64,000 nucleotides of DNA from the NCBI GenBank assembly GCA_958429225.1, contig CAUAJB010000001.1, positions 8,955-72,954 on the forward strand, in the 5' to 3' direction. The translations under genes and the position numbers were made by a program. Below, one piece after another: positions 1 through 64,000 of this stretch. Each line of letters starts with the position of its first letter. The stretch's first letter is position 1. The notes beneath the pieces were generated by a model. That model had not been told where the DNA came from, ran no database searches, and saw nothing but the letters and a program-made list of their open reading frames with translations. Source of the DNA: an uncultured Collinsella sp. Lineage in GTDB: Bacteria > Actinomycetota > Coriobacteriia > Coriobacteriales > Coriobacteriaceae.

Positions 1-1
1 A

Positions 2-994
2 ACGCAGGTCTTTAGCTTTCGCAGTAACGATGACCTGTCGCGCCGCGGTCTGCATGTGCAGCTTGTCTCGCGCATTGCACGCGATATCGGTCGCGCCCTG
101 GGGCTCAACTGCGATTTGATCGAGGCGATTGGCCTGGGCCACGACTTGGGACACACGCCTTTTGGCCATGCGGGCGAGCGCTTCCTCAACGATATCTATC
201 ATGAGCGTACGGGGCGTTATTTTTTCCATAACGTGCAGTCGGTCCGCGTGCTCGACGCGCTGTACGGCCGCAACGTGTCGCTCCAGACGCTCGACGGCGT
301 GCTATGCCATAACGGCGAGTACGAGCAGCGTGTGTTTGAGCTCTCGGACATGGGCTCCTTTGACCAGTTCGATCAGACGGTTGAGGACTGTATCGCCACG
401 GGCTATGGCGCTATTGAGCACCTGCGTCCCATGACGCTCGAAGGCTGTGTGGTCCGCATCTCGGATATCCTTGCCTACGTCGGTCGTGACCGTCAGGATG
501 CGATCGCGGCGGGCCTGCTTTCGCCCGACGCTTTTGATGATGGCCGGGGCGGTGCCTACAATAGTTGGATCCTCACGCATGCCTCCATCGATATCGTTGA
601 GCATAGCTATGGTAAGCCGCGCATCGAGATGAGCGAGGACCTGTTTGAGGAGATCCGCCGTGCCAAGCGCGAGAACTACGAGAAGATCTATAGCAAGGGC
701 GGTATCGAAGGCGACTCCGAGGCGGAGCTGCGCGAAGCCTTCGAAAAGCTTTACGACCGTTGCCTGCAGGATATAAACGAAGGTGACGAGTCCTCGTATA
801 TCTTTAAACACCACATTTCTCGCATCGAGCAGCAGCTTTCCTACTACGATCGCGCCTATGCCTGGCAGAACGATAAGGACCAGGCGGTCGTGGATTACAT
901 TGCGAGCATGACGGACGGTTATTTCTGCGAACTGACGAGCAAGCTGTTCCCGGGTCTAAAGTTTCCGCATCGTACCTATATTAACGAACGGTAG
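2..994 (+). CDS. dGTPase-like HD-domain triphosphohydrolase (5' end lies outside the window)
   Basis: The reading frame is open from nt 2. It carries the HD motif HDLGHTPFGHAGE and ISDILAYVGRD, typical of the dGTP triphosphohydrolase family. Stop is TAG 992-994. Confidence 0.8.
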   Translation, partial: TQVFSFRSNDDLSRRGLHVQLVSRIARDIGRALGLNCDLIEAIGLGHDLGHTPFGHAGERFLNDIYHERTGRYFFHNVQSVRVLDALYGRNVSLQTLDGVLCHNGEYEQRVFELSDMGSFDQFDQTVEDCIATGYGAIEHLRPMTLEGCVVRISDILAYVGRDRQDAIAAGLLSPDAFDDGRGGAYNSWILTHASIDIVEHSYGKPRIEMSEDLFEEIRRAKRENYEKIYSKGGIEGDSEAELREAFEKLYDRCLQDINEGDESSYIFKHHISRIEQQLSYYDRAYAWQNDKDQAVVDYIASMTDGYFCELTSKLFPGLKFPHRTYINER

Positions 995-1040
995 TTCGTA
1001 TCCTTTCGGTATACTGGTTAGTTGAAAACGTTTTTGATTG

Positions 1041-2405
1041 ATGCACGGGATGGCTATGGACGACCTTTTTTCTGCCTCGACGCGCGAGCGTTCCTTTAAA
1101 AATGCGCCGCTCGCGGTGCGCATGCGACCCAATTCGCTCGACGAGTACGTGGGCCAGCAAAAGGCCGTCGGTAAGGGCTCATGGTTGCGTGCCGCGATCG
1201 AGCACGACGTGCTTTCGAGCGTGATTCTGTACGGGCCAGCCGGTACGGGTAAGACGACGCTGGCCCACATTATCGCCAACCATACAAAGAGCGAGTTTGT
1301 CGAGGTCAGCGCCGTGACGGGCACCGTAAAGGACTTGCGTCGCGTGATTGACGAGGCCAAGACGCGCCTGAATACGTACGACCGCCGTACCATTCTATTC
1401 ATCGATGAGATTCACCGCTTTTCTAAGTCGCAGCAGGATGCCCTGCTACATGCAGTTGAGAACCGTACCGTCATTATGATTGGCGCTACGACGGAGAATC
1501 CGTACTTCGAGGTCAACTCGGCGCTGCTCTCACGTGGTCGAGTCGTGGAGCTTGAGCATTTAAAGGACGAGGATATCGCCATGCTTATCGAGCGTGCGCT
1601 CGAGGCACCTCAGGGCCTGAACGGCAAATTCTCGGCCGATGATGATACGGTCAAGACCATTTGCACGCTGGCAGCGGGTGATGCACGCTCGGCCCTGACG
1701 ACACTTGAGCTGGCGAGCGAGATTGCCGTCACGCGTCCCGATACCGAAGGGACGCCAGCGCCGGCGGCGGGGGAGCGTTATCCCATCACCGTGGATGACG
1801 TAAAGATTGCCAACCCGCGTCGCGGTTTTACGTATGACAAAAACGGCGACATGCACTACGACATCATCAGTGCGTTCATTAAGTCCATGCGCGGTAGCGA
1901 CCCCGATGCCACGGTCTACTGGCTTGCGCGCATGATCGATGCAGGGGAGGATCCTAAGTTTATCGCCCGTCGCATTATGATTCATGCTTCTGAGGACGTC
2001 GGCAACGCCGACCCGCAGGCGCTTTTGGTGGCACATGCCGCGTTTAAGTCTGCCGAGGTCATTGGCTATCCCGAGTGCCGCATTAACCTGGCTCAGGCTG
2101 CACTCTATGTGTGCTTGGCGCCTAAATCCAACGCGTGTGAGGCTTCGATCGATGCGGCGCTGGCCGATATCCACTCTAGTGGGCTTCGCGAGGTGCCGAG
2201 TTATCTGCGCGATCGCCATCGCCCGGGCAGCGACGAATACGGTGTGTATAAGTATCCGCACGATTATCCCGAAGGCTGGGTCGATCAGCGCTATTTGCCC
2301 GAGGGGCTGGAGCGCGGTGCGTTTTGGCAGCCTGCCGGCCGCGGCTGGGAAGAGTGGCGCGTGGAGCAAAGCGAGCGCGACCGTAGCGGTAACGCGCCCA
2401 AGTAG
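1041..2405 (+). CDS. rarA: Replication-associated recombination protein A (AAA+ ATPase RarA/MgsA)
   Basis: Walker A GPAGTGKTTLAHIIA and IDEIHRFSK are followed by an MgsA-type C-terminal domain (DMHYDIISAFIKSMRGSDPDA). The start among ATG 1041/1050/1056 is uncertain. Confidence 0.9.
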   Translation: MHGMAMDDLFSASTRERSFKNAPLAVRMRPNSLDEYVGQQKAVGKGSWLRAAIEHDVLSSVILYGPAGTGKTTLAHIIANHTKSEFVEVSAVTGTVKDLRRVIDEAKTRLNTYDRRTILFIDEIHRFSKSQQDALLHAVENRTVIMIGATTENPYFEVNSALLSRGRVVELEHLKDEDIAMLIERALEAPQGLNGKFSADDDTVKTICTLAAGDARSALTTLELASEIAVTRPDTEGTPAPAAGERYPITVDDVKIANPRRGFTYDKNGDMHYDIISAFIKSMRGSDPDATVYWLARMIDAGEDPKFIARRIMIHASEDVGNADPQALLVAHAAFKSAEVIGYPECRINLAQAALYVCLAPKSNACEASIDAALADIHSSGLREVPSYLRDRHRPGSDEYGVYKYPHDYPEGWVDQRYLPEGLERGAFWQPAGRGWEEWRVEQSERDRSGNAPK

Positions 2406-2500
2406 GTCGTTGCCACCTCGCACATTCCCTCTGGGTATCTTTCCCTTTCTTTGGGGTACCATTAAAAGCGTCTGTATTTCGATTCCTTCGGGAGGCTTGT

Positions 2501-3091
2501 ATGAGTCCCATTCAAATCGCCCTGCTGGTGCTTGCCATTGCCGGCGTGTGGGCTATCGTTGAGCTCGCGCTTACCCTACGCAAGACCCGCAACGTTGTCG
2601 ACTCGCTCGATAAGACCGTGAACGACCTCAACAACACCATCGCCGAGGCTCAGCCTGTGGTGGCAAAGCTCGATGGCGCTGTCGATGAGCTTACGCCGGC
2701 GCTTGCCCAGATGGAGCCGCTGCTTAAGTCGAGCAAGACGGCAGTTGATGCCCTTACCTCCAACCTCGTAGAAGTCGAGGCGGTTGTCCGCGATATTTCC
2801 GAGGTCACCGGCAGCATGGCCGAGGCCAGCAATGCCGTGTCGAGTGTGACCGACTCCGCCGCCGGTGCCGTGCAGAAACTCTTTAACAAGGTGAAGGCTC
2901 CCGCGGCCGACGCCGAGCGCAAGCTTTCCGCTGCCGAAGAAGCCGAGCAGCCGACCGAGCGTGTTCTGATTGGCGAAGCCGGGGACGATGTCGCTGCTGG
3001 TGACAATGATGCACAGAAGCCTGCTACTAAAGCAGCCCAGTATTACACCTACACGCCCGCCGAGACCTCCGAGGAGTCCTGCGATGAGTAG
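2501..3091 (+). CDS. DUF948-like membrane-anchored coiled-coil protein
   Basis: It has an N-terminal TM helix (IALLVLAIAGVWAIVELAL) followed by a long Ala/Glu/Val-rich helical region. RBS GGAGG lies at 2491-2495. Confidence 0.6.
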   Translation: MSPIQIALLVLAIAGVWAIVELALTLRKTRNVVDSLDKTVNDLNNTIAEAQPVVAKLDGAVDELTPALAQMEPLLKSSKTAVDALTSNLVEVEAVVRDISEVTGSMAEASNAVSSVTDSAAGAVQKLFNKVKAPAADAERKLSAAEEAEQPTERVLIGEAGDDVAAGDNDAQKPATKAAQYYTYTPAETSEESCDE

Positions 3092-3461
3092 CGAAGCAAC
3101 TTGCCCCATTACGCTGACCGTTGCCGGCGACCCGCGTCTGGCGCGCCTTGTGCGCATGACGGCGGCAAATGTCGGTGCGCTGTGCTCCATGTCCGTCGAT
3201 CGCATCGAGGACATCCGCATGGCTGCCGAGGAGGCCTTCATCTTTGGCTGCACGGCTGTTGATTCCGACGATATCTCGATCAAATTCGATGTCGACGAAT
3301 CGCACGTGGGCATGACCTTTACCTTTGGCGACCAGGCGACTGTCGATGAAGATGACCAGGCTGCCGTGTATGCCGAGCTCATTTTAGCGAGCGTGTGCGA
3401 TTCCTACGAAAAGACTGCGGCGCCCCTGACGCTTTCCCTCGACCTCAAGGCGGATATCTAA
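3084..3461 (+). CDS. RsbW/SpoIIAB-like anti-sigma factor (HATPase-like, ATP-binding boxes not evident)
   Basis: ATG 3084 overlaps the upstream stop by 8 nt. The 125-aa product lies directly upstream of, and 1 nt from, a SigB/F-type sigma gene. The N-terminal pattern ITLTVAGDPRLARLVRMTAANVG...DIRMAAEEAF resembles anti-sigma kinases. Confidence 0.5.
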   Translation: MSSEATCPITLTVAGDPRLARLVRMTAANVGALCSMSVDRIEDIRMAAEEAFIFGCTAVDSDDISIKFDVDESHVGMTFTFGDQATVDEDDQAAVYAELILASVCDSYEKTAAPLTLSLDLKADI

Positions 3462-3462
3462 T

Positions 3463-4254
3463 ATGACCGAACGTTCCCGGAGCGGTAAGACCGCTTGGGA
3501 CAAGGAGAAAACCCGCGAGCTGTTTCGTCGCTACAAAGAGACCGGTGATCCGGACGCACGTGAACAGCTCGTCATGTCCCATATGAACCTGGTAAGGTTT
3601 CTTGCCAACAAATTTAAGAACCGTGGCGAGCCGCTCGACGACCTGATGCAGGTTGGTTATTTGGGCCTGCTCAAGGCTATCGACCGCTTTGACCCTGAGC
3701 GCGGACTCGAGTTCACCACGTTTGCCACGCCTACCATCTTGGGCGAGATCAAGCGTCACTTCCGTGACAAGGGCTGGAGCGTGCGCGTGCCCCGTCGCTT
3801 GCAGGAGCTCTCGGCCAAGGTCAATCAGGCTACCGATAAGCTCACCAACGAGCTACAGCGCTCGCCTAAGGTTGAGGAAATCGCTGAGTACTTGGACGTG
3901 ACGGTCGATGAGGTGCTGGAGGCCATGGAATCGTCTTCGGCATATACCTCGGTGCCCATCGAGGCTCCTGGCGCGTCCGATTCCGACGATGCCCCCTCGA
4001 TTCTCGACCGCTACGCCGACGACGACAACGAGCTCGACTTTACCGATGACCGTCTAGTGATCGAAGAAGCTATTCGCGATTTCTCGCCGCGCGAGCGCGA
4101 GGTTATCGAGCTACGCTTTGTGAAGGGCATGACCCAGATCGAGATCGCCAAGAAGCTGGGCATCTCGCAGGTGCAGGTCTCGCGCCTGCTGCGCCGTACT
4201 CTTAAGAAGATTCAGGACAAGATCGATCCCGACGGAGTGATGGTTCGTTCATGA
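3463..4254 (+). CDS. RNA polymerase sigma factor, SigB/SigF/SigG subfamily
   Basis: Sigma-70 regions 2, 3 and 4 are recognisable: DLMQVGYLGLLKAIDRFDPERGLEFTTFATPTILGEIKRHFRD, and the HTH MTQIEIAKKLGISQVQVSRL. Confidence 0.9.
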   Translation: MTERSRSGKTAWDKEKTRELFRRYKETGDPDAREQLVMSHMNLVRFLANKFKNRGEPLDDLMQVGYLGLLKAIDRFDPERGLEFTTFATPTILGEIKRHFRDKGWSVRVPRRLQELSAKVNQATDKLTNELQRSPKVEEIAEYLDVTVDEVLEAMESSSAYTSVPIEAPGASDSDDAPSILDRYADDDNELDFTDDRLVIEEAIRDFSPREREVIELRFVKGMTQIEIAKKLGISQVQVSRLLRRTLKKIQDKIDPDGVMVRS

Positions 4255-5660
4255 GTGAGCACCCCCAACAAATCGACCGCACGCTGCGCGATACCCGTAT
4301 TTTGACGTTGCGCATTTGGGCCATCGTTGGCTGCATTGTCATCGCCGCCGTCATCTTTAACCTTATGGGCATCCTGGCGCCGGTTATCGAGTTTCTCGCT
4401 GTTGGTTCCATCATTGCCTTTGTGATGTCCCCGATCACCAATTGGCTCGAGCATCATGGCGTCGGCCGTGGCATCGGTTCGCTTATCGCGCTTATTGTTG
4501 TTGTTGCCGTGCTCGTCGGTGTCGTTTGCATCTTGTCGCCGATTCTCTTTGGTCAGATCATGGAAGTCCTGAGCCGCCTGCCCGAGCAGCTTCGTGTTGC
4601 GGGTGGCGATCTCAATGAGATGATCTCGCATGCCAAGACGCTCAACAACACGCCGGTTAAGGAGTACTTGGACGACAATCTGTCATCACTCGTTACCGTC
4701 GCATCGAAGTATGTGTCTCAGATTGCCGCCGAGCTCGGTCGCGGTGTATTCCCGCTCATTACCAATACGGCATCGCAACTGTTCGTTATCTTCCTGGGCC
4801 TGGTGCTTGCCTACTGGATGGCCTGCGACTACCCTCGCATGCACCACGAGATTTGCACCATCATCGGTCAGGAGAAGGAGACCTCGTACCGCTTTATGGT
4901 CGCCATTCTGTCGCGTTCGGTTGGTGGCTACATGCGCGGCATGGTCGTAACGTCTATCTGCGGCGGCATCTTGGCCTTTATCGGCTTCCTGATCATCGGC
5001 CATCCGTATGCGGCGCTCATGGCTATCTTTACCGGCATCATGCATTTGGTTCCGGTCGTCGGTCCCTGGGTGAGCGCAGCAATCGCCACAGTGCTCGGTT
5101 TCATGTTCAGCCCCATGTTGGCGTTATGGACGCTCATCGTGACGATGGTCGCACAAAATGTCACCGACAATGTGATTTCGCCTAAGGTCATGCAGAGCTC
5201 AGTGCAGGTGCATCCCATTATGAGCCTTACGGCCCTCGTTATTGGTTCGGCGCTCATGGGGCCCATCGGCATGATTATTGCCATCCCGCTGTGCGCGGCC
5301 CTCAAGGGTATTTTCGTGTACTACTTCGAGAATGAGACCGGCCGCCAGCTTGTGGCCTATGACGGCGCCGTGTTTAAGGGTACGCCGTACCGCGATGCCG
5401 ATGGCAACCCGGTCGCCGCCTACGACGCGCTCGGCGACGACACCTTCATCTACGAGTCCGAGCTCATCGGCAACGAGACTGCGCCCGAGGCCAAGGCTAT
5501 GCCCAAGCCCGAGCTCGATAATCCCTGGATCAAGCTCTCGGGCCTGCAACCCGATGCGACGGGTTTCTTCAAAAACCCCTTCGCCAAAGACGATGATTCC
5601 AACTCGGACGACGATACCAAAACCGGCATCGACGGCTCCATGGACGATGACGACAACTAG
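4251..5660 (+). CDS. AI-2E family transporter (PerM/UPF0118) with acidic C-terminal tail
   Basis: It is a multi-pass membrane protein with the family-typical stretch HLVPVVGPWVSAAIATVLGF...NVISPKVM. The ATG overlaps the sigma gene stop (ATGA). Confidence 0.8.
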   Translation: MSEHPQQIDRTLRDTRILTLRIWAIVGCIVIAAVIFNLMGILAPVIEFLAVGSIIAFVMSPITNWLEHHGVGRGIGSLIALIVVVAVLVGVVCILSPILFGQIMEVLSRLPEQLRVAGGDLNEMISHAKTLNNTPVKEYLDDNLSSLVTVASKYVSQIAAELGRGVFPLITNTASQLFVIFLGLVLAYWMACDYPRMHHEICTIIGQEKETSYRFMVAILSRSVGGYMRGMVVTSICGGILAFIGFLIIGHPYAALMAIFTGIMHLVPVVGPWVSAAIATVLGFMFSPMLALWTLIVTMVAQNVTDNVISPKVMQSSVQVHPIMSLTALVIGSALMGPIGMIIAIPLCAALKGIFVYYFENETGRQLVAYDGAVFKGTPYRDADGNPVAAYDALGDDTFIYESELIGNETAPEAKAMPKPELDNPWIKLSGLQPDATGFFKNPFAKDDDSNSDDDTKTGIDGSMDDDDN

Positions 5661-5711
5661 TGGGGCAATTCGGGTTAACATTCATACGCGCTAACATGCA
5701 ATTTCGCTGAA

Positions 5712-5741
5712 GGGCCGGCATTGTGCCGGCCCTCTTTTTTG
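5712..5741 (+). terminator. Rho-independent terminator
   Basis: Stem GGGCCGGCA/TGCCGGCCC is followed by TCTTTTTT, about 50 nt after the transporter stop. Confidence 0.85.
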
Positions 5742-5766
5742 CACAGGCGCGGTGGGATGGTAATAT
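5739..5766 (+). promoter_or_regulatory. Putative sigma-70-type promoter of alaS
   Basis: -35 TTGCAC (5739-5744), a 16-nt spacer, then -10 TAATAT (5761-5766), 47 nt upstream of the alaS ATG. Confidence 0.45.
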
Positions 5767-5812
5767 CGTTACGTTTGAACTGTTTCGATGTGAAACCGAG
5801 GAGATTCCCTCT

Positions 5813-8470
5813 ATGAGTGCTGACTACCCGTCAATGACTACGGCCGAGATTCGCTCCAAGTTCCTCAACTTCTTTGAGGAGCGCGGTCTTAAGCTCTATC
5901 CTTCTTCGTCCCTCGTCCCCGACGATCCTTCACTGCTGCTTGCCAACGCCGGCATGAACCAGTTTAAGGAGTACTATCAGGGCAAGAAGACCATGAAGGA
6001 GATCGGCGCGATCTCCTGCCAGAAGTGCGTCCGCACCAACGACATCGACTGCATCGGCGAGGACGGCCGTCACCTGTCCTTCTTCGAGATGCTCGGCGAC
6101 TTCTCCTTTGGTGGCGTCTCCAAGGAGCAGGCCTGCGCCTGGGCCTTTGAGCTCATCACCAAGGAGTTCAAGCTTCCGCTCGACCGCCTGTACTTCACCG
6201 TCTTTACCGAGGACGACGAGACCCACGACGTGTGGCGTTCTCTGGGCGTTGCCGAGGACCACATCTCCCGCCTGGGTGAGGACGACAACTTCTGGGCCGC
6301 TGGCCCCACCGGTCCCTGCGGTCCGTGCTCCGAGATCTATTTTGACATGGGCGAGGAGGTCGGCTGCGGCAGCCCCGACTGCAAGCCTGGCTGCGACTGC
6401 GACCGCTTCCTTGAGTTCTGGAACCTCGTGTTTACCCAGTACGACCGTCAGGAGGACGGCTCCATGCCGGAGCTGCCGCACCGCAACCTCGATACGGGCA
6501 TGGGCCTGGAGCGCATGGCCGCCATCATGCAGCACAAGACCGCCAATTACGCCGGCGATTTGATGCAGCATCTCATCAAGCTGGGCGAGGAGATCAGCGG
6601 CAAGACCTATGACGCCGACGATTACTCCGGTGCCAGCCGCTCCCTGCGCATCATCGCCGACCACTCCCGTGCTGTCGACTTTATGATCTCGGACGGCATC
6701 CTTCCCGGTAACGAGGGTCGTGAGTACGTCCTTCGCCGCCTGCTCCGCCGCGCCGTGTTCCACGGTCGCCTGTTGGGCATCGAGGGTGCCTTCCTGACCA
6801 AGTTTATCGACGAGGTCAACGCTCAGATGGGCGAGGCCTATCCCGAATTGCTCAAGAACGTCGCGCTCGTCAAGGGTATCGTTGCCTCCGAGGAGGAGCG
6901 CTTCTCCACGACGCTCGACAACGGCCGCGTTTACCTGGACGAGGCTCTGGCAGCGCTTGCCGAGGGCGCTGTGCTTCCGGGCGATGTCGCCTTTAAGCTG
7001 CACGATACCTTTGGTTTCCCCATCGACCTGACCGTCGAGATCGCCGGCACCGCCGGTCACGACGTCGACATGGACGGCTTTACTGCCTGCATGGAGGACC
7101 AGAAGGCCCGCGCCCGCGCTAACGCCAAGGGCGATGCCTGGGGCAGCTTCAACGATGTGTGGGTCGAGCTTTCCGACAAGGTCGCTGCGACCGAGTTCGA
7201 CGGCTATGACAACGATGTGATCGAGGGCGCCAAGGTTGTCGCCATCGTGCGCAACGGCGAGTCCGTCGATTCCGCTGCCGCCGGCGAGGACGTCGAGGTC
7301 GTGCTCGACCGCACCCCGTTCTATGCCGAGATGGGCGGCCAGCAGGGCGACGCCGGCAAGCTTTCCGCTGAGGGCGTTGTTCTGACCGTTGCCGACACCA
7401 AGAACCACAACGGCCTGTATGCCCACGTCGCGCACGTTGCCGATGGCACGCTGACTGTCGGTGCCGCTGTTACCGCCGCGCTCGACGCCGAGCGCCGTGG
7501 CTTCCTGCGCCGCAACCACACCGCCACGCACCTGCTCGACGCTGCCCTTAAGCAGGTCCTGGGCGAGCACGTCTCCCAGGCCGGCTCGCTGGTGACGCCC
7601 GAGCACCTTCGCTTTGACTTCACGCACTTCGAGGCCCTTTCCTCCGAGCAGCTCAAGGCTGTAGAGGACCTGGTCAACCAGCAGATCTTCGCCTCCAAGC
7701 CGGTTGTGACCCGTGTTATGGGCATCGACGAGGCTAAGGCTGCCGGCGCTGTCGCTCTGTTTGGAGAGAAGTACGGCGATGTCGTCCGCGTCGTCTCCGT
7801 GGGCGCCGAGGACCAGCCGTTCTCCCGCGAGCTCTGTGGTGGCACCCATGCCGCCAATACCGCCGAGATTGGCCTGTTCAAGATCATTTCCGAGTCCTCC
7901 ACGGGCTCCAATGTCCGCCGTATCGAAGCCGTGACCTCCAAGGGTGCTCTCGACTATATGGCCGACCGCCTGGCACTCGTTGACGCCGCCGCCGCTGCGC
8001 TCAAGTGCCGCGTCGACGAGGTTCCCGCCCGTGTGGAGAACCTGCAGGTCGAGCTGCGCGAGACGTCCAATAAACTCAAGAAGGCGCTCACCGGTGGCTC
8101 TTCCGATGCGATCTCCAGCGCCATCGAGGGTGCTGTCGAGCTCGGTGGCTACAAGCTCGTCGTTGCTGAGCTCCAGGGCCTTGAAGCTGCCGACCTGCGC
8201 AACGTATGGGATACCGTGCACCAGAAGGTCGCCGGCCCTGTCGCTTGTGTCGTCGCAAGCGTGACTGAGAAGGGCACTCCGGCCCTGCTCGCTGCCGGCT
8301 CCGATGACGCCGTGAAGGCCGGGTTCCACGCCGGTAACGTGATCAAGCAGATCGCGGGTCTGGTCGACGGTCGCGGTGGTGGCCGTCCCAACATGGCCCA
8401 GGCCGGTGGCAAGAATGCCGCCGGCATCGCCGATGCCCTCGCGGCCGCCAAGACCGCGCTCGGCGCCTAA
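5813..8470 (+). CDS. alaS: Alanine--tRNA ligase
   Basis: Start ATG 5813 follows RBS GAGGAG (5799-5804). Motifs present are FFEERG, MNQFK, the editing-domain motif HTATHLL and a C-terminal DHHA1-like domain. Confidence 0.95.
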   Translation: MSADYPSMTTAEIRSKFLNFFEERGLKLYPSSSLVPDDPSLLLANAGMNQFKEYYQGKKTMKEIGAISCQKCVRTNDIDCIGEDGRHLSFFEMLGDFSFGGVSKEQACAWAFELITKEFKLPLDRLYFTVFTEDDETHDVWRSLGVAEDHISRLGEDDNFWAAGPTGPCGPCSEIYFDMGEEVGCGSPDCKPGCDCDRFLEFWNLVFTQYDRQEDGSMPELPHRNLDTGMGLERMAAIMQHKTANYAGDLMQHLIKLGEEISGKTYDADDYSGASRSLRIIADHSRAVDFMISDGILPGNEGREYVLRRLLRRAVFHGRLLGIEGAFLTKFIDEVNAQMGEAYPELLKNVALVKGIVASEEERFSTTLDNGRVYLDEALAALAEGAVLPGDVAFKLHDTFGFPIDLTVEIAGTAGHDVDMDGFTACMEDQKARARANAKGDAWGSFNDVWVELSDKVAATEFDGYDNDVIEGAKVVAIVRNGESVDSAAAGEDVEVVLDRTPFYAEMGGQQGDAGKLSAEGVVLTVADTKNHNGLYAHVAHVADGTLTVGAAVTAALDAERRGFLRRNHTATHLLDAALKQVLGEHVSQAGSLVTPEHLRFDFTHFEALSSEQLKAVEDLVNQQIFASKPVVTRVMGIDEAKAAGAVALFGEKYGDVVRVVSVGAEDQPFSRELCGGTHAANTAEIGLFKIISESSTGSNVRRIEAVTSKGALDYMADRLALVDAAAAALKCRVDEVPARVENLQVELRETSNKLKKALTGGSSDAISSAIEGAVELGGYKLVVAELQGLEAADLRNVWDTVHQKVAGPVACVVASVTEKGTPALLAAGSDDAVKAGFHAGNVIKQIAGLVDGRGGGRPNMAQAGGKNAAGIADALAAAKTALGA

Positions 8471-8487
8471 GAATCTAAGAAGTCGCT

Positions 8488-8916
8488 GTGGTTGCGCTCG
8501 CGCTGGACATAGGGGAGACCAGGATTGGCATCGCCGTCTCGAGCCGTGATGGCAAGATGGCGATGCCTGTCAAGGTGCTTCCGGCTGCCGAGGTCACCGG
8601 TATGGCCAAGACGTTCCGCTACCTGGTCGAGGACTATGAGCCCGACATCCTGGTTAGCGGACGTCCCTTGACCATGGCCGGTGAGCCCGGCCCCCAGGCC
8701 GAGCGCGTTGCCGCCGTGGCGCAAAAGATTGCCGACAAGCTCGATCTTCCACTGGAGTTTGAGGACGAACGTCTGTCTTCGCAAGAGGCCAAGCGTATCC
8801 TGCGCGAGCAGGGCCTCAACGAAAAGCAGATGAGGGGCAAGATCGACATGATTGCCGCCAGCCTGTTTTTGCAGACGTGGCTCGATCGTAAAAACGAGGA
8901 GGTTTCGCATGCCTAG
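8488..8916 (+). CDS. ruvX: Holliday junction resolvase-like RuvX (YqgF)
   Basis: N-terminus ALDIGETRIGIAVS and the 142-aa size match the family. It sits in the conserved alaS-ruvX-mltG arrangement. Confidence 0.85.
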   Translation: MVALALDIGETRIGIAVSSRDGKMAMPVKVLPAAEVTGMAKTFRYLVEDYEPDILVSGRPLTMAGEPGPQAERVAAVAQKIADKLDLPLEFEDERLSSQEAKRILREQGLNEKQMRGKIDMIAASLFLQTWLDRKNEEVSHA

Positions 8917-10342
8917 CGCTTCCGATCCGCGCCAGCAGAATCGTACACGGCAGCCGGCGTCGCGCCCTGCTCAGCCTGGCCAGCGTCCGGCACAGCCGAC
9001 GCAGCGCGCAGCTCAGCCTGCCGCGCGCTCGGTGCAGTCCTTCTCTCATTCGGCCCAACCTGTTCAACGGACGGGTCAGCAGCCTTCTGCTCGTTCTGTT
9101 CAGCATTCGGCTTCTCACGCGGCTCAGCAGCCCACTGCTCGTACGGCCCAGCCTGCAGGCGGTACCCGCTTTAAGCAGCAGGCACCTACCCAGCGAACTC
9201 AGGCCCCTCAATCGCATTCGCATCACACTCGCGGTTCGCATGGCGTTGCTCCGGCGACCCGCTCGAGCTACAACACGCATGCTCGTCGCGGTGCTCAAAA
9301 GAAGAGTGCTCCGGTTCCCATGATCATCGGCGTTGTGGTGGCGGTGCTTGCGCTTGCTGCGATCGCTTTCTTTGTCGTGCCGGCCGTCAAGGGCTTCTTC
9401 GCCGGTGGGGATACCAAGGTCACGGCTGGTCAGCAGGTTACGGTGACCATTCCCGACGGTGCTTCGGGCGATACTATCGCCTCGATTCTCTCCGAGAACC
9501 ATATCGTCGAAAATCCCAAGGATTACTATGCGGCGGTGAAAAAGCTCAACGCCGATATGTCGCTCAAGCCTGGCACCTATTCGTTTACCACGCTCATGGA
9601 TGCGACCAAGGTTGTTCAGCAGCTCATGGAAGGTCCCAACGCGGGCTCCAATGCGCTGACTATCCCTGAGGGCCTAACGGTCGATCAAGTCGCCGACCGT
9701 GTGGCCCAGGCCTACGACGGCATCTCTAAGGAAGACTTCCTCAACCAGGCCAAGGCCTCCAACTACGTGGACGACTATAGCTTCCTTAAGGGCTCCGCCA
9801 ACGACTCGCTTGAGGGTTTCTTGTTCCCCAAGACTTATTCGTTGGGCGATTCGCCGACGGCCGATGACGTGATTCGTGCTATGCTCGATCAGTTTAAGAC
9901 CGAGTACAAGTCGCTTGACTTTGCGAGCTGCGAAGCCAAGATCAAGGAGCGCTATGGTGTGGAGATGTCCGACTACGACATCGTCAACTTGGCCTCTATC
10001 GTTGAGCGCGAGGGCCTCAACGCCGATCAACGTGCGCACGTGGCCTCGGTCTTCTACAACCGCCTTGCCGGCAAGCTCGACGGTCTGCGCTATCTCAACA
10101 GCGATGCGACCATGATGTATGTCACCGGTGGCGAGGTTACCGCCGACGACCTGCAGAGCGATAGTCCGTATAACACCTATAAGCACGAGGGCCTGCCGCC
10201 CACGCCCATCTGCTCTCCGTCGCTCGAGGCGCTTAAGGCCACGCTTGAGCCGACCGACTCCGATGACCTGTATTTCTACATTACGCAGGACGAGGAGTAC
10301 TTCTCGCAAACCTACGAAGAGCATCAACAGTCTTGGAATTAG
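8909..10342 (+). CDS. mltG: Endolytic murein transglycosylase MltG (YceG-like) with long disordered N-terminus
   Basis: ATG 8909 follows RBS GAGGAGG and overlaps ruvX by 8 nt. A TM helix (IIGVVVAVLALAAIAFFVV) is followed by a YceG domain (ASIVEREG, YNTYKHEGLPPTPICSPS). Confidence 0.9.
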   Translation: MPSASDPRQQNRTRQPASRPAQPGQRPAQPTQRAAQPAARSVQSFSHSAQPVQRTGQQPSARSVQHSASHAAQQPTARTAQPAGGTRFKQQAPTQRTQAPQSHSHHTRGSHGVAPATRSSYNTHARRGAQKKSAPVPMIIGVVVAVLALAAIAFFVVPAVKGFFAGGDTKVTAGQQVTVTIPDGASGDTIASILSENHIVENPKDYYAAVKKLNADMSLKPGTYSFTTLMDATKVVQQLMEGPNAGSNALTIPEGLTVDQVADRVAQAYDGISKEDFLNQAKASNYVDDYSFLKGSANDSLEGFLFPKTYSLGDSPTADDVIRAMLDQFKTEYKSLDFASCEAKIKERYGVEMSDYDIVNLASIVEREGLNADQRAHVASVFYNRLAGKLDGLRYLNSDATMMYVTGGEVTADDLQSDSPYNTYKHEGLPPTPICSPSLEALKATLEPTDSDDLYFYITQDEEYFSQTYEEHQQSWN

Positions 10343-10343
10343 C

Positions 10344-10841
10344 ATGAGGATTTTTAGCCCCAAACGATACGTTGCCTCGGTCGATCGCATCGACCTTGAT
10401 ACCCTGTGGGCCGACGGCAAACGCGCCATTCTGCTCGATCGCGATAACACCCTGGTGCCGCGCGACACCGAGCAGGTTCCCGCCGCGGTTTCCGCTTGGC
10501 TCGATGCCGCCCGCGCCAAAGGCTTTAAGCTGTGCATGGTGTCCAACAACTGGCATCGCGACCAGGTCATGAGCTCTGCACGCGAGCTGGGACTCGAGGC
10601 CATCAGCCACGCCATGAAGCCGGCGCCGTTTGCCCTCAAGGCGGGTCTTAAGCGCCTCGGCGCCACAGCCGACGAGGCGGTGCTGATCGGTGATCAGCTC
10701 TACACTGATGTGTGGAGCGGCAATTTTGCCGGCGTCGATACTATCCTGGTTAAGCCGCAGGCAACCCAGGACCTGTGGTACACGCAGATCTTCCGTATCT
10801 TTGAGCGCCGGGCCCTGCGCGACCTTCCCTGCGAGGAATAG
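10344..10841 (+). CDS. YqeG-family HAD-IIIA phosphatase
   Basis: ATG 10344 lies 1 nt after the mltG stop. HAD motifs present are LLDRDNTLV, VSNN, KP and IGDQLYTDV. Confidence 0.8.
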   Translation: MRIFSPKRYVASVDRIDLDTLWADGKRAILLDRDNTLVPRDTEQVPAAVSAWLDAARAKGFKLCMVSNNWHRDQVMSSARELGLEAISHAMKPAPFALKAGLKRLGATADEAVLIGDQLYTDVWSGNFAGVDTILVKPQATQDLWYTQIFRIFERRALRDLPCEE

Positions 10842-10849
10842 GTTTCGCC

Positions 10850-11383
10850 ATGTCTCAGCACATCAAACACGGCTGCGACCATATCTTCTTTATCGGCTTT
10901 TTGGGCGCGGGCAAGTCAACGCTTGCGCGCAACGTGGGCACCATGTTCAAGCGGCGTTTTATCGATACCGACCGTCTGGTCGTGCGCCGTTGCGGCAAGT
11001 CGGTAACCGAGATTTTTGAGACCGAGGGCGAGGATCGTTTTCGCGAGCTCGAGACCTCGGCGCTCCGTTCGCTCCAAAGCGAGCGCAGCCTGTTGGTTTC
11101 GTGCGGGGGCGGTATCGTCGAGACGCCGGTGAATATTGAGTTGATGCACGAAATGGGTACGTGTGTGTACCTCGAGGGCGACTTCGAGGATTCGATTCGC
11201 CAGATTCGTCGGTCCGACACGCGCCCCGATTTCCGCTCGCCCGAGCATGCCGCGCGCCTGTTTGAGCATCGCCGTCCGCTGTATCGACAGGCCGCCGACC
11301 TTACCCTTGATATTCGCAACAAGTCCTTCGAGGACGTTTCCTACCTTTGTGCCGAGATGCTTTTGGAGCGTGGACTGCTATGA
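10850..11383 (+). CDS. aroK: Shikimate kinase
   Basis: Walker A GFLGAGKSTLAR is present, together with DTD and the lid motif SCGGGIV. Confidence 0.85.
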   Translation: MSQHIKHGCDHIFFIGFLGAGKSTLARNVGTMFKRRFIDTDRLVVRRCGKSVTEIFETEGEDRFRELETSALRSLQSERSLLVSCGGGIVETPVNIELMHEMGTCVYLEGDFEDSIRQIRRSDTRPDFRSPEHAARLFEHRRPLYRQAADLTLDIRNKSFEDVSYLCAEMLLERGLL

Positions 11384-12489
11384 TTCGCCGTCAACTGATC
11401 AATTTCCAAAACCGCAGCGTCGATGTCCGTGTCGGATTGGGTGCGTTCGATGAGCTTTCGCGCATGTTTGCCTCGGCCGTGGGCAAGCCTAAGCGCGCGA
11501 TGGTGGTTTGGAACGACGCCACATCCGAGCGTTTTGGCGAGGTCGTCGAGCATGCGCTGGTCGACGCCGGCTTTGCCGTGTCGCTGCTCGTCTTCGAGGT
11601 TTCGCCTGCCGGCGCTACGCTGGCCGATGCCGATACCGTCTTTGGCGCCCTGTCGGCTAACGGCATTACCTGCGACGATTTGGTTGTCGCCGTTGGCGAT
11701 GCCTCAACCTGCTCGGTTGTTAGCTGGTGCGCCAACCAGTGGTGCGGTCGCACCGAGTGCGCGCTGCTGCCGACGACGTTCGACGCCATGCTCACGGTCG
11801 CGACGACCATGAAGCCGCTCGTCGCCTCGTCGGCCAATGCGCTTCCCGCTATCGCGTTTCGTCCCGAACCGGGCTTGGTCGTGTGTGACCTCGACCTTGT
11901 TCGCGAGACGGACCCCGAGGACCTCAAGCTCGGCTTTGTGGTACTTGTTGGCACCATGCTTTCGAGCAGCAAGTCCCGCTGGAATCAGTTTATTGAGACC
12001 GTCCCCGAGATTCTCGCGGGCGAGGAGGTCGCACTCGTCAATGCCGTCCAATGGTCTCAGACTGCCCGCAAGGACGTGCTGACGGCCACGAACCCGAGCG
12101 CTCGCCATGCGCTCGATTTTGGCAAGACGGGGGAGCGCACCCTGCGCGCTTGCTTGGGCGATGCCGCTTCGCAGGTCCCTGCCTATCAGCTGTTATCCGA
12201 GGGCATGCGCTTTGAGGCGCGCCTAGCACATGATGCCTGCGATTTCGATATCGATTACGTCTTTGAGGTCGATGACTGCCTAGAGGACTTTGGTATCGAG
12301 GAACTTGCCTTCGATCTGGAGCCTGCCGCATATTTCGAGGAGTTCCGCAAGCAGCAGTTTGCACGCTCGAACCGCAGCATGTTGCCGCTGCCCGCGGCAC
12401 TTGGCGCCATTCGCCTAACGAACGTTGAGGACGAGGTTCTTGAGCGCCATGCTCACGCCTACTTGGCTGCTCGCAAAGAACTTCTCTAA
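11380..12489 (+). CDS. 3-dehydroquinate synthase-like protein with degenerate catalytic motifs
   Basis: Its ATG overlaps the aroK stop (ATGA). Overall it is collinear with AroB (LLPTTFDAML matches the PTT region). The GGG nucleotide loop and the metal-binding His motifs are replaced (see findings). Confidence 0.6.
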   Translation: MIRRQLINFQNRSVDVRVGLGAFDELSRMFASAVGKPKRAMVVWNDATSERFGEVVEHALVDAGFAVSLLVFEVSPAGATLADADTVFGALSANGITCDDLVVAVGDASTCSVVSWCANQWCGRTECALLPTTFDAMLTVATTMKPLVASSANALPAIAFRPEPGLVVCDLDLVRETDPEDLKLGFVVLVGTMLSSSKSRWNQFIETVPEILAGEEVALVNAVQWSQTARKDVLTATNPSARHALDFGKTGERTLRACLGDAASQVPAYQLLSEGMRFEARLAHDACDFDIDYVFEVDDCLEDFGIEELAFDLEPAAYFEEFRKQQFARSNRSMLPLPAALGAIRLTNVEDEVLERHAHAYLAARKELL

Positions 12490-12621
12490 GATTTATTGAC
12501 ATCCATCGTCTTTCGTATCATGTTGAGGGGCGGGTTTCCAATCGGCTGTGGATCGCATGCGATTCCGTCGTTCGGTTGAGGCCCGTCCCGTCTTTATAGA
12601 GACAACAAGAAAGGAATCTGC

Positions 12622-13752
12622 ATGTCTGAGTTTGCTGCCGGTCCTGCCGGTCGTATCGAGCGCGTCCGTGCCCTGATGGCTGAGCGTGGCTACGACGCCA
12701 TCGTGGTGCGCGACGAGGCCAACCTTCGTTGGCTTACGGGCGTGAAGGGCGTCTTCGACTACACCTTCGAGTTCCCGCATGCGGCGTTTATTACGGCCGA
12801 TCAGTGCCTGTTTCACACCGACTCGCGCTACCTCAACAGCTTTGAGGAGAACACGCCCGCCGGCAGCCCCTGGGTTTACGACATGGACGAGGGCACCATC
12901 CCCGGCTGGGTCGCCGGCAAGATCGCGGCCAACAAGTGCCGCGTCTGCGCTGTCGAGGACGACATGCAGATTAACTTCTACCAGGGCATTCAGCGCGGCC
13001 TGGAAGACCGCTCCGTCGCCTGCATGCTGCCGCTGATGCACGACGACATCCGCAAGATGCGCGCCATCAAGGATGCCGAGGAGATTGAACTCATGCGCCA
13101 TGCGCAGTCGATCACCGATGCCGCCTTCCAGCACATGCTCGGCTTTATTAAGCCCGGTATGACCGAGAAGCAGGTACGCAACGAGCTCGAGAACTTTATG
13201 TTCGCCAACGGTGCCGACAGCCTGGCCTTCGGTTCCATCGTCGCGAGCGGCCCCAACACCGCCAACCCGCATGCCGTCCCGAGCGACCGCGTGATCGAGA
13301 AGGGCGACTTTGTCCTGATGGACTACGGCGCGGGATACTGCGACTACCGCTCCGACATGACTCGTACCGTCGTGATGGGCGAGCCCACCCAGGAGCAGCT
13401 CGACCTGTACGCGCTCGTGCGCCGTACGCACGAGGAGTGCGTCGCCGCCATCCATCCGGGCGTCGAGGGCAACGACATTTTCAAGCTCTCCAAGAAGATC
13501 ATCGGCGATGCCGGCTATGGCGATTACTATAACCATGGCCTGGGCCACGGTGTCGGTATCGACATCCACGAGCTGCCCAACTTCAACCGCAGCAAGAACA
13601 CCATCGAGGTCGGCTCGGTTATCACCATGGAGCCCGGCGTCTACTTGCCCGGCGTGGGCGGCGTGCGCCTGGAGGACTACGGCGTGGTCACCGAGAACGG
13701 CTACGAGCCTTTCACCAAGACGTCGCATGACCTTCACGTCATCGATTGCTAG
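12622..13752 (+). CDS. M24-family Xaa-Pro aminopeptidase/dipeptidase
   Basis: Metal ligand motifs are present: DYGAGYCDYRSDMTRT, HGLGHGVGIDIHE, MEPGVY and RLED. A creatinase-like N-terminal domain precedes them. Confidence 0.9.
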   Translation: MSEFAAGPAGRIERVRALMAERGYDAIVVRDEANLRWLTGVKGVFDYTFEFPHAAFITADQCLFHTDSRYLNSFEENTPAGSPWVYDMDEGTIPGWVAGKIAANKCRVCAVEDDMQINFYQGIQRGLEDRSVACMLPLMHDDIRKMRAIKDAEEIELMRHAQSITDAAFQHMLGFIKPGMTEKQVRNELENFMFANGADSLAFGSIVASGPNTANPHAVPSDRVIEKGDFVLMDYGAGYCDYRSDMTRTVVMGEPTQEQLDLYALVRRTHEECVAAIHPGVEGNDIFKLSKKIIGDAGYGDYYNHGLGHGVGIDIHELPNFNRSKNTIEVGSVITMEPGVYLPGVGGVRLEDYGVVTENGYEPFTKTSHDLHVIDC

Positions 13753-13848
13753 CCTATTTCGATAGATTTTTGGGGCGGGGCGTCCGGAGCAATTCGGGCG
13801 CCTCGCGTTCTCTTTTTATGCGCTCGCTGCAGGCGCCGTCTGCAAGTG

Positions 13849-13854
13849 TATAAT
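13849..13854 (+). promoter_or_regulatory. Putative -10 box (TATAAT) upstream of efp
   Basis: A perfect TATAAT lies 58 nt upstream of the efp ATG. The -35 region is weak (GCTGCA). Confidence 0.3.
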
Positions 13855-13911
13855 TTCGGTCGTATGTAATTTGGACGCTTGTGCGTTCTGCCCATAACAA
13901 GAAAGGTCACT

Positions 13912-14475
13912 ATGCCTACCATTTCTACCGCCGACTTCAAGAACGGCCTCGGTCTCCGTATTAAGGACAAGGTCTACACCATCGTCGAGTTCCAGCATGT
14001 TAAGCCGGGCAAGGGCGGCGCGTTTGTGCGCTACAAGACCCGCGACATCAAGAGCGGCCGCGTCGTCGAGAACACCTGCAACGCCGGTACCAAGTTCGAG
14101 AGCGTTATGCTCACCACCCGCGAGTTCCAGTACCTCTACAACGATGGCACCGACTACATCTTCATGGACAACGAGTCCTATGAGCAGGTTCCCGTTCCCG
14201 AGGACATGGTGGGCGAGAACTCCAAGTGGCTGCGCGAGAACGACATCTGCCAGCTGCTCTTCGCCGACGATGAGCTCATGGGCGTGACCCCGCCGATGTT
14301 CATCGAGACCACCATCGTCCAGACCGACCCGGGCTTTAAGGGCGACACCGTCCAGGGTTCCACCAAGCCGGCCACGATCGACACCGGCGCTGTCATCCAG
14401 GTCCCCATGTACCTCAACGAGGGCGAGGTCATCAAGGTTGACACCCGCGACGGCAAGTTCGTCTCCCGCGTCTAG
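13912..14475 (+). CDS. efp: Elongation factor P
   Basis: Start is ATG 13912 (MPTISTADFKNGL). It carries the KPGKGGAFVR loop containing the modified Lys. Confidence 0.95.
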   Translation: MPTISTADFKNGLGLRIKDKVYTIVEFQHVKPGKGGAFVRYKTRDIKSGRVVENTCNAGTKFESVMLTTREFQYLYNDGTDYIFMDNESYEQVPVPEDMVGENSKWLRENDICQLLFADDELMGVTPPMFIETTIVQTDPGFKGDTVQGSTKPATIDTGAVIQVPMYLNEGEVIKVDTRDGKFVSRV

Positions 14476-14499
14476 CAACCAACTCTTCTAGGAGGACTC

Positions 14500-14862
14500 A
14501 TGCCCCAGGAAATCAAGATTGACGGCATCGGCATTTCGCCCGATGTTCTGACCGCCATCGTCTCGCGCGCCGTGTCCGATGTCGAGGGCATCGCCTCCGT
14601 TGGCGTCAAGGACCTTGCCACCAACCTTGTCTCCATGATGCTCTCGTCCAAGGCCCCGGCTTCCGAGCCGGCGGTCGAGGCCGAGGTCGTCGGCGACAAG
14701 CTCGCACTCACCGTGCGTGTCGTGGTGTTCTTTGGCTATCCGTTCAAGAAACTCGCCGAGGCTGTTCGCGCCGCCGTGGTCGCCGCCATCGATGCCCAGG
14801 TGGGCGTTGAGGTCGAGCGTGTTGACGTTTGCATCGACGGCCTCGTTTTCCCCAAGGAGTAA
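14500..14862 (+). CDS. Asp23/Gls24-family envelope stress protein
   Basis: The 120-aa product has ISPDVLTAIVSRAVSDVEGIASV, typical of the Asp23 family. RBS AGGAGG lies at 14489-14494. Confidence 0.8.
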   Translation: MPQEIKIDGIGISPDVLTAIVSRAVSDVEGIASVGVKDLATNLVSMMLSSKAPASEPAVEAEVVGDKLALTVRVVVFFGYPFKKLAEAVRAAVVAAIDAQVGVEVERVDVCIDGLVFPKE

Positions 14863-14865
14863 CCT

Positions 14866-15450
14866 TTGAGCCTTAAGGTTTATCGCGGGCGTACGCTTGC
14901 CCGCAGTCAGGCGCTGCAGCTGCTGTTCCAGGCCGAGGCCACGGACAGCCCGCTCGAGCGCGTCCTCGAGGGTGATTTCCTGATCTCGAAGGGTCCCCTC
15001 GACCCCTATGCGTTGGAGCTGTGCCGCGGTGCCTACGAGCATATCGACCGCATCGACTGCGCTCTGCGATCCGTTGCCAAGAACTGGGATCTTATGCGCA
15101 TGCCCGGCGCCGACCGCAATCTGCTGCGTATCGCTGTTTACGAGATGCGTTTCCTCACCGACGAGGAGGTCTCGGACGCCATCGTGATCAACGAGGCTGT
15201 CGAGCTTGCCAAGGCCTATGGCACCGACCAGTCCGCATCGTTCGTCAACGGCGTGCTGGGCAAGATCGCTCGCAGCGAGGAGCTGCCGGGCGAGGGCCTG
15301 TACCAGGAGCTGCTGGCCGAAGATCGCGCTCGCGAGGAGGCGCAGGCTGCCGAGGCTGCCGCCAAGGTTGCGGTTGCTCAGGCTGAGGCTGGCGTGCTGG
15401 CCGAGGATGCGGACGCCGCCGAGGCTGACATCGACTCCGTCGAGGAGTAG
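14866..15450 (+). CDS. nusB: Transcription antitermination factor NusB with Ala/Glu-rich C-terminal extension
   Basis: The TTG start lies 6 nt after RBS AAGGAG. Family motifs present are ARSQALQLLFQAE and LLRIAVYEMRF. Confidence 0.9.
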   Translation: MSLKVYRGRTLARSQALQLLFQAEATDSPLERVLEGDFLISKGPLDPYALELCRGAYEHIDRIDCALRSVAKNWDLMRMPGADRNLLRIAVYEMRFLTDEEVSDAIVINEAVELAKAYGTDQSASFVNGVLGKIARSEELPGEGLYQELLAEDRAREEAQAAEAAAKVAVAQAEAGVLAEDADAAEADIDSVEE

Positions 15451-15452
15451 CC

Positions 15453-15692
15453 ATGCCAGAGGGTTCTGTCCGTAACTTTGATGAGATTTCGGACCGTCTG
15501 GATCAGATCATCGCTACCGTTCGCTCCAAGGATACCTCCTTGGAGCGTTCGCTCGATTTGTTTGACGAAGCGATTGAGCTGGGCTCCCGCGCGGTCGATA
15601 TGGTCGACAAGTTTGAGTTGACGCCGCGTGAGGCCGACAAGCTCGAGCAGGAATACGATGAGGATGCGGCAAACGAATCCCAGGATAGCTAG
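15453..15692 (+). CDS. xseB: Exodeoxyribonuclease VII small subunit
   Basis: The 79-aa product carries LERSLDLFDEAIELGSRAV. RBS GAGGAG lies at 15443-15448. Confidence 0.8.
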   Translation: MPEGSVRNFDEISDRLDQIIATVRSKDTSLERSLDLFDEAIELGSRAVDMVDKFELTPREADKLEQEYDEDAANESQDS

Positions 15693-15718
15693 GCCGCATC
15701 TCCGGATACGAATGGTTG

Positions 15719-16531
15719 ATGGCATTCATGAAACGCGTGCGTCTTGATGACGAACTGATTTCACAGGGCATCTGCGCCGATCGCGCGGATGCCCTTCGCA
15801 CTCTTATGGCCGGCTTGGTCTCGAGTGGCGGTGAGCGCTTGACTTCGCCGGGCCTTAAGGTGATCCCGGGGCTGCCGCTGCATGTGAAGGGGCGCATTCC
15901 CTATGTTGGCCGCGGCGGTCTTAAGCTCGAAGGCGCGCTTGATGCGTTTGGCATCAATCCGACGGGCCTTGCCTGTCTGGATGTGGGCTGCTCTACCGGC
16001 GGCTTTACCGATTGTCTGCTCAAGCGCGGAGCAGCGACCGTTGTCTCGGTGGACGTGGGTCGCGCCCAGTTCGATTGGTCGTTGCGCCAGGACGATCGCG
16101 TGACGCTGCATGAGCGCACAAACGTGACGCAGCTGCCTGAGCTTGGCTATGCCGGCACTATCGACCTGGCTGTGTGTGATGTCTCGTTTACCAGCATCGC
16201 GAACATTATCGATGCGGTACTGGCGTGCCTGGCGCCTACGGGTGCATTCTGCACGCTCGTAAAGCCGCAGTTTGAGGCTCCGGCGGCGCTGGTGGGCGAG
16301 GGCGGCATTGTGACCGATCCCGCCGTGCGCCGCGATACACTCGTGGCGGCGGTTGAACTCTTTGCTGCCAAGGGCCTGTTCCCGGTCGATGTGTGCGTGT
16401 CGCCCATTCATGGTGCCAAGGGCAACGTTGAGTTTTTCCTGTACGGCACGAGATTTGACCCCGGCGATCGCTCGCAAGACGAGCTGCAATCCCAGGTATC
16501 GGTTATGAGCGAGAAAGCTGCAACGCTATGA
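15719..16531 (+). CDS. tlyA: TlyA-family rRNA 2'-O-methyltransferase
   Basis: An S4-like N-terminus is followed by an FtsJ fold with LDVGCSTGGFTDCLLKRGA. The start could be ATG 15719 or 15728. Confidence 0.85.
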   Translation: MAFMKRVRLDDELISQGICADRADALRTLMAGLVSSGGERLTSPGLKVIPGLPLHVKGRIPYVGRGGLKLEGALDAFGINPTGLACLDVGCSTGGFTDCLLKRGAATVVSVDVGRAQFDWSLRQDDRVTLHERTNVTQLPELGYAGTIDLAVCDVSFTSIANIIDAVLACLAPTGAFCTLVKPQFEAPAALVGEGGIVTDPAVRRDTLVAAVELFAAKGLFPVDVCVSPIHGAKGNVEFFLYGTRFDPGDRSQDELQSQVSVMSEKAATL

Positions 16532-17388
16532 AGGTCTTTCTGGTTCCCAATTACTACAAGCAAGAGGCGGTCGAGAGCGGCCTGATGCTCGAGCTTTGGC
16601 TGACGCGCCAGGGCTATGAGGTCGCATGGGCTGCCGACCAGCGATCGAAGATTCAAAGCACGCCTGATATTGACGGCTCCGATCTGGTCATTACGCTCGG
16701 CGGCGACGGCACGTTGCTGCGCGCTGCCCGCATCCTCAACCATCGTGAGATTCCTATCCTCGGTCTTTCCTATGGTCACCTGGGTTTTTTAACTGCTGCG
16801 AGTCCCGAGGAGCGCGACATTCTGCAGGTCGTGAGCGACGCCCTGTCCGGCGAGCTGCATGTGAGCCGTCGCGCTACCATCGCCGCGGATATCGTGTCCG
16901 TGCGCGAAGATGGTACGAAGGATGTTGTGCGCACCTTCGCCCTCAACGACATGGCGCTTACGCGCGGCCCCCTGTCCGATATGGTCGAGTTTGACATCAC
17001 GGTGTCCGGTCACCATATCGACCGCCTACGCGGTGACGGTGTCGTCGTTTCGACGGCGACTGGTTCTACGGGTTACGCGCTCAGCGCCGGTGGCCCCATC
17101 GTGAGCCCTGACTATACGGGCATGGTCTGCGTACCCATTGCGCCGCACACCATTCAAGCTCGCGCTTTCTTGACTTCGCCGAGCGATGTCGTCGAAATCT
17201 TTATGTCTGATGACCGTCCGAGCGTTCCGGCGATCGCTATCGATGGACAGTTTATTACCTGCGACGGCACGGTCGAGAGCGTGGCCGTGCGCCGAGGCCC
17301 CGGCGATGTGCTGCTGCTCGACTACGGCCCCGAGAGTTTTTACAACTCGGTGAGCCGCGTATTCTACGGAGTCCGCCATGATCGATGA
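16528..17388 (+). CDS. nadK: NAD kinase
   Basis: Motifs GGDGTLL and NDMAL are present. The ATG overlaps the tlyA stop. Confidence 0.9.
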   Translation: MKVFLVPNYYKQEAVESGLMLELWLTRQGYEVAWAADQRSKIQSTPDIDGSDLVITLGGDGTLLRAARILNHREIPILGLSYGHLGFLTAASPEERDILQVVSDALSGELHVSRRATIAADIVSVREDGTKDVVRTFALNDMALTRGPLSDMVEFDITVSGHHIDRLRGDGVVVSTATGSTGYALSAGGPIVSPDYTGMVCVPIAPHTIQARAFLTSPSDVVEIFMSDDRPSVPAIAIDGQFITCDGTVESVAVRRGPGDVLLLDYGPESFYNSVSRVFYGVRHDR

Positions 17389-19006
17389 GCTGCAGGTTTC
17401 TAACATTGCACTCATTCGCGAGGCGACGCTGGTGCCGAGTGCCGGCCTGACTGTCCTGACCGGCGAGACCGGCGCCGGCAAGACCGCGCTGCTCTCGGCC
17501 CTCAAGCTTATTTTGGGTGAGCGCGCGGATTCGTCGACGGTGCGCGAGGGCGAGGCGCTGGCGAGCGTCGAGGCGCGCCTGTTTGACGGCCCGCACGACA
17601 CGGAAGGCTTCACGGTCCAGCGCAGCCTTTCCGCCGAGGGCCGCAGCCGCGTCAAGATTGACGGCCGCATCGCCAGCGTGCGCGAGCTTTCGGAGCGCGT
17701 CGGCGTGATGATGGATCTGTGCGGCCAGCACGAGCACCAGCGCTTACTCGATCCGGCGCATCACGTTGCGATGGTCGATGCGTGGGTGGGACGCTCTGCG
17801 CTCGAGGCGCTGGATGCGTACCGCGCCTGCTTTAAGGCTTCGCGGGCTGCCGCTAAGGAGGTTCGACGTGTCGAAGAGGCCTCGCGCGCGCAGGGGAGCC
17901 TCGTCGAGGAGGCGCGCTTTGCGCTCGAGCGCATCGGCGAGGTCGACCCCAAGCCGGGCGAGTATGAGGAACTCGAGGAACTGCTGCCGCGCTCCGAACA
18001 TGCCGAGGTACTGGTTGCCACGGCTAACGATGCCCATGCATCGCTTGCCGCCGAAGGGGGAGCGCTCGATGCCGTGAATGGCGCCGTGGCCGAGCTTTCA
18101 CGCATGGCGACCGTCGATCGCAAGCTGGGTGACATCGCCGATGCACTTTCGGATGCCTGTATCTCCCTTGAGGATTGCGCGAACGAGCTTCGTGCCTATC
18201 GCGATGGCATCGCCTTCGATCCTCGCGAGCTCGCTCGCATGCGCGAGCGGTATTCCGACCTCAAGGGCCTGCTGCGTCAGTGGGGTCCGACCATGGACGA
18301 TGTTTTTGCCATGCGTGATCGCTCGCAAGAGCTGTTGTCCCTGGTCGATGATGGCGATGAACAGATCAAAAAGGCGCGTGAGGCACTCGGGAGCGCCGAG
18401 CGCGAGTTGTTTGCCGCTGCCAAGGCACTTAAGCGCGCCCGCAATACGGCGGCCCCGCGTTTCTGCCACGAGGTGGGCCGCCAGATGGCTCGCTTGGAGA
18501 TGGGTAGTGCCGAGCTCGTCTGGGAGTCGCGCGATCTTCCCCGTGCTGAGTGGACGCCCGTTGGTCCTTCGAGCTATGAGCTGCTATACCGCAGCGGTGC
18601 CGGCTTGACGCCACGTCCTCTGCGCCGCATTGCGTCGGGCGGCGAGCTCAGCCGTGTCATGCTGGCAAGCAAGGTTGTCCTCGGTAACGCGGACGGTGTC
18701 GATACGCTGGTGTTTGACGAGGTCGATGCTGGTGTCGGTGGCTCCACGGCGCGTGCGCTCGCGGGCGTGCTGGCAGATCTCGCCGCTACGCATCAGGTGA
18801 TTGTCGTAACCCACTTGGCTCAGGTCGCCGTCATGGCTGACAAGCATTATGTTGTCAGCAAGGAACCGGGCGATGTTCCCCAGACGCATTTGGACGAGGT
18901 AGCCGGCGAAGCGCGTGCCGCCGAGATCGCCCGCATGCTGAGCGGCGATCAGTCCGAGGCGAGCCTGGCGCACGCCAAGCAGATGCTTGAAGAAGCTCGA
19001 GGCTAG
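17378..19006 (+). CDS. recN: DNA repair protein RecN
   Basis: It shows an SMC-like architecture: Walker A GETGAGKTALL, a long coiled coil, the signature SGGELSRVMLA and Walker B LVFDEVD. Confidence 0.95.
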   Translation: MIDELQVSNIALIREATLVPSAGLTVLTGETGAGKTALLSALKLILGERADSSTVREGEALASVEARLFDGPHDTEGFTVQRSLSAEGRSRVKIDGRIASVRELSERVGVMMDLCGQHEHQRLLDPAHHVAMVDAWVGRSALEALDAYRACFKASRAAAKEVRRVEEASRAQGSLVEEARFALERIGEVDPKPGEYEELEELLPRSEHAEVLVATANDAHASLAAEGGALDAVNGAVAELSRMATVDRKLGDIADALSDACISLEDCANELRAYRDGIAFDPRELARMRERYSDLKGLLRQWGPTMDDVFAMRDRSQELLSLVDDGDEQIKKAREALGSAERELFAAAKALKRARNTAAPRFCHEVGRQMARLEMGSAELVWESRDLPRAEWTPVGPSSYELLYRSGAGLTPRPLRRIASGGELSRVMLASKVVLGNADGVDTLVFDEVDAGVGGSTARALAGVLADLAATHQVIVVTHLAQVAVMADKHYVVSKEPGDVPQTHLDEVAGEARAAEIARMLSGDQSEASLAHAKQMLEEARG

Positions 19007-19024
19007 ATCGTATCAGCGGTGTTG

Positions 19025-19057
19025 GTGGGACAAAATAGACTGAAATTTTTGTCCCAC
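19025..19057. terminator. Hairpin between the convergent genes recN and rpiR-like (probable bidirectional terminator)
   Basis: GTGGGACAAAA / TTTTGTCCCAC forms an 11-bp stem with A/T runs at the stem base. Confidence 0.5.
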
Positions 19058-19065
19058 TACGCGTT

Positions 19066-19923
19066 TTACTCCACAACCTTATCCGGCTGGATGAGCTCCT
19101 CGTAGTAGCTGATATGCTCACGCGCGTCTTCAATCTCGGGCAGCAGGAAGTTGTAGATGACTTCGATGATCATCGTGGCGCTGATCTTGGAGAACGCAAA
19201 GTCGCCTGTCGTCAGCAGCGCTTCGTGGTTGACGGTATTAAAAGTGTAGTCTGCCAGGCGCGCGAGTGGGGATTTGCTGTCACTGCTGATGACGACTACG
19301 GTTGCGCCGCAGTTGCGAGCCGCTTTTGCCATGCGATTCAATCGGCGCGATTTGCCGGAGTTTGAGATAAGCACGATGACGTCACCCGGGCGTAACGTGA
19401 GCGCAAAGCCGATTGATGTCTCGCTAATGGTGCTCGCCATGCAGCGCAGGCCCAGCTGCGAAAACTTAAACGTCGCATCGAGCGCGACCGCGTTCGTATT
19501 GCCCACAGCTGCAAACTCAATAACCCCTGCATGCTTAAGGGCATGCACAACAGCCGCCAGCGTATCGTGGTCGATCCCGTCGATGGTCGCATTAAGCTCG
19601 CTCACCTTGGCAGCCAGGATATTCTTGAGGCTCTGCTCCATATTGTCGAGCGAGACCTCGTCAGTCAGGCCCTCGTTACGCTGGCTTTCCAAATCCCTCG
19701 CCAACGAAAACTGAAAGCTGCGGAAGCTACCAAAGCCAAGCTTGCGGCAGAAGCGCGAAACGGTCGCCTCGGACGTGGCGGCGGCGCGTGAGAGCTGAGC
19801 GGCCGTGAGGCGCGGCGCCTCGGACTGGTGCTCCAATATATAGTCGACAATGCGCTGCTCGGACTCGCTGTATCCCTGATGGGTGCTTATGAGGGAAAGT
19901 GCGCTCTTGCTACTATCGGTCAT
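19066..19923 (-). CDS. MurR/RpiR-family transcriptional regulator (HTH + SIS domain)
   Basis: Start is ATG 19923 (MTDSSKS) with AGGAG upstream. It has an HTH (LTAAQLSRAAATSEATVSRFCRKLGF) and a SIS domain (ISNSGKSRR). Confidence 0.85.
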   Translation of the reverse strand: MTDSSKSALSLISTHQGYSESEQRIVDYILEHQSEAPRLTAAQLSRAAATSEATVSRFCRKLGFGSFRSFQFSLARDLESQRNEGLTDEVSLDNMEQSLKNILAAKVSELNATIDGIDHDTLAAVVHALKHAGVIEFAAVGNTNAVALDATFKFSQLGLRCMASTISETSIGFALTLRPGDVIVLISNSGKSRRLNRMAKAARNCGATVVVISSDSKSPLARLADYTFNTVNHEALLTTGDFAFSKISATMIIEVIYNFLLPEIEDAREHISYYEELIQPDKVVE

Positions 19924-20195
19924 GGATGGCTCCTGGTTGGCATGAAAATCCAATTTGATTTGCAATGCCATAGTATACGGGCATTTCCAATTACAAGATA
20001 CACCTTGCCGTTTCAAGTGTTGATGGTAAACTTTCACCTACCGTTTACGGTTATGAAAGAACCTTTCACCGGAGAATTGCACCTTGCCTCTTCTCACGCG
20101 GACGGTAGGTTGGTATCTTTCAGTTGTGGAAAAACGCGCATCGAAGCGCGTGTAGGGGAGCGCCCGCGGGCGCTGTACTCAAGAAGGAGGGACAC

Positions 20196-22205
20196 ATGGC
20201 TAAGTTTGACATCATCGCCGCCACCGGTTGCCCGACCGGCATTGCGCACACCTTCATGGCGAAGGAAGCGCTGGAGAAGGCAGCTGCCGAGCGCGGTCTG
20301 ACCATTAAGGTCGAGACTCATGGCCAGGTCGGTGTCGAGAACGAGCTCACCAAGAGTGAGATCGCTGGTGCCAAGGCCGTCGTCGTCGCAGCCGACAAGG
20401 ATGTCCAGGCTGAGCGTTTCGCCGGTAAGCCCATGGTTTCCGTTGGTGTTTCCAAGGCCCTGTCCGTTGAGGCCGCCGGTAAGCTGATTGACCGCGCGCT
20501 CGCCGCCAAGGGCGACAGCACGGTTGCAGCCGCTGCCGATGTCGAGGATGAGGTCGAGGAGAAGGAGTCCATCGGCCACGTCATCTACAAGCACCTCATG
20601 AACGGCGTCAGCCACATGCTGGTCTTCGTTGTTGCTGGTGGTGTTCTGACCGCTGTCTCGTTCCTGTGGGGCATTACGTCCTTCGATTCGACGGCGTCTG
20701 ACTACAACAGCTTTGCTGCGATGCTCAAGATCATCGGCGGCATCGCCATGAACCTTATGGTTCCGGTGCTTTCCGCCTACATCGCCGAATCCATCGGCAA
20801 GCGCCCGGCGCTCGTCCCCGGCTTTGTTGCCGGTATGATCGCCATCCAGGGCCTGCCTGTTAACGCCGAGACCGGCATGATCGATGCCGGTGGCGCCGGC
20901 GTGGGCTTCGGCTTCCTGGGCGGCATCGTCGGCGGCTTCCTTGCCGGCTATGTCATCTTGCTGCTCGAGAAGGTCTTTGCCGGTCTGCCCAAGAATCTGG
21001 ACGGCCTCAAGGCTATCTTCCTGTACCCGCTGTTCTCGACGGCTATCGTCGGCCTGGTCATGCTCGGCATTTCCGGCCCCATGGCTGCCATCAACACCGC
21101 CATGATGGACTTCCTCAAGGGCCTGTCCGCCTCTGGCGCCGTTGTCCTGGGTCTTGCCATTGGCTGCATGTGCGCCTTTGACATGGGCGGCCCGGTCAAC
21201 AAGGCTGCTTACGTCACCGGTACCGCTATGCTCACCGAGGCTCTGGCCGCCGGTGTTGGCACCGATACCTATAACTTCGGCACCAACTTCATGGCTGCCG
21301 TCTCCGCCGCCTGCATCGTTCCGCCGCTGATCACCACCTTTGCCGTCGTTGTCGGCAAGAAGTACTTCAGCCAGGAGGATCACGACGCCGGTGTCGTCAA
21401 CCTCATCCTTGGTTGCACCCACATCACCGAGGGCGCCATTCCGTTCATGACCAAGAACATCTGGCCCGTCATGCCCATCATGATGCTCGGTTCCTCTATC
21501 GCTTCGATCCTGACCATTATGTTCAACGTTCACGATCCGGCGCCTCACGGTGGCTTCCTGGTCCTGCCCGTTGTCGAGAACGGTCCGCTTTGGGTCCTCG
21601 CGATCCTCATCGGCGCTGTGGTCGGTGGCATCCTGTTCGTGGCCTTCAAGAAGTACGACTTCGAGAAGAACCAGAAGGCCGCTCCTGCCGCTCCCGCCAA
21701 GCCGGTTGAAGCCCCCAAGGCCGCTGCCGTCGAGGCTCCCAAGGCCGAGGCTTCCGACTTCGTGAAGGTCGAGAACGTCTTTGTCGCCGAGGACTTCGCT
21801 TCTCGTGACGAGGCCCTGAGCTTTGTTTCCAACCAGGCTGTCAAGGCCGGTATCGCCAGCGACGCCGATGCCGTGATGAATGCCTTCCTGGCCCGCGAGG
21901 CCGAGGGCACCACGGGCATGATGGAGGGCTTCGCCATCCCGCATGCCAAGTCCGATGCCATTACCGAGGCTGCCGTCATCGTCGTTAAGGACGAGTCCGG
22001 CGTGACCGGTTGGGACACCATGGACGGCGCTCCCGTCAACGTGGCTATCGCACTGCTCATCCCCGGTGCCCAGGCCGGCACTACGCACCTCAAGATCCTG
22101 TCCAAGGTCGCCGAGGCGCTCATGGACGAGGACTTCCGTGCCACCGTCAAGGGTTCTACCGACGCCGCCGAGATCGCCAAGACGATCAACGCCCGCTTGG
22201 TCTAA
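20196..22205 (+). CDS. fruA: PTS fructose-family transporter, fused IIB-IIC-IIA
   Basis: ATG 20196 follows RBS AAGGAGG. IIB has the CPTGIAHT active-site Cys. This is followed by the polytopic IIC, a Pro/Ala linker, and IIA (GFAIPHAKS). Confidence 0.9.
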   Translation: MAKFDIIAATGCPTGIAHTFMAKEALEKAAAERGLTIKVETHGQVGVENELTKSEIAGAKAVVVAADKDVQAERFAGKPMVSVGVSKALSVEAAGKLIDRALAAKGDSTVAAAADVEDEVEEKESIGHVIYKHLMNGVSHMLVFVVAGGVLTAVSFLWGITSFDSTASDYNSFAAMLKIIGGIAMNLMVPVLSAYIAESIGKRPALVPGFVAGMIAIQGLPVNAETGMIDAGGAGVGFGFLGGIVGGFLAGYVILLLEKVFAGLPKNLDGLKAIFLYPLFSTAIVGLVMLGISGPMAAINTAMMDFLKGLSASGAVVLGLAIGCMCAFDMGGPVNKAAYVTGTAMLTEALAAGVGTDTYNFGTNFMAAVSAACIVPPLITTFAVVVGKKYFSQEDHDAGVVNLILGCTHITEGAIPFMTKNIWPVMPIMMLGSSIASILTIMFNVHDPAPHGGFLVLPVVENGPLWVLAILIGAVVGGILFVAFKKYDFEKNQKAAPAAPAKPVEAPKAAAVEAPKAEASDFVKVENVFVAEDFASRDEALSFVSNQAVKAGIASDADAVMNAFLAREAEGTTGMMEGFAIPHAKSDAITEAAVIVVKDESGVTGWDTMDGAPVNVAIALLIPGAQAGTTHLKILSKVAEALMDEDFRATVKGSTDAAEIAKTINARLV

Positions 22206-22242
22206 TTTCACGGTACGCGATAACATCGCCCCCTGTAATGAA

Positions 22243-22277
22243 GGCGGAGCCCCTCTCCAGGGTCTCCGCCTTTTTTC
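22243..22277 (+). terminator. Rho-independent terminator of fruA
   Basis: GGCGGAG...CTCCGCC stem with an inner CCCT/AGGG pairing, followed by TTTTTTC. Confidence 0.8.
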
Positions 22278-22287
22278 TATCCCTCCC

Positions 22288-22360
22288 ATAAGTTGCGGTG
22301 AAATAGGGACTGTTTAAACGATTCAACTCCAAATTCAGTCCCTATTTCACCACAACTTAT
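22288..22360. repeat. Palindromic repeat element, family C, copy 1
   Basis: 25-nt arms ATAAGTTGCGGTGAAATAGGGACTG / CAGTCCCTATTTCACCACAACTTAT (1 mismatch) flank a 23-nt loop. The arm is shared with the element at 53494-53560. Confidence 0.8.
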
Positions 22361-22463
22361 AAAAGGGCATAGAGGGGGCTAACTATCGAGTCTTTGTCGC
22401 GAACAGTTCATCAGCCAGAATTCCGTTCGCACGATATTACTTTGGACCGACTGAGTTTCCGCA

Positions 22464-22615
22464 GCCTGCTCGCCCACAGGGGCCCGTGCGCGGCCTGTGA
22501 GATTTATCGCGAGTTCCGCACGAGCCGAAGAGCACTTAATGTGCTCTTCGTGCGAGCAGGACTGTAGAGCAGGAAATCTCACAGGCCGCGCACGGGCCCC
22601 TGTGGGCGAGCAGGC
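22464..22615 (+). repeat. Structured repeat element, family A/B, copy 1 (42-bp perfect inverted arms + 68-nt conserved core)
   Basis: Arms 22464-22505 and 22574-22615 are perfectly complementary. Core 22506-22573 equals the reverse complement of 60667-60735, apart from 3 compensated base pairs and 1 indel. Confidence 0.9.
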
Positions 22616-22752
22616 GGACGACAAACACATCTGTCCAATAATTCGTCTGAAACATAATGAAAAACCGTTTGATGTGAGTTAATATAAACAACGTCGTGAA
22701 TCTGACTCCTGCCACATGCATGACAGGGGTTAAACACAAAAAGGAGTCAATT

Positions 22753-23016
22753 ATGGTTTCTGAGAAGGCTACCCTCGTTAATCCTCAGGGTCTGCACATG
22801 CGTCCGGCTGGTCTGTTTGCCTCCACCATGGGCAAGTACGCCTGTGACGTGACGGTCGTCACCCCCGAGAAGGAGGTCAACGGTAAGTCCCCGATGGCCC
22901 TCATGGCTGCTGGTATCCCCTGCGGCACCGAGGTCGAGGTCAAGTGCGACGGCGCTGACGAGGCCGAGGCTCTGGCTGCTGCCATCGAGCTCATCAAGAG
23001 CGGTCTTGGCGAGTAG
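22753..23016 (+). CDS. ptsH: Phosphocarrier protein HPr
   Basis: ATG 22753 follows RBS AAGGAG (22741-22746). The active-site His context GLHMRPA and regulatory Ser context NGKSPMALM are present. Length is 87 aa. Confidence 0.9.
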   Translation: MVSEKATLVNPQGLHMRPAGLFASTMGKYACDVTVVTPEKEVNGKSPMALMAAGIPCGTEVEVKCDGADEAEALAAAIELIKSGLGE

Positions 23017-23143
23017 AACTCAAACGGGTCGCATGTTGAACAACTAAGTTCATATTTGGGGGCGCAGTGACCTGTTGTAAGGTAGCTGCGCTCTTTTGTC
23101 ATGGATATGGCAAAACGCTTTATCACATGACACGGAGAGAGGA

Positions 23144-24853
23144 ATGGGAATGTATCAGGGAGTCAACGCTTCCGAGGGCATCGGTATCGGCACCGTCATG
23201 GTCGCCGTCGATCCCGACTTGACGTTTGAGCCGCACGAGGTTGCTGATTCGGCAGCAGAGAAGGAGCGCTATCAGTCCGCTCTTTCGGTCTTCTGCGAGA
23301 AGACCCAGGCTCAGGCCGACCATATGAAGGAGACGGTGGGCGAGGCCGAGGCCGAGATCATGAGCGGACACATTGTCCTGGCTCAGGACCCGGGCATGAC
23401 TGACGCCATCAACGCCGCCATTGACGGCGGTACCTGCGCCGAGCAGGCGCTCATGGACACCTCGACCATGTTTGAGAACATGTTCCTGTCCATGGACGAC
23501 GAGATGTTCCGTCTGCGCGCGGCCGACATCGCCGACATCCGCACCGGTATTCTGGCCGAGCTGCTGGGCAAGGAGGTCGTCGACCTTTCCGTCCTGCCCG
23601 AGAACACCGTCGTTGTCGTGCACGACCTCACGCCGTCCATGACCGCCTCGATCGATAAGGCCCACGTTGCCGGCATCGTCACCGAGACCGGTGGCCGCAC
23701 GTCGCACTCCGCGATCATCGCGCGCGCCCTCGAGATCCCGGCTGTCCTTTCGGTTTCCAACAGCTGCACCGCGCTGCGCAACGGTATGACCGTTGTCGTC
23801 GACGGTGGCAAGGGTATCGTCGAGGCCGATCCCGACGAGGAGACGCTCGCTGCCTATACCGCCAAGGCCGAGGCCTTCGCTGCCGAGAAGGCGGCCCTCG
23901 AGGCCTTCCGTGGCAAGCCGTCCGTGACTGCCGATGGCATCAAGAAGATCATCGCCTGCAACATCGGTAACCCCGATGACGTGCCCAACGCGCTCGATCA
24001 CGACGCCGAGGCCATCGGTCTGTTCCGCTCCGAGTTCCTGTTCATGGACTCTGCTGAGCTTCCTTCCGAGGAGGAGCAGTTCAACGCCTACCGTAAGGTC
24101 GCCAGCGCGCTCAAGGGTGCTCCGGTCATCATCCGCACGCTCGATGTGGGTGGCGACAAGGAGATTCCGTATCTGCATATGGTCAAGGAAGACAACCCCT
24201 TCATGGGCTTCCGCGCCGTGCGTTACTGCCTGGCCAATCCCGACCAGTACAAGGTCCAGCTCCGCGCTCTGCTGCGCGCTAGCGCCTTCGGTGACGTCAA
24301 GATCATGATCCCACTCGTCACCTGCGTCGAGGAGGTCTTGGCTGTCAAGGAGCTCGTCGAGCAGTGCAAGGCCGAGCTGACCGAAGAGGGTCGCAAGTTC
24401 AACGAGAACATCGAGGTCGGCATCATGGTCGAGACGCCCGCCGCTTCGCTGCTCGCAGACCGTCTTGCCGAGGTCGCCGACTTCTTCTCCATCGGCACCA
24501 ACGACCTGATCGGCTACACCATGTGCGCCGACCGTGGTAACGACACCATCTCCAACCTGTACCAGGTTTACTATCCCGCCGTGCTCCGCTCGCTCAAGAA
24601 CATCATCGAGAGCGGCGTGAAGGCCGGCATCATGGTCGGTATGTGCGGCGAGGCCGCTGCCGATCCGCTGCTCGAGCCGCTGCTGATCAGCTGGGGCCTG
24701 GAGGAGTTCTCGATGAGCGCTCCGTCGATCCTGCGCGCCCGCAAGACCATCAGCCAGTGGACCAAGGCCGAGTGCGACGAGCTCGCCGAGAAGGCACTCG
24801 CCTGCAACACCGCCGCCGAGGTCAAGGCACTGCTCGAGTCCGCAGCTCGCTAA
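23144..24853 (+). CDS. ptsI: Phosphoenolpyruvate-protein phosphotransferase (PTS enzyme I)
   Basis: The phospho-His region GGRTSHSAIIARALEIPAV and the PEP-utilising domains (FRSEFLFM, IGTNDL) are present. The start is ATG 23144 or 23150. Confidence 0.95.
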   Translation: MGMYQGVNASEGIGIGTVMVAVDPDLTFEPHEVADSAAEKERYQSALSVFCEKTQAQADHMKETVGEAEAEIMSGHIVLAQDPGMTDAINAAIDGGTCAEQALMDTSTMFENMFLSMDDEMFRLRAADIADIRTGILAELLGKEVVDLSVLPENTVVVVHDLTPSMTASIDKAHVAGIVTETGGRTSHSAIIARALEIPAVLSVSNSCTALRNGMTVVVDGGKGIVEADPDEETLAAYTAKAEAFAAEKAALEAFRGKPSVTADGIKKIIACNIGNPDDVPNALDHDAEAIGLFRSEFLFMDSAELPSEEEQFNAYRKVASALKGAPVIIRTLDVGGDKEIPYLHMVKEDNPFMGFRAVRYCLANPDQYKVQLRALLRASAFGDVKIMIPLVTCVEEVLAVKELVEQCKAELTEEGRKFNENIEVGIMVETPAASLLADRLAEVADFFSIGTNDLIGYTMCADRGNDTISNLYQVYYPAVLRSLKNIIESGVKAGIMVGMCGEAAADPLLEPLLISWGLEEFSMSAPSILRARKTISQWTKAECDELAEKALACNTAAEVKALLESAAR

Positions 24854-24927
24854 TTTGGTATCAGAGGTAACCGCGTGGTTGGAATGGGCCGGCCACGCGG
24901 CCCTCACATATACAGGGGGTACTGTAA

Positions 24928-25860
24928 ATGTTCTACACGCTAACCGCTAACCCGGCTGTCGACATGACGGTTTCGAGCTCTCCGCTCGAGCCCGACGAGA
25001 ACGTCCGCACCGGCTCGGCCAGCTACACGGCTAACGGCAAGGGCCTCGACGTGTCCTTCGCCTTTAAGAAGATGGGCGTCGACACCGTCGCGCTCGGCTT
25101 CTTCGCCGGCTTCACGGGCAAGTTCATCGTCGAGGAGGTCATGAACCTGGGTTGCCTGTGCCGCCCGGTCTGGACCGACGGCATCACGCGCATCAACACC
25201 TACGTCAACGATGGCCAGCACGAGTACGGCATCCTCAACCCCGGCGCTCCTATTACGCCGCAGCACCAGGAGGAGCTCTACAACATCCTGGACACCGCGG
25301 GCGATCTCGAGTGCCTGATCGTCTCCGGCTCCGTGCCTCCCAAAGCTACGCCCGACTTCCTGGCTCAGGTCATGGAGCACGCTCAGGCTCGTGGCGCCGA
25401 CGTCGTCCTGGACCTGTCCTCCGACAAGCTCAAGGAGCTCGCTCACAAGAAGCCGCTGCTCATCAAGCCGAACCATCACGAGATGAAGGCCATCTTCGGC
25501 GTGCCGGTCGACACCGACGACGAGGTCCGCGTTGCCATGAAGATGGCTCACGACGCTGGCGTTCAGAACGTGCTGCTCACCCGTGGTAGCCGCGGCGACG
25601 CTTACTTCTCCAACGGCGAGGACATCTGGTACGCCAAGCGTGAGTTCAACATCAAGCTGGTCTCTTCCGTCTGCGCCGGCGACTGCACCCTCGCTGCGTT
25701 CCTGCACAAGTGGTACAGGGATCGCGACAACGTCGAGGAGGCCATGAAGCTCGCTATGGCCACCGGCGCCAACGTTGCCGAGTCCGTCGGCATTGGCGAC
25801 TTCGGTCACGTCGACGAGTACAGCAAGCGCGTTGCTGTCCGCAAACTCGATCGTCAGTAA
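24928..25860 (+). CDS. pfkB: 1-phosphofructokinase (PfkB family), paralog 1
   Basis: N-terminus YTLTANPAVD, then NGKG, and the C-terminal motif GAGD-like VCAGDCTLAAF. It lies in a fructose PTS context. Confidence 0.8.
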   Translation: MFYTLTANPAVDMTVSSSPLEPDENVRTGSASYTANGKGLDVSFAFKKMGVDTVALGFFAGFTGKFIVEEVMNLGCLCRPVWTDGITRINTYVNDGQHEYGILNPGAPITPQHQEELYNILDTAGDLECLIVSGSVPPKATPDFLAQVMEHAQARGADVVLDLSSDKLKELAHKKPLLIKPNHHEMKAIFGVPVDTDDEVRVAMKMAHDAGVQNVLLTRGSRGDAYFSNGEDIWYAKREFNIKLVSSVCAGDCTLAAFLHKWYRDRDNVEEAMKLAMATGANVAESVGIGDFGHVDEYSKRVAVRKLDRQ

Positions 25861-25888
25861 TCGAAACGCGACATATTCGTGCGCATGC

Positions 25889-25921
25889 GGCGCCCCGGTT
25901 TCGGCCGGGGCGCCTTTTTTG
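25889..25921 (+). terminator. Rho-independent terminator
   Basis: GGCGCCCCGG/CCGGGGCGCC forms a 10-bp stem followed by TTTTTT. Confidence 0.85.
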
Positions 25922-26049
25922 TTCCGCCATAGGGGAGAGGTGTCCTGCCGTACTTCATCGCATCCACACCGTTCACCGAGTTGTCCTAGCCTTTTACCGA
26001 TGCGTGGAATATACTTTCATTAACACGTTGCTTCGTGAAAGGAACATTC

Positions 26050-26982
26050 ATGATTTACACGCTCACTGCAAATCCCGCCATTGACTACAACATCGCCTGC
26101 GACGGTCTTGCTGCTAACACCGTCACGCGTACCCGCAACGCCGTATACACGCCCAACGGCAAGGGCCTCAACGTCTCGTTTACGCTCGACCACTACGGCG
26201 TCGACACCACGATTCTGGGCTTTTTCGCCGGCTTCTCGGGCGAGTTTATCGTTAAGGGCGCCGAGGCCCTGGGCGTGCCCGTCAAGCCCGTGTGGACCGA
26301 CGGCATTACGCGCGTCAATGTGTTCCTCAACGCCGGCCCCGACACCGAGTACAACATGGTCAACGCCGGTGCCGCTATCAACGAGGCCAACGAGCAGGAG
26401 ATGTTTGAGCTTATCGATTCGCTCGATGACATGACCTGCCTGGTCATCAGTGGCTCGCTGCCTCCCAACACTTCCGAGGGCTTCTTGGCCGAGGTCCTGC
26501 GCCGTGTCAAGGCCAAGGGGGCCGAGTTCGTCCTCGACATCTCGAGCCATCAGCTGGCAGACCTCATTGCTCTGGAGCCACTGCTGATCAAGCCCAATGA
26601 CGACGAGCTGCTTGATATCTTTGGCATTAAGGTGAGCGGTGGCGACGATGAGTCTGTTAAGGGCGCAATGGCCGAGCTGCACGCCAAGGGCGCCAAGAAC
26701 GTGCTGCTGACCCTTGGTGGCGACGGCGCGTACTTCTCCAACGGCGAGCACATCTGGTTTGCTAACCGCACCTTCGACGTCAAGCTGCTGTCGACGGTGT
26801 GCGCCGGTGATTCCTCACTCGCTGCCTTCCTGTCCGTGTGGCACGACGCTCCCGAGCGCGTCGAGGACGCCCTGCGCCTTTCGATGGCCACTGGCGCCAA
26901 CGTGGTCGAGTGCCCGGGCCTGGGCGACTTTGCCAAGGTGGATGAATACAAGAAGAACATCGAAGTTCGTCAGGTCTGCTAG
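26050..26982 (+). CDS. 1-phosphofructokinase/tagatose-6-P kinase-like (PfkB family), paralog 2
   Basis: Start is ATG 26050 (MIYTLTANPAIDY). It is collinear with the upstream paralog; roughly half of the positions are identical by eye. Confidence 0.8.
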   Translation: MIYTLTANPAIDYNIACDGLAANTVTRTRNAVYTPNGKGLNVSFTLDHYGVDTTILGFFAGFSGEFIVKGAEALGVPVKPVWTDGITRVNVFLNAGPDTEYNMVNAGAAINEANEQEMFELIDSLDDMTCLVISGSLPPNTSEGFLAEVLRRVKAKGAEFVLDISSHQLADLIALEPLLIKPNDDELLDIFGIKVSGGDDESVKGAMAELHAKGAKNVLLTLGGDGAYFSNGEHIWFANRTFDVKLLSTVCAGDSSLAAFLSVWHDAPERVEDALRLSMATGANVVECPGLGDFAKVDEYKKNIEVRQVC

Positions 26983-27004
26983 CCGCATCGAATAATCGCT
27001 GCCG

Positions 27005-27041
27005 AACACCCGCTTTGGATCTCCGAGGCGGGTGTTTTTTG
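27005..27041 (+). terminator. Rho-independent terminator
   Basis: AACACCCGC/GCGGGTGTT stem followed by a T-run. Confidence 0.8.
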
Positions 27042-27177
27042 TGCGCTGAACGTATGTGGCGTCTGCTTTCTCGTTTTATCGAATCGACGGCGCGATTGCG
27101 TGTGCGCGCTTTCTCGTTTCTTGTTAGACTTCTTGAGAACCATCGATTAACGCTCGCAAGTGCAGGAGGCCATAGGC

Positions 27178-28572
27178 ATGTGCAATGTTTCGCTCAACGG
27201 TACGCAACCGTCCAATGCCTCTCTGCACGTCCTGCGCGCGCTTGAGACGGCTGGTCTTGAGGCTTGGTACGTTGGCGGTTGGGTGCGCGACGCCCTGATG
27301 GGATGCCCCAGTCACGATGTTGATATGTGCTGTAGCGGCCTGTGGCAGGAGTCCAAGGCGGCGCTCGGGGCCGCTGGTATCGCGGTCGTGGAGTCGGGCA
27401 TTAAATTTGGCGGAATCACGGCTATTTTCGATGGCGAGCGTATCGAGGTCACCACGTACCGTCTGGATGGCTTTTACACTGATGGTCGCCATCCCCAGAG
27501 TGTGGAGCGTGCCGCCTCACTCGAGGACGATCTGACGCGTCGCGACTTTACCGTCAACGCCATGGCCTGGCATCCCGAGCGCGGGCTAGTCGACCGCTAC
27601 GACGGCCAGGGCGACTTGGAGCGCAAGCTGATTCGCGCTGTCGGCGATCCCAAGCGTCGCTTTAACGAGGACGCCCTGCGCATGCTGCGTGCGGTACGCT
27701 TTGCCTGCCGCCTGGACTTTATGATTGAGCCCGAGACTAAGCGCGCGCTTGCCGAGTGCGCGCCGCTGCTCGATGCCGTGGCGCGTGAGCGTGTGGGTAT
27801 TGAGCTCGAGGGCATTCTTTCGACCGGTCATGGGGGAGACGCGATGCTCCGCTATCCCGAGCTCATCTGCGCCGCCGTGCCCGAGTTGGCAGCGGGTCGC
27901 GGGTTTGATCAACGCAGTGTCTATCATGCGTTTAACGTCTACGAGCATATCGCCCGTGTGCTGACGGTGGCGGGGGAGCTGGCGCTGTGCGACGGCGTCG
28001 CGCCCTCGTCGAGCCTGATGTGGGCGGCGTTTTTGCACGATGTGTCCAAGCCCGAGTGCTTTACGGTTGATCACGCCGGCAGCGGACACTTCTATGGTCA
28101 TCCCGAGCTCGGCGCCAAGAAGGCGCGCGTCATTATGGATCGCCTGGCGCTCTCGCACGATTTGGTGCGCGACGTGTGCCTGCTCATCAAATATCACGAC
28201 AAGCCTCTGCGCCCCGAGCGCTCCTGCCTGCTCAATATGATGCGCGCGCTTTCGGGCGAGGGCGTCGATACGCCGCGTCTGATGGACGAGCTCATGGACC
28301 TCAAGCGTGCCGACACACTTGGCAAGGCCCCGTCGTGCTTCTATTACGTCGAGACGATTGAGGAGATGCGCGCGATGGCGCACGAGCTGCTGAATGCGGG
28401 GGAACCCTATACGCTCAGGATGCTCGCCATCAACGGCGGCGACCTGATCCGTGCCGGAGTCAAGCCCGGGCCTGAACTGGGTCAGCTTCTCAACGCCGCC
28501 CTCGACGCCGTGATTGAAGACAACATTCCCAACGAGCGCGAAGCTCTTTTGGTCCATCTCAACTTGAATTAG
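27178..28572 (+). CDS. cca: CCA-adding tRNA nucleotidyltransferase with C-terminal HD domain
   Basis: ATG 27178 lies 8 nt after RBS AGGAGG. The PolyA-pol head motif GGWVRD and DLTRRDFTVNAM are present, along with the HD region FLHDVSKP. Confidence 0.9.
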   Translation: MCNVSLNGTQPSNASLHVLRALETAGLEAWYVGGWVRDALMGCPSHDVDMCCSGLWQESKAALGAAGIAVVESGIKFGGITAIFDGERIEVTTYRLDGFYTDGRHPQSVERAASLEDDLTRRDFTVNAMAWHPERGLVDRYDGQGDLERKLIRAVGDPKRRFNEDALRMLRAVRFACRLDFMIEPETKRALAECAPLLDAVARERVGIELEGILSTGHGGDAMLRYPELICAAVPELAAGRGFDQRSVYHAFNVYEHIARVLTVAGELALCDGVAPSSSLMWAAFLHDVSKPECFTVDHAGSGHFYGHPELGAKKARVIMDRLALSHDLVRDVCLLIKYHDKPLRPERSCLLNMMRALSGEGVDTPRLMDELMDLKRADTLGKAPSCFYYVETIEEMRAMAHELLNAGEPYTLRMLAINGGDLIRAGVKPGPELGQLLNAALDAVIEDNIPNEREALLVHLNLN

Positions 28573-28636
28573 CTACCTAGTTTACCTGCGTGTTCCATAA
28601 CCTGCCGACAATTTTTCGGCAATTTGGAATTTCTTC

Positions 28637-28665
28637 TTGCGCTGACGTTTTTTGTCCCTTAATAT
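28637..28665 (+). promoter_or_regulatory. Putative promoter of the tRNA-Glu pair
   Basis: -35 TTGCGC (28637-28642), a 17-nt spacer, then -10 TAATAT (28660-28665), 35 nt upstream of the first tRNA. Confidence 0.5.
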
Positions 28666-28699
28666 ATTTCCTCGCAGCACGGCAGTGCAGATGTCATGT

Positions 28700-28776
28700 G
28701 GCCCGTTCGTCTAGCGGTTTAGGACGCCGCCCTCTCAAGGCGGAGATCACCAGTTCGAATCTGGTACGGGCTACCA
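28700..28776 (+). tRNA. tRNA-Glu (anticodon CUC), CCA encoded
   Basis: A cloverleaf folds by hand: acceptor GGCCCGT/ACGGGCT, D stem GTCT/GGAC, anticodon stem CCGCC/GGCGG with loop CTCTCAA, and T arm ACCAG-TTCGAAT-CTGGT, followed by the discriminator A and CCA. Confidence 0.9.
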
Positions 28777-28798
28777 CTTCTTTTCTGCTGAGGCTTAT

Positions 28799-28875
28799 GG
28801 CCCGTTCGTCTAGCGGTTTAGGACGCCGCCCTCTCAAGGCGGAGATCACCAGTTCGAATCTGGTACGGGCTACCA
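28799..28875 (+). tRNA. tRNA-Glu (anticodon CUC), identical second copy
   Basis: The 77 nt are identical to 28700-28776, separated from it by a 22-nt spacer. Confidence 0.9.
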
Positions 28876-28885
28876 CGTATCTGAT

Positions 28886-28918
28886 ACCCGGCCTTCCAAC
28901 GGAAGTCCGGGTTTTTTA
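28886..28918 (+). terminator. Rho-independent terminator after the tRNA pair
   Basis: ACCCGG..TTCC aac GGAA..CCGGGT stem followed by TTTTTTATTTT. Confidence 0.8.
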
Positions 28919-29025
28919 TTTTCAAACAACCGTCTGCAATTCCCGTTTGAACCAGAGCTTTGCGTTCTGTCTATGGTCCTTGCGGGTACAATATCCAAGA
29001 TATTTTGACTGTTAGAAGGAGTCTC

Positions 29026-30333
29026 ATGACGGAGTCCTCTCAGCATACGTCTAAGCCCCAGGTCGAGGTTGAGGCCTCGGGCGGAGATGACAATAAGAGC
29101 GCACGCCGCGGCGCCATCTTTATCGGCGTCGTGCTGGTGGGTTATATCGTCTATCTGGTGGTAACCGGGCAGATGGGGCAGTTCTGGGCCGCTATGTCGA
29201 GCGTCCAGGCGTCATGGCTCGTTGTCGCGTGTCTTTGCATGTTCATGTATCTGTTCTTTGGCATTGTGGCCTATGCGATCGCTGTCTGGCTCGACCCCAA
29301 TTCACCCGTCGGCATTCGCGACCTGATCTCGGTCGAGGCGAGTGGCATCTTCTTTGGCAACCTCACACCTATGATGATGGGCTCGACTCCTGCTCAGATC
29401 TACCGCCTGACCAAAGCGGGCCAAAATGTCGGCGAGGCCGGAGCCACGCAGTTCACGCGCTTTATCGTGTATCAGTTTGGCCTCGTTGCCTGGGGCGCTA
29501 TCTTACTGCTTGCTCGCATGCCGTTTTTTGCCGAGCGCTATGGCGACATGACGCTGCTGTGCGTCTTTAGCTTTGGTGGACACTGCTGCATCTTGCTTGG
29601 CATCTTCGCCGTCGCGCTCATGCCTAAGACCGTCACGCGCGTCGCCCATTGCATCATCAATTGGCTCGAGCGCATTGGTGTCTCGGCCACTAAGATCGAG
29701 GGTTGGCGCACGTTTGTCGATGGCGAGATCTACTCCTTCTCCGAGAAGTTTAAGCTTTCTGCCGGACATTTTTCTTCCATGCTGCTCACCGTGTTTATCA
29801 CTATGCTGCAGCTCGCGTTTTTCTATCTGGTGCCGTATTTCCTGATGCTTGCCTTTGGCCACCACGAGGTCGACTTTTTCTCGGTCATGGCCGCGAGCGC
29901 CTTTGTCCAGCTGCTGAGCTCTGCGGTTCCCTTGCCCGGTGGAACTGGTGGCGCTGAGGGCGGCTTTGCATTGTTCTTGGGTCATTTCTTTGGGTCGGCT
30001 TCGACCGCCGGCTATCTGCTGTGGCGCCTCATTACGTTTATCGCGCCGACCATTTTGGCTGCGCCCCTGCTGGGACTTAAGAGCGCCCACAATGAGAGCA
30101 TCCATGCGCGCTGGGATCGTGTGATGCGCAAGCTCGGTCGCACGCCTCAGACGCCCTCTGCGCCCACTAAGCCGCACCCCACGAATGCTGTTACCGTTGA
30201 TCCCAAGAAGCGCGCTCAGAAGGCTTCTGGGACCGCTCAGCCGGCTCATAAAGCCTATGTGCGTCAGACAGGCGATGGTATTCGCGTATCTCCGTCGGCA
30301 CTCAATAAGAAGAAGCATCCCAAGTCGCAGTAG
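29026..30333 (+). CDS. UPF0104/LPG-synthase-TM-type (flippase-like) membrane protein with basic C-terminal tail
   Basis: ATG 29026 follows RBS AAGGAG. It is a polytopic protein carrying the family-typical VPLPGGTGGAEGGF. Confidence 0.7.
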   Translation: MTESSQHTSKPQVEVEASGGDDNKSARRGAIFIGVVLVGYIVYLVVTGQMGQFWAAMSSVQASWLVVACLCMFMYLFFGIVAYAIAVWLDPNSPVGIRDLISVEASGIFFGNLTPMMMGSTPAQIYRLTKAGQNVGEAGATQFTRFIVYQFGLVAWGAILLLARMPFFAERYGDMTLLCVFSFGGHCCILLGIFAVALMPKTVTRVAHCIINWLERIGVSATKIEGWRTFVDGEIYSFSEKFKLSAGHFSSMLLTVFITMLQLAFFYLVPYFLMLAFGHHEVDFFSVMAASAFVQLLSSAVPLPGGTGGAEGGFALFLGHFFGSASTAGYLLWRLITFIAPTILAAPLLGLKSAHNESIHARWDRVMRKLGRTPQTPSAPTKPHPTNAVTVDPKKRAQKASGTAQPAHKAYVRQTGDGIRVSPSALNKKKHPKSQ

Positions 30334-30449
30334 GGCAGTCGTGCGTTCTTCATGATGCGGGGCATATTTGTGCTGTATGGGGGATAATCCTCTTACGTAG
30401 ATTATCTCTCATCTGTTGATGAATGCTCGCATATCGAAGGGACACGCCC

Positions 30450-31061
30450 ATGGCAACCAGCAAACCGCGTCTTGACCGCCGCATTGTTCGCAGCCGTAAT
30501 GCCATCCTTTCGGCTTTCGAGCGCCTGCTCATGGAAAAGCCGCTGACAGACATTACGGTGAGTGCCATCGCACGCGAGGCCAATGTCGACCGCAAAACCT
30601 TCTACGTGCACTTTGGCACGGTTGACGGCCTGCTCGATGCCATTGCCGTCGATGTGGTGGAGATGATTGTCGACTCGGTCGAGAAAACGCTTGCTTCCAT
30701 GGACGGCGACACCAACGAGCGCGCCCTGGGCGCGGCGGCGACCTTCTTTAAAACCGTTAACGAGGCACTGTGCAACAACTTGGTGCTCAATCGTCAGCTG
30801 ATCGAGAACATTCCGCTTGATGATTTCATGGCTCGTCTTCGTGCGCCGCTCGAGCACGAGATTGCCGAGCGCGATTTGCTGCCCCAAGGTCTCAAGGACG
30901 AGATGTTCGATTACTATCTTGCGTTTTTGCTGTCCGGTATCATCGGCATCTATCGCACGTGGGCGCTGTCTGACGGTTCGGTTCCTATCGAGCGTGTCTC
31001 GGAGGTTGCTAATAATCTGACGTTGAGCGGTCTTTCAAGTTTGGAATCTCGCTTGGATTAG
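30450..31061 (+). CDS. TetR/AcrR-family transcriptional regulator
   Basis: It has an N-terminal HTH: RSRNAILSAFERLLMEKPLTDITVSAIAREANVDRKTFYVHF. Confidence 0.85.
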   Translation: MATSKPRLDRRIVRSRNAILSAFERLLMEKPLTDITVSAIAREANVDRKTFYVHFGTVDGLLDAIAVDVVEMIVDSVEKTLASMDGDTNERALGAAATFFKTVNEALCNNLVLNRQLIENIPLDDFMARLRAPLEHEIAERDLLPQGLKDEMFDYYLAFLLSGIIGIYRTWALSDGSVPIERVSEVANNLTLSGLSSLESRLD

Positions 31062-31173
31062 GTCTAGTTGGGCTCGTCGGCGTGGAAATTCCTGTTCACG
31101 AGGTTCTCCGGTGCCTTGGAGACCTCGCCGGCGTAGGAGCTATAGCCTGAGGATCCTTAAAAGAAAGTCCAGT

Positions 31174-32490
31174 TTATCCTTCCCACTCCAAATGGGAATC
31201 CTCCGATGCGTCTTCGCACGCTTGCATGACCTCGATACCATGCGAGCGTGCGAACTCGACGAGCTCTGCGTTGCGGGCGTTTATGGTGCCGAAGGCGGCG
31301 GGGCACACGATAAGGCGCGCGCAGTGGACGAGGAGCTCTTTGGCGCGGGCTATGGTTTTATCCCCGATCGGCTCGAAGGCGCGCTCGGCCACGCATTCCG
31401 TCGCCAGGTCGCGCGCGAGCTCGCAGTCGATGTCCCCTTCGTGCAGAACGCCCGCGTAGAATGCCTTGCCCTGCCGGATGAGCTGGCGAAACACAGCCGA
31501 CCCCGTACCTGCGCCGGCGATGACGAACGTGTGCGCATCGCCGTGCGGGCGCCCAATTTCCACGCTGCCGAAGCGCTCGTTGAAGGTGCCATGTTGAAGG
31601 CCGTAGAGCTTGCCAATCGTCTCGCGCGTGAATATGTCCTCGGGTGCGCCGGCGCGGAAGACCCGGCCGTCCTTCACGCAAATCACCTTGTCGGCGCTTT
31701 TCTGCGCGAGCTCGAGTTCGTGGATGGACATGATGACAGCCACATTCCGCGATTTCGCAAGGTGGCGAAGTATCCGCAGCAGGTCGATCTGGTAGCGGAT
31801 ATCGAGATACGACGTGGGCTCGTCGAGCACGAGCACGCGCGGATCCTGCGCGATGGCGCGTGCGAGCATGACGCGCTGGCGTTGCCCGTCGCTTATCTGC
31901 ATGAAGTCGCGCTCGGCGAGCTCTTCCACACGTGCGGTTTTCATGGCTTCATCGACCCGACTATGGTCGTCGGGCGAGAGTGTGCCCATTCGCCCGGTGT
32001 AGGGATGCCTTCCCGCCTCCACGATATCGCGGCAGGTGAGGAGCTCGGTCCGGGGGCGATCTGTCAGCATAACGGCAAGGTTCCTTGCGAACTCCGCCGT
32101 CTTCCATCGGGAAATCTCTCGCCCGTCGAGCTCGACCGCGCCGGCAAGCGGTGTCAGATGGCGTGTGATGGTTTTCAAGATGGTCGACTTGCCCGAGCCG
32201 TTCGGCCCGATGAGCGCCACGACGTCGCCCGCGCGAACCTTCAGGTCGACGCCTTCGACTACGACCTTCTTGTCGTAGCCCGCCGACAGGTCGCTTATGC
32301 GGAAAAGCGGCGCTCCGTCAGCCTGCGTTTCGACCGGGGTTTCGAGGTTCGGCTCCGCTCGGAGGAGGCGTTCCGCGCGCAGTTCCGCACGAGCCGAAAG
32401 TGCCTTCTGGCGCTTTCGTGCGAGCTCAGGACTGGCCAAGCATGGAATGTTCCCTCCGAGCGTTTTGGTCCGCGGCACGAATTCCCCCAT
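31174..32490 (-). CDS. ABC importer ATP-binding protein (FecE/BtuD-like) with N- and C-terminal extensions
   Basis: Walker A GPNGSGKST, signature SDGQRQR and Walker B LVLDEPT are present. The ATG directly abuts the permease stop (TAGATG). About 140 additional C-terminal residues follow the ABC domain. Confidence 0.85.
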   Translation of the reverse strand: MGEFVPRTKTLGGNIPCLASPELARKRQKALSARAELRAERLLRAEPNLETPVETQADGAPLFRISDLSAGYDKKVVVEGVDLKVRAGDVVALIGPNGSGKSTILKTITRHLTPLAGAVELDGREISRWKTAEFARNLAVMLTDRPRTELLTCRDIVEAGRHPYTGRMGTLSPDDHSRVDEAMKTARVEELAERDFMQISDGQRQRVMLARAIAQDPRVLVLDEPTSYLDIRYQIDLLRILRHLAKSRNVAVIMSIHELELAQKSADKVICVKDGRVFRAGAPEDIFTRETIGKLYGLQHGTFNERFGSVEIGRPHGDAHTFVIAGAGTGSAVFRQLIRQGKAFYAGVLHEGDIDCELARDLATECVAERAFEPIGDKTIARAKELLVHCARLIVCPAAFGTINARNAELVEFARSHGIEVMQACEDASEDSHLEWEG

Positions 32491-33531
32491 CTACCTCACC
32501 CGCTTCTTCAACATGAGTGCAATAACCACCGGCGCGCCGAAGATGGCGGTGACGGCGCTGATGGAAAGCTCGACGGGGGAGAACAGCGTGCGCGCGATCA
32601 AATCGCAGCCCGCGCAGAAGATGGCGCCTCCCAAGAAGCACGCAGGAATCACGCGGATGGGCTTCGACGACTTCAACGCCGACTTCACGAGATGCGGAAC
32701 CGCGATGCCTACGAACGACACCGGACCAGCGAACGCGGTCACGCAGGCAGAGAGCATGCTCGCTAGAAGGACGAGCACCACGCGGAAGCGTGCGACGTTC
32801 ACGCCGACGCTTTTCGCGTAGGCTTCTCCCAGCTGGAAGGCGGAAAGGGGCTTCGATATCGCGAATACGCATGCGCTCACGGTGATCACCACGACCGCGA
32901 TGACCGCGATGTCGTTCCAGCTCGAACCCGAGAAGCTACCCAAAGACCAGTTGTGCAGGTTCACGATGGACTGGTCGTCGGCGAAGGCGATGAGGAAGTT
33001 CGTCGCCGCCGAGCAGATGTATCCCACCATGACGCCCGCCACGATGAGCATGGCCATGGAACTTATGCGCCGTGCGATGAGGAGCACGAAGCCGATGGTG
33101 ATAAGCGAGCCCAGAAACGCTGCGGCCACCATGGCCGGCGAGGACATGGCCTGGTTCGCGTCCAGAAGTGCGATCATCGTAAGCGCGACGACGAACTTTG
33201 CGCCCGAGGAGACGCCCAAGATGAACGGGTCGGCGATGGGGTTGTTGAAAAACGTCTGCAGTAGGAACCCGGAAAGCGAAAGTGCCCCGCCGAGAAGCAC
33301 GGCTGAAAGCACGCGCGGCAGGCGAATCTCCCAGATGACCTGGCTTTCCATGGAATTGGCCGCGCCGCCCGAAAGGATGCCGGGGATGTGGTCTGCTGGC
33401 ACGAGCACGCTCCCGATGCACAGGTTGGCCCCGACGAGCACGATGAGGGCAACAGCGAGCAGCGCCGTCACGACGCGACACCGCGCGGCGCGCCCCGATT
33501 CGTCGTATGTCATGGAAAGTCGGCTTTTCAT
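32491..33531 (-). CDS. FecCD-family ABC permease (BtuC-like)
   Basis: The 346-aa polytopic protein carries LPRVLSAVLLGGALSLSGFLLQ and GPVSFVGIAVPHL, typical of iron-chelate/B12 permeases. Confidence 0.9.
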   Translation of the reverse strand: MKSRLSMTYDESGRAARCRVVTALLAVALIVLVGANLCIGSVLVPADHIPGILSGGAANSMESQVIWEIRLPRVLSAVLLGGALSLSGFLLQTFFNNPIADPFILGVSSGAKFVVALTMIALLDANQAMSSPAMVAAAFLGSLITIGFVLLIARRISSMAMLIVAGVMVGYICSAATNFLIAFADDQSIVNLHNWSLGSFSGSSWNDIAVIAVVVITVSACVFAISKPLSAFQLGEAYAKSVGVNVARFRVVLVLLASMLSACVTAFAGPVSFVGIAVPHLVKSALKSSKPIRVIPACFLGGAIFCAGCDLIARTLFSPVELSISAVTAIFGAPVVIALMLKKRVR

Positions 33532-33535
33532 GGTG

Positions 33536-35107
33536 CTAGCCGAGCTTCCTCAGATAATGGAAGTCGCTCGCGTCATCGCCGGTGAACGCCCCGTGCAGCT
33601 CGTCGATAATGTCGGCGGTAGAAGTCATCTGCTGGTACATGTCGGCGCTTGTGACCCAGACGTTGCCGTTCTTCACGGCTTTGAACTGCGACAATAGCGC
33701 GTTTTTGCCTACGAAGTCGTTCAAGGTGGCAACCGATTCGTCGATGGTGCCGTTGTAGACGATGATGTCGGCATCCTTCGCCGTCGCGTAGAAGCGCTCC
33801 ATTTCGAGCGTTACTGACGAACCTGACGTCGACGCCGTCTGCGCGTCATCGAGCGCGTAGCTGCCGCCTGCAAGCTCGATCATCTGCGCCACGTAGTCGC
33901 CCGCCCGCCTCGTGACGGCGGCCCCGTTCGAGTTAATGTAGAAATACGCCACGGTTTTACCTGACGACGCGAGCCCCGACGTTTGCTCGACGCGGGCCTT
34001 CTGCTCGTTGAACAGGTGCGCGGCCTCGTCTTCCTTGTCGAACAGGACGCCGAAAAGCTTAATCCACTCGACGCGCCCGAGTGCTTCGGGCTCGCTCGAC
34101 GACTGTTCGGTGAGCACGACGAGCCCGAGCTTCTGCAGCTTTTCCTTCACATCGGGCGTGTGGTTGATCATGGTGTTCTCGATGGCGAGCGTGCAGCCCG
34201 AGGCCGATATTCGCTCGTAGTCGGGCGCGCTGTACTTGCCGCCGTAGGCGATCGCCCCACTTTCGAGCGCGCTTTTGAAGCGCGCGACCGAGCAATCGTC
34301 GGCCTTCGTGCCCGACATTAAGATATTGTCGTTCGCATCGAGCGCGTCGACCAGGCACATCGTTGCCGACGACACGAGGTACACCTTGTCGGCGGGGCGC
34401 CTTATGACCGCGATGTCGGAGCTCAACCCATCAGGTACCTTCGCATCTTGCGGCACCACGAGGAAGCGCTCCCCGTTCGAAACGCAGATAAGCCGCAGGC
34501 CGCCTTCGTACTCGTCGACAGTGAAGTGCTTGGCGTATTCAAGCTGAAGCGCCCCCGTCGGCTCCCAGCCGCAGCCCAAATCGGCGTTGTGGAAGTCGGC
34601 CGCGGCGCTTGAAGCCGTTACCGCAGGGGAACCGCCGCTTGCATCGTCGCCCGATTTCTCCTTCATGGTGGATGAGTCGAAGTAGAGCGTGTAGTCGATG
34701 GTGTGCGGCGTCGACATGGCGACGGTCTCGGCCGACACGGCGATGTCCTCGTCGAGCGTGACGGGTATCTCGAATGTGGAGTTGCCGCCGTCGTTTACAG
34801 GCGCGTAGTCCACGCCGTCGACGGTCATTTTGTCGTAGTTCGAACTCAACCAGGTGATGGTCGCGGTGTAGGTGTCGCCATCCTTCACAATTGTGGTGGG
34901 TGAGGCGATGCTTGCGCGCCCTGACCCGCCGGAAAGCGAGACGCTCACAGTGTATTCCTGAGAGCCCGCCGTGCCACCGGTCGCGTTCGGGCTCGCACTG
35001 CACCCCGCGAAGGGAAGCGCGAACAGGGCGACGAGAACGCAGGCGATCGCGCGCACCGCGATGCTGCGACGCTTCCTGCTTTCCCCCTTGGGAAGAATCG
35101 ACCGCAT
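33536..35107 (-). CDS. Lipoprotein substrate-binding protein (BtuF/Peripla_BP_2-like) with an extra N-terminal domain
   Basis: It has a signal peptide with lipobox FAGC, then an extra domain of about 110 aa, then a class-III SBP region (KVYLVSSATMCLVDALDA, TVAYFYINSNG). Confidence 0.8.
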   Translation of the reverse strand: MRSILPKGESRKRRSIAVRAIACVLVALFALPFAGCSASPNATGGTAGSQEYTVSVSLSGGSGRASIASPTTIVKDGDTYTATITWLSSNYDKMTVDGVDYAPVNDGGNSTFEIPVTLDEDIAVSAETVAMSTPHTIDYTLYFDSSTMKEKSGDDASGGSPAVTASSAAADFHNADLGCGWEPTGALQLEYAKHFTVDEYEGGLRLICVSNGERFLVVPQDAKVPDGLSSDIAVIRRPADKVYLVSSATMCLVDALDANDNILMSGTKADDCSVARFKSALESGAIAYGGKYSAPDYERISASGCTLAIENTMINHTPDVKEKLQKLGLVVLTEQSSSEPEALGRVEWIKLFGVLFDKEDEAAHLFNEQKARVEQTSGLASSGKTVAYFYINSNGAAVTRRAGDYVAQMIELAGGSYALDDAQTASTSGSSVTLEMERFYATAKDADIIVYNGTIDESVATLNDFVGKNALLSQFKAVKNGNVWVTSADMYQQMTSTADIIDELHGAFTGDDASDFHYLRKLG

Positions 35108-35111
35108 GGCG

Positions 35112-35645
35112 TTACTTCAGTGCGTCGGCGCGCAGATCGACGCCGGCGGATTTGAACACGAGCGTGCGGTCGTACCACTGCTCTTTTCTAATACTCCACG
35201 CGGCGCAGGCGGTGTCCTCGTCGAGCGCTTCAACGGGTACGTCGTAGGTGTACTTGCCTTCCGCGTTTTCCACATAGGGGATGAAGTCGGCCTCGCTCGC
35301 GGCGGCAGCCTCGTCGCCCGTGCCCATGAAGAGCTTGCCGTAGCCCGTGCCGGAAAGTGTCATCACGCAGTGCATGGAGCCGTTTTCCACGATGAGCTGG
35401 GCGTCCACAATCCTGAACATGTTCGAGCTGGAATCTACGGTGATCGGATAGGTGCCGTCGGCCACCTTGTCGGCGGTGATGGGGGCAGCGCTTGCGCCCT
35501 CGGGCGCATCGGCCGCCTGTTCGGTCTTTTCCTGGGAATCGGCATCGCTTGCCTTTGCGTTGTCGATTGAATTTCCGCCGCAGCCGGCGAGCGAGAACGC
35601 GAAAAGCGCCGCCGACAGGGCGAAGGCGAGGGTTGTCTGCAACAT
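35112..35645 (-). CDS. Lipoprotein of unknown function (domain shared with the N-terminus of the adjacent SBP)
   Basis: Start is ATG 35645 (MLQTTLAFALSAALFAFSLAGCGG, lipobox LAGC). The 177-aa product has a low-complexity linker followed by a domain of about 110 aa. Confidence 0.7.
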   Translation of the reverse strand: MLQTTLAFALSAALFAFSLAGCGGNSIDNAKASDADSQEKTEQAADAPEGASAAPITADKVADGTYPITVDSSSNMFRIVDAQLIVENGSMHCVMTLSGTGYGKLFMGTGDEAAAASEADFIPYVENAEGKYTYDVPVEALDEDTACAAWSIRKEQWYDRTLVFKSAGVDLRADALK

Positions 35646-35789
35646 GGAGGGGTTCCTTTCAATCGCTTCGACCGCCCGCGCCGTGCGGTGGGCGGGCGGG
35701 ATGCGAATGCAACGGGCATGCGCCGTCGGTCGGGGAAGGCGCATGCCCGTTGCACGGGGACGCGACCGGCGCCCCCGTGCGCGGCGAGT

Positions 35790-36716
35790 TTACAGCTTGG
35801 CGATGGCGTCGTCCACGTGCGAGACGTAGATGTCGTCGACCGCGACGTTCTGTCCCAGACCCTGGAGCAGGCACGTCACTTCGAAGCCGGCGGCCACGAA
35901 CTTCGCAGCCCAGCTGTCGGGGTCGGTCTCGTCTGCCATGTCGTTGTTCGCGTGGTCGCCCGCGACCACCATGAACGGCGCGAGCACGGCCTTCTTGTAG
36001 CCTGCGGCGCTCGCGGCGGCGATAACATCCTCGCAGGTCGGTTCAGCCTCGACGGTGCCGACGAAGAACTGCGTCAAGCCCTCGTTCTTAAACACTTCCT
36101 GCATCTTGGCATAGTCGGCGTTGGAATCGGCTTCGGTGCCGTGGCCCATGAGGCACAGCGCCGTCTTGCCGTCGTCGAAGGACGCCATGTTCTCCTTAAT
36201 GGCTGCGGCCACCTTCTTGTAGTCGTCGTCGGAGGTGAGCAGCGGGTCGCCGAGCGAGATCTTATCGAACTTGTCGGCGTACTTGTCGAGCTCGTCTTTC
36301 ACGTCGGTGTATTCCAGGCCGCCCATGAGATGCGTCGGCTGCACGACGATTTCCTTCACGCCGTCTTCCACGCAGCGGTCGAGCGCCTCGGTCATGTTGT
36401 CGATCGTGATACCGTCGCGCTTCTTCAGCTTGTCGATGATGATCTGCGCGGTGAAGGCGCGGCGGATGTCGTAGTCCTGCCAGTACTTCTCGCGGATAGC
36501 GTCTTCGATGGCGCCGATGGTGATGTGGCGCGAGTCGTTGTAGCTCGTGCCGAAGCTCGTGACGAGGATGACCGGCTTCACGGCCTTCTCCTTTTCACTC
36601 GATTTCTCGGAACTCGTGGAGGTGTTGGAGCAGCCCGCGAGCGCGACTCCGGCGAGCGCGACGGCTCCGGTTGCTGCGGCGCCCATGAAGCCGCGGCGTG
36701 ACATCTGGTCGGACAT
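35790..36716 (-). CDS. cbiK: Sirohydrochlorin cobaltochelatase CbiK-like protein with Tat signal and lipobox
   Basis: Start is ATG 36716. The N-terminus has twin-arginine SRRGFMGAAA and lipobox LAGC. CbiK-family motifs SFGTSY, RAFT, MGHG and VAGDHANNDMA are present. Confidence 0.8.
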   Translation of the reverse strand: MSDQMSRRGFMGAAATGAVALAGVALAGCSNTSTSSEKSSEKEKAVKPVILVTSFGTSYNDSRHITIGAIEDAIREKYWQDYDIRRAFTAQIIIDKLKKRDGITIDNMTEALDRCVEDGVKEIVVQPTHLMGGLEYTDVKDELDKYADKFDKISLGDPLLTSDDDYKKVAAAIKENMASFDDGKTALCLMGHGTEADSNADYAKMQEVFKNEGLTQFFVGTVEAEPTCEDVIAAASAAGYKKAVLAPFMVVAGDHANNDMADETDPDSWAAKFVAAGFEVTCLLQGLGQNVAVDDIYVSHVDDAIAKL

Positions 36717-36729
36717 GGTTTTTCCTTTC

Positions 36730-36965
36730 CTCGGTTTGCCGGTCCCCCGGCGACAGTTGCTTGTCGGCACAAGCGAAAGAAAAGCGCACCCCTCGGGGTT
36801 CACAAGGAGCTAACGCCACGGCGATGCCGTGAGGAAAAGGCGAAGCAGTCTGGCTTGGGGCGCGAGGCGGTTCGCCCGCGCGTCCTATACAGTAATGTCC
36901 CTTGCCCAGGATTCCCACCTGGTTCCCTCCGCAAGCCAGCGCGGGCTGTGCGGGCGCCGCGCCGG
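36730..36965 (-). promoter_or_regulatory. Cobalamin riboswitch (leader of the cbiK-like/ABC importer operon)
   Basis: The minus strand reads GGAGGGAACCAGGUGGGAAUCCUGG...ACUGUA. This core is closed by helix GCCCGCGC/GCGCGGGC and followed by a B12-box-like AAGCCAGACUGC. A CCUUUUCCUC segment is complementary to the SD GAGGAAAGG. Confidence 0.7.
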
Positions 36966-37174
36966 TCATTTCCTTTTATCCGATTGTCATATGCTCGTTG
37001 CCGAAACTTTTACTATGATAGTGGGCACTTGTGAACGTGTCAAAGCCAGGGCGGGCGGCATTGCGCCTCCTGCCTGCGTATTTGCGCCGATTGCCGCCGC
37101 AGGCGCCGTGTTTTGTCCGCTGCGCGAATGGCGGCGTAAACGGTTGCGATGAGAAACGGGAAGGGAAGGCTCGG

Positions 37175-37966
37175 ATGATTCATATCGTTGGCGCAGGCTC
37201 GGGCGCCGCCGACCTTATCACGCTGCGCGGGGCGCGCCTTCTGCGCGCGGCCGACGTGGTCGTTTGGGCGGGGAGCCTTGTGAACCCCGAGCTGCTCGCC
37301 GAGTGCAAGGAATCCTGCGTCGTCTACGACAGCGCGCACATGACCTTGGAGGAAGTGCTCGACGTGATGTGCGCGGCGGATGCACGGGGCGAGGAAGTGG
37401 TGCGCCTGCACACGGGCGACCCGTGCCTGTACGGCGCCATCCAGGAGCAGATGGACGCACTCGACGCGCGCGGCGTGGACTACGAGGTGGTGCCCGGCGT
37501 GTCGAGCTTTTGCGGTGCCGCGGCGGCGCTTCGCCAGGAATACACGCTGCCGGGAATCAGCCAGTCGGTCGTGATCACGCGGCTTTCCGGGCGCACCCCC
37601 ATGCCCGCGGGCGAGGGCATGCGCACCATGGCGGAAAGCGGCTCGACTATGGTCATCTTCTTGAGCTCGGGTATGCTCGCCGAGCTTTCCGCCGAGCTTT
37701 TGGCCGCGGGCCGCAGCTCCGACGAGCCGGCGGCGCTCGTGTACAAGGCGACCTGGCCTGAGGAGCGCGTGGTGCGCTGCACAGTGGGCACGCTCGCCGA
37801 TGCGGGTGCGCGAGAGGGCATCGACCGCACGGCGCTCGTGGTGGTGGGCCGCGTGCTCGGAGCTCGCGGTGGGCTTGCGCACGACGGCGCGCAAGCGGAG
37901 TCGTACGAGCGCAGCAAGCTTTACGACCCTTCGTTTGCCACGGGGTATCGGAAGGCGAGCAGCTAG
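37175..37966 (+). CDS. cbiF: Cobalt-precorrin-4 C11-methyltransferase
   Basis: Start is ATG 37175 (MIHIVGAGSGAADLITLRG). It has the TP-methylase fold, with HTGDPCLYGA. Confidence 0.9.
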   Translation: MIHIVGAGSGAADLITLRGARLLRAADVVVWAGSLVNPELLAECKESCVVYDSAHMTLEEVLDVMCAADARGEEVVRLHTGDPCLYGAIQEQMDALDARGVDYEVVPGVSSFCGAAAALRQEYTLPGISQSVVITRLSGRTPMPAGEGMRTMAESGSTMVIFLSSGMLAELSAELLAAGRSSDEPAALVYKATWPEERVVRCTVGTLADAGAREGIDRTALVVVGRVLGARGGLAHDGAQAESYERSKLYDPSFATGYRKASS

Positions 37967-37967
37967 C

Positions 37968-39152
37968 GTGGCCTTCGAGCACTACATATATACCGGGACG
38001 ACCCGCCTGCGCTGCGGCTATACCACGGGGAGCTGCGCCACGCTCGCGGCGAAGGCGGCCTGCGAGATGCTCTTGTCACGAAAGCCCGTCGGCCACGTGT
38101 CGATCGTCACCCCCGGCGGGCTGCCCGTCGAGACGGACGTGGTCGATGCATGCATCGGCGAGGGGTGCGCCCAGTGCGCCGTGCAAAAGGACGCAGGCGA
38201 CGACGCCGATGTGACCGACGGCGTGCTCGTGTACGCGCGCGTGGAACATGCGGGGTCGGGCACGGGCGCTGCGGGCAGCAAGGGCGTGCCCACGCGCGAA
38301 TCGGAAGTTTCCGTCGATGGCGGCGTGGGCGTGGGGCGCGTGACGTTGCCCGGGCTCGAGCAGCCAGTGGGGGCGGCCGCCATCAACGCGACGCCGCGCG
38401 CGATGATCACTTCGGCGGTGCGCGAGGTGTGCGCCGCGCACGGCTTTTCTGGAAATATTGCTGTGACGATTTCGGTACCCGAGGGTGTTGCCCTTGCCGA
38501 AAAGACCTTCAACCCGCACCTGGGGATAGAGGGCGGCATCTCCATCCTGGGCACGACGGGCATCGTCGAGCCGCGCAGCCTCGCTGCCTTGCGCGACAGC
38601 ATCGAGCTCGAGATCCGGCAGCATGCGGCTATGGGGCGGCGCGGAGTCGTGCTCACGCCCGGCAACTACGGCGAGCAGTTCATCTCGGGGCATTTTCACC
38701 TAAACGGAGCGCCGGTGGTCTTCATCTCCAACTTTGTGGGCGATGCGATTGATTGCTGCGTTCGCGAGGGATTTACCAATGTCCTTCTTGTGGGACACAT
38801 CGGCAAGCTGGTGAAGGTCGCTGGCGGCATCATGGACACCCATTCGCGTACCGCCGACTGCCGCGCGGAGATTCTGGCCGCCCACGCGGCCTTGGCCGGC
38901 GCGGGCGCGAAGACCGTGCGCGAGATCATGTCTTCGGTCACGACCACGGCGGCGCTCGAGGTAATCGAGGCCGCCGGCGTGGGGGACGCTGCGCGCGCCT
39001 CGCTCGCTGCGGCAACCGAGGACAGGTTGCGCCGCCGCGCGGCGGGCGCATGCGATATCGCCGCGGTCGTGTTCGACGCCGGGCGCCGCGAGCTTTTCCG
39101 TACGTCGGGCGCCGATGCAGTTATCGGGGAATTGGGGGTGACGTATGAGTAA
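37968..39152 (+). CDS. cbiD: Cobalt-precorrin-5B C1-methyltransferase
   Basis: The GTG start lies 1 nt after the cbiF stop. The CbiD signature GYTTGSCATLAAKAA is present. Confidence 0.9.
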   Translation: MAFEHYIYTGTTRLRCGYTTGSCATLAAKAACEMLLSRKPVGHVSIVTPGGLPVETDVVDACIGEGCAQCAVQKDAGDDADVTDGVLVYARVEHAGSGTGAAGSKGVPTRESEVSVDGGVGVGRVTLPGLEQPVGAAAINATPRAMITSAVREVCAAHGFSGNIAVTISVPEGVALAEKTFNPHLGIEGGISILGTTGIVEPRSLAALRDSIELEIRQHAAMGRRGVVLTPGNYGEQFISGHFHLNGAPVVFISNFVGDAIDCCVREGFTNVLLVGHIGKLVKVAGGIMDTHSRTADCRAEILAAHAALAGAGAKTVREIMSSVTTTAALEVIEAAGVGDAARASLAAATEDRLRRRAAGACDIAAVVFDAGRRELFRTSGADAVIGELGVTYE

Positions 39153-39834
39153 AGGCGTGCTGTACGGGGTGGGAACGGGGCCTGGCGACCCCGAGCTGCT
39201 CACGATCAAGGCCGTCCGCACAATCGAATCGTGTCCGGTCATCGCCGCGCCGCAGACGGCGGACGGGGCCATGGTCGCGCTCGATATCGTGCGCGGCGCC
39301 GTCGACCTTACAGGCAAGACGGTGATCCCCGTGCGGTTCTCGATGACGCGCGACGCCGAGCGCCGCGCGGCCGAGCATGCCTCGCTTGTTCGCGAGCTTG
39401 TCGCGCACCTGGATGCGGCCCGCGACGTCGCGCTGCTGAACCTGGGGGACCCGAGCATCTACGCCACCTTCCAGCGCATAGCGCCCGACGTGCGCGCCCG
39501 CGGGTTCGAGGCGCGTGCCATTCCCGGCGTGCCGAGCTTCTGCGCGGTCGCCGCGGCGCTCGAGCGCGACCTCACGCCCGAGATGTCGTCGCCTCTGCAT
39601 ATCGTGCCCGGCGGCTACGACGACGTGCGCCGCGCAATCGGCTGGCCGGGGACGAAGGTGATCATGAAGGCGCGCCGTTCGCTTGCGGACACGAAGCGCA
39701 TCCTTCGCGAGGAGGGCGCCTTCGACGGTGCCGAGCTCGTAGAGGACTGTGGGCTTCCGGGCGAGCGCGTGTACCGCTCGCTCGACGATGTGCCCGATCG
39801 GGGCAGCTACTTCTCGACGATGGTGGTGCGCTAG
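39145..39834 (+). CDS. cbiL: Cobalt-precorrin-2 C20-methyltransferase
   Basis: N-terminus is LYGVGTGPGDPELLTIKAV. It overlaps cbiD by 8 nt. Confidence 0.9.
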   Translation: MSKGVLYGVGTGPGDPELLTIKAVRTIESCPVIAAPQTADGAMVALDIVRGAVDLTGKTVIPVRFSMTRDAERRAAEHASLVRELVAHLDAARDVALLNLGDPSIYATFQRIAPDVRARGFEARAIPGVPSFCAVAAALERDLTPEMSSPLHIVPGGYDDVRRAIGWPGTKVIMKARRSLADTKRILREEGAFDGAELVEDCGLPGERVYRSLDDVPDRGSYFSTMVVR

Positions 39835-40968
39835 ATGAGGGTTTCCTGCATAGCGTTCACTGAGAGGGGGTATGCGTTGGCGGAGCGCACCGCACGCGCG
39901 CTTTCCGATTGCGCGCAGACAGGTGAAGATGATCCTGGCTGGGACGTTTCCGTTTCACGCGGGTTCGGCGAGGGGAAGGCCGACTTGCGCGCATGGACGG
40001 CGCTCGCGTGGGAAGCGTCGGACGCGCTTCTGTTCGTGGGCGCGGCGGGCATCGCCGTGCGGGCGATCGCGCCGCATGTCGCCTCGAAGGCAACCGATTC
40101 CGCGGTTGTGGCGATCGACGAGGCGGGGCGCTTTGCCGTCCCGCTTTTGTCGGGGCATTTGGGCGGCGCGAACGAGCTTGCGCAAACTGTGGCACGCGCG
40201 GCAGGGGCCATCCCCGTCATCACCACGGCGACCGACGTCCGCGGCGTGTGGGCGGTGGATACGTGGGCGCGCCGTGCGGGTCTCGCCGTTTCGAATCCCG
40301 AAGCCATCAAGCGAGTGTCGGCGCGGCTGCTTTCGGGCGGGCGCGTGGCGCTCTATTCCGACATGCCGATTTCGGGACAGCCGCCTAAGGGGGTTGACAT
40401 TGCGTCAAACCGCGCTCGGGCCGATATCGTCGTGTCGCCGTTCGCTGGCGCGAATGCAGGTGCGTCCGTTCGCGCGGCGGAGACAACGGGCGAGGTCGTG
40501 CCCGCCGGTGAGACGGGGAAGCCGGCGGGCGTGCGGGCGCAGGCGCCTGCGCCCGAGCCGCTTTGCCTTGTCGTGCCCTGCATCGTTGCGGGCATAGGGT
40601 GCCGTCGCGGTGCGTGCGCCGAAGCGATTGGGGAGGCGTTTCTTCTCGCGTGCGGGCAGGCGGGCATCTCGCCTTCGGCCGTGCGCGAGGCGGCGACGAT
40701 CGACGTGAAGGCGCACGAGGAGGGTCTGCTCGCCTTCTGCCGCGCGCGCAATATCCCGCTTGCGACGTATTCCGCAGAGGAGTTGTCGCAGGTCGAAGGC
40801 AGCGTTTCGCCATCTGATTTCGTGCGCGCGACGGTGGGGGTCGACAACGTGTGCGAGCGCGCGGCGCTCGCGGACGGGGGCAAACTTATCTTCCCAAAGC
40901 TCGCTCACGGCGGCGTGACCGTCGCGTTTTCCAAGGTAACTATCGAACTTTCGTTTAAGGAGCGGTGA
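39835..40968 (+). CDS. cbiG: Cobalt-precorrin-5A hydrolase
   Basis: CbiG N-, middle and C-terminal regions are recognisable (VAGIGCRRG ... IDVKAHEEGL). Confidence 0.85.
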   Translation: MRVSCIAFTERGYALAERTARALSDCAQTGEDDPGWDVSVSRGFGEGKADLRAWTALAWEASDALLFVGAAGIAVRAIAPHVASKATDSAVVAIDEAGRFAVPLLSGHLGGANELAQTVARAAGAIPVITTATDVRGVWAVDTWARRAGLAVSNPEAIKRVSARLLSGGRVALYSDMPISGQPPKGVDIASNRARADIVVSPFAGANAGASVRAAETTGEVVPAGETGKPAGVRAQAPAPEPLCLVVPCIVAGIGCRRGACAEAIGEAFLLACGQAGISPSAVREAATIDVKAHEEGLLAFCRARNIPLATYSAEELSQVEGSVSPSDFVRATVGVDNVCERAALADGGKLIFPKLAHGGVTVAFSKVTIELSFKER

Positions 40969-41711
40969 TGGGAAAGCTCTTCGTGGTGGGGATCGGCCCG
41001 GGCGGCCCCGACGGCATGACGATTGCGGCTCGGCGCGCGCTCGAGGCGGCCGACACCGTTGTGGGGTACACGAAATACGTGGAGCTCGCGCTCGCCGCCG
41101 TGCCCGACGTGGCGCATCTCGCGACGCCGATGATGCACGAGGTCGAACGGTGCCGCCTGGCGCTTTCGCGTGCGCAGAGCGGAGAAGCCGTGGCGCTCGT
41201 GTGCAGCGGTGACGCGGGCGTGTACGGCATGGCGAGCCCCGTGCTGGAGCTTGCGGAGGACTACCCCGATGTAGACGTGGAAGTTATCGCCGGGGCCACC
41301 GCGGCTCAAAGCGGGTCGGCGGTGCTCGGCGCCCCGCTTGCCCACGACTTCGCGGTCGTGTCGCTCTCCGACTTGCTCACGCCGTGGGAGGTCATCGAGC
41401 GCAGGCTCGCCGCCGTGGCGATCGCCGACTTCTGCATCTGTTTGTACAACCCGCGCAGCAGAAAGCGCGCCGACAGGCTCTCGCGCGCGGCGAAGATTAT
41501 GCTCGAATGGAAGGCCCCCGACACGCTCTGCGGTTGGGTACGCAACATCGGGCGCGAGGGGCAGCAGTCGGGCATGTGCAGGCTCTCCGAGCTGGGGGAG
41601 CTCGATGCAGACATGTTCACCACCGTGTTCGTCGGCAACGCGGGCACGAAGCGCGTAGGCGGCCGTATGGTCACGCCGCGCGGGTATCGGGAGATTCCAT
41701 GCGAAAGGTAA
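40968..41711 (+). CDS. cbiH: Cobalt-precorrin-3B C17-methyltransferase
   Basis: ATG 40968 lies 5 nt after RBS AAGGAG (a GTG at 40965 is also possible). N-terminus is VVGIGPGGPDGMTIAARRALEAADTVVGYTKY. Confidence 0.9.
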   Translation: MGKLFVVGIGPGGPDGMTIAARRALEAADTVVGYTKYVELALAAVPDVAHLATPMMHEVERCRLALSRAQSGEAVALVCSGDAGVYGMASPVLELAEDYPDVDVEVIAGATAAQSGSAVLGAPLAHDFAVVSLSDLLTPWEVIERRLAAVAIADFCICLYNPRSRKRADRLSRAAKIMLEWKAPDTLCGWVRNIGREGQQSGMCRLSELGELDADMFTTVFVGNAGTKRVGGRMVTPRGYREIPCER

Positions 41712-43048
41712 CGATTATCGGGGCGGGGCCCGGAAACGCCGACTTGCTCTCGCGCGCGGCGCTCGACGCGATCGACATCGCCGACGTGGTCATCGGCGCT
41801 CATCGCGCGCTTGTTGGCATCGACGTGCCGCCCGACGTGGTGAGATGCGAGCTCGTGAAGACGGCGGACATCGTCGCCGCGCTCACCGATGCGGCGTCGT
41901 GGCAGCGCGCCGTGGTCGTGATGACGGGCGATGTGGGGCTGTTCAGCGGCGCGCGCCGCCTGGCGGAGGCAATCTCCGGCGACGCGCAGGTGGACGTGCG
42001 CATCATTCCCGGCATAAGCTCAGCGTCGTATCTCGCCGCGTGCCTCGCGCGTCCATGGCAGGATTGGCGCTTCGCGAGCGCTCACGGCGTGGCGTGCGAC
42101 ATCGTGGCCGAGGCCGAGCGCGCAGGTGAGCTCTTCCTCGTCACGTCGGGCGGGGAAGACCCCTCGCGGCTTTCGGGCGAGCTTGTGCAGGCGGGCTTCG
42201 GGGACGCGCGCGTGACGGTGGCCGAGCGCCTGTCGTACCCCGACGAGCGTATCACCTGCGCGACCGCAAGTGAAATCGCAGGTCAGACGTTCGACGACTT
42301 GAACGTGATGCTTATCGATTTCGCAGGTGGCGCCGGGTCGCCTGCGGGCTCTAGCGCAGCCTCCGAGGCGCCGGCCGGCGCGTCTGCATCCGCGGCGGCT
42401 TCTTCCGCGGCGGACCCTGCGGGCGCATCCCGCGCCGCGAGCTCCCGCTGGCCGTACGCTTCCTCGGGCATTCCCGACGAGCTCTTCATCCGCGGCGAAG
42501 TTCCCATGACCAAGCAGGAGGTGCGCGCCGTCGCGCTCGCGAAGCTGCGCCTTACCGCGACCGACACCGTGTGGGACGTCGGCGCCGGCACGGGGAGCGT
42601 GTCGATCGAGGCGGCGCTCGTCGCGCGAGCGGGCTCGGTATGGGCGGTGGAGCGCAACGCGGCCGGCGTGCGGCTCATCCGAGAGAACGCGGATGCATTC
42701 GGGTGCGGCAACGTGCATGCGGTCCCCGGTGTCGCCCCCGATGCGCTCGCGAAACTGCCCGTCCCCGACGCCGTGTTCGTCGGCGGGAGTGCGTGCGAGC
42801 TTCCCTCCATCGTGGAGGCGGCGCTCGAGAAGAACTCGCAGGTTCGCCTGTGCGTGCCATGCGTCACCGTTGAGACGCTCACCGAGGCGTGCGCGCTCCT
42901 CTCGGGTTCGCGCTTTAAGGGGTTCGAGGCGTGCCAGGTGTCGGCCGCCCGCGCCGAGGCTGTAGGCTCGCACCATCTTATGAAGGCGCAAAACCCCGTG
43001 TTCCTCGTCAGCGCGCGTGGTGCAGGTGGGGAAGGCGGCGCCCGGTGA
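41699..43048 (+). CDS. cbiET: Fused cobalt-precorrin-7 C5-methyltransferase / cobalt-precorrin-6B C15-methyltransferase (decarboxylating)
   Basis: The CbiE part (IIGAGPGNADLLSRAAL) and the CbiT SAM-methyltransferase part (VWDVGAGTGSVSIEAA) are joined by an Ala/Ser/Gly linker. Confidence 0.85.
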   Translation: MRKVTIIGAGPGNADLLSRAALDAIDIADVVIGAHRALVGIDVPPDVVRCELVKTADIVAALTDAASWQRAVVVMTGDVGLFSGARRLAEAISGDAQVDVRIIPGISSASYLAACLARPWQDWRFASAHGVACDIVAEAERAGELFLVTSGGEDPSRLSGELVQAGFGDARVTVAERLSYPDERITCATASEIAGQTFDDLNVMLIDFAGGAGSPAGSSAASEAPAGASASAAASSAADPAGASRAASSRWPYASSGIPDELFIRGEVPMTKQEVRAVALAKLRLTATDTVWDVGAGTGSVSIEAALVARAGSVWAVERNAAGVRLIRENADAFGCGNVHAVPGVAPDALAKLPVPDAVFVGGSACELPSIVEAALEKNSQVRLCVPCVTVETLTEACALLSGSRFKGFEACQVSAARAEAVGSHHLMKAQNPVFLVSARGAGGEGGAR

Positions 43049-44427
43049 GCACGTCCATTCCGCGCTTCATGGTCGCTGCGCCCTCGAGCGGGAGCGGCAA
43101 GACGGTCGTAACGTGCGCGCTCCTGCGCGCGCTCGCGCGCCGCGGCCTTGCATGCGCGGCCTTCAAATGCGGCCCCGACTACATTGACCCGCTCTTTCAT
43201 CGCCGCGTCGTGGGTACGCGCTCGGGCAACTTAGACGGCTTCTTCACCGACGCTCCGACGCTGCGCGCCCTGCTCGCACGCGGCGCCGCGGGCGCGGATG
43301 TCGCGGTGCTCGAGGGGGTCATGGGCTTCTACGACGGCATGGCGCCCGGCGTGGCCGACGCGAGCAGCTACCAGGTTGCGCGCGACACGGAAACGCCGGT
43401 CGTTTTAGTGGTGAACGGGCGCGGGGCGTCTTTATCGCTCGCCGCCGTAATCCGCGGCATCGCCGAGTTCCTGCCTTGTGCGAACGTGCGCGGCGTCGTG
43501 CTGAACAAGACGGGCGCCGCTGCCTGCGCCTACGCGGCGCCTGCGATCGAGAAGCACACGGGCGTCGCGGTTTTGGGTAATATCCCCGCCGACGAGGCGT
43601 TCTCGCTCGAAAGCCGGCATCTGGGGCTTGTGACCGCCGACGAGGTCAAGCAGCTCTCCGCGCGCATCGGCAAGATGGCCGAGCTGGTGGAAAAGAGCGT
43701 CGACGTCGATCGCTTGCTCGAAATAGCGGCGACGGCACCCGATATCCGCGAGGAACCTTACCGGTTGGAGCCGATCGCGGGAGCGCGGCCCATCGTCGCC
43801 GTCGCGCGTGACGAGGCGTTCTCGTTCTACTACGAGGAGAACCTGCGCGCGCTCGAGGACCTGGGTTGCGAGCTGGCCTTTTTCAGCCCCCTGTGTGATA
43901 GCGAGTTGCCCCGGGGGACAAGCGCCCTCTATCTGGGAGGCGGCTACCCGGAGCTCCATGCGCGGCAGCTCTCCGAGAACGCGCCGATGCGCGAGGCGGT
44001 GCGGCGCGCGGTGGAATCCGGCATGCCGACGGTCGCCGAATGCGGTGGGTTTCTGTACCTGCAGCGCGAAATCGCCGATAGCGAGGGGCGGCGCTGGCCT
44101 GTTGCGGGCGCCCTTGAGGGAGCAAGCGAGAACGGGGGAAGGCTGTCCCATTTCGGGTACGTGGAGCTCACTTCCCAACGCGACGGGCTCTACGGGCCGC
44201 GCGGCACACGCATCCGCGCGCACGAGTTCCACTACTGGCAGTCCACCTGCCCGGGCGGCGACTTCTGGGCGCAGAAGCCCCGGCGCGACAAGGGCTGGCC
44301 GTGCATGACGACCACCCCGTCCCTGGTTGCGGGCTTCCCGCATGTGTACTATCCTGCGAACCCCGACGTTGCGCGCGCGTTCGCGTCTGCCACAGCGTCG
44401 TTCGCAGAGAGGAGACGGCATGGCTGA
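43045..44427 (+). CDS. cbiA: Cobyrinate a,c-diamide synthase
   Basis: The GTG start overlaps the cbiET stop. SGSGKTVVTCALL and FKCGPDYIDP are present, with a GATase-like C-terminal half. Confidence 0.9.
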   Translation: MSTSIPRFMVAAPSSGSGKTVVTCALLRALARRGLACAAFKCGPDYIDPLFHRRVVGTRSGNLDGFFTDAPTLRALLARGAAGADVAVLEGVMGFYDGMAPGVADASSYQVARDTETPVVLVVNGRGASLSLAAVIRGIAEFLPCANVRGVVLNKTGAAACAYAAPAIEKHTGVAVLGNIPADEAFSLESRHLGLVTADEVKQLSARIGKMAELVEKSVDVDRLLEIAATAPDIREEPYRLEPIAGARPIVAVARDEAFSFYYEENLRALEDLGCELAFFSPLCDSELPRGTSALYLGGGYPELHARQLSENAPMREAVRRAVESGMPTVAECGGFLYLQREIADSEGRRWPVAGALEGASENGGRLSHFGYVELTSQRDGLYGPRGTRIRAHEFHYWQSTCPGGDFWAQKPRRDKGWPCMTTTPSLVAGFPHVYYPANPDVARAFASATASFAERRRHG

Positions 44428-45562
44428 AGCAACCGAAACCGCGCTTGCCTGCATCCGTGAGGAAGTCGAGCGCGCGTTCTCGTCGGCGCCGGGTGCCGTG
44501 CTCGAAGCCGCGCTCTCCCGGATCGCGCCCGCAGACGAGTGCGCCCGCGCCGCCGCGTACGCCGCGTGGGACTCTATCGCGCACCCCTTGGGGGGATTGG
44601 GCGACTTTGAAGACGCCGTCGCGTGTATCGCCGCAGCTCAGGGGAGCGCCGAGGTGGCCGAGTTTCCCCGTGCACTCGCGGTATTCTTCTCCGACAACGG
44701 GGTCGTTGCCGAAGGCGTGTCGCAAAGCGGGCAAGACGTGACGCGAGCCGTCGCGCGCAACATGTGCGAGGGGGCCACGAGCGCCTGCCGCATGGCGGCG
44801 TTCGCGGGTGCCGAGGTCGTGCCCGTCGACGTGGGTATGGCCCGGGGCATAGAAGACACGCGCATGGTGCGCGCGAACGTGCGGCGGGGGAGCGGCAACA
44901 TCGCGCACGGCTCCGCTATGTCTCGCGATGGGGCCGTTCGCGCGATCGAGGTCGGAATTGCCGTCGCGTGCGGACTTGCCCGCGCCGGCGTGCGCCTTTT
45001 CGCCGCGGGCGAGATGGGCATCGGCAACACGACCACCTCGGCGGCGGTGGCCGCAGTGCTCATCCGGGCGGACGCGCGGAGCCTCGTCGGGCGCGGCGCG
45101 GGGCTCTCGGACGCCTCGCTCGCGCGCAAGCGCGACGTGGTCGAGCGCGCTATCGACGCGAACTCGCCCGATCCCGCCGACCCGATCGACGTGCTCTCGA
45201 AGGTCGGCGGCTTCGACATCGCGGCGATGTGCGGCTTCTACCTGGGGGCCGCGGCCTCGAAGGCGCCGGCGCTCCTCGACGGGGTCATATCATGCACGGC
45301 GGCCCTGTGCGCGGCGCGCCTGTGCCCTAACGCCTTGGGCTACCTCGTGGGCACCCACGTATCAAGCGAACCGGCAAGCCAGGAGCTCCTTCGCGAGCTC
45401 GGCATAAAGGCACCCCTCGACGCAGGCATGCACTTGGGCGAGGGCGCGGGCGCCATGGCGTATCTGCCCCTTCTGGATTCGGCGCTGCGCGTGTACCGGG
45501 ATGGGAAGACGTTCACGGCGACTGGCATGGCTGCTTACGAGCATTTCGAGGCCGGGAAATGA
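44420..45562 (+). CDS. cobT: Nicotinate-nucleotide--dimethylbenzimidazole phosphoribosyltransferase
   Basis: Motifs GEMGIGNTTTSAAV and LGEGAGA are present. Confidence 0.9.
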   Translation: MAEATETALACIREEVERAFSSAPGAVLEAALSRIAPADECARAAAYAAWDSIAHPLGGLGDFEDAVACIAAAQGSAEVAEFPRALAVFFSDNGVVAEGVSQSGQDVTRAVARNMCEGATSACRMAAFAGAEVVPVDVGMARGIEDTRMVRANVRRGSGNIAHGSAMSRDGAVRAIEVGIAVACGLARAGVRLFAAGEMGIGNTTTSAAVAAVLIRADARSLVGRGAGLSDASLARKRDVVERAIDANSPDPADPIDVLSKVGGFDIAAMCGFYLGAAASKAPALLDGVISCTAALCAARLCPNALGYLVGTHVSSEPASQELLRELGIKAPLDAGMHLGEGAGAMAYLPLLDSALRVYRDGKTFTATGMAAYEHFEAGK

Positions 45563-46107
45563 CGGTGACGCTCGTCATCGGCGCCGCCGCGAGCGGCAAG
45601 AGCGCCTACGCCGAGTCCCTGTGCCTTGGGCACGACGGCCCCCGCGTGTACCTGGCAACGATGGAGCCCTTCGGGGAAGAGGGCGCCCGCCGCATCGCGC
45701 GCCATCGGGCGCTGCGCGAGGGCAAGGGGTTTTCCACCCTCGAGCGCACGCGTGACGTGGGCGCCGCAGTGCCCGGGCTTCCGCGCGGCTGCACGCTTCT
45801 TTTGGAGGACGTGGGCAACCTGGTTGCGAACGAGCTCTTCGCGGAAGGCGGCTTGTCCCCACTTGACCCCGACGCTGCGGCGCGCGAGGTGCTCGGAGGC
45901 ATCGAACGGCTCGCTCAGGCCGCTGAGTATACGGTGGTGGTCACCGTCGACGTGTTCGCCGATGGGATGCGCTACGATGAGGGGACCGAGGCATGGAGGC
46001 GCGCGCTCGCGCGCGTGAACGCGGGCGTGGCGGCGTTGGCCGACCGCGCAGTCGAAGTGGTATGCGGGATTCCCGTGTGGATGAAAGGCGAAGGACCTAC
46101 AAGGTGA
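45559..46107 (+). CDS. cobU: Adenosylcobinamide kinase / adenosylcobinamide-phosphate guanylyltransferase
   Basis: P-loop GAAASGKS is present, along with a His-containing region RRIARHRALR. Confidence 0.85.
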   Translation: MTVTLVIGAAASGKSAYAESLCLGHDGPRVYLATMEPFGEEGARRIARHRALREGKGFSTLERTRDVGAAVPGLPRGCTLLLEDVGNLVANELFAEGGLSPLDPDAAAREVLGGIERLAQAAEYTVVVTVDVFADGMRYDEGTEAWRRALARVNAGVAALADRAVEVVCGIPVWMKGEGPTR

Positions 46108-46871
46108 AGATAGCAGAGGCAATCGGCGCGGCGTTCGGAACGTTCTCGCGCATCCCCGTCCCGAAATCGGCCTGGACCGATTTCGGATCAACCCATGCGC
46201 TTGCCGCGTTTCCCCTGGTGGGCGTTGCGGAAGGCTTCCTCATGACGGCGTGGGGGCACGTGGCGAACCTGCTCGGCGTGCCCGCGACCATCGTCGCGGC
46301 CGTGCTCGTGGCGTTGCCTGTGGCGGTGACGGGAGGCATTCACCTAGACGGGCTCTGCGACACCTCCGATGCGCTTGCAAGTTGGGCCCCGCGCGAGCGA
46401 AAGCTCGAGATCATGCACGACCCGCGGGCGGGCGCCTTTGGGGTCATTGGTGTTGTTGTGTACCTTATTCTGCAGTTTTCCCTTTTCACCGCGCTGCCGC
46501 TTACGGCGGGGGTGTTCCTCGCGCTTCTGTGCTCGCTCGTGTTCTCCCGCGCGCTTTCGGGGCTTGCCGTTGAATGCTGGCCTGCCGCGCGGGCTGACGG
46601 CATGGCCGCGGGGCTCTCGCCTGCGAAGAAGCGCGCGGCGATCGTCGTGCCGCTTTGCGCTTTCGCTGCGGCTTCGGCTGCAGGGATGGTCGCGTGCGCT
46701 CAGGCCGTCGGCGCCCTTATGGCGGTGGCGGGGCTTTTGGTGCTCGCGTGGTACCGCCATGTTGCCCTGTCCCGCTTCGGTGGGGTGACGGGGGATTTGG
46801 CCGGATGGTTTCTGCAATGGGCCGAGCTCGCGATGCTTGCCATGCTAGTGGCGGGGGGCATGCTCCTATGA
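46104..46871 (+). CDS. cobS: Adenosylcobinamide-GDP ribazoletransferase (cobalamin synthase)
   Basis: The GTG start overlaps the cobU stop. It is a polytopic membrane protein carrying FSRIPVP and GGIHLDGLCDTSDA. Confidence 0.85.
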   Translation: MKIAEAIGAAFGTFSRIPVPKSAWTDFGSTHALAAFPLVGVAEGFLMTAWGHVANLLGVPATIVAAVLVALPVAVTGGIHLDGLCDTSDALASWAPRERKLEIMHDPRAGAFGVIGVVVYLILQFSLFTALPLTAGVFLALLCSLVFSRALSGLAVECWPAARADGMAAGLSPAKKRAAIVVPLCAFAAASAAGMVACAQAVGALMAVAGLLVLAWYRHVALSRFGGVTGDLAGWFLQWAELAMLAMLVAGGMLL

Positions 46872-47869
46872 TGCTCGTGGTAGGTGGCGCACATTCGGGG
46901 AAGAGGACCTTCGTGCGCGAAAAGCTCGGGTTCGCGGCGGACGATTTCGTCGACGCGGCGCAGCTTGCGGAGGGCGGCGTGCCCGCTGCTTTTGTCGGCC
47001 GCGTCGCATACCGTGCTGAGGAACTCGTACGCGCGCTCGACGCTGACCGGGCGCTCGAGCGGCTGATCGGCTTCGACGCAGTGATTCTGCCCTTGGTCGG
47101 CTCGGGGGTCGTCCCCATGCGTGCGGAAGACGCCCAATGGCGCGAGCGCGCGGGGCGCCTGGGATGCGCGCTCGCTGCGCGCGCCGACGTCGTCGTGCGC
47201 ATGACGTGCGGGATTCCCCAGGTCATCAAAGGAAACCTTGCCGATGCGCCTCGAGGGACGCAGGGCGCGGGCGCGCCTTTGGAAGTCGTCTTCGTGCGCC
47301 ATGGTGCCACGGCGGGCACGGAAGACCATCGCTACAGCGGGGCGGGCACCGACGAACCCCTGTCGTGCGCTGGCGAGCGCGCTTTGCGCGACCTCGCGTG
47401 CGATCGTGACGCGTTCCGTGTTTTCACGAGCGGCATGGCCCGCACCGACCAGACGGCACGCATCCTTTTCCCGAATGCGGAGCTTATGGCATGCCCCGGT
47501 CTGCGCGAGATGGATTTCGGTGACTTCGAGGGGCGAAGCGCCGCCGAGCTTAAAGAGGATGCGCGCTACCGCGCCTGGGTAGACTCCTGGTGCGAGACGT
47601 GCTGCCCGCATGGCGAGGGCAAGAGCGATTTCACCCGCCGCGTCGTCGCGGCGTTTCGGGAGGCGTGCGAATCGGAGCGCGCCCAGGGGAGTGGGCGCGC
47701 CGTCTTCGTCGTTCACGCGGGTACCGTGAAAGCGCTGCTTTCCGAGCTTGCTGTCCCGAAAATGGAATACTTCGACGTGCATACCGAGCCGGGCGGCGCA
47801 TGGGCCGCCACCTGGGATGGGCGCTGCCTTCGCGACGTTCGCCCCGCTTCGGGGGGCGATGCCCGGTGA
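46868..47869 (+). CDS. cobC: Fusion of a truncated CobU-like P-loop domain with a histidine-phosphatase (alpha-ribazole phosphatase CobC-like) domain
   Basis: The N-terminal part has GGAHSGKR and a CobU-like C-terminal segment GSGVVPM...RMTCGIPQVIKG. The C-terminal part has the RHG motif (FVRHGAT) and GMARTDQTA. Confidence 0.7.
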   Translation: MMLVVGGAHSGKRTFVREKLGFAADDFVDAAQLAEGGVPAAFVGRVAYRAEELVRALDADRALERLIGFDAVILPLVGSGVVPMRAEDAQWRERAGRLGCALAARADVVVRMTCGIPQVIKGNLADAPRGTQGAGAPLEVVFVRHGATAGTEDHRYSGAGTDEPLSCAGERALRDLACDRDAFRVFTSGMARTDQTARILFPNAELMACPGLREMDFGDFEGRSAAELKEDARYRAWVDSWCETCCPHGEGKSDFTRRVVAAFREACESERAQGSGRAVFVVHAGTVKALLSELAVPKMEYFDVHTEPGGAWAATWDGRCLRDVRPASGGDAR

Positions 47870-48843
47870 TGACGATTCTTGCCGTCGCCGCCGGGTTCGC
47901 GGCCGACCTTGCCTTCGGCGACCCGCGCTGGCTTCCCCATCCCGTTGTCGCCATGGGGCGCGCGATCACGTGGGCCGAAGGCCGCCTGCGGGGCTCATTC
48001 CCGCAAACGTCCGCGGGCACGCGCGCCGCAGGGCTCGTGCTTGCCGTGGCGCTTCCGCTTGCGTGTGGGCTTTTGACCTTGGGAATCCTGCATCTTTGCG
48101 GCATGGTTCACCCCGGCTTGCGCTTCGTGGCCGAGGCATGGGCGAGCTATCAGATTCTCGCGGCATGCGAGCTGCGCCGCCAGAGCCTGGCCGTGGCCCG
48201 CGCGTTCTCGAAGGGCGGCCTTGTCGCGGCTCGCGAAGCCGTCGGGCTCATCGTGGGACGCGACACGTCTGTTCTCGACGAGCAGGGCGTTGCGCGCGCC
48301 GCCGTGGAAACGGTGGCGGAGAACGCGAGCGACGGCGTCATCGCGCCGCTTTTCTACCTTATGATCGGGGGTGCGCCCTTGGGCATGGCGTACAAGGCGG
48401 TGAACACGCTCGACAGCATGGTGGGCTACAAAAACGAGCGCTACATCGACTTCGGCTGCGCCTCGGCGCGCCTCGACGATGCGGTGAACTGGATTCCCTC
48501 GCGCTTATCGGCCCTGCTCATGATCGCCGTGTGCCCGATTGTCGGGCTCGATGCTCGCGGGGCGGCGCGCATCTGGCGCCGCGACAGGCGTCGCCATGCG
48601 AGCCCCAACTCGGCGCAGACCGAGTCAGCGTGTGCGGGCGCGCTCGGGCTGCGCCTGGCAGGACCCGCGGTGTATTTCGGCAAGCTCGTTGAGAAACCGA
48701 CGATAGGCGACGCGTCCCGCGAAATCGAGTGGGGCGACATCGCCCGGGCGACTAGGCTCATGCTCGCCGCGTCCGTATGCGCGCTCGTCGTCTTCGGTGC
48801 CGCACGCGCGGCGGTCGTGCTCGCCGTGGGGGCGATGGTATGA
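47869..48843 (+). CDS. cbiB: Adenosylcobinamide-phosphate synthase
   Basis: The ATG overlaps the upstream TGA by 1 nt. Motifs FGDPRWLPHPVVAMG and NASDGVIAPLF are present. Confidence 0.9.
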   Translation: MTILAVAAGFAADLAFGDPRWLPHPVVAMGRAITWAEGRLRGSFPQTSAGTRAAGLVLAVALPLACGLLTLGILHLCGMVHPGLRFVAEAWASYQILAACELRRQSLAVARAFSKGGLVAAREAVGLIVGRDTSVLDEQGVARAAVETVAENASDGVIAPLFYLMIGGAPLGMAYKAVNTLDSMVGYKNERYIDFGCASARLDDAVNWIPSRLSALLMIAVCPIVGLDARGAARIWRRDRRRHASPNSAQTESACAGALGLRLAGPAVYFGKLVEKPTIGDASREIEWGDIARATRLMLAASVCALVVFGAARAAVVLAVGAMV

Positions 48844-50048
48844 GGGAAGACCACGCCGCGTCCCGGGCTGCCGGGGGAATCCTGCGCGCCCGTGCGCATG
48901 GGGGTAGCACGCAATCGCTCGGCATCGCTTGCGAAGGGGGCGCCTCCGACCTCATTGACTTCTCGGTGAACGTGAATCCGGCAGGCCCCTCGCCGCGCGC
49001 CGTTGCCGCAGCTTGCAAGGCGCTTTCTCGAATCGACGCCTACCCCGATAGGGAAAGTCTCGCCCTCGTTCGCGCCCTAGCGCGTGCCCAGGGCATTCCC
49101 GAAGATACTATCGTCTGCGGCGCGGGCGCGTCCGACATCATCTGGCGGCTCGCCGCGGCGGTGCGCCCGAAACGCATCGTCGTGTGCGCGCCGACGTTCT
49201 CTGAATATGCGGAGGCGGCATCGTACTACGGCGCATGCGTGCAGGAGTTCCCGCTCTCCGAAGCGGACGACTTCGACGTGCCCGCCTCCTTCGCCCGCGC
49301 GATCGAGGGGCCGGGAGACGTGGCGTATATCTGCAATCCGAACAACCCGACGGGGCGCCTCGTCGACCCCCGCGTGATCGATGCCGCGGCATGCCGCTGC
49401 GAGCAGGTGGGCGCGCTGCTCGTCGTGGACGAGTGCTTCCTCGGATTTGCGCCCGACGCCCGCGAAAGGAGTGTGGCCGCACGCGCCGCGTGTTCGCGCC
49501 ATGTGGCCGTGCTCTCCGCGTTCACCAAGCTCTACGGAATGGCAGGGTTGCGGTTGGGTTATCTGATCAGCGGAAACGCCCGACTCATCGAGGGGATTCG
49601 CCGGGCGGGGCAGGCGTGGCCCGTCTCCTCGGTCGCTGAGGCCGCGGGCATCGCCGCCCTTGAAGACGTCGAATACGTCTCGCGCACGCGCGATGTATTG
49701 GCGGGCGAGCGAGCGTGGCTTTCCCACGAGCTCTCCTCGCTCGGGCTTTCCGTCGTGCCGTCGGATGCGAACTTCCTTTTAGTCCGCACGCCGGCGAAAG
49801 ACATCCCCGAGCGCCTGTATAAACAGGGGGTTTTGGTCCGCTCGTGCGACTCGTTTTCAGTACTGTCCCGTTTCTGGTGCCGCGTCGCGGTGCGCACGCG
49901 CAAGGAGAACGCCCAGCTTGCGATGGCGTTCAGCCGCGCGCTTCGGGCGGAAGGCGCATCGGGCGAAGGCGAACCCGACGAACGGGGCGGCGCTATGGCG
50001 GGCGCGGATGGCCGAGGCTCGGCGAAGGAGGTCGATACCCGTGGGTAG
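48840..50048 (+). CDS. cobD: L-threonine-O-3-phosphate decarboxylase (class I/II aminotransferase fold)
   Basis: Motifs HGG, NPNNPTG and SFTKLYGMAGLRLGY are present. A Gly/Glu-rich C-terminal tail follows. Confidence 0.8.
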   Translation: MREDHAASRAAGGILRARAHGGSTQSLGIACEGGASDLIDFSVNVNPAGPSPRAVAAACKALSRIDAYPDRESLALVRALARAQGIPEDTIVCGAGASDIIWRLAAAVRPKRIVVCAPTFSEYAEAASYYGACVQEFPLSEADDFDVPASFARAIEGPGDVAYICNPNNPTGRLVDPRVIDAAACRCEQVGALLVVDECFLGFAPDARERSVAARAACSRHVAVLSAFTKLYGMAGLRLGYLISGNARLIEGIRRAGQAWPVSSVAEAAGIAALEDVEYVSRTRDVLAGERAWLSHELSSLGLSVVPSDANFLLVRTPAKDIPERLYKQGVLVRSCDSFSVLSRFWCRVAVRTRKENAQLAMAFSRALRAEGASGEGEPDERGGAMAGADGRGSAKEVDTRG

Positions 50049-51540
50049 GGCGAAGCCCATCATGATCCAGGGCACCATGTCGAACGCGGGGAAGAGCCTG
50101 CTTGCGGCGGGGCTGTGCCGTGTGCTTTCGCAGGACGGCCTGCGCGTGGCTCCCTTCAAGAGCCAGAACATGGCGCTCAACAGCGGTGTCACGGCCGATG
50201 GGCTCGAGATGGGGCGCGCCCAGATCATGCAGGCCGAGGCGTGCGGCATCGCGCCCGACGTGCGCATGAACCCCATCCTGCTCAAGCCCGAAAGCGACCA
50301 CCGAAGCCAGCTCATCGTGGCCGGCAAGGCGCAGGGAGCCTTCGCTGCGAGGGACTACTTCGCGCGAAAGAAGGCGCTCATGCCGCAGATTTTGGGGGCG
50401 TTCGATTCGCTCGCGGAGGAAAACGACGTCATCGTCATCGAGGGCGCCGGCAGCCCCGTCGAAATCAACCTTGCCGAAAACGACATCGTCAACATGGGGC
50501 TCGCGCGCGCCGTGTCCTCCCCCGTGCTACTCGCGGGCGACATCGACCCAGGCGGGGTGTTTGCCCAGCTCTACGGCACGGTCGCGCTCTTTGCACCCGA
50601 GGACCGCGCGCTTTTGCGGGGGCTTGTGGTAAATAAGTTCCGCGGCGATGCGGAAATCCTGCGCCCGGGTTTGGCCCCGCTCGAGAATATGTGCGGGGTT
50701 CCCGTCGTGGGGGTCGTGCCGTATCTTACGCTCGACCTGGACGACGAGGACTCGCTTGCACCGCGCCTATCTGCCCGCGAGGCGCGCGGCGTCATCGACG
50801 TCGCCGTCGTGCGCCTTCCGCATCTGTCGAACTTCACCGACTTCGACCCGCTTTCGCGCGTGCCCGGCGTGGGCGTGCGCTATGTTTCCTCGACGACCGA
50901 TCTGGGCCGACCCGACCTGGTGGTGCTCCCAGGCTCGAAGACCACACTCGACGACGCGCGCTGGCTTGCGGCTAGCGGCATCGGAGCCTGTGTACGCGCG
51001 CTTTCGGGCGCGGGCACGCCGGTGCTCGGCATATGCGGAGGCTACCAGCTTTTGGGAGACGAGCTTTCCGACCCGCACGGCAGGGAAGGCGCTGGCACCG
51101 CGCGCGGGCTCGGGCTCATCCCTGCAAGTACGGTGTTCAAGGAGGAAAAGCGCCTCGCCCAGTCGGAGCTTCGCATCACGGGCGCCCAAGGCGCGTTCTC
51201 GGTGTGGAACGGCATGACGGCTCGCGGGTACGAGATTCACGACGGCGAAACGACCGTCTCCTGCGCCCCTGCGGGCACGATTGGCGGCAAACCAGAAGGC
51301 GCGGCCTGCGGAAACGTGTTCGGAACTTATCTCCACGGCCTGTTCGACGAACCGGGGGTGGCGCTCGCCCTCGCGCGCTCGCTTGCGCGCATGCGCGGCC
51401 TGCCCGAAAGCCTCGTGGGTGCTGCGGGCGCGGCGTCCGCGGCCGATCACCGTGCGCGCGAGTTCGACCGCCTGGCCGACGGCGTGCGCGGGGCGCTCGA
51501 CATGGAGTATGTCTACCGCATTATCGAGGAGGGCGTATGA
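50041..51540 (+). CDS. cobQ: Cobyric acid synthase
   Basis: MIQGTMSNAGKSLLAAGLCR is present, with a GATase C-terminal domain (GICGGYQLLG). The start is GTG 50041 or ATG 50062. Confidence 0.9.
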   Translation: MGRAKPIMIQGTMSNAGKSLLAAGLCRVLSQDGLRVAPFKSQNMALNSGVTADGLEMGRAQIMQAEACGIAPDVRMNPILLKPESDHRSQLIVAGKAQGAFAARDYFARKKALMPQILGAFDSLAEENDVIVIEGAGSPVEINLAENDIVNMGLARAVSSPVLLAGDIDPGGVFAQLYGTVALFAPEDRALLRGLVVNKFRGDAEILRPGLAPLENMCGVPVVGVVPYLTLDLDDEDSLAPRLSAREARGVIDVAVVRLPHLSNFTDFDPLSRVPGVGVRYVSSTTDLGRPDLVVLPGSKTTLDDARWLAASGIGACVRALSGAGTPVLGICGGYQLLGDELSDPHGREGAGTARGLGLIPASTVFKEEKRLAQSELRITGAQGAFSVWNGMTARGYEIHDGETTVSCAPAGTIGGKPEGAACGNVFGTYLHGLFDEPGVALALARSLARMRGLPESLVGAAGAASAADHRAREFDRLADGVRGALDMEYVYRIIEEGV

Positions 51541-52052
51541 TCCACGTGTATCATGGCGACGGCAAAGGCAAGACCACGGCGGCGATGGGCCTCGCCCTTC
51601 GCATGCTCGCCGCAGGCCGCCGCGTCGTCGTCGCGCAGTTCCTGAAAGACGGCGAAAGCGGGGAGGCGCGCCTGCTCGCCGAGCATTTTGGCGTGCCCGT
51701 GTTCGCGGGGAAGGTGTCGGACAAGTTTACTTGGTCAATGACGTCGGAAGAACTTGCCGCGACGTGCGAGCTGCACGATGGGAACCTCGCTTCCGCGCTA
51801 GCCGAGCTCGAGGGTGCTCAGGAGGGGCTGCTCGTGCTCGACGAGGCGCTCGACGCGCTTTCGAAGGGGCTTGTCGACGAGGCGCTCGTGGACCGCGCGC
51901 TCGATATGTCCGCGCGCGGCGTCGAAGTAGCGCTCACCGGGCGCGCGCCTTCCCGCAAGATCGTGGAGAAGGCCGACTACATAACCGAGATGCGGTGCGA
52001 GAAACACCCCTATGCTCAGGGGATATGTGCAAGGGAAGGAGTGGAGTACTAG
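51537..52052 (+). CDS. cobO: Cob(I)yrinic acid a,c-diamide adenosyltransferase
   Basis: The motif GDGKGKTTAAMGLALRMLAAGRRVVVAQFLK is present. Confidence 0.9.
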   Translation: MIHVYHGDGKGKTTAAMGLALRMLAAGRRVVVAQFLKDGESGEARLLAEHFGVPVFAGKVSDKFTWSMTSEELAATCELHDGNLASALAELEGAQEGLLVLDEALDALSKGLVDEALVDRALDMSARGVEVALTGRAPSRKIVEKADYITEMRCEKHPYAQGICAREGVEY

Positions 52053-52694
52053 ATGGATTCCAAGGAGATGGCGCCCGGCGACATCGAGCGGCGCAGCTTC
52101 GAGATCATCACCGAAGAGCTCGGCGGCCGCACGTTCCCGCCGCTCGAAGAGCCCGTCGTGAAGCGCGTCATCCACACCACAGCCGACTTCACGTACGCCG
52201 ATTCCCTCGTGTTCACCCATGACGCCGCGCACTGTGCGCTCGACGCACTGCGCGCAGGTGCCACGGTACTCACCGACACGAACATGGCGCTCGCAGGCAT
52301 AAGCAAGCCCGCGCTTGCGAAGCTCGGCTGCAAGGCCGTGTGCTACATGGCCGACCCTGATGTCGCTGCGGCTGCGCGCGCCGCGGGCACGACTCGCGCC
52401 GTTGCGAGCATGGACAAAGCTTGCGGCATCGAGGGTCCGCTCATCGTGGCCGTCGGCAACGCCCCCACAGCACTTCTGCGCCTCGCAGAGCTCATGGAAG
52501 CGGGGAAGATCGCACCCGCGCTCGTCGTTGGGGTGCCAGTCGGGTTTGTGAACGTGGTCGAGGCGAAAGAGGAGCTACTCGCGCGACGCGTGCCGGCCAT
52601 CGTCGCGAGGGGTCGCAAGGGCGGCTCGACCGTGGCGGCCGCCATTATGAACGCGCTGCTCTACCAAATCACGCGCCTAGGCGGCCCGAAGTGA
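52053..52694 (+). CDS. cbiC: Cobalt-precorrin-8 methylmutase
   Basis: Motifs IERRSFEII, VIHTTADF and VAVGNAPTAL are present. Confidence 0.9.
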   Translation: MDSKEMAPGDIERRSFEIITEELGGRTFPPLEEPVVKRVIHTTADFTYADSLVFTHDAAHCALDALRAGATVLTDTNMALAGISKPALAKLGCKAVCYMADPDVAAAARAAGTTRAVASMDKACGIEGPLIVAVGNAPTALLRLAELMEAGKIAPALVVGVPVGFVNVVEAKEELLARRVPAIVARGRKGGSTVAAAIMNALLYQITRLGGPK

Positions 52695-53464
52695 CGGCGT
52701 CCGCATCCGCGCCGGCGCTGCGCATCTTCGCCGGCACCACCGAGGGCCGCCTTCTGTGCGAATGGGCGAGCGGGGCGGGTATCCCCGCCCGTGCCTACGC
52801 GGCAACCGAGTACGGAGGTGAGCTTTTGGGCGAGCTTCCGGGCATCGAGGTGCATGCGGGCAGGCTCGACGAGGCCGACATGGAGCGCGAGCTTTCCGGC
52901 GCGCGCATCGTCGTCGACGCCACGCACCCCTTCGCTACGCTCGCAAGCGGCAACATCCGGGCCGCTTCGCTTGCCGTGGGTGCACGATGCCTACGCCTTG
53001 CGCGCCCGGCTGAGGCGCTGCCCAAAGGCGTCGTGTCGGTCGCGTCGATCGCCTGCGCGGCGCGCTTTCTCTCCGAGAACCCGGGTCGCGCGCTTCTCAC
53101 GACGGGGAGCAAGGAGCTTGCTCCCTACACGCGCGTCGCCGATTTCGCGGAGCGCTTCTTCGTGCGTGTGCTCCCGCTGCCCGGTGCTATAACGAAGTGC
53201 ATCGACGCGGGGTTTTCGCCGTCGCACGTCATCGGCATGCAGGGGCCCTTCACCCGCGAGCTCAACGAGGCGATGCTTCGGCAGGTGGGCGCCCAGTGGC
53301 TTGTGACTAAGGACTCGGGAACCGTAGGCGGCACGGCTGAGAAGCTCGCCGCAGTGCGCGCCGTGGGAGCGCGCTGCATCGTGGTCACCCGTCCCGCCGA
53401 GGGAGGCGGGGCCCTTTCGCTTCGGGAAGTGGAAGACGCGCTCTTACGGGAGTTCGCGCGCTAG
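52691..53464 (+). CDS. cbiJ: Cobalt-precorrin-6A reductase
   Basis: The GTG start overlaps the cbiC stop. Motifs IFAGTTEGR and LVTKDSG are present. Confidence 0.85.
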   Translation: MTASASAPALRIFAGTTEGRLLCEWASGAGIPARAYAATEYGGELLGELPGIEVHAGRLDEADMERELSGARIVVDATHPFATLASGNIRAASLAVGARCLRLARPAEALPKGVVSVASIACAARFLSENPGRALLTTGSKELAPYTRVADFAERFFVRVLPLPGAITKCIDAGFSPSHVIGMQGPFTRELNEAMLRQVGAQWLVTKDSGTVGGTAEKLAAVRAVGARCIVVTRPAEGGGALSLREVEDALLREFAR

Positions 53465-53493
53465 GCGCTCGCCGCGCCTAGGGCCCTTCAATC

Positions 53494-53560
53494 AGTTGCG
53501 GTGAAATAGTGTCTGTTTTTGCTGCTAGATAGCATATTCGGTTCCTAATTCACCGCAACT
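53494..53560. repeat. Palindromic repeat element, family C, copy 2 (degenerate)
   Basis: Arms AGTTGCGGTGAAATAG / CTAATTCACCGCAACT have 1 mismatch. The left arm and following bases match copy 1 (AGTTGCGGTGAAATAG.G.CTGTTT). Confidence 0.7.
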
Positions 53561-53573
53561 TTTTGGTGGTGAC

Positions 53574-54788
53574 TTACTGGTAGCGTAGGCACTCCACCGG
53601 GTTGAGCTTTGCTGCGCGGCGAGCGGGATAGAAGCCAAAGATTACGCCGATGCCGACGGAGACGGCGAAGGCCAGCAGCACCGTGGCGATTGAAAAGCTC
53701 GGTGTGATTTGCCCGCTGGCTCCGAGCTCGCCAAGAATCCCGGATCCGGAGGCAAACATCGCGAGGCCCCAGGCCAGCAGATAGCCTATCAGGACACCCA
53801 ACAGTCCGCCGGTGACGCACAGCGCCGAGGACTCGGCCAAAAACTGCGCGGTGATATCGCGACGACTGGCGCCCAGAGCGCGGCGGATGCCGATCTCGCG
53901 AATGCGCTCAGTCACGTTGGTGAGCATCATATTCATAATGCCGATACCGCCGACAAGCAGTGAGATACTGGCGACAGCACCCATGATGAGCGAGAACGCG
54001 CCCATAAAGGAGTTGAGTGCATCGATGGCGCTTTTCATGGATGTCGCCGATACACTGTCGTACTCATCATCCTCCGCGATGCCCTTCATCGCGCGCACCT
54101 TGGACTCGATGGTCTTACAGAGCTCATCCATATCGGTGCCCTCGGCGGCGAGTGCGGTCACGCTGGGAAACGAGGGATTCTCGTCACCGAACAGCCCGGC
54201 AATGGTCTCTCGCGGCATGTATAGCGTGAGCGACCCCATGGAGTCGCTGCCGCCATCAATCACGCCTACAATCTGCACCTCGCCGTTGGACACCTTGATG
54301 GTTTTCCCCAGTGCGTCCTGTTCGTTGCCGTACAGCTGATCGGCGCCGCCGCGGCTGATGAGCGCCACGCGCGAGCCCGATTGGGACTCGGCCTGGGAAT
54401 AGGTGCGCCCCGCAACGAGCTTGCTGGCACCCACGGCGTCGAGCATGTCGCTATCGACGCCCTGCGCCATGACGGTATAGCTTTTATCGCCGGTCTTGTA
54501 CTCGGTATACGCGCTGTCGACAATGCCGATCTGCTCAATCTGCGGCACCAGTTTTTGAAGCTTCTGAACGTCAGAATCAGTGAGTTCTTGGGACGAATAG
54601 ATCTGAACCATACGAGCTGCGTTGAGGCCCAGGCTGTTGACCAAGCTGTTTTGGATGCCGCCGATGAGCGAAGTCATGGCGATAACCGAGGCGATGCCGA
54701 TGACAATGCCCAGGATGGTGAGCAGGCTGCGCCCCTTGTTGGCCTCGAGCGAGTGAAGGGCTTCCTGGATGAGGTCGCGCGTGCTCAT
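53574..54788 (-). CDS. MacB/FtsX-type ABC transporter permease
   Basis: It has an N-terminal TM helix, a large extracytoplasmic domain, and three C-terminal TM helices with RIREIGIRRALGA. Confidence 0.85.
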   Translation of the reverse strand: MSTRDLIQEALHSLEANKGRSLLTILGIVIGIASVIAMTSLIGGIQNSLVNSLGLNAARMVQIYSSQELTDSDVQKLQKLVPQIEQIGIVDSAYTEYKTGDKSYTVMAQGVDSDMLDAVGASKLVAGRTYSQAESQSGSRVALISRGGADQLYGNEQDALGKTIKVSNGEVQIVGVIDGGSDSMGSLTLYMPRETIAGLFGDENPSFPSVTALAAEGTDMDELCKTIESKVRAMKGIAEDDEYDSVSATSMKSAIDALNSFMGAFSLIMGAVASISLLVGGIGIMNMMLTNVTERIREIGIRRALGASRRDITAQFLAESSALCVTGGLLGVLIGYLLAWGLAMFASGSGILGELGASGQITPSFSIATVLLAFAVSVGIGVIFGFYPARRAAKLNPVECLRYQ

Positions 54789-55558
54789 TCCATCACTCCG
54801 TTCGGCGGGGTGGTCGGATCGGAAATCATGGGCAGGCTATCTACGGCGCTGCGCAGGGTTCGCGGTGCATGTGGAATATACGCGCCGTCGTGGATTCGCC
54901 CGTCGCGGATGGTCACGGCACGGTCGGCTTCGGCGGCGATGCCGGGATCGTGTGTGATGAGCACGATGGTCTTACCGCGCTCCTGAAGTCTATGGAAGGT
55001 CTCCATTACAAGCGCTCCAGTGGCGGAGTCCAGGTTTCCCGTCGGCTCATCGGCCAGGATGATGGGCGGGTCATTGACAAGGGCGCGCGCGATGGCGACA
55101 CGCTGCATCTGGCCGCCCGAGAGCTCGGATATGCGGTGGTCCCAGTGGTCGACGGGCAGCGTGACGGCCTGCAGCGCGTGCACGGCGCGCATTTCGCGCT
55201 GGCTACGGGGCGCATTGGTGTAGGCCAGCGGCAGCATGACGTTTTCGATAACCGACAGGCGCGGCAGCAAGTTGAAGCTTTGAAAGACAAAACCAATGCT
55301 CAGGGCGCGGACTTCGGTGAGCTCGTCATCATCGAGCTCGGCCACGTTGAGCCCTTGCAGGTAGTAGTCGCCCGCCGTCGGCTTATCCAGGCAGCCAAGG
55401 ATGTTCATGAGCGTTGATTTGCCCGAGCCCGAGGGGCCAGTGATGGCGACGAATTCGCCGGGATTTACCGCCAGGCTCACGTTGTGCAGGATGTGGGCGC
55501 ACCCCGCCTCGCTCTCAAAGATGCGGTGCACGTTGCGGATGTCGATAACGGGACGCAT
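54785..55558 (-). CDS. ABC transporter ATP-binding protein (MacB/LolD-type)
   Basis: Walker [10 protein letters not shown], signature [15 protein letters not shown] and Walker [12 protein letters not shown] are present. Confidence 0.9.
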
Positions 55559-56994
55559 TACATACCCTCGTCGGCAGACATGCTGCCCGAATCCGCGCTG
55601 TAGCCGCCGTCAGCCGTTGCGTTCGCTCCGGTGTCCATGACGAGGGTGTCGCCATCGCGCAGCTTGGTAACCGGCACGCCAGGGTTGATCTCGTTGCCCT
55701 GGTCGTCGTGCTTGACCTGTGTCTTGCCGACTACGGCTTCGTTGTCGTTTTGCGTCACGATGGTCACCTTCACGCGACGGGTTTGCTTGCCCTCGTCATC
55801 AGTCGCCACGTTGACGTAATAGTGTTCGCCGTCTTCGGTCATGAGCGCCATCGTCGGCACCATCACCACGTCGTCGAGCTGCTCGGTTACCACCGAGACC
55901 TCGGCCGTCATGCCCGGCTTCAGGCGCGCGTCGGGCGCCTCGATGAGGATGTCGACGTTAAAGGTTACGCTGCCGCCGCCACCGTTGGCGGCGTCGGAGT
56001 TTGCCACCGACGCGATAGCCGTGACGGTGCCCTGGCTTACGATATCGGGAAACGCGGGATAGGTAACGTTGGCGCTCTGGCCCACGGCGATCTTGGCGAT
56101 GTCCTTTTCGCCCACCTGCACGGTCACCTTCATCTTGGATAGGTCGGCGATCTGCATGCACTGCTTGCCGCCGCTCGTATCGCTTTCGCCCATGATCATG
56201 CCGCCTGTTACCGTGGCGCCCACCTTGGCGTTGAGCTCCACGATGCTGTCCGAGCTCGGGGCCGTGACCGTACGGCTGGCGGCCTTGGCGTTCGCCTGAT
56301 CGAGGTTTGCCTGGGCCGATGCGAGGCTGCGCTGCGCGGTCGATACGGCGTTCGTGTCCGCTGATGTGGCGGAGACGAACGCCGCTGCGGAAGCTCCATC
56401 GACGTCCGTCGTTGGGGTGGCCTGCGCGGCAGCGGCGGCTTTCTGTGCGTTGGTGAGGTCTTCCTGGGCGGCTGCAACTGCACGCTGCGCCTCGGCAACG
56501 TTGCGGTCGAGCTCGTCGTTTTTAATGGTCATAAGCACGTCGCCCTCGTTGACGGATTGGCCTGCCTGCACGTTGATTGAATCGACCGTACCGTCGACAG
56601 AAGGGGAGACCACTGAGGACGAAATGGGTTTGAGCTGGCCTTTCGCCTCGACCGTTGTGGTAAACGTGCCCTCGGTCACCATGTCGGTCACAGGACCGCT
56701 AGCGCCCTGTGGCTGCGCATTGATAACAAGGGTTGCGACAATGGCAATGAGCGCGATGGCACCCACGACGCCGGCGGCAATACCGCGTCGAATCAGCTTT
56801 TTGCGTCGACGTTCGGCACGTTTTGCCTTGAGCTTGGCATATGCCTCTTCATCGGAAATCTCGGTCGCATCGTTCGTGCGTCCGTTCTGGTTGTCGGCAT
56901 GTACGTTTGTAATCAGAGGAATCGTTTCGGTGGCACCTTCGGGTGTGCGCTCGGTATCATCCGGGCCCGGGGTGATCGTGGGGACATTCGGCAT
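55558..56994 (-). CDS. HlyD/MacA-type membrane-fusion (periplasmic adaptor) protein
   Basis: ATG 56994 follows RBS AAGGAG. It has a TM anchor, a coiled coil (AQRAVAAAQEDLTNAQKAAAAAQ) and beta-barrel domains. Confidence 0.8.
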   Translation of the reverse strand: MPNVPTITPGPDDTERTPEGATETIPLITNVHADNQNGRTNDATEISDEEAYAKLKAKRAERRRKKLIRRGIAAGVVGAIALIAIVATLVINAQPQGASGPVTDMVTEGTFTTTVEAKGQLKPISSSVVSPSVDGTVDSINVQAGQSVNEGDVLMTIKNDELDRNVAEAQRAVAAAQEDLTNAQKAAAAAQATPTTDVDGASAAAFVSATSADTNAVSTAQRSLASAQANLDQANAKAASRTVTAPSSDSIVELNAKVGATVTGGMIMGESDTSGGKQCMQIADLSKMKVTVQVGEKDIAKIAVGQSANVTYPAFPDIVSQGTVTAIASVANSDAANGGGGSVTFNVDILIEAPDARLKPGMTAEVSVVTEQLDDVVMVPTMALMTEDGEHYYVNVATDDEGKQTRRVKVTIVTQNDNEAVVGKTQVKHDDQGNEINPGVPVTKLRDGDTLVMDTGANATADGGYSADSGSMSADEGM

Positions 56995-57030
56995 AGCGTC
57001 TCCTTTATAGAAAGAACCTCGATAATTATA

Positions 57031-57057
57031 TGCGCCCACCGGTTGGGGCGGGCGCAT
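57031..57057 (-). terminator. Probable terminator of the L,D-transpeptidase gene
   Basis: The minus strand reads TGCGCCCGCC-CCAACC-GGTGGGCGCA (10-bp stem with one G-U pair), followed by an AT-rich tail TATAATTAT. Confidence 0.5.
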
Positions 57058-57126
57058 AGGACGGTTTCTTTCGGAACTGTTAGATTGGTCGCAGCGGTTC
57101 CACGTTGTAGGAATGCGCGCGTTGCA

Positions 57127-58860
57127 CTATGAGTGGACAACCACGCACAGGCCGACTTTGATGCAGTCGTGAAGTGCCTTGGCGTCTGCCAGGCGCAGGT
57201 TGATGCAACCGTGGCTGCCGCACCACTTGTACGACTCGGCGTTATCGAAGCTCTTGTCGTTTTGCCAGGTGGCATCGTGGAAACCGATCATGTTGCCCTC
57301 GAACGGCATCCAGTAGCTCACCGGGCTCTCGTATTTGGGCTTACCCGTCTCGGGGTCTTTGGCTCCGATCAGGGTGCTGCCGCCGTCGTTGCTGTTGATC
57401 TGCCACACGCCCTCGGGGGTGGCGTCTTCGCCCGGTTTGCCGGAAATAAAGTTGGCCTCCCACACGATATTGCCGCTCTCGTCATAGTAGCGCGCGTGCT
57501 GCTCGGACAGGTCGACGTCGATATACGCCTTCCAGTCGGGCTCTCCCTTTGCGGTAAAGGTGTCGGCCTTCTGGGAGTACTTGATCTCGATTTCGCCGGT
57601 CTGCTTGTTGTTAATGGCGTCCTCGACCTGCTTGGCGAGCGAGCTGCTATCAATAGACCAACCAAAGTCACCGCCTTCGACGGCGCACTGCTTGCCATCG
57701 GCGCGCGTCCACCAGCGAGTGGAGCCCACGGTATTAAAGCCGTTGGCGAGCTCGGCTGCCCAGCTGCTGATCTGTGACGTATCGAGCGTGGGGTTGGCCG
57801 GATCGGCAAAGCTGATCCACTGCAGCACGGAAGCGCCATCAACCTTGCCGGCATCCTCGCCGTTGAGCTTGAGGGTCACGTTGACGCCCAGGAAGTTGTT
57901 GGCGGCATCGCATGCGGCCTGAATCTGATCATCGGTCAGCGTTCCATTGAGCGGCTCATAGGCATCGTTGCCGAGCTTGGAAAGATCTACGGTCTCGGCC
58001 AGCGAGGCAAGCTCGAGCTCGGCATACTTAATGACATGCTCGCGGTTGAGTTTTTCGTTGGAGCGCGCCTTCTCGACGGTAAACTTGCCGGCCTGCTCGT
58101 CATAGGAGCTATTGGCCTCGAACGTGCCCGAACGGCCCTCGTTAAACTCGTCGATGGCGGCGCCAAGATCCTTCTCAAACTTCTTTTGGTCAAAGGTGTC
58201 GGAGAGCATGGACAGGTCGACATCTTGATCAAGATCGACTTCGTTGGAGGCAGCGGTTGTTTTGGTCTTGCCGCTTAAGGATTCCACAAGGCGGACCGGC
58301 CATACAAAGGCTTCGTTGTGGCTGATGATTTCTTTTGCGGCAGCTTCTCCGTCGACAATGGGCTCATCGGACTCGGGCTGATAAGTCCAGCTAAAGTCAT
58401 CGCCTGTCACGGTGAGCTTATAGTGCTTCCATGCCGAGTTGACCTTGGTGGCGGCAGACGAAGCGTTGGAGAACGAGACGTCGACGCCGGCAATGGTGGT
58501 GTTGGGGTAGGCTAGCTGCGAAAACGCTACGATGCCTACGATATAGACAATGACGATAAGACCCAGGACGACAAAGAACGTCGTCTTTTTGCCCGACTTA
58601 TTGTTGCCGGCGGACTTGCGCGCGGGGCCACGATCGCCTCGAGCGTGTGTGGAGGGCTGCTTGGGCGCATTGCCGTTTGCCTGGCGCTGCTGACGTTGTT
58701 GTCGCTGCTGCCGCTGCTGGTTCGGGCGTTGCGAAGCGTTTGCCGCACCACGCTGCTGACCGTGGCTCGGCGCGATGGGACGCGGTGACTGAACGCCGCC
58801 GGTGTGCCTGCTCGGCTGCTGCGGATCAGGAATCATTTGAGTTCGATCGTTTTGCGACAT
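57127..58860 (-). CDS. L,D-transpeptidase (YkuD) family protein with Gln/Arg-rich disordered N-terminus
   Basis: The catalytic motif GSHGCINL lies near the C-terminus, and there is a TM anchor. ATG 58860 is favoured over 58869 by the spacing to SD GAAGGA. Confidence 0.85.
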   Translation of the reverse strand: MSQNDRTQMIPDPQQPSRHTGGVQSPRPIAPSHGQQRGAANASQRPNQQRQQRQQRQQRQANGNAPKQPSTHARGDRGPARKSAGNNKSGKKTTFFVVLGLIVIVYIVGIVAFSQLAYPNTTIAGVDVSFSNASSAATKVNSAWKHYKLTVTGDDFSWTYQPESDEPIVDGEAAAKEIISHNEAFVWPVRLVESLSGKTKTTAASNEVDLDQDVDLSMLSDTFDQKKFEKDLGAAIDEFNEGRSGTFEANSSYDEQAGKFTVEKARSNEKLNREHVIKYAELELASLAETVDLSKLGNDAYEPLNGTLTDDQIQAACDAANNFLGVNVTLKLNGEDAGKVDGASVLQWISFADPANPTLDTSQISSWAAELANGFNTVGSTRWWTRADGKQCAVEGGDFGWSIDSSSLAKQVEDAINNKQTGEIEIKYSQKADTFTAKGEPDWKAYIDVDLSEQHARYYDESGNIVWEANFISGKPGEDATPEGVWQINSNDGGSTLIGAKDPETGKPKYESPVSYWMPFEGNMIGFHDATWQNDKSFDNAESYKWCGSHGCINLRLADAKALHDCIKVGLCVVVHS

Positions 58861-58965
58861 CGTATGCATATCCTTCGAATTTCGCCTTGCGGCTCATCGT
58901 GTTTTTACTGGGCTTGCATTATAGCGATTGCCCTGCTGTTTGTGGTACGGAAACGGTGGCATTCA

Positions 58966-58994
58966 AAAGAGGTGGGACATTTGTCCCACCTTTG
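58966..58994 (-). terminator. Rho-independent terminator of sdaA
   Basis: GGTGGGACA/TGTCCCACC stem. On the minus strand it is followed by TCTTTTGAAT. Confidence 0.7.
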
Positions 58995-59009
58995 AGTCGT
59001 TCTTTGCCG

Positions 59010-60617
59010 TTATCCGCACACACCGCATTTTGCACAGGCCGAAAGTGCGGCCGGAGCCTGCGCGATGCCGCCCTTTGCCGTCTCACGCAGCGTGGCCGGC
59101 AACGCGTGGCCCACCGAGAGCATGACATGTGCCATCTGGTCAAACGGCACCAGGCTCTTAATGCCGGCGAGGGCAAGTTGTGCCGAGCTAAAGGCCGCAG
59201 CCACGCCGATGGCGTTACGGTTTTGGCAGGGCACCTCCACGAGGCCGCCTACAGGATCGCAGACCAGGCCCAGTAGGTTGCTCAGCGCGATGGAACTGGC
59301 GTCGAGCGCCTGCCCGGGCGTGCCGCCGAGCATCTGCACCAGCGCGGCGGCTGCCATGGCGGCGGCGCTTCCGACTTCGGCTTGGCAGCCGCCCTCGGCG
59401 CCGGCAACGCAGGCGCTTGTGGTGAGGTTGAGGCCGATGGCGGCTGCGCAGTAGAGCGCGTCCATGACCTGTTCGTCGTCGAGCTGCAGGTGGTCGGCGA
59501 GCGCCAGCACGCAGCCGGGCACGACACCGGCGGAGCCTGCCGTGGGGGCGGCGACGATCACACCCATCGTGGCGGAGCGCTCGAGCACGGCCATCGCGCG
59601 GGCCACGGCGTCGGTTTGAACGGTGCCCATCAGGCTCGTGCTCAAATCGTTGCGGCCGGTGGCATCGACGAGTTTGGCCTCGCCGCCGATAAGCCCGCCG
59701 AGCGATCGCTGCGGATTGCCGATGGGGGCCGTGGTCTCCTCCCGCATGACGTCGAGCACGCGGCGCATGGCGGCGACGGCGTGGGTCTCGCCGGTCAGAC
59801 GCGCCTCTCGAACGGCCATGACGGCGCCGATATTCAGGCCGAGCTCGGCACATGCATCGAGCAGCTGCTCGCCGTCGTCGAAGATCTCCTTTGCCGAGAC
59901 GCCGGGGGAGAGCGACGAGGCAGAACCGGGGAGCTCGATAAAGGTCGCGTAATCGACATTGTCGAGCTTGCGTAGCATGGGGATAACGGTGTCGTCGGGC
60001 GCGCCGTCGGTCTCAAAGACGGAATAAGCCTGGCCGCCCACTTCGGTTCGGTAGGTGCGGCAGAAGGCGATGTTCACGTGGGCGTAGGCGAGCAGGTTGG
60101 TGAGCGCGGCGAGCACGCCGGGAACGTCCTGGTGCGCCACGAAGAGCGTGGAATACATGCCCGAGATGTCGACGCCGACGCCATTGATGCGGCTGATGCG
60201 CATCTTGCCGCCGCCCAGGCTCTCACCGCGGACCTGTGCCGTGGCGCCCGTGTCGTCGACCATGTCGATGTCGACGGTATTGGGGTGGATGGAGGCGTCG
60301 TCGCCCTTGATGTCAAAGTGATATTCGAGGCCCTGCTCGCGTGCGAGGTCGAAGGCCTGCTTGATGTTCTCGTCATCGGTGTCGAGGCCCAGGATTCCCG
60401 CGACGAGCGCACGATCGGTGCCGTGGCCGCGGTAGGTGTGGGCGAAGGAGTTCCACAGGCCAAAGGTGACCTTGGTGATGCGGCCTTCTAGCAGGCTGGC
60501 GGCAACCTGGGCGCACCGCAGGGCGCCGGCGGTGTGTGATGAGCTGGGGCCGACCATGACGGGGCCCAAGATTTCGAATGCCGAGGTCGTAGCTAGTGTT
60601 TGCGGCTTGCCTGCCAT
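59010..60617 (-). CDS. sdaA: L-serine ammonia-lyase, iron-sulfur dependent, single-chain (beta+alpha fused)
   Basis: N-terminus is ILGPVMVGPSSSHTAGALR. An ACT-like segment and an alpha domain with conserved Cys residues follow, with a Cys-rich C-terminal tail. RBS GAAGGAG lies at 60624-60630. Confidence 0.9.
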   Translation of the reverse strand: MAGKPQTLATTSAFEILGPVMVGPSSSHTAGALRCAQVAASLLEGRITKVTFGLWNSFAHTYRGHGTDRALVAGILGLDTDDENIKQAFDLAREQGLEYHFDIKGDDASIHPNTVDIDMVDDTGATAQVRGESLGGGKMRISRINGVGVDISGMYSTLFVAHQDVPGVLAALTNLLAYAHVNIAFCRTYRTEVGGQAYSVFETDGAPDDTVIPMLRKLDNVDYATFIELPGSASSLSPGVSAKEIFDDGEQLLDACAELGLNIGAVMAVREARLTGETHAVAAMRRVLDVMREETTAPIGNPQRSLGGLIGGEAKLVDATGRNDLSTSLMGTVQTDAVARAMAVLERSATMGVIVAAPTAGSAGVVPGCVLALADHLQLDDEQVMDALYCAAAIGLNLTTSACVAGAEGGCQAEVGSAAAMAAAALVQMLGGTPGQALDASSIALSNLLGLVCDPVGGLVEVPCQNRNAIGVAAAFSSAQLALAGIKSLVPFDQMAHVMLSVGHALPATLRETAKGGIAQAPAALSACAKCGVCG

Positions 60618-60640
60618 GGGTGCTCCTTCTCTATCCCGTC

Positions 60641-60761
60641 GTTCCGAGGGCTTTGGTATTTGGTCGCCTGCTCTACAGTCCTGGCTCGCACGGAGGCCAC
60701 ATTAAGTGGCCTCCGGCTCGTGCGGAACTCGCGATCGACCAAATACCAAAGCCCTCGGAAC
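60641..60761 (-). repeat. Structured repeat element, family A/B, copy 2 (26-bp perfect inverted arms + 69-nt conserved core, inverted relative to copy 1)
   Basis: Arms 60641-60666 and 60736-60761 are perfectly complementary. The reverse complement of core 60667-60735 matches 22506-22573. Confidence 0.9.
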
Positions 60762-60854
60762 TTAGGATACATGGTAGAGGCGCTCATGCTGCAAAATCCA
60801 TCAGCTGGAGACCTATTCTGTGCTCCATGTCGACTCATCTTCACCACTGGATTA

Positions 60855-60889
60855 ATAAAAAAGAGGTACCGGTTGGGGCCGGTACCTCT
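60855..60889 (-). terminator. Rho-independent terminator of metK
   Basis: AGAGGTACCGG/CCGGTACCTCT forms an 11-bp stem. On the minus strand it is followed by TTTTTTATT. Confidence 0.85.
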
Positions 60890-60930
60890 ATTTGGTGCGT
60901 TTCTATTTGGCTGCAGCTTTTGCCGTTGGC

Positions 60931-62211
<1,281 letters not shown>

Positions 62212-62312
62212 GATTGTCCTTTCAAAAACGTGTCCCGGCGACCGTTACCATTCCGCCGGGCTCTCTATGCAAGGGCACATCATAGCGCGTAAATCAAACA
62301 TTCACACCCTTT

Positions 62313-62452
62313 CCGCACCTACACATTGGGGACAGACTTAAATGACCGGTCGGGTACTCACTGGGGACAGGCTTAAACGAACAGCCTTACCTAAGTGCCG
62401 ACAGGTTGCCCAAAGAATGGTCATTTTAGTCTGTCCCCAATGAGTAGGTCGG
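62313..62452. repeat. Inverted-repeat element, family D (MITE-like)
   Basis: 24-nt arms CATTGGGGACAGACTTAAATGACC (62324-62347) and GGTCATTTTAGTCTGTCCCCAATG (62419-62442) have 1 mismatch and flank a 71-nt interior. Imperfect pairing extends about 11 nt outward on each side. Confidence 0.7.
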
Positions 62453-62529
62453 TGCCCTTTGTGCGGAGGTTGTCTTGATGCTTTATACTGATGCGGTTAG
62501 ACATCCATCCTGCAATCGAGGAGATATCC

Positions 62530-64000
62530 ATGGCATCAGACGTTCGCGTCCGCTTTGCACCCTCACCGACGGGCAAGCTGCACATCGGCGGCGCCCGCAC
62601 CGCTATCTATAACTGGGCTTTCGCCCGTGCAAACGGCGGCACGTTCATCCTGCGCATCGACGACACCGACCCCACCCGCTCCACCGACGAGAACACGCAG
62701 ATTATCCTGCGCGCCATGCGTTGGCTGGGCCTGGACTGGGACGAGGGTCCCGAGGTGGGCGGCGATTTTGGTCCCTACGCTCAGACCGAGCGCCTGGACC
62801 TGTACAAGCAGGCTGCCCAGAAGCTCTGGGACGAGGGCAAGGCCTATCCCTGCTTCTGCACCAAGGAGCAGCTCGACGCCGACCGTAAGGCCGCGCAGGA
62901 GCGCAAGGACCCCTTCCAGGGTTATCAGCGCCGTTGCCGCGATCTTGATCCCGAGGAGGCCCGCCGTCGCATTGAGGCCGGCGAGTCCTACGTCCTGCGC
63001 ATCAAGGTGCCTGAGGACCGCGGCGACGTCGTCATCCACGACGCCGTCCACGGCGAGGTCACCTTCGACGCCAAGGAGCTCGACGACTTTGTCATCTTCC
63101 GCTCCGATGGCACGCCCACGTACAACTTCGCGACCGTCGTCGACGACGCCATGATGAAGATCACCCATGTCATCCGCGGCGACGACCACCTGTCCAACAC
63201 CCCGCGCCAGGTCATGGTCTACGAGGCCCTCGGCGCGCCCGTGCCCACGTTCGCCCACATCTCCATGATTCTGGGCGCCGACGGCAAGAAGCTCTCCAAG
63301 CGCCACGGTGCCACCTCGGTGGAGGAGTACCGCGATGCCGGCTATCTGTCCGACGCCTTCGTCAACTACCTGGCGCTGCTCGGCTGGTCGCTCGACGGCG
63401 AGACCACGATCATCCCGCGCGATGTCCTGGCCAGCAAGTTCTCGCTCGACCGCATCTCCAAGAACCCGGCGACCTTCGATCCCAAGAAGCTTGATTGGGT
63501 TAATGCCGAGTACATCAATGGCATGTCCGATGCTCAGTTTGCCGACGAGATTATGGTCCCCGAGCTGCACGAGGCGGGTCTCATCGAGGGTAACGTCGAG
63601 TACGGCGAGGACTGGATCGACGCGCTCGCTGCCATCGTCAAGCCGCGCACCAAGATGCCGGCCGACGCCGTGAACGTCGCCGCTCCCATCTTCGCTACTG
63701 CCGAGACGCTCGAGTATGACGAGAAGTCCGTCAACAAGGGCCTGGCCAAGGAAGGCATGGGCGCCATTCTGGACGCCGCCAAGGCCGCGCTCGAGGGTGT
63801 TACCGAGTGGACGGCCGCGAACATCGACGCTGCGCTTGAGCCGCTGCCCGAGCAGATGGACCTTAAGAAGCGCGTGGTGTTCCAGGCCGTGCGCGTCGCC
63901 GTCTGCGGCAACATGGTGAGCCCCCCGCTGGGCGAGACCATGGCGCTCGTCGGTCGTGACGACTGCCTGGCGCGCATTGACCGCGCCCGCACGATGGCGC
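62530..64000 (+). CDS. gltX: Glutamate--tRNA ligase (3' end lies outside the window)
   Basis: ATG 62530 follows RBS GAGGAG. The frame translates by hand as MASDVRVRFAPSPTGKLHIGGARTAIYNW (HIGG motif) and KLSKRHG (KMSKS), and stays open to the window end. It is absent from the ORF track because no stop lies in the window. Confidence 0.9.
   Translation, partial: MASDVRVRFAPSPTGKLHIGGARTAIYNWAFARANGGTFILRIDDTDPTRSTDENTQIILRAMRWLGLDWDEGPEVGGDFGPYAQTERLDLYKQAAQKLWDEGKAYPCFCTKEQLDADRKAAQERKDPFQGYQRRCRDLDPEEARRRIEAGESYVLRIKVPEDRGDVVIHDAVHGEVTFDAKELDDFVIFRSDGTPTYNFATVVDDAMMKITHVIRGDDHLSNTPRQVMVYEALGAPVPTFAHISMILGADGKKLSKRHGATSVEEYRDAGYLSDAFVNYLALLGWSLDGETTIIPRDVLASKFSLDRISKNPATFDPKKLDWVNAEYINGMSDAQFADEIMVPELHEAGLIEGNVEYGEDWIDALAAIVKPRTKMPADAVNVAAPIFATAETLEYDEKSVNKGLAKEGMGAILDAAKAALEGVTEWTAANIDAALEPLPEQMDLKKRVVFQAVRVAVCGNMVSPPLGETMALVGRDDCLARIDRARTMA

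Follow-up and report, generated by a model that had tools for sequence, protein, structure and literature searches.

A family of hairpin-shaped interspersed repeats in Collinsella with a conserved centre and variable complementary arms

The ERIC (IRU), Correia (NEMIS), RUP and BOX elements of bacteria are intergenic hairpin repeats of ~100-170 bp that are co-transcribed with their neighbours and show insertion polymorphism, and for ERIC and Correia elements orientation-dependent effects on mRNA have been reported. REP sequences of E. coli often sit just past stop codons. MITEs end in inverted repeats that are conserved, have target-site duplications of defined form and are related to an insertion sequence, and invertons, exemplified by the flagellar switch of Clostridioides difficile and the promoter invertons of Bacteroides, are segments typically of 150-750 bp. 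Quasipalindrome template switching and inverted-repeat rearrangement are replication-based, RecA-independent processes. The known system closest to the element described here is the REPIN: REP doublets form hairpins that are mobilized by RAYT tyrosine transposases, and these hairpins show frequent compensatory changes and are excised asymmetrically, with some of the right end staying behind (PMC3116915).

The Collinsella element resembles REPINs in being short, non-coding and intergenic, in its tens to hundreds of copies and its vertical persistence, in its long hairpin with compensatory changes, and in the occurrence of partial right ends (those in L147 and the relic in L105, described below). 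It departs from them in where the constancy lies, which in a REPIN is at the two ends (the REP 16-mers), around a variable spacer, and in this element is in the asymmetric centre, between variable arms; in the lack of a GTAG-type motif; and in the inversion of its centre, which is not described for REPINs. With the ERIC, Correia, RUP and BOX elements it shares the form of a hairpin-folding intergenic repeat with insertion polymorphism. Like MITEs it is small, non-coding, multi-copy and polymorphic for presence and absence, but in place of conserved terminal inverted repeats its outer arm ends differ between loci, its junctions are untidy and no parent element was found in ~1.2 Mb. A reading made from the DNA sequence alone (the sequence-only reading) had described a conserved centre between variable perfect arms as the reverse of the MITE or REP design, and this holds throughout the family. 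It had also set the element apart from attC sites and simple terminators, a distinction that the arrangement of ends and centre, the 68-nt loop and the lack of a T-tract all sustain: integron attC sites have conserved R''/L'' and L'/R' end boxes, a variable centre and extrahelical bases, whereas the ends of this element are variable, its centre conserved and its arms perfect, and the genes beside it have canonical intrinsic terminators of their own. In kind the element is one of the bacterial interspersed palindromic repeats; it belongs to no named family among them.

Three copies were located in the window, by which we mean the whole 64-kb stretch of DNA that was analysed (Table 1). The sequence-only reading had recognized copies 1 and 2 as one element, and its description of their arms, core blocks and positions was confirmed in full against the window sequence, including the lengths and perfection of both pairs of arms and the sub-hairpin within those of copy 1. 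Arm spacing is 68 nt in copy 1 and 69 nt in copy 2. The 21-nt block at the 5' side of the core and the 16-nt block at its 3' side each occur exactly twice in the 64 kb (chance expectations ~0.03 and ~0.02). The apical hairpins, GAAGAGCAC-TTAAT-GTGCTCTTC and GGAGGCCAC-TTAAT-GTGGCCTCC, differ at three pairs, with both sides changed each time and the TTAAT loop retained, and copy 2 has one additional C after GTGCGAGC, again as had been reported. A fold of -143.8 kcal/mol is predicted for the 201-nt copy 1 region (z = -15 against shuffled sequences); the core alone gives z ~ -3.3, and its two strands fold almost equally well. Copy 3, degenerate in its arms and diverged in its core, came from a scan for inverted repeats of similar spacing combined with a relaxed motif search of the window; its core lies antisense to an ABC-transporter operon, 28 nt past the stop codon of the permease gene. 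Decayed palindromes nested outside the perfect arms, as seen at copy 1, are often found at other loci also.

Table 1. Coordinates of the three element copies and of an adjoining gene, in window positions
Feature	Position	Strand	Description
Copy 1 left-arm outer extension, decayed	22440-22463	+	Predicted fold: imperfect pairing with 22616-22640
Copy 1 left arm	22464-22505	+	42 nt, 100% complementary to 22574-22615; internal sub-palindrome CACAGG..CCTGTG
Copy 1 core	22506-22573	+	68 nt, asymmetric, conserved; in order, 5' ATCGCGAGTTCCGCAC, 5-nt bulge GAGCC, apical hairpin, GTGCGAGC-AGGACTGTAGAGCAGG
Copy 1 apical hairpin P3	22526-22550	+	CGAAGAGCAC-TTAAT-GTGCTCTTCG; 10-bp arms, 5-nt loop
Copy 1 right arm	22574-22615	+	42 nt; polymorphism concerted with left arm
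Copy 1 right-arm outer extension, decayed	22616-22640	+	Predicted fold; partner is 22440-22463
Copy 3 left arm, degenerate	32356-32374	+	19 nt, 79% complementary to 32444-32462
Copy 3 core, diverged	~32375-32443	+	AGTTCCGCACGAGCC-GAAAGTGCC-TTCT-GGCGCTTTC-GTGCGAGCTCAGGACTG
Copy 3 right arm, degenerate	32444-32462	+	19 nt, imperfect pairing with left arm
L-serine dehydratase gene	59010-60617	-	Downstream of copy 2
Copy 2 right arm	60641-60666	-	26 nt, 100% complementary to left arm; ends 23 nt before the serine dehydratase ATG
Copy 2 core	60667-60735	-	69 nt; in sense orientation relative to the L-serine dehydratase gene that follows
Copy 2 left arm	60736-60761	-	26 nt; immediately preceded, upstream of the serine dehydratase gene, by TATCCT, a -10-like sequence

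Further copies exist, and the changes in their stems are compensated. A pattern scan with one genome per species returned at least 119 loci, nearly all of those listed being in Collinsella or Coriobacteriaceae gut genomes; among the matches listed, an Eggerthellaceae MAG and Rubneribacter have single diverged copies each. The listed loci and the window contain 133 strict copies, to which an nhmmer profile search added 18 divergent ones. Besides the three copies in 64 kb of the window, six occur in 200 kb of C. aerofaciens TSDC17.2-1.1, and family density in Collinsella genomes is about one copy per 20-35 kb; extrapolation from the measured densities gives roughly 70-110 copies per genome. The unit measures ~130-190 bp and consists of inverted arms of 20-45 bp on either side of a 63-69-nt centre, which forms three short helices and has CAC-TTAAT-GTG at its apex. 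In an RNAalifold alignment of 30 family members, four of the nine pairs of the apical hairpin are changed on both sides and none is broken, and at least seven compensated versions of the apical stem exist across the family. The internal-loop sequences of the core come in several types on the 5' as well as the 3' side, and the 10-nt segment under the apical stem keeps a 5-bp helix in three registers, the step from X2 to X3 being a double change of C-G to T-A. These core variants are distributed as a mosaic across loci, which indicates exchange between copies. Cores lacking the apical hairpin occur in L002, L060 and L066. Where rare mismatches are found in the apical hairpin, they are mostly G.T on the core strand.

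The arms vary in a different manner. In a set of 46 distinct arm alleles, Watson-Crick pairing holds at 93% of the first 25 positions, a figure that drops to 37% once partners are shuffled, and all four pair types occur at nearly every position; RNAalifold detected changes on both sides in 12 of the 12 arm pairs tested. Pairing is best beside the core and falls off outwards. The claim that arms are unrelated between copies stands for copies 1 and 2, whose arms cannot be aligned (8 of 26 bases identical when anchored on the core), but must be relaxed for the family, where the arms are inherited with the core and show a weak likeness (mean identity 36%, against 29% expected from composition). 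Their inner ~7-10 bases are semi-conserved, reading ..cataaggtt.., ..ttaagtttg or, in B-type copies, ..ttttcg, such that the innermost arm of a B-type core is always TTTTCG...CGAAAA; their outer parts are G+C-rich. At the copy-1 locus, over ten genomes that share one allele class, the core shows no diversity (pi 0.000), pi for the two arms is 0.083 and 0.090 and that for the right flank 0.072, and the closeness of arm and flank values indicates that the arms evolve at the neutral intergenic rate. At 6 of the 14 variable arm positions of this locus the identical polymorphism is found on both arms, a coincidence that chance would produce at a few percent of sites. Two arm alleles of the copy-2 locus in other genomes likewise differ at 8 of 26 positions, all eight compensated.

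Compensation of this kind is far too fast for independent compensatory mutations, and it is thus no argument for RNA. Were the pairing of RNA under selection, G.U would be tolerated on the transcribed strand; when the copies are split by transcription context, arm mismatches show no G.U excess on either strand, G.T and A.C numbering 10 and 9 in antisense copies of 3' UTRs and 12 and 13 in sense copies, and ~40% of arm mismatches are of the transversion type. This lack of enrichment points to upkeep of complementarity at the level of DNA, and selection on the arms as RNA was rejected on the same ground. From these patterns we infer that a strand-symmetric DNA process, either arm-to-arm gene conversion or quasipalindrome template switching, homogenizes the arms. 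Quasipalindrome correction fits perfect yet drifting arms, a gradient of perfection towards the loop, the lack of wobble bias and an inversion of the spacer now and then. What it describes is a kind of mutation and not a family of elements, and it leaves the conserved core, its dispersal and the orientation rule described below unexplained.

Two gains of a complete copy were seen, at sites for which both filled and empty states are present among the genomes. Site 1 is filled in L071 and L113 and empty in L073, L040 and L075; site 2 is filled in L049 and TSDC17.2-1.1 and empty in L078 and L101. Both empty sites are free of any palindrome and of arm sequence, and the inserted segment is the whole hairpin with its full arms, which shows that the arms belong to the copied unit and are not derived from the target. 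Of the modes of origin entertained in the sequence-only reading, inverted target duplication is therefore rejected for these two clear events, the arm sequences being absent from both empty sites, and so is insertion into pre-existing palindromes, although a coreless hairpin in another genome (L116) keeps a weak version of it alive. In both gains the arms of the new copy resemble those of a copy ~2.2 kb away. The junctions are irregular: event 1 replaced 8 nt of the target and possibly duplicated TTGCC, and event 2 has the junctions CTAG and CTAC. As neither shows a clean target-site duplication, an origin by repair or template switching is as likely as true transposition. The loci of the two perfect window copies are occupied in all of the 10 genomes retrieved through an exact HPr protein and the 10 retrieved through MetK, and in the distant Collinsella zg1085 the intergenic region could not be aligned, so that no ancestral empty copy-1 site was identified there.

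Established copies have also been altered in place. In the complete genome CP024160.1 (L123), the arms at the copy-1 locus are identical to those of L121, but the 67-nt core between them is the L121 core in exact reverse complement. No other flip was seen when ~140 orthologous copies from 20 groups were compared; orientation is thus almost fixed, and inversion is real but rare. The copy-1 locus has at least three allele classes, which have the outermost GCTCGCC in common and differ in their inner arms and core type, and alleles of the group-10 locus similarly share the outermost GTCCCC and differ in the inner arm. At the site upstream of valS, L116 has outer arms of 18 bp around a 4-nt loop and no core, a structure that is either the scar of an excision or a hairpin that no core occupies; valS identities are star-like (94-96%) and do not polarize the change. 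At the copy-1 locus of L147 all that is left is 19 nt from the outer part of the right arm, and in L105 and L109 a 20-nt right-arm relic of one allele stands beside a complete copy of the other allele. A rearrangement breakpoint lies within an arm in L131. In L058 and L076 arms from different copies are combined; many of the loci studied derive from MAGs, as do these two, and such chimeric alleles may be assembly artefacts.

Genomic context was assessed with a GC3-based gene caller, checked against the TSDC17.2-1.1 annotation and the ORFs of L153. All copies with enough flank to judge are intergenic, and their placement relative to genes follows a strict rule of orientation. All 15 of 15 independent stop-proximal loci share one arrangement (p ~3e-5): the element lies 4-46 nt downstream of the stop codon, turned so that its right arm (the AGGACTG.. 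side) points to that codon, and gene and core are antisense to each other. Where it is visible, the intrinsic terminator of the gene lies beyond the element, so that the mRNA would carry the reverse complement of the core. Copy 3 belongs to this class, inside its operon, and its position and orientation are matched in other Collinsella and in the Eggerthellaceae MAG (L015), with the core blocks kept. At ~10 loci the element instead lies between genes of one direction, with its core sense to both, in one of two settings: beyond the terminator of the upstream gene but ahead of the promoter that follows (copy 1 at ptsH, and copies at rplJ, rpsL, groES and cstA), or within the 5' UTR, with ~20 nt separating it from the start codon (copy 2 at sdaA, and the copy at valS). 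The valS gene can have one copy on each side, with the right arm towards the gene in both and hence in opposite orientations, and convergent gene pairs can bear two opposed copies. A rule based on the direction of replication was considered and rejected, given the opposed copies around valS and at convergent pairs and the presence of both orientations in the window. The non-random placement implies that insertion favours one orientation or, more probably, that transcripts are affected differently by the two orientations and selection acts on the difference; judged from these arrangements, the effect of the element on transcripts probably does depend on its orientation. Core genes near copies are rpsL, rplJ, groES, valS, ptsH, sdaA, tsaD and polA.

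Searches for known families, vehicles and signals gave little. At gathering thresholds Rfam 15 returned two tRNAs only from the whole window, and a permissive scan of 22350-22760 (E up to 10) gave noise, with a best score of 19.5 bits against a gathering score of 72.6; the comparison, which took in the Collinsella-1 motif that the sequence-only reading had proposed to check, produced no family match. The sequence is absent from 200 of the 408 supplementary files of a gut structured-RNA catalogue, those that were covered, and the literature search found no description of it, of palindromic repeats or invertons in Collinsella, or of MITEs in Coriobacteriia. This hairpin-repeat family thus appears not to have been described. 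No promoter-like or intrinsic-terminator-like site was found in or beside copies 1 and 2 except the canonical metK terminator, and no T-tract follows the arms on either strand. No phage matched the element, a PLSDB 'plasmid' match (TSDC17.2-1.1) is a 900-kb piece of chromosome, and three IMG/VR matches are host flanks or host DNA, all of which argues that the element is not borne by phages or plasmids. Where genes around a copy were annotated or called, none of those adjoining it is a transposase or recombinase gene; in a weak test by tblastn, an approximate IS200 TnpA query found no IS200-like Y1 gene, and hence no RAYT candidate, in 1.2 Mb, and no partial cores flanking a gene were seen in the ~1.2 Mb searched. 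Pairs of cores 2.8 kb apart (L004, L056) raised the possibility of a transposon between them, which was dismissed on finding that the enclosed gene is valS.

These observations are, in our estimation, most readily reconciled (with a probability of about 0.6) with a Collinsella-wide, hairpin-shaped interspersed repeat, non-coding and non-autonomously mobile or at least duplicative, of the REP/REPIN/MITE kind but built inside-out. The complementarity of the arms would be kept by DNA conversion or template switching, which would resolve now and then as an inversion, and the invariant centre would be the part recognized by the copying machinery, perhaps an enzyme that, like those of RAYT/IS200-type systems, binds hairpins in single-stranded DNA; copies exchanging sequence with one another would help to hold that centre uniform. 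Since the ends are not conserved, any cuts would need to be defined by structure or distance and not by sequence. Placement would then be filtered by effects on neighbouring transcripts: next to stop codons the reverse-complement core in the mRNA 3' UTR may be tolerated or useful, and ahead of genes and within 5' UTRs the core is found in sense. Counting against the mobile repeat are the lack of a transposase or recombinase gene beside any copy, the untidy junctions, the small number of gains (two), the almost fixed orientation, and the retention of copy 3 with its core blocks at one operon junction both in Collinsella and in an Eggerthellaceae genome, which looks like a function at the level of the host and not like selfish DNA. 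That retention across two families also speaks for a possible if doubtful account in which the element is mainly a functional structured RNA, cis-acting in untranslated regions, with its mobility secondary. The long stem would present the apical domain; in the 3'-UTR orientation it would be an element of transcript ends, termination or stability, possibly by way of the C-rich, G-poor strand CCUGCUCUACAGUCCUGCUCGCAC loading Rho, and in the sense orientation it would be permissive or would stabilize 5' ends. Consistent with this are the uniformly antisense stop-proximal copies and the sense copies in the 5' UTRs of sdaA and valS, the location of the former between stop codon and terminator, where they would be transcribed, the invariance of the core while its flanks vary, the G.T character of most apical-hairpin mismatches on the core strand, and the fold score of the core. 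The sequence-only reading had listed a structured RNA among its possibilities, and the compensated stems on which it relied are real; but the arm compensation, which in neither context shows a wobble bias on one or the other strand and is too rapid for selection on independent mutations, points to a mechanism at the DNA level. Further difficulties are that copy 1 has no Rfam match even at E up to 10, that the G.T bias of copy 3 falls on the strand antisense to its operon, that no T-tract follows the hairpins and no promoter-like site accompanies them, and that both strands fold nearly equally.

Two other accounts place mobility or switching elsewhere in the structure. The mobile unit could be the core with ~8 inner bases, entering the apex of pre-existing hairpins (terminators or the scars of old copies) or making inverted target duplications, so that most of each arm would be local sequence. 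The coreless hairpin upstream of valS, the alleles that agree at their outermost arm bases at the copy-1 and group-10 loci and differ inside, the constant innermost arm of B-type cores, the terminator-stem-like, G+C-rich outer arms that start 4-19 nt past stop codons, and the single outer right arm of L147 would all suit such a unit. It is nonetheless highly improbable, given that neither clear empty site has a palindrome or arm, that full arms arrived with each insertion and resemble those of a nearby copy, and that L116 and L147 are equally well explained as deletions, the star-like valS phylogeny leaving the direction at L116 undeterminable. A miniature inverton, in which the arms are inverted repeats flipped by a site-specific recombinase acting genome-wide and the core is a directional signal, we hold to be highly improbable. 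Like an inverton, the element is a segment between inverted repeats, these repeats are perfect, both orientations of the core are seen between identical arms (L123 and L121), orientation correlates with gene context, and an orientation-dependent effect on transcripts is possible. However, a single flip among ~140 orthologous copies is little switching, the arms are locus-specific apart from the semi-conserved ~7-10 inner bases and hence offer no common recombinase site, no recombinase gene adjoins a copy where genes were annotated or called (a distant master recombinase being possible), and no promoter-like site was found in or beside copies 1 and 2. To our knowledge, an invertible segment of 67-69 bp would also be shorter than any known inverton.

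A bolder form of the mobile-repeat explanation, which we think rather unlikely, would take the unit to be structure-defined mobile DNA: an enzyme would recognize the apical core of a single-stranded hairpin, cut the stem according to structure, and carry or regenerate whatever complementary arms are present, and the flippable core would be a polar transcript-end signal that the host retains one way after stop codons and the other way before genes. A polar termination or 3'-end role for the C-rich antisense strand is an attractive, if putative, idea. From a methodological perspective, covariation that is perfect and yet arises from a process acting on DNA, not from selection on RNA, calls for caution in the covariation-based discovery of RNAs in metagenomes. 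The architecture and the orientation rule of these repeats make it testable how the ends of mobile hairpins are defined, and whether such hairpins are domesticated as polar 3'-end or insulator elements. Their copies are also rearrangement breakpoints and strain-level markers. Collinsella is an abundant genus of the human gut with almost no described non-coding biology, and this hairpin family offers in it a tractable case for the persistence of interspersed repeats in small genomes.

At the valS-upstream site, one compared record (L116) carries a core-less arm-arm hairpin, GGGGAGGAATGTAGGCCC-TGGC-GGGCCTACATTCCTCCCC, and in two others (L065 and L081) the same arms are present and enclose a complete core. 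At the locus of copy 1, before ptsH, a metagenome contig (L147, VOFE01001751.1) represents a deletion allele: the right arm (3' of the core in its sense direction) has lost its inner portion and is reduced to 19 nt of the outer one, and both the core and the left arm have disappeared. Inversion of the core was found at this same locus: in L123 (CP024160.1), the ortholog of window 22464-22615, a 67-nt core is reversed in orientation between 31-nt arms that are those of L121, L125 and L126, the sole flipped core among about 140 orthologous copies.

Other records combine parts of separate copies. In L131 (GCA_003437235.1), the ortholog of copy 2, the sdaA-upstream copy, breaks off after 9 nt of its right arm, where it is fused to the arm of another copy and to a different gene (DUF711, reverse strand); in L058 and L076 the left and right arms are drawn from different copies or alleles. 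These are either recombinants or chimeras of MAG assembly. Mislabelled records were also encountered (L045, NZ_OY725717.1 and L151-L153): a contig assigned by binning to Methanobrevibacter smithii consists of Collinsella DNA, the 900-kb PLSDB "plasmid 6" is a piece of chromosome, and three IMG/VR "viral" contigs bearing the hairpin repeat represent either host DNA or the host sequence flanking a prophage.

The window contains a further palindromic repeat family, unrelated to the hairpin repeat, of the form GTTGCGGTGAAATAGGGACTG ... CAGTCCCTATTTCACC(A/G)CAAC, one member of which precedes copy 1 by about 100 nt. This palindrome is absent from the equivalent intergenic region in L121 and L123, and the second family is therefore polymorphic as well. 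An inverted repeat preceding the glutamyl-tRNA synthetase gene resembles the hairpin repeat in architecture but differs in its centre; it contains the motif GGGGACAG(A/G)CT(T/A)AAA(T/C)GA three times, and no match to it was found in Rfam.

Coordinates of features in the window and in compared records
Feature	Location	Description
Second palindromic family	22281-22367	32-nt arms
Second palindromic family	53489-53565	21-nt arms
Identical tRNA genes	28700-28773; 28799-28872	25 nt between
Switch of GC-skew sign and gene orientation	near 32 kb	
G+C-rich region	36000-52000	66-69% G+C vs about 60% elsewhere in window
Flanks of sdaA-upstream copy	60762-60766; 60630-60640	
Look-alike inverted repeat	62317-62449	31-nt arms, 94% complementary, 71 nt between
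Motif in look-alike	62328 (+); 62363 (+); 62421 (-)	
Core-less hairpin	L116 145-186	
Deletion allele	L147 795-845	
Inverted core	within L123 (CP024160.1 586623-589886)	
Truncated, fused copy	L131 about 2360-2480	

Outside the hairpins, flanks of the form CCTAA / hairpin / G(A/G/C)CGGGA(T/C) are common to three independent loci, namely those of the copy before sdaA, the copies before valS and the copies that follow a UvrD-like gene, whose stop codon is provided by a shared flank of this type. Such flanks may belong to one subfamily as an outer portion that is not palindromic, or may reflect a target preference.

Follow-up and report, generated by a model that had tools for sequence, protein, structure and literature searches.

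In the 64-kb stretch of DNA analysed here (the window), which derives from a gut bacterium of the Collinsella aerofaciens group, five minus-strand genes form an operon that is predicted to be repressed by B12; its products are predicted to capture a tetrapyrrole on the outside of this Gram-positive cell and to import it. We consider this reading, with a corrinoid or cobalt tetrapyrrole as predicted ligand, moderately probable.

A fixed gene cassette

The first gene (35,790–36,716, minus strand, like all features described below) encodes a CbiK-like protein of 308 amino acids (Pfam CbiK, 8e-79). It is followed by genes for a 177-aa lipoprotein with a NEAT-like domain A (35,112–35,645; lipobox LAGC), a 523-aa lipoprotein of the cluster-A (Peripla_BP_2) type of substrate-binding proteins (SBP; 33,536–35,107; lipobox FAGC), a FecCD/BtuC-type permease (32,491–33,531; Pfam FecCD, 8e-81) and a 438-aa ABC ATPase (31,174–32,490), whose ABC domain (residues 79–227) is accompanied by additional N- and C-terminal regions. 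From cbiK to the ATPase gene the spacings are 144, 4, 4 and 0 nt. Re-examination of the open reading frames thus gave the same genes, order, signal peptides and spacings as an initial annotation of this DNA. By sequence, every accessory protein is exported or lipid-anchored.

The 144-nt intercistronic spacer (35,646–35,789) contains three strong GC-rich hairpins without a U-tract (−87.3 kcal/mol; z = −5.2), which bears out its earlier description as structured. A second Collinsella species (L090) shows compensatory changes that preserve the hairpins, and a different hairpin occupies the equivalent spacer position in L084. They may serve mRNA stabilisation or differential expression.

The combination had been regarded as unusual in a monoderm. 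It is not confined to the source organism; it is a fixed cassette that is widespread in Coriobacteriia and Firmicutes: gene order was identical in 92 of 92 diverse loci, and all 80 metagenome loci showed the order CbiK, domain A, domain B, SBP, permease, ATPase within each contig's reach. Our literature search found no description of this gene set. In twelve loci with longer flanks the cassette usually lies inside or beside cbi clusters; such a position is seen in the window and in L081, L084, L086, L087, L088, L089, L090 and L091.

The leader RNA and predicted B12 control

A promoter-like site (TTGACA-17 nt-TATCAT; 37,015–37,043) is located about 30 nt upstream of a predicted aptamer. It matches the consensus at 11 of 12 positions and is the sole such site between 35,600 and 37,200, where 0.3 are expected from shuffled sequences. 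The aptamer itself (approximately 36,835–36,977) comprises P1, a P2 hairpin, P3, P4 with a GGUGnnAAUCC loop, P5 with the loop GGGACA and a short P6 without the P7–P11 extension, followed by a remnant of the B12 box, AAGCCAGACUGC. A small linker hairpin (CACGGC-AUC-GCCGUG, helix 7; 36,817–36,831) fills the interval between aptamer and P13; 88% of its cells are paired and 2 pairs are changed on both sides. The P13 hairpin (36,776–36,810), a terminator-like site, carries the invariant loop UGAACCC, the CCC of which is complementary to the GGG of L5 and would form a kissing loop. Since GCGCUUUUCUUU follows directly, P13 is probably both an intrinsic terminator and the expression platform. The coordinates given initially thus do not cover the whole regulatory region, with the aptamer at about 36,835–36,977 and the promoter-like site at 37,015–37,043.

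At the Rfam gathering score (31.5 bits) RF00174 does not detect the leader, and a local scan yields 16 bits (E 0.1). With the same model, two orthologous leaders from Coriobacteriia reach 25.6 and 30.5 bits. A covariance model (R1) was built from five other Coriobacteriia leaders, leaving out the window sequence. Its single match in the 64-kb window is the leader, at 127.1 bits (E 2.5e-29), and it also recovers bona fide RF00174 sites (L131, 43 bits; L088, 31 bits; L089; L109). Across the six leaders 56 columns are invariant. In the covariation analysis 92.3% of cells are paired and 10 pairs are changed on both sides; none of 500 shuffles reached the observed value. Helices P3, P4 and P13 covary, the P13 stem through variants such as CCUUG/CGAGG, CUCCG/CGGAG and CGCUG/CGGCG, and both kissing loops are invariant. 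The leader shares the core J3/4-P4-L4 motif and P5 with RF00174 and with class II/AdoCbl-variant aptamers lacking the P6 extension, as well as the CUG/CAG start of P6, the B12-box remnant and the L5–L13 kissing loop leading into the expression platform; it differs from RF00174 in its short P6, its shortened B12 box and its low score. Thus the B12 riboswitch of the initial annotation stands as a compact (reduced) variant with predicted ligand binding, an identity that rests on strong comparative evidence because the score falls below the Rfam threshold.

The low RF00174 score, the missing P6 extension and a short P1 (about 6 bp in the window), with helix 1 being the worst paired (62%), would also fit a decayed, non-functional remnant upstream of a constitutive or protein-regulated operon. 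We regard this as highly improbable: the reduced architecture is retained in at least six divergent Coriobacteriia leaders, P3, P4 and P13 show compensatory changes, the kissing-loop partners do not vary, a U-tract terminator follows P13, and within Collinsella the leader is near-invariant with variation mostly in the P6 hairpin.

For the functional riboswitch we propose the following scheme. High intracellular cobalamin would be bound by the compact aptamer, and P1 together with the L5–L13 kissing loop would hold P13, with its U-tract, so that transcription stops upstream of cbiK. At low cobalamin the 3′ strand of P1 (CCUUUUCCUC) would be released and could base-pair with that of P13, resulting in read-through. 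Canonical RF00174 elements precede the cassette at the equivalent position in 19 of 20 metagenome loci (55–113.5 bits), the 20th having the compact form, and RF00174 also scores at or above threshold upstream of cbiK in L087, L088 and L089. Together with the compact riboswitch found here, this supports the earlier proposal that the operon is under B12 control and belongs to the B12 regulon.

Exported domains and the importer

The N-terminus of the CbiK-like protein, MSDQMSRRGFMGAAATGAVALAGVALAGC, confirms the Tat signal and lipobox noted earlier (NCBIfam TAT_signal, 16.9 bits at a cutoff of 16.7). A lipobox is present in 51 of 56 homologous CbiK ORFs. Among the five exceptions, two ORFs are truncated where their contig stops, two begin with a long N-terminal extension, and one carries a Tat signal but no lipobox. 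The closest solved structures are Salmonella enterica CbiK (4e-44), Porphyromonas gingivalis FetB (9b86; 1.7e-37) and Desulfovibrio vulgaris CbiKP (2xvx; 1e-32). The catalytic residues H192, E223 and H255 are kept in 57 of 57 cassette CbiKs. By sequence the product is a membrane-tethered class II chelatase of the CbiK type with an intact active site.

The initial annotation had seen a common domain in the two lipoproteins, and indeed they match each other in pairwise BLASTP (E 1e-4) and in profile–profile comparison (hhalign probability 97.9%, E 3.3e-13). Domain A covers residues ~55–170 of the 177-aa protein, which matched no Pfam family; domain B is the extra beta-rich N-terminal domain of the SBP (residues ~48–150; 34,658–34,966). 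The domain had been left unassigned. In the AlphaFold2 model of domain A (pLDDT ≥96 over blocks 61–160), however, 29 of the 30 top Foldseek matches in the PDB are heme-binding NEAT domains or the NEAT-like Shp, including IsdX1 (E 1.5e-4), Hbp2-N2, IsdA, IsdH-N3 and Shp. Domain A reaches just 13.2 bits with Pfam NEAT, and a free-standing domain B orthologue in L084 reaches 27.9 bits (E 3.4e-6). The domain A family comprises 1361 clusters at 50% identity. Elsewhere A and B are fused to each other in Firmicutes, and A–B–SBP fusions occur in P0218 and P0289. A and B are thus, according to sequence profiles and structure models, paralogues with a very divergent NEAT (heme-carrier) fold.

The SBP was initially described as BtuF-like. 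Its extra N-terminal domain is confirmed and BtuF is among its fold matches, but in sequence it is nearer to the SBP that the Listeria NEAT locus encodes, Lmo2184, its closest solved relative (2.8e-8), and to IsdE, the best, weak match in NCBIfam, where no BtuF model matched. The Peripla_BP_2 match is restricted to residues 245–488 (Pfam, 5.4e-32). In the structure model (pLDDT 84) CeuE, heme SBPs and BtuF fit about equally well, and siderophore, heme and B12 binders are indistinguishable by this fold search. The best NCBIfam model of the permease is BtuC (PRK03784; 209 bits, below the cutoff of 334), and that of the ATPase is the haloarchaeal 'corrinoid ABC transporter ATPase' NF007082 (residues 61–401). 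These family matches support an importer of the BtuCD/FecCD type, in agreement with the earlier class assignment. The extra parts of the ATPase were likewise recognised before. The N-terminal extension (~60 aa) is genus-specific, common only to L090; the C-terminal MJ0874-type domain (~120 aa) is catalogued as PF27219 and also occurs in the haloarchaeal corrinoid BtuD. Alone it matches positions 272–351 of NF007082 (E 9e-9), and PF27219 is recorded at every looked-up locus with a full-length ATPase.

Several of these matches could point to uptake of heme, or of iron from heme, as in the Isd or IhtB–FetB systems: NEAT domains and an IsdE-like SBP would carry heme, the exported CbiK would bind or de-metalate it, and B12 control would reflect cross-talk of tetrapyrrole pools. 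The fold matches of domain A and the relatives of the SBP fit this view, and D. vulgaris CbiKP binds heme. Nevertheless, the FHG position of CbiKP (2xvx), which we take to hold the heme-ligating histidine, aligns with YTD in the window CbiK, the nearest family of the ATPase is of corrinoid type, and the cassette contains no heme oxygenase, IsdG-like or sortase genes. The near-universal cobalamin-riboswitch control and the embedding in cbi operons would be unexpected for an iron or heme system. Heme uptake is therefore the weaker rival and in our judgement quite improbable, even with P. gingivalis IhtB/FetB described as heme-binding (PMC12094164).

Candidate ligands and a proposed surface relay

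Both the regulation of the operon and the genes around it suggest a cobalt tetrapyrrole as ligand, either a corrinoid or an early intermediate. Against a corrinoid stand the missing BtuF match of the SBP and the heme-binding precedents of NEAT domains; to our knowledge all characterised NEAT domains bind heme and none is known for corrinoids, and a literature search for a link between NEAT and cobalamin found no paper. Moreover, pure corrinoid salvage assigns no role to the fully conserved catalytic triad of CbiK.

That triad would be explained if the cassette acquires cobalt for de novo B12 synthesis, a serious rival that we nevertheless rate as rather unlikely. Surface CbiK would load scarce Co(II) on an extracellular tetrapyrrole carrier for NEAT relay and import, or, more simply, the importer would carry Co(II) itself; the cassette would replace the usual pair of cbiK and cbiMNQO in cbi operons. 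Indeed, it heads or sits within cbi operons in L087, L089 and L081, and the window holds a 16-gene cbi cluster and neither a second chelatase nor a cobalt transporter. NEAT domains hold metalloporphyrins by an axial ligand to the metal, and IsdA with cobalt-protoporphyrin (3qzp) is among the fold matches. In Sinorhizobium meliloti the BtuFCD-like, cobalamin-riboswitch-controlled CbtJKL carries Co(II) and not B12 (PMC7689651), and the CbiK homologue FetB on the surface of P. gingivalis is an active extracellular chelatase with Mn-protoporphyrin IX as product (PMC13065792). On the other hand, a source or exporter of the carrier tetrapyrrole was not seen, only 64 kb are visible so that the rest of the genome may encode a cytoplasmic chelatase and a cobalt transporter, the Paratissierella cassette (L082) is located away from cbi genes, and two tetrapyrrole-carrier domains would be needless for import of free Co(II).

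Parts of the cassette resemble known systems. As in the Isd/Hbp relays (IsdA/B/C/H to IsdE to IsdF; Listeria Hbp1/2-Lmo2184), several extracytoplasmic NEAT-fold carriers are combined with a cluster-A lipoprotein SBP, a FecCD permease and an ATPase, and some members of the domain family repeat the domain up to 10 times, as multi-NEAT proteins do. In contrast to Isd/Hbp, the domains lie below or just at the Pfam NEAT threshold, a lipobox or SBP fusion takes the place of sortase anchoring, a heme-degrading enzyme is lacking, an exported CbiK is always there, and the cassette is found under cobalamin riboswitches and in cbi clusters. P. gingivalis IhtB/FetB (IhtACDE) likewise couples a CbiK-fold surface lipoprotein to an ABC importer, but it belongs to the outer membrane, includes a TonB-dependent receptor and is linked to heme and iron; neither riboswitch control nor a cbi context is known to us for it. 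In D. vulgaris the gene for an exported CbiK paralogue shares a transcript with those for a BtuFCD-type importer, cbiK and btuCDF being under the control of a B12 element (PMC545781). There, however, the cell is a diderm, CbiKP is soluble in the periplasm and NEAT-type domains are lacking; the window CbiK is nearer to the biosynthetic S. enterica enzyme. With BtuFCD, haloarchaeal BtuCDF and CbtJKL the cassette shares its best permease and ATPase models, including the C-terminal ATPase domain, and, for BtuFCD and CbtJKL, riboswitch control; its scores, however, lie below all equivalog cutoffs, and it adds chelatase and NEAT modules. The proposed role also matches that of Bacteroides BtuG, BtuH and BtuJ, B12-riboswitch-linked accessory lipoproteins which pass a cobamide to the transporter; these work in an outer-membrane setting and have unrelated folds (beta-propeller, DUF4465, others). 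What BtuH/BtuJ homologues do in Gram-positive Firmicutes is 'entirely uncharacterized' according to a 2026 review (PMC13616437).

For the corrinoid or cobalt-tetrapyrrole reading, the Isd heme relay and the A–B, B–SBP and A–B–SBP fusions suggest an order in which NEAT-A would hand the ligand over to NEAT-B, after which it would enter the SBP cleft and finally reach the permease. CbiK would act as first receptor or as an enzyme inserting or exchanging metal, and the C-terminal domain of the ATPase may sense the imported molecule (trans-inhibition). Given the tetrapyrrole-carrier fold of the accessory domains, the exported parts and the membership in the B12 regulon, the operon is best read as a surface system that captures the ligand and relays it to the importer, as proposed in outline before.

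Gene content of the cassette and the exported CbiK

The cassette comprises five genes on the minus strand. The first (35790–36716) encodes a 308-aa protein with a full-length CbiK domain (Pfam 8e-79), whose N-terminus MSDQMSRRGFMGAAATGAVALAGVALAGC scores above the NCBIfam cutoff for Tat signals and has a lipobox at its end. It is followed by genes for a 177-aa lipoprotein with a lipobox and no Pfam family (35112–35645, carrying domain A), a 523-aa lipoprotein of the substrate-binding protein (SBP) type (33536–35107), a FecCD permease (32491–33531) and a 438-aa ABC ATPase (31174–32490). Peripla_BP_2 covers only residues 245–488 of the SBP, and residues 48–150 form a separate beta-rich domain (domain B). 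The five genes are spaced by 144, 4, 4 and 0 nt. Thus the tight packing with one structured spacer, the Tat signal and lipobox of the CbiK-like protein, and the additional N-terminal domain of the SBP, all proposed in the initial annotation, were confirmed.

The 144-nt spacer between cbiK and the lipoprotein gene (35646–35789, minus strand) contains three strong GC hairpins without a U-tract (−87 kcal/mol, z −5.2). These hairpins are preserved by compensatory changes in the homologous locus L090, and at this site locus L084 forms another hairpin. Probably they serve to stabilise the mRNA or to balance expression. That the spacer contains a second riboswitch was rejected because it matches neither Rfam nor R1, a covariance model built from five other Coriobacteriia leaders with the window left out, and because sequence conservation ends at Collinsella.

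The nearest solved relative of the CbiK-like protein is the biosynthetic enzyme of S. enterica (4e-44), followed by FetB of P. gingivalis and CbiKP of D. vulgaris; the NCBIfam equivalog for CbiK was not reached (225 bits, cutoff 400). Judged from the alignment to 1qgo, the chelatase active site of the exported protein is preserved, with the catalytic residues H192, E223 and H255 kept in 57 of 57 cassette CbiKs. Unlike the cytoplasmic biosynthetic enzyme, the cassette family carries a Tat or Sec lipoprotein signal throughout. Among the 54 open reading frames with an intact 5′ end, 51 encode a lipobox; one more has only the Tat signal. A cytoplasmic form initiated at an internal start was rejected, as the loci share no conserved Met, Val or Leu codon ahead of the catalytic domain. 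Three proteins of the cassette are extracytoplasmic.

The riboswitch leader

At gathering score, Rfam detected in the entire window only two tRNAs and no cobalamin riboswitch. The two tRNA-Glu(CUC) genes are identical and arranged in tandem on the plus strand, 22 nt apart (28700–28776 and 28799–28875). A local scan of 701 nt placed the cobalamin riboswitch model RF00174 at 36860–36970 with 16 bits (E 0.1) versus a gathering score of 31.5, the P6 extension being deleted. The initial annotation had placed a B12 riboswitch upstream of the cassette and had named a leader that does not score as one among the grounds for refuting its reading. By Rfam alone it does not, but this sub-threshold verdict was overturned by comparative evidence.

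Orthologous leaders preceding the same cassette score 25.6 and 30.5 bits with RF00174 in other Coriobacteriia and 58–106 bits in Firmicutes. Among 20 surveyed metagenome loci whose upstream flanks are complete, RF00174 was found on the coding strand before cbiK in 19 (55–113.5 bits), the 20th having the compact form. Sequence diversity of leaders and cassettes was obtained from single-protein look-ups and a metagenome scan; 80 near-identical Collinsella loci from a genome scan, which assign the organism to the Collinsella aerofaciens group, were of little use for covariation. An alignment of six Coriobacteriia leaders has 56 invariant columns, including GGGAAyCnGGUGnrAAUCCnGrGCAAGGGmCAUUrCUGU and AAGCCAG, and the conserved core of cobalamin riboswitches (GGGAA-P4-GGUGnnAAUCC, P5, ACUG...CAG, B12 box) is invariant. 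Compensatory changes occur in helix P3 (CGGAG/CUUCG, CAAGG/CCUUG, CUGGG/CCCGG, CAGAG/CUCUG), in P4 and in the downstream hairpin P13. Altogether 92% of cells are paired and 10 pairs are altered on both sides, a value reached in none of 500 shuffles. The loop of P13, UGAACCC, is also invariant, and the CCC within it is a complement of the equally invariant GGG in loop L5; a comparable kissing loop exists in cobalamin riboswitches. R1, which also recovers accepted RF00174 sites, gave a single match in the window at 36782–36971 (127 bits, E 2.5e-29), and no further copies of the aptamer core were found there. The leader is preceded by a promoter-like site, TTGACA-17-TATCAT (37043–37015, minus strand), and P13 (36810–36788, minus strand) is followed by GCGCUUUUCUUU, which resembles a terminator.

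From these comparisons of sequence we conclude that the leader is a genuine, reduced cobalamin riboswitch lacking the P6 extension, which would act on transcription termination; its ligand preference and exact switching scheme we infer. The cassette belongs to the B12 regulon.

This compact variant of the riboswitch occurs across the Coriobacteriia and does not reach the Rfam gathering score, the measured values being 25.6 and 30.5 bits. Compact forms were located in L084 (6618–6751), L086 (6726–6871), L090 (~4060–4200), L091 (~4185–4320), L092 (~3785–3900) and L102 (1974–2159). Since these riboswitches fall below the Rfam threshold, B12 regulons of Coriobacteriia are probably under-called by standard annotation.

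NEAT-like domains and the importer

Pfam and NCBIfam yielded nothing usable for domain A, and a PDB sequence search with a domain-A profile returned signal peptides only. An assignment as PplA-like was rejected, the weak PplA match being confined to signal peptide and linker. The structural model of domain A (pLDDT 96–98 over blocks 61–160) was compared with the PDB by Foldseek, and 29 of the 30 top matches were NEAT or NEAT-like heme-binding domains with target-normalised TM-scores of at most 0.65, including IsdX1, Hbp2-N2, IsdA, IsdH-N3 and Shp. According to this model domain A adopts the NEAT beta-sandwich fold. Domains A and B are paralogous (hhalign 97.9%, E 3.3e-13), and through this link domain B is predicted to have the NEAT fold as well. 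The gathering score of the Pfam NEAT family PF05031 (32.8 bits) was not reached in the window (13.2 bits for domain A, no match for domain B); among relatives, the free domain B of L084 scored 27.9 bits and the homologous protein P0265 34.6 bits. Thus the two lipoproteins do share a domain, as initially annotated, but it can be assigned to a divergent NEAT fold.

Heme binding by NEAT domains involves the YxxxY / 3-10-helix motif; in domain A the motifs SSSxMF and WYDR are invariant. The SBP-fused copies of domain B have invariant M131, H135 and Y139, whereas two fused A–B proteins have Tyr or Gln in place of the histidine. The domain-A family comprises 1361 representative clusters at 50% identity, including proteins with up to 10 repeats. 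Three giant proteins, P0241 (1473 aa), P0242 (1965 aa) and P0263 (2538 aa), contain 5–10 domain-A repeats and resemble multi-NEAT hemophores.

The SBP has a generic cluster-A fold, and the fold search does not discriminate between binders of siderophores, heme and B12. The closest sequence of known structure is that of Lmo2184, encoded in the NEAT locus of Listeria. No BtuF model was present among the NCBIfam matches of the SBP, the best being IsdE (9e-5) followed by SstD, and a profile comparison with BtuF of V. cholerae gave only E 0.5. The initial annotation had given this protein a BtuF-like fold; in sequence it is nearer to Lmo2184 than to BtuF. For the permease BtuC was the top model (209 bits, cutoff 334) and for the ATPase a haloarchaeal corrinoid ATPase (252 bits, cutoff 537). 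The extra terminal regions that had been noted in the ATPase are both present: the N-terminal extension is common only to another Collinsella, and the C-terminal domain corresponds to PF27219 (MJ0874) in precomputed annotation. This C-terminal domain on its own matches the haloarchaeal corrinoid ATPase model (E 9e-9); a PDB sequence search with it found nothing.

Distribution, candidate ligands and significance

Distant-homologue look-ups and the metagenome scan provided 92 diverse loci, in which, as far as each contig extends, a single order is kept: CbiK, A, B, SBP, permease and ATPase with C-terminal domain. The cassette occurs in many gut Coriobacteriia and Firmicutes, almost always with a cobalamin riboswitch upstream. 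Domain B stands alone in L084, is joined to the end of domain A in Firmicutes and precedes the SBP in the Collinsella fusion; in P0218 and P0289 A, B and SBP form one protein. These fusions tie A and B, which have tetrapyrrole-carrier folds, to each other and to the SBP.

Variants of the cassette were also observed. In L091 (Collinsella tanakaei, 4503–7575) cbiK, domain A and the B–SBP fusion are not followed by permease and ATPase genes, and the importer genes may lie elsewhere or have been lost. In L092 (4047–9500) a 191-aa open reading frame with neither a Pfam family nor a domain-A tblastn match precedes a longer CbiK of 392 aa; the ATPase (264 aa) lacks the MJ0874-type C-terminal domain, and a tetrapyrrole methylase gene comes next.

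The cassette adjoins cbi genes in the window, L084, L086, L090 and L091, heads a cbi operon in L087 and L089, and follows cbiJ in L081 and hemC, hemD, hemB and hemL in L088. In Paratissierella (L082) it lies apart from cbi genes and retains a weak riboswitch. In L081 (Paratractidigestivibacter, 12512–16531) the cassette is located between the cbi operon and genes for a PocR-type sensor kinase, an AraC-type regulator and a microcompartment with diol dehydratase (pdu), placing B12 consumers immediately beside it. In the window a 16-gene anaerobic cbi/cob cluster is oriented divergently (37172–53464, plus strand); it has no riboswitch of its own, and only ~128 nt separate the cassette promoter from cbiF. 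Elsewhere in the window, long overlapping open reading frames occupy both strands at 20094–22289 (731 aa on the minus strand, without Pfam family; 693 aa on the plus strand).

From regulation and gene context we infer that the ligand is a cobalt tetrapyrrole, which would be handed over in an Isd-like manner from A to B, to the SBP and to the permease. Heme as ligand agrees with the NEAT folds, but it disagrees with the regulation and the gene context. Isd-type heme uptake involves sortase anchoring, a heme-degrading enzyme and iron-responsive control. The cassette is controlled by a cobalamin riboswitch, and neither sortase nor IsdG-like genes were found within it or in the flanking regions.

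Acquisition of cobalt is a serious alternative, because the riboswitch-controlled, BtuFCD-like CbtJKL system imports Co(II) (PMC7689651), because neither a second chelatase nor a cobalt transporter is present in the window, and because FetB, a surface CbiK homologue of P. gingivalis, metalates porphyrins (PMC13065792). No cytoplasmic cobaltochelatase, uroporphyrinogen methyltransferase or cobalt transporter was seen in the cbi/cob cluster or the rest of the 64 kb. On a more far-reaching reading, which we regard as rather unlikely, this NEAT branch of 1361 clusters would carry cobalt tetrapyrroles and not heme, with cobalt inserted by the surface CbiK. The exported CbiK would then possibly be the sole cobaltochelatase for the adjacent cbi pathway, and the tetrapyrrole metalated at the surface would be relayed via NEAT-A, NEAT-B and the SBP into B12 synthesis. 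There is a substantial chance that the cassette brings to light a function of NEAT-fold domains other than with heme.

Precedents exist for every part of the cassette: the NEAT relay, BtuFCD and CbtJKL, exported CbiK in P. gingivalis and in Desulfovibrio, where it accompanies a cobalamin importer (PMC545781), and cobalamin riboswitches without P6 extension. What appears to be new is the combination, which is widespread in Gram-positive bacteria, fixed in order and controlled by B12; literature searches retrieved no description of the cassette or of this combination of parts.

Gut bacteria compete for B12 and cobalt, and this competition shapes their communities. To our knowledge, the mechanism of extracellular B12 or cobalt capture has been worked out in Bacteroidota only, and the role of the exported CbiK paralogue of Desulfovibrio is still unsettled. 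For the BtuH/BtuJ homologues of Gram-positive Firmicutes, a 2026 review describes the role as “entirely uncharacterized” (PMC13616437). With its chelatase and NEAT-fold carriers, the cassette offers concrete Gram-positive candidates for such capture. Should a corrinoid or some other cobalt tetrapyrrole prove to be the ligand, NEAT chemistry would no longer be confined to heme, and a function could be assigned to exported CbiK paralogues.

Follow-up and report, generated by a model that had tools for sequence, protein, structure and literature searches.

An exported CbiK-type chelatase at the head of a NEAT/ABC transporter operon in Collinsella, a candidate for B12-regulated tetrapyrrole salvage

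The CbiK-type chelatase encoded beside a cobalamin biosynthesis operon in Collinsella carries the signals of an exported Tat-type lipoprotein, and we judge it reasonably probable that the enzyme works extracellularly as part of a relay for tetrapyrrole salvage under B12 regulation, the internal SD sequence and GTG codon within its gene being incidental. The gene, cbiK, is the first of an operon that continues with a lipoprotein of predicted NEAT fold, a substrate-binding lipoprotein fused to a second such domain, a FecCD permease and an ATPase. Because this transporter operon lies behind a cobalamin-riboswitch-like leader, the exported form would have a function tied to the pathway, with no need of a cytoplasmic isoform. 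The window analysed here is a stretch of 64,000 nucleotides from an uncultured Collinsella sp. (assembly GCA_958429225.1, contig CAUAJB010000001.1, forward-strand positions 8,955 to 72,954), and its host is a member of the Collinsella aerofaciens complex. The coordinates of the features discussed below are collected in Table 1.

Table 1. Features of the cbiK locus, in window coordinates.
Feature	Coordinates (strand)	Description
cbiK	35790..36716 (-)	308 aa; predicted Tat-type lipoprotein precursor, class II (CbiK-type) chelatase
Signal peptide core	36630..36701 (-)	SRRGF (codons 6-10) to lipobox LAGC (codons 26-29); by inspection
Internal SD and start	36579..36593 (-)	AAGGAG 36593-36588, 6-nt spacer AAGGCC, GTG 36581-36579 (codon 46)
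5' leader	36830..36985 (-)	probable minimal cobalamin riboswitch without the peripheral P6 extension
NEAT-A lipoprotein	35112..35645 (-)	177 aa, Sec-type, lipobox SLAGC, from translation; NEAT-like domain
523-aa lipoprotein	33536..35107 (-)	NEAT-B (~34655-34963) fused to substrate-binding Peripla_BP_2 (~33644-34375)
FecCD/BtuC-type permease	32491..33531 (-)	type II ABC importer; Pfam FecCD 8e-81
ABC ATPase with C-terminal extension	31174..32490 (-)	Pfam ABC_tran; true start probably internal, near codon 55-60
17-gene cob operon	37031..53464 (+)	cbiF-D-L-G-H-ET-A, cobT-U-S-C, cbiB, cobD, cbiP, adenosyltransferase, cbiC, cbiJ

Translation of cbiK proceeds on the minus strand from an ATG at 36716 to a stop at 35790, and the 308-aa product begins with MSDQMSRRGFMGAAATGAVALAGVALAGCS. 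A Tat lipoprotein signal was taken to consist of an S/T-R-R-x-F-L-K-like motif, a mildly hydrophobic stretch and a lipobox of the form [LVI][ASTVI][GAS]C, and inspection of the N-terminus found SRRGFMG together with LAGC, the arginine pair being encoded at 36698-36693 and the lipobox cysteine (Cys29) at 36632-36630. The 13 distinct Collinsella-clade signal peptides all preserve both the arginine pair and the cysteine, in line with the export of the protein as a Tat lipoprotein that had been proposed when the DNA was first read. Judged by these signals CbiK is an exported Tat-type lipoprotein, for which Tat dependence and lipidation of the cysteine are predicted; since it bears a twin-arginine lipoprotein signal, its working place would be the outer face of the membrane. 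The chelatase domain matches Pfam CbiK (PF06180) with 265.1 bits (E 8e-79, cutoff 26.2) over profile positions 3-261 of 262. Its His192, Glu223 and His255 align with the catalytic and metal-binding residues His145, Glu175 and His207 of Salmonella enterica CbiK (PDB 1QGO), so that the earlier claim of intact chelatase residues stands, and the equivalents of these three positions are invariant across the exported CbiK clade (alignment A6). Sequence matches to solved structures include 1QGO (E 4e-44), Porphyromonas gingivalis FetB (9B86, 2e-37) and Desulfovibrio vulgaris CbiKP (2XVX, 1e-32). The NCBIfam equivalog model for the sirohydrochlorin cobaltochelatase CbiK (NF047852) scores 225.4 bits, under its 400-bit cutoff; by this NCBI criterion the window protein is classed as a member of the family and not as an equivalog of the cytoplasmic enzyme. 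For annotation, exported cbiK-type genes should not be taken for ordinary cytoplasmic cobaltochelatases.

The sequence-only reading had overlooked that cbiK is preceded by a cobalamin-riboswitch-like leader and heads a transporter operon. The two domains here termed NEAT-A and NEAT-B are recognised mainly through their structure models. Pfam NEAT (PF05031) finds NEAT-A with E 0.12 and 13.2 bits, short of the threshold of 32.8, and does not match NEAT-B; a few of the Firmicute homologs do carry a precomputed match to this family. In the AF2 model of NEAT-A the core pLDDT exceeds 95, and the first 27 PDB hits returned by Foldseek are without exception NEAT domains (TMt 0.5-0.6), while the NEAT-B model has a pLDDT of 94 and its top 50 hits are likewise all NEAT, the best being IsdX1 (TMq 0.79, E 6e-5). 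On the strength of these models, NEAT-A and NEAT-B are assigned the NEAT beta-sandwich fold and are putative tetrapyrrole-binding modules. NEAT domains that ligate haem do so through a YxxxY motif on the last strands; in sequence alignments, each of the two domains has an invariant tyrosine (Y158 of NEAT-A and Y90 of the 103-residue NEAT-B segment), and a second Tyr at +4 is not conserved. In Firmicutes, NEAT-B is fused to NEAT-A rather than to the binding protein. The 523-aa lipoprotein is matched by Pfam Peripla_BP_2 with 5e-32 and also has a weak IsdE match. The nearest solved sequence relative of its binding domain is the B12-binding protein 5YSC, at a weak E of 1e-3, and an assignment of substrate from this PDB search was rejected because the match is too weak. 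The best NCBIfam matches of the permease and the ATPase are BtuC (209 bits) and a corrinoid ABC transporter ATPase (252 bits), each below the cutoff of its model; orthologs of the ATPase are 371-388 aa long and include PF27219. With an export signal on the chelatase and a binding protein, FecCD permease and ATPase encoded downstream, the gene shares these attributes with the exported CbiK paralogs of the CbiKP or IhtB/FetB type.

At Rfam gathering thresholds, neither the window nor any of six orthologous loci gave a riboswitch hit. The window leader was recognised in the E-value mode of Rfam and by comparison with other leaders: RF00174 aligns with it at 36970-36860 with 16 bits, below the gathering score of 31.5, and with the orthologous leader of C. 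tanakaei at 27.6 bits, also under that score. Compensatory changes are seen among six leaders at 11 of the 43 predicted pairs. At the equivalent position, Firmicute cassettes carry RF00174 matches of 52-120 bits, and riboswitches in this full-score range stand upstream of 27 of 30 tested metagenome loci and of two more, L087 and L088 (29/32). The core GGGAA..GGTG..AA..CC..ACTGT and the B12-box are invariant and common to the window leader and the full-score riboswitches of the Firmicute cassettes, relative to which the window leader is missing a peripheral insertion of roughly 50 nt. The leader is probably a homologous, minimal cobalamin riboswitch. In L087, a Fe_dep_repress gene is also located upstream of the cassette.

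Many gut Firmicutes carry the cassette with its genes ordered as in Collinsella. This order is identical in the six diverged Collinsella-clade loci (L081-L086) and complete in 29 of 30 loci, and NEAT-A directly follows cbiK in 46 of 47 related metagenome loci. The cassette is often embedded in cbi operons, where it occupies the usual place of cbiK; cbi genes adjoin it in 18 or more diverged loci, one arrangement being cbiB-P-C-D-G-H-J and then the cassette. A signal peptide with a lipobox was recognised in 58 of 63 diverged family members, and Sec-type lipoprotein signals in 54. One family member (L107) has no signal peptide and is located in a cbi operon, so that a cytoplasmic role is open to this chelatase domain as well. 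In a literature search of limited scope, we found no described system that combines NEAT proteins, a cobalamin riboswitch and CbiK.

The cob operon is divergent from the cbiK operon. Assigned gene by gene, it lacks a chelatase, genes for precorrin-2 synthesis and a cobalt transporter; the window as a whole holds no hem, cobA, sirC or cbiMNQO genes, and no second CbiK or CbiX was found among its scanned ORFs. The sequence-only reading was thus right that the 17-gene operon has no chelatase of its own and, as far as the window ORFs go, that the locus has a single CbiK. A CbiX domain fused to one of the cob proteins was considered as a substitute and dismissed: the apparent N-terminal extensions of cbiJ, cobC and the adenosyltransferase reflect ORFs called too long, which run into the genes before them. 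The corrin pathway encoded in the window begins at CbiL, whose gene (39145-39834) scores 187.7 against TIGR01467, above the cutoff of 163. A comparative genomics survey (Shelton 2019, PMC6461909, Suppl. Table 10) counts both C. aerofaciens and C. tanakaei among its 'precorrin-2' salvagers, and C. aerofaciens ATCC 25986 is classed as lacking every step up to precorrin-2 (PMC6461909).

In the salvage relay that we favour, low B12 would lead to expression of the cbiK operon, and CbiK at the cell surface would put cobalt into a scavenged, metal-free tetrapyrrole; naming this substrate as a precursor of the sirohydrochlorin/precorrin-2 type is a tentative step, plausible rather than probable. The NEAT modules would hand the metallated product on to the binding protein for import, and the cobalt-tetrapyrrole would join the cytoplasmic pathway at CbiL. 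With cobalt inserted externally and the product imported, neither a cytoplasmic chelatase nor a separate cobalt transporter would be needed. The most specific form of the proposal is that the cassette constitutes a previously undescribed B12 salvage route, in which surface CbiK metallates environmental sirohydrochlorin or precorrin-2 and a NEAT relay, ABC import and entry at CbiL follow; we regard this as possible, if on balance doubtful. Several points count against the salvage reading. The window leader scores 16 bits where the RF00174 gathering threshold is 31.5, NEAT domains are known as haem binders, and the two characterised exported CbiK homologs have been linked to haem, PPIX or iron and not to corrin synthesis. 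A cytoplasmic CbiK, CbiX or CobNST may also be encoded outside the window, and the signal-less L107 is a further point against the reading.

A cytoplasmic supply of chelatase from the same gene has to be weighed against external action. The sequence-only reading had proposed dual initiation, by which the full-length protein would be exported and GTG codon 46 would, in C. aerofaciens, also give a 263-aa cytoplasmic CbiK for the cob pathway. The elements it pointed to are present in the window: a good AAGGAG SD stands 6 nt ahead of the GTG at the linker/domain boundary, and the product would indeed have the size and N-terminus of a classical CbiK, its Lys aligning with residue 2 of the 264-aa 1QGO chain. 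Gene callers choose the codon-46 start where upstream sequence is missing, the locus is without any other chelatase, and the SD and GTG are kept in 78 of 80 near-identical loci (all Collinsella, from a genome-contig scan, at least 99% identical) as well as in L084. Set against this are the remaining two of the 80, one with a weakened SD and one, L012, with a natural synonymous change of GTG to GTA, and the comparison across lineages. Among seven Collinsella-clade lineages with the same layout, i.e. cbiK beside a chelatase-less cob operon, the internal start is absent from five: codon 46 is Ala (GCC) instead of Val in L085 (86% identity) and Val encoded by GTC in L086 (76% identity), and L081 (C. 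tanakaei), L082 and L083 have zero in-frame starts from the lipobox Cys to the first strand, leaving L084 as the only one of the diverged orthologs L081-L086 to retain SD and GTG. In the wider exported-CbiK family, an SD with a start occurs at 2 of 55 distinct linker/domain boundaries, and the conservation among orthologs on which the earlier reading would have drawn thus fails. When the linker SSEKSSEKEKAVKP was recoded by resampling synonymous codons according to window codon usage, a GTG with a 6-mer SD arose in ~24% of draws; the original proposal had itself raised the caveat that Glu/Lys codons produce SD-like strings by chance. Across the window genes, an in-frame 6-mer SD with a start codon was counted 13 times in 15,904 codons, several of these being true starts of over-long ORFs. 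By the resampling estimate the internal SD and GTG of cbiK are no more than chance, given the linker peptide, and they look like a consequence, particular to this lineage, of a linker rich in Lys and Glu and of codon usage at high GC, and not like a designed second start. We consider dual initiation very unlikely, and the internal GTG, tempting as it is, should get no second-product annotation. Two 263-aa database CbiK entries were considered as natural cytoplasmic forms and discarded as probable artefacts: P0099 (locus L089) is a gene call on a chimeric contig of 1.36x coverage with unrelated upstream sequence, and P0077 comes from an 887-nt contig. Entries P0035-P0073, in which a Firmicute-type N-terminus is joined to a C-terminus identical to that of Collinsella, were treated as assembly chimeras or recombinants and not as evidence; in L088, the Firmicute/Collinsella junction falls inside cbiK. 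A cytoplasmic role could also be had from one polypeptide on both sides of the membrane and no internal initiation, because Tat substrates fold prior to export and the full-length precursor could insert cobalt before leaving. The twin arginines are strictly kept in the Collinsella clade, where the cob operon is without another chelatase, but most family members in Firmicutes (54 of 63) have Sec-type signals in the same cassette, with cbi genes adjacent in at least 18 diverged loci; pre-export activity is therefore not a general solution, and we hold it to be highly improbable.

Other explanations accept export and assign the cassette a different cargo. It is distinctly unlikely, in our estimate, that the system serves haem or iron acquisition, with the surface chelatase binding or de-metallating haem or porphyrins, the NEAT and ABC components importing haem or iron and the B12 chelatase encoded elsewhere. 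This proposal parallels P. gingivalis IhtB/FetB and D. vulgaris CbiKP, both of which the window CbiK resembles in sequence; FetB metallates PPIX, the solved relatives of the partner NEAT folds all bind haem, and the layout is Isd-like, including the weak IsdE match of the binding protein. It sits poorly, however, with the cobalamin riboswitch ahead of the cassette in 29 of 32 loci and with the location of cassettes within cbi operons. Moreover, the P. gingivalis iht operon itself has been reported to be unresponsive to iron or haem starvation, and the window residue aligned with His96 of CbiKP, which we take to be the inter-subunit haem ligand of that protein, is a Thr. Corrinoid capture would accommodate the riboswitch control directly: the cassette would be a BtuFCD-type importer of cobamides or cobinamide, and the CbiK-like lipoprotein and NEAT domains would contribute only non-catalytic capture, like BtuG/BtuH of Bacteroides. 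The best matches of the permease and ATPase to BtuC and corrinoid ATPase models point the same way, as does, weakly, the B12-binding relative of the binding domain. Yet the catalytic His/Glu/His set is invariant in the exported clade, which is unexpected for a mere binder, the gene fills the cbiK slot of cbi operons otherwise without a chelatase, and the cleft of CbiK (1QGO/2XWP) fits planar early tetrapyrroles over complete cobamides; capture of finished corrinoids is for these reasons unlikely.

Collinsella is among the commonest genera of the human gut, where B12 and its precursors are traded between microbes. According to comparative genomics, many host-associated bacteria retain the late B12 pathway and cannot make the tetrapyrrole precursor, and the riboswitch-controlled chelatase/NEAT/ABC cassette is a concrete candidate for the missing step of precursor acquisition. 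If true, the salvage route would account for the feeding of otherwise orphan cob pathways in precorrin-2 auxotrophs, Collinsella among them and P. gingivalis perhaps another, for their putative lack of a cytoplasmic chelatase and for the dispensability of a cobalt transporter. NEAT domains would gain a cargo other than haem, and exported CbiK paralogs, so far framed by haem and iron, would have a place at least partly in B12 metabolism. The cob pathway of P. gingivalis has reportedly been called an 'enigma'.

Among the closest known systems are two exported CbiK homologs, which also serve as precedents for the salvage relay. D. vulgaris CbiKP (PDB 2XVX/2XVY/2XVZ) is, like the window CbiK, an exported CbiK paralog with intact chelatase residues; unlike the latter, it has a Sec signal, is soluble in the periplasm of a Gram-negative host and has no known NEAT partners. 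D. vulgaris reportedly encodes a cytoplasmic CbiK as well, along with the complete precursor pathway. A B12 element precedes the group of genes that contains its periplasmic CbiK, cbiL and an ABC importer of the BtuCDF type (PMC545781). IhtB/FetB of P. gingivalis (PDB 9B86), a surface lipoprotein homologous to CbiK with chelatase activity, shares its operon with genes for a FecCD permease, an ATPase and a binding protein, in a bacterium without precorrin-2 synthesis that yet retains the later cob pathway. It differs from the window CbiK in its outer-membrane location and its TonB-dependent receptor, and work on it has concerned chelatase or de-chelatase activity towards haem/PPIX (Mn, Fe); the literature on IhtB/FetB that we examined connects it with neither a riboswitch nor NEAT proteins.

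The best solved match of the window protein is the cytoplasmic sirohydrochlorin cobaltochelatase of S. enterica (PDB 1QGO/2XWP), which has the same domain length, and several related loci place cbiK after cbiJ, mirroring what we take to be the Salmonella gene order, cbiJ-K-L. The Salmonella enzyme differs in having no signal peptide, and its gene is followed by the cbiMNQO cobalt transporter and not by a NEAT/ABC importer. With the Isd haem relay of Firmicutes (NEAT proteins, IsdE and IsdF), the cassette shares surface NEAT folds, a Peripla_BP_2 lipoprotein and a FecCD permease. Unlike those of Isd, its NEAT domains fall below the Pfam threshold and are borne by a lipoprotein or a binding-protein fusion rather than by sortase-anchored proteins, and the cassette as a whole is set apart by its cobalamin riboswitch control and by a chelatase as its lead gene.

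We favor, with moderate confidence, a reading in which the CbiK of this window works outside the cytoplasm in a B12-regulated tetrapyrrole uptake relay, an internal start in its gene being incidental. The sequence-only reading had described the protein as a Tat-type lipoprotein with an intact chelatase site, and both descriptions hold. A twin-arginine motif (SRRGF) occupies codons 6-10, a lipobox (LAGC, with Cys29) is separated from the chelatase domain by a 17-residue Ser/Thr/Glu/Lys linker, and the RR motif and lipobox Cys are present in all six diverged Collinsella-clade orthologs (L081-L086). These signals show CbiK to be, by prediction, an exported protein. The domain is complete (Pfam PF06180, 265 bits); His192, Glu223, and His255 align with catalytic His145, Glu175, and His207 of Salmonella CbiK, and the catalytic residues are invariant across the exported CbiK clade. 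Against the NCBIfam CbiK equivalog the protein scores 225 bits vs a cutoff of 400, and by that sequence criterion it is not an ordinary CbiK.

Coordinates of cbiK, its internal start, and the neighboring genes
Feature	Coordinates	Strand	Description
cbiK	36716..35790	minus	308 aa, N-terminus MSDQMSRRGFMGAAATGAVALAGVALAGCS
Internal start in cbiK	AAGGAG 36593-36588; GTG 36581-36579	minus	6-nt spacer; GTG is codon 46
NEAT-A lipoprotein	35645..35112	minus	177 aa
Binding lipoprotein	35107..33536	minus	523 aa, C-terminal part Peripla_BP_2
FecCD/BtuC-type permease	33531..32491	minus	
ABC ATPase	32490..31174	minus	
cob operon	37031..53464	plus	17 genes

Directly after cbiK lie four genes on the same strand, an operon context overlooked in the sequence-only reading. 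NEAT-A matches the Pfam NEAT profile only faintly (E 0.12); its AlphaFold model, built with 30 homologs, has a core pLDDT >95, and NEAT domains (IsdA, IsdH, IsdC, IsdB, Hal, and Shp) make up all of its best 27 matches in the PDB. The N-terminal ~100 residues of the binding protein (NEAT-B), modeled at pLDDT 94, had NEAT domains as 50 of 50 top matches (IsdX1, TMq 0.79) and, as modeled, are a second NEAT fold. Because two NEAT folds are joined by the binding protein, permease, and ATPase of a type II ABC importer, the operon looks, on these models, like an Isd-type tetrapyrrole relay headed by a chelatase. In Firmicutes, NEAT-A and NEAT-B are fused as one protein of ~290 aa. Orthologs of the importer ATPase in related loci carry a C-terminal domain annotated PF27219 (MJ0874), unusual on BtuD/FecE-type ATPases.

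The cassette, comprising exported cbiK and these importer genes, recurs widely. A metagenome scan with the CbiK alignment yielded 65 diverged loci (51-72% identity), with NEAT-A directly 3' of cbiK in 46 of the 47 having enough downstream sequence, and with NEAT-A, NEAT-B, binding domain, and permease in that order in 29 of 30 metagenome loci. A signal peptide and lipobox are found in 58 of 63 diverged CbiKs (54 Sec-type, four with RR). A genetic link connects the cassette with cbi operons: cbi genes adjoin it in at least 18 diverged loci, several of which have the order cbiB-P-C-D-G-H-J followed by exported cbiK, the place that cbiK also takes in the Salmonella operon. L107, a family member without a signal peptide, begins at the first strand and lies inside a cbi operon, so the exported-family chelatase domain can, judging from this case, serve in the cytoplasm where a lineage needs that. 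In this low-GC Firmicute the gene (L107 7001-8465) opens with TTG at the first strand, and a stop codon lies two codons before that. Downstream comes a NEAT-like protein bearing a signal peptide and a membrane anchor at its C-terminus, and an ABC importer is absent.

Two chelatase domains stand in tandem in some surface CbiKs of Firmicutes (L087 9438-11272, where the frame is broken between the two domains, possibly an assembly error, and L168 7001-8611). An acidic motif just before the chelatase domain, ENY(E/D)TGDASLD(N/D)xRNQDEIGExE, is conserved in Firmicute members (L105-L169) and absent in the Collinsella clade. Mosaic CbiKs occur on many low-coverage metagenome contigs: proteins P0035-P0073 join a Firmicute-type N-terminus to a Collinsella-identical C-terminus at RRAFTAQIIID, P0099 (L089 1-100) is the reverse, with a Collinsella-type N-terminal and a Firmicute-type C-terminal half, and L088, downstream of its junction at 10512, matches window 36466..31353 with 97-98% identity and is unrelated upstream. 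Such mosaics are recurrent assembly chimeras or else products of genuine recombination between phyla.

An Rfam cobalamin riboswitch (52-120 bits) lies just upstream of cbiK, on the same strand, in 27 of 30 metagenome loci tested, and both Firmicute-type loci (L087, L088) have the same match; two of the three loci without one have cbiK directly after cbiJ within a cbi operon. The window leader scores only 16 bits, below Rfam's threshold, and the C. tanakaei leader 27.6 bits. Conservation across the six leaders of the Collinsella clade includes compensatory base pairs, and these leaders have in common with full-score riboswitches an invariant GGGAA..GGTG..AA..CC..ACTGT core and the B12-box, the main difference being an absent peripheral insertion of roughly 50 nt. 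By this comparison, the window leader is probably a minimal cobalamin riboswitch. On its 3' side (36717-36790, minus), GCCTTTTCCTC is a near complement of GAGGAAAGGAA, the ribosome-binding region of cbiK, which suggests translational control of cbiK through sequestration of its ribosome-binding sequence (SD). A Firmicute contig (L128, 1131-2646) has three c-di-GMP-I riboswitches in 1.5 kb upstream of the cassette.

The cob operon was correctly described as a 17-gene set without a chelatase: it encodes cbiF, D, L, G, H, ET, A, cobT, U, S, C, cbiB, cobD, and cbiP, with an adenosyltransferase, cbiC, and cbiJ, and contains no chelatase, precursor genes, or cobalt transporter. None of the ORFs scanned elsewhere in the window relates to tetrapyrrole metabolism; most have housekeeping, transport, or cell-envelope roles. 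Five of the six diverged orthologs have cob genes adjoining cbiK, with no chelatase among them; L086 is a 3.3-kb contig on which the cassette genes alone are visible. CbiL, which takes the CbiK product as its substrate, is the first step of the pathway encoded in the window. The host, a member of the Collinsella aerofaciens complex, is unable to make the tetrapyrrole precursor. In Supplementary Table 10 of Shelton et al. 2019 (PMC6461909), C. aerofaciens ATCC 25986, Collinsella sp. 4_8_47FAA, and C. tanakaei appear among the 'precorrin-2'-type tetrapyrrole precursor salvagers; ALA synthase and the synthases for PBG, HMB, uroporphyrinogen III, and precorrin-2 are missing from their genomes. A review restates the precorrin-2 auxotrophy of C. 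aerofaciens. ORF 46655..47869 contains, after cobS and ahead of the phosphatase domain of cobC, a 43-residue stretch (~47096-47224, plus) that matches the CobU C-terminus (Pfam PF02283, E 1.8e-6) and may be a remnant or fused fragment. Adjacent tRNA genes (28700-28773 and 28799-28872, plus) with identical Rfam scores (62.3 bits) suggest a tandem duplicate.

The sequence-only reading proposed that initiation at the internal GTG provides a second, cytoplasmic CbiK. The AAGGAG, spacer, and GTG are exactly as it described, and in a 263-aa product from that start the second residue would be the one aligned to residue 2 of the 1QGO chain (264 aa). Since only 13 cases of a 6-mer SD with an in-frame start occur in 15,904 codons (41 window genes), several of them true starts of over-long ORFs, such a signal exactly at a domain boundary is a priori uncommon. 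Window codon usage is strongly GAG for Glu (79%) and AAG for Lys (82%), with GTG at 38% of Val, and synonymous resampling of SSEKSSEKEKAVKP produced GTG with a 6-mer SD in 24% of draws and with a 5-mer in 31%; the internal signal is largely dictated by the linker peptide, and the resampling found no nucleotide-level signal there beyond the amino-acid sequence. It is intact in 78 of 80 near-identical Collinsella loci (protein identity >=99%), the exceptions being a synonymous GTG>GTA at the start (L012) and GAG>GAA within the SD (L060). The conservation looked for in diverged orthologs failed to appear, the signal being absent from five of six: L084 (87% identity) keeps it (AAGGAGGAG-AAAGCC-GTG), L085 (86%) has Ala (GCC) at the boundary, L086 (76%) has Val as GTC, L082 (73%) and L083 (69%) have no in-frame start there, and L081 (C. 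tanakaei, 66%) has no in-frame ATG, GTG, or TTG from the lipobox Cys to the first strand. Across the wider family, an in-frame start of any kind lies within eight codons of the first strand in only five of 55 distinct boundary sequences, with an SD in only two of these five. Because it is absent from most orthologs and family boundaries, the internal start is, on this comparison, lineage-specific and dispensable to the system, and dual initiation is an unlikely solution. Two 263-aa database CbiKs do not stand as natural cytoplasmic forms: P0099, the one that was traced, comes from gene calling on a contig that is chimeric, and P0077 lies on an 887-nt contig.

Under the extracytoplasmic reading, CbiK would use, outside the cell, a metal-free precursor that has been scavenged, and the cobalt-tetrapyrrole would be relayed by the NEAT modules and imported to feed CbiL; known NEAT modules hold metallated porphyrins via an axial ligand. 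External chelation would explain the absence from the window of a cytoplasmic chelatase and a cobalt transporter with no need for a second isoform. That the substrate is specifically a metal-free precursor metallated outside is a tentative proposal, held with fairly low confidence. A rival reading, haem or iron acquisition as proposed for IhtB/FetB and CbiKP, has the NEAT folds in its favor; control by a riboswitch and the cbi setting count against it. Simple capture of corrinoids by the cassette would fit the riboswitch and BtuC-like permease, but the invariant catalytic residues speak against it. The Tat precursor might instead be active before export, but the Sec signals of most family members speak against this as a general solution.

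Two known systems likewise have exported CbiK paralogs. That of Desulfovibrio vulgaris, CbiKP, has been noted to be encoded alongside cbiL and btuCDF, preceded by a B12 element (PMC545781). That of Porphyromonas gingivalis, IhtB/FetB (PDB 9B86), has chelatase activity on PPIX (PMC13065792); this bacterium is likewise without precorrin-2 synthesis, and its iht operon is reported to be unresponsive to iron or haem limitation. Within the literature collection searched, no published description of such a CbiK/NEAT/riboswitch system was found, and what appears to be new here is a Gram-positive CbiK in the form of a Tat or Sec lipoprotein, the pairing of exported CbiK with NEAT-fold modules, and riboswitch control that is near-universal in a large gut clade.
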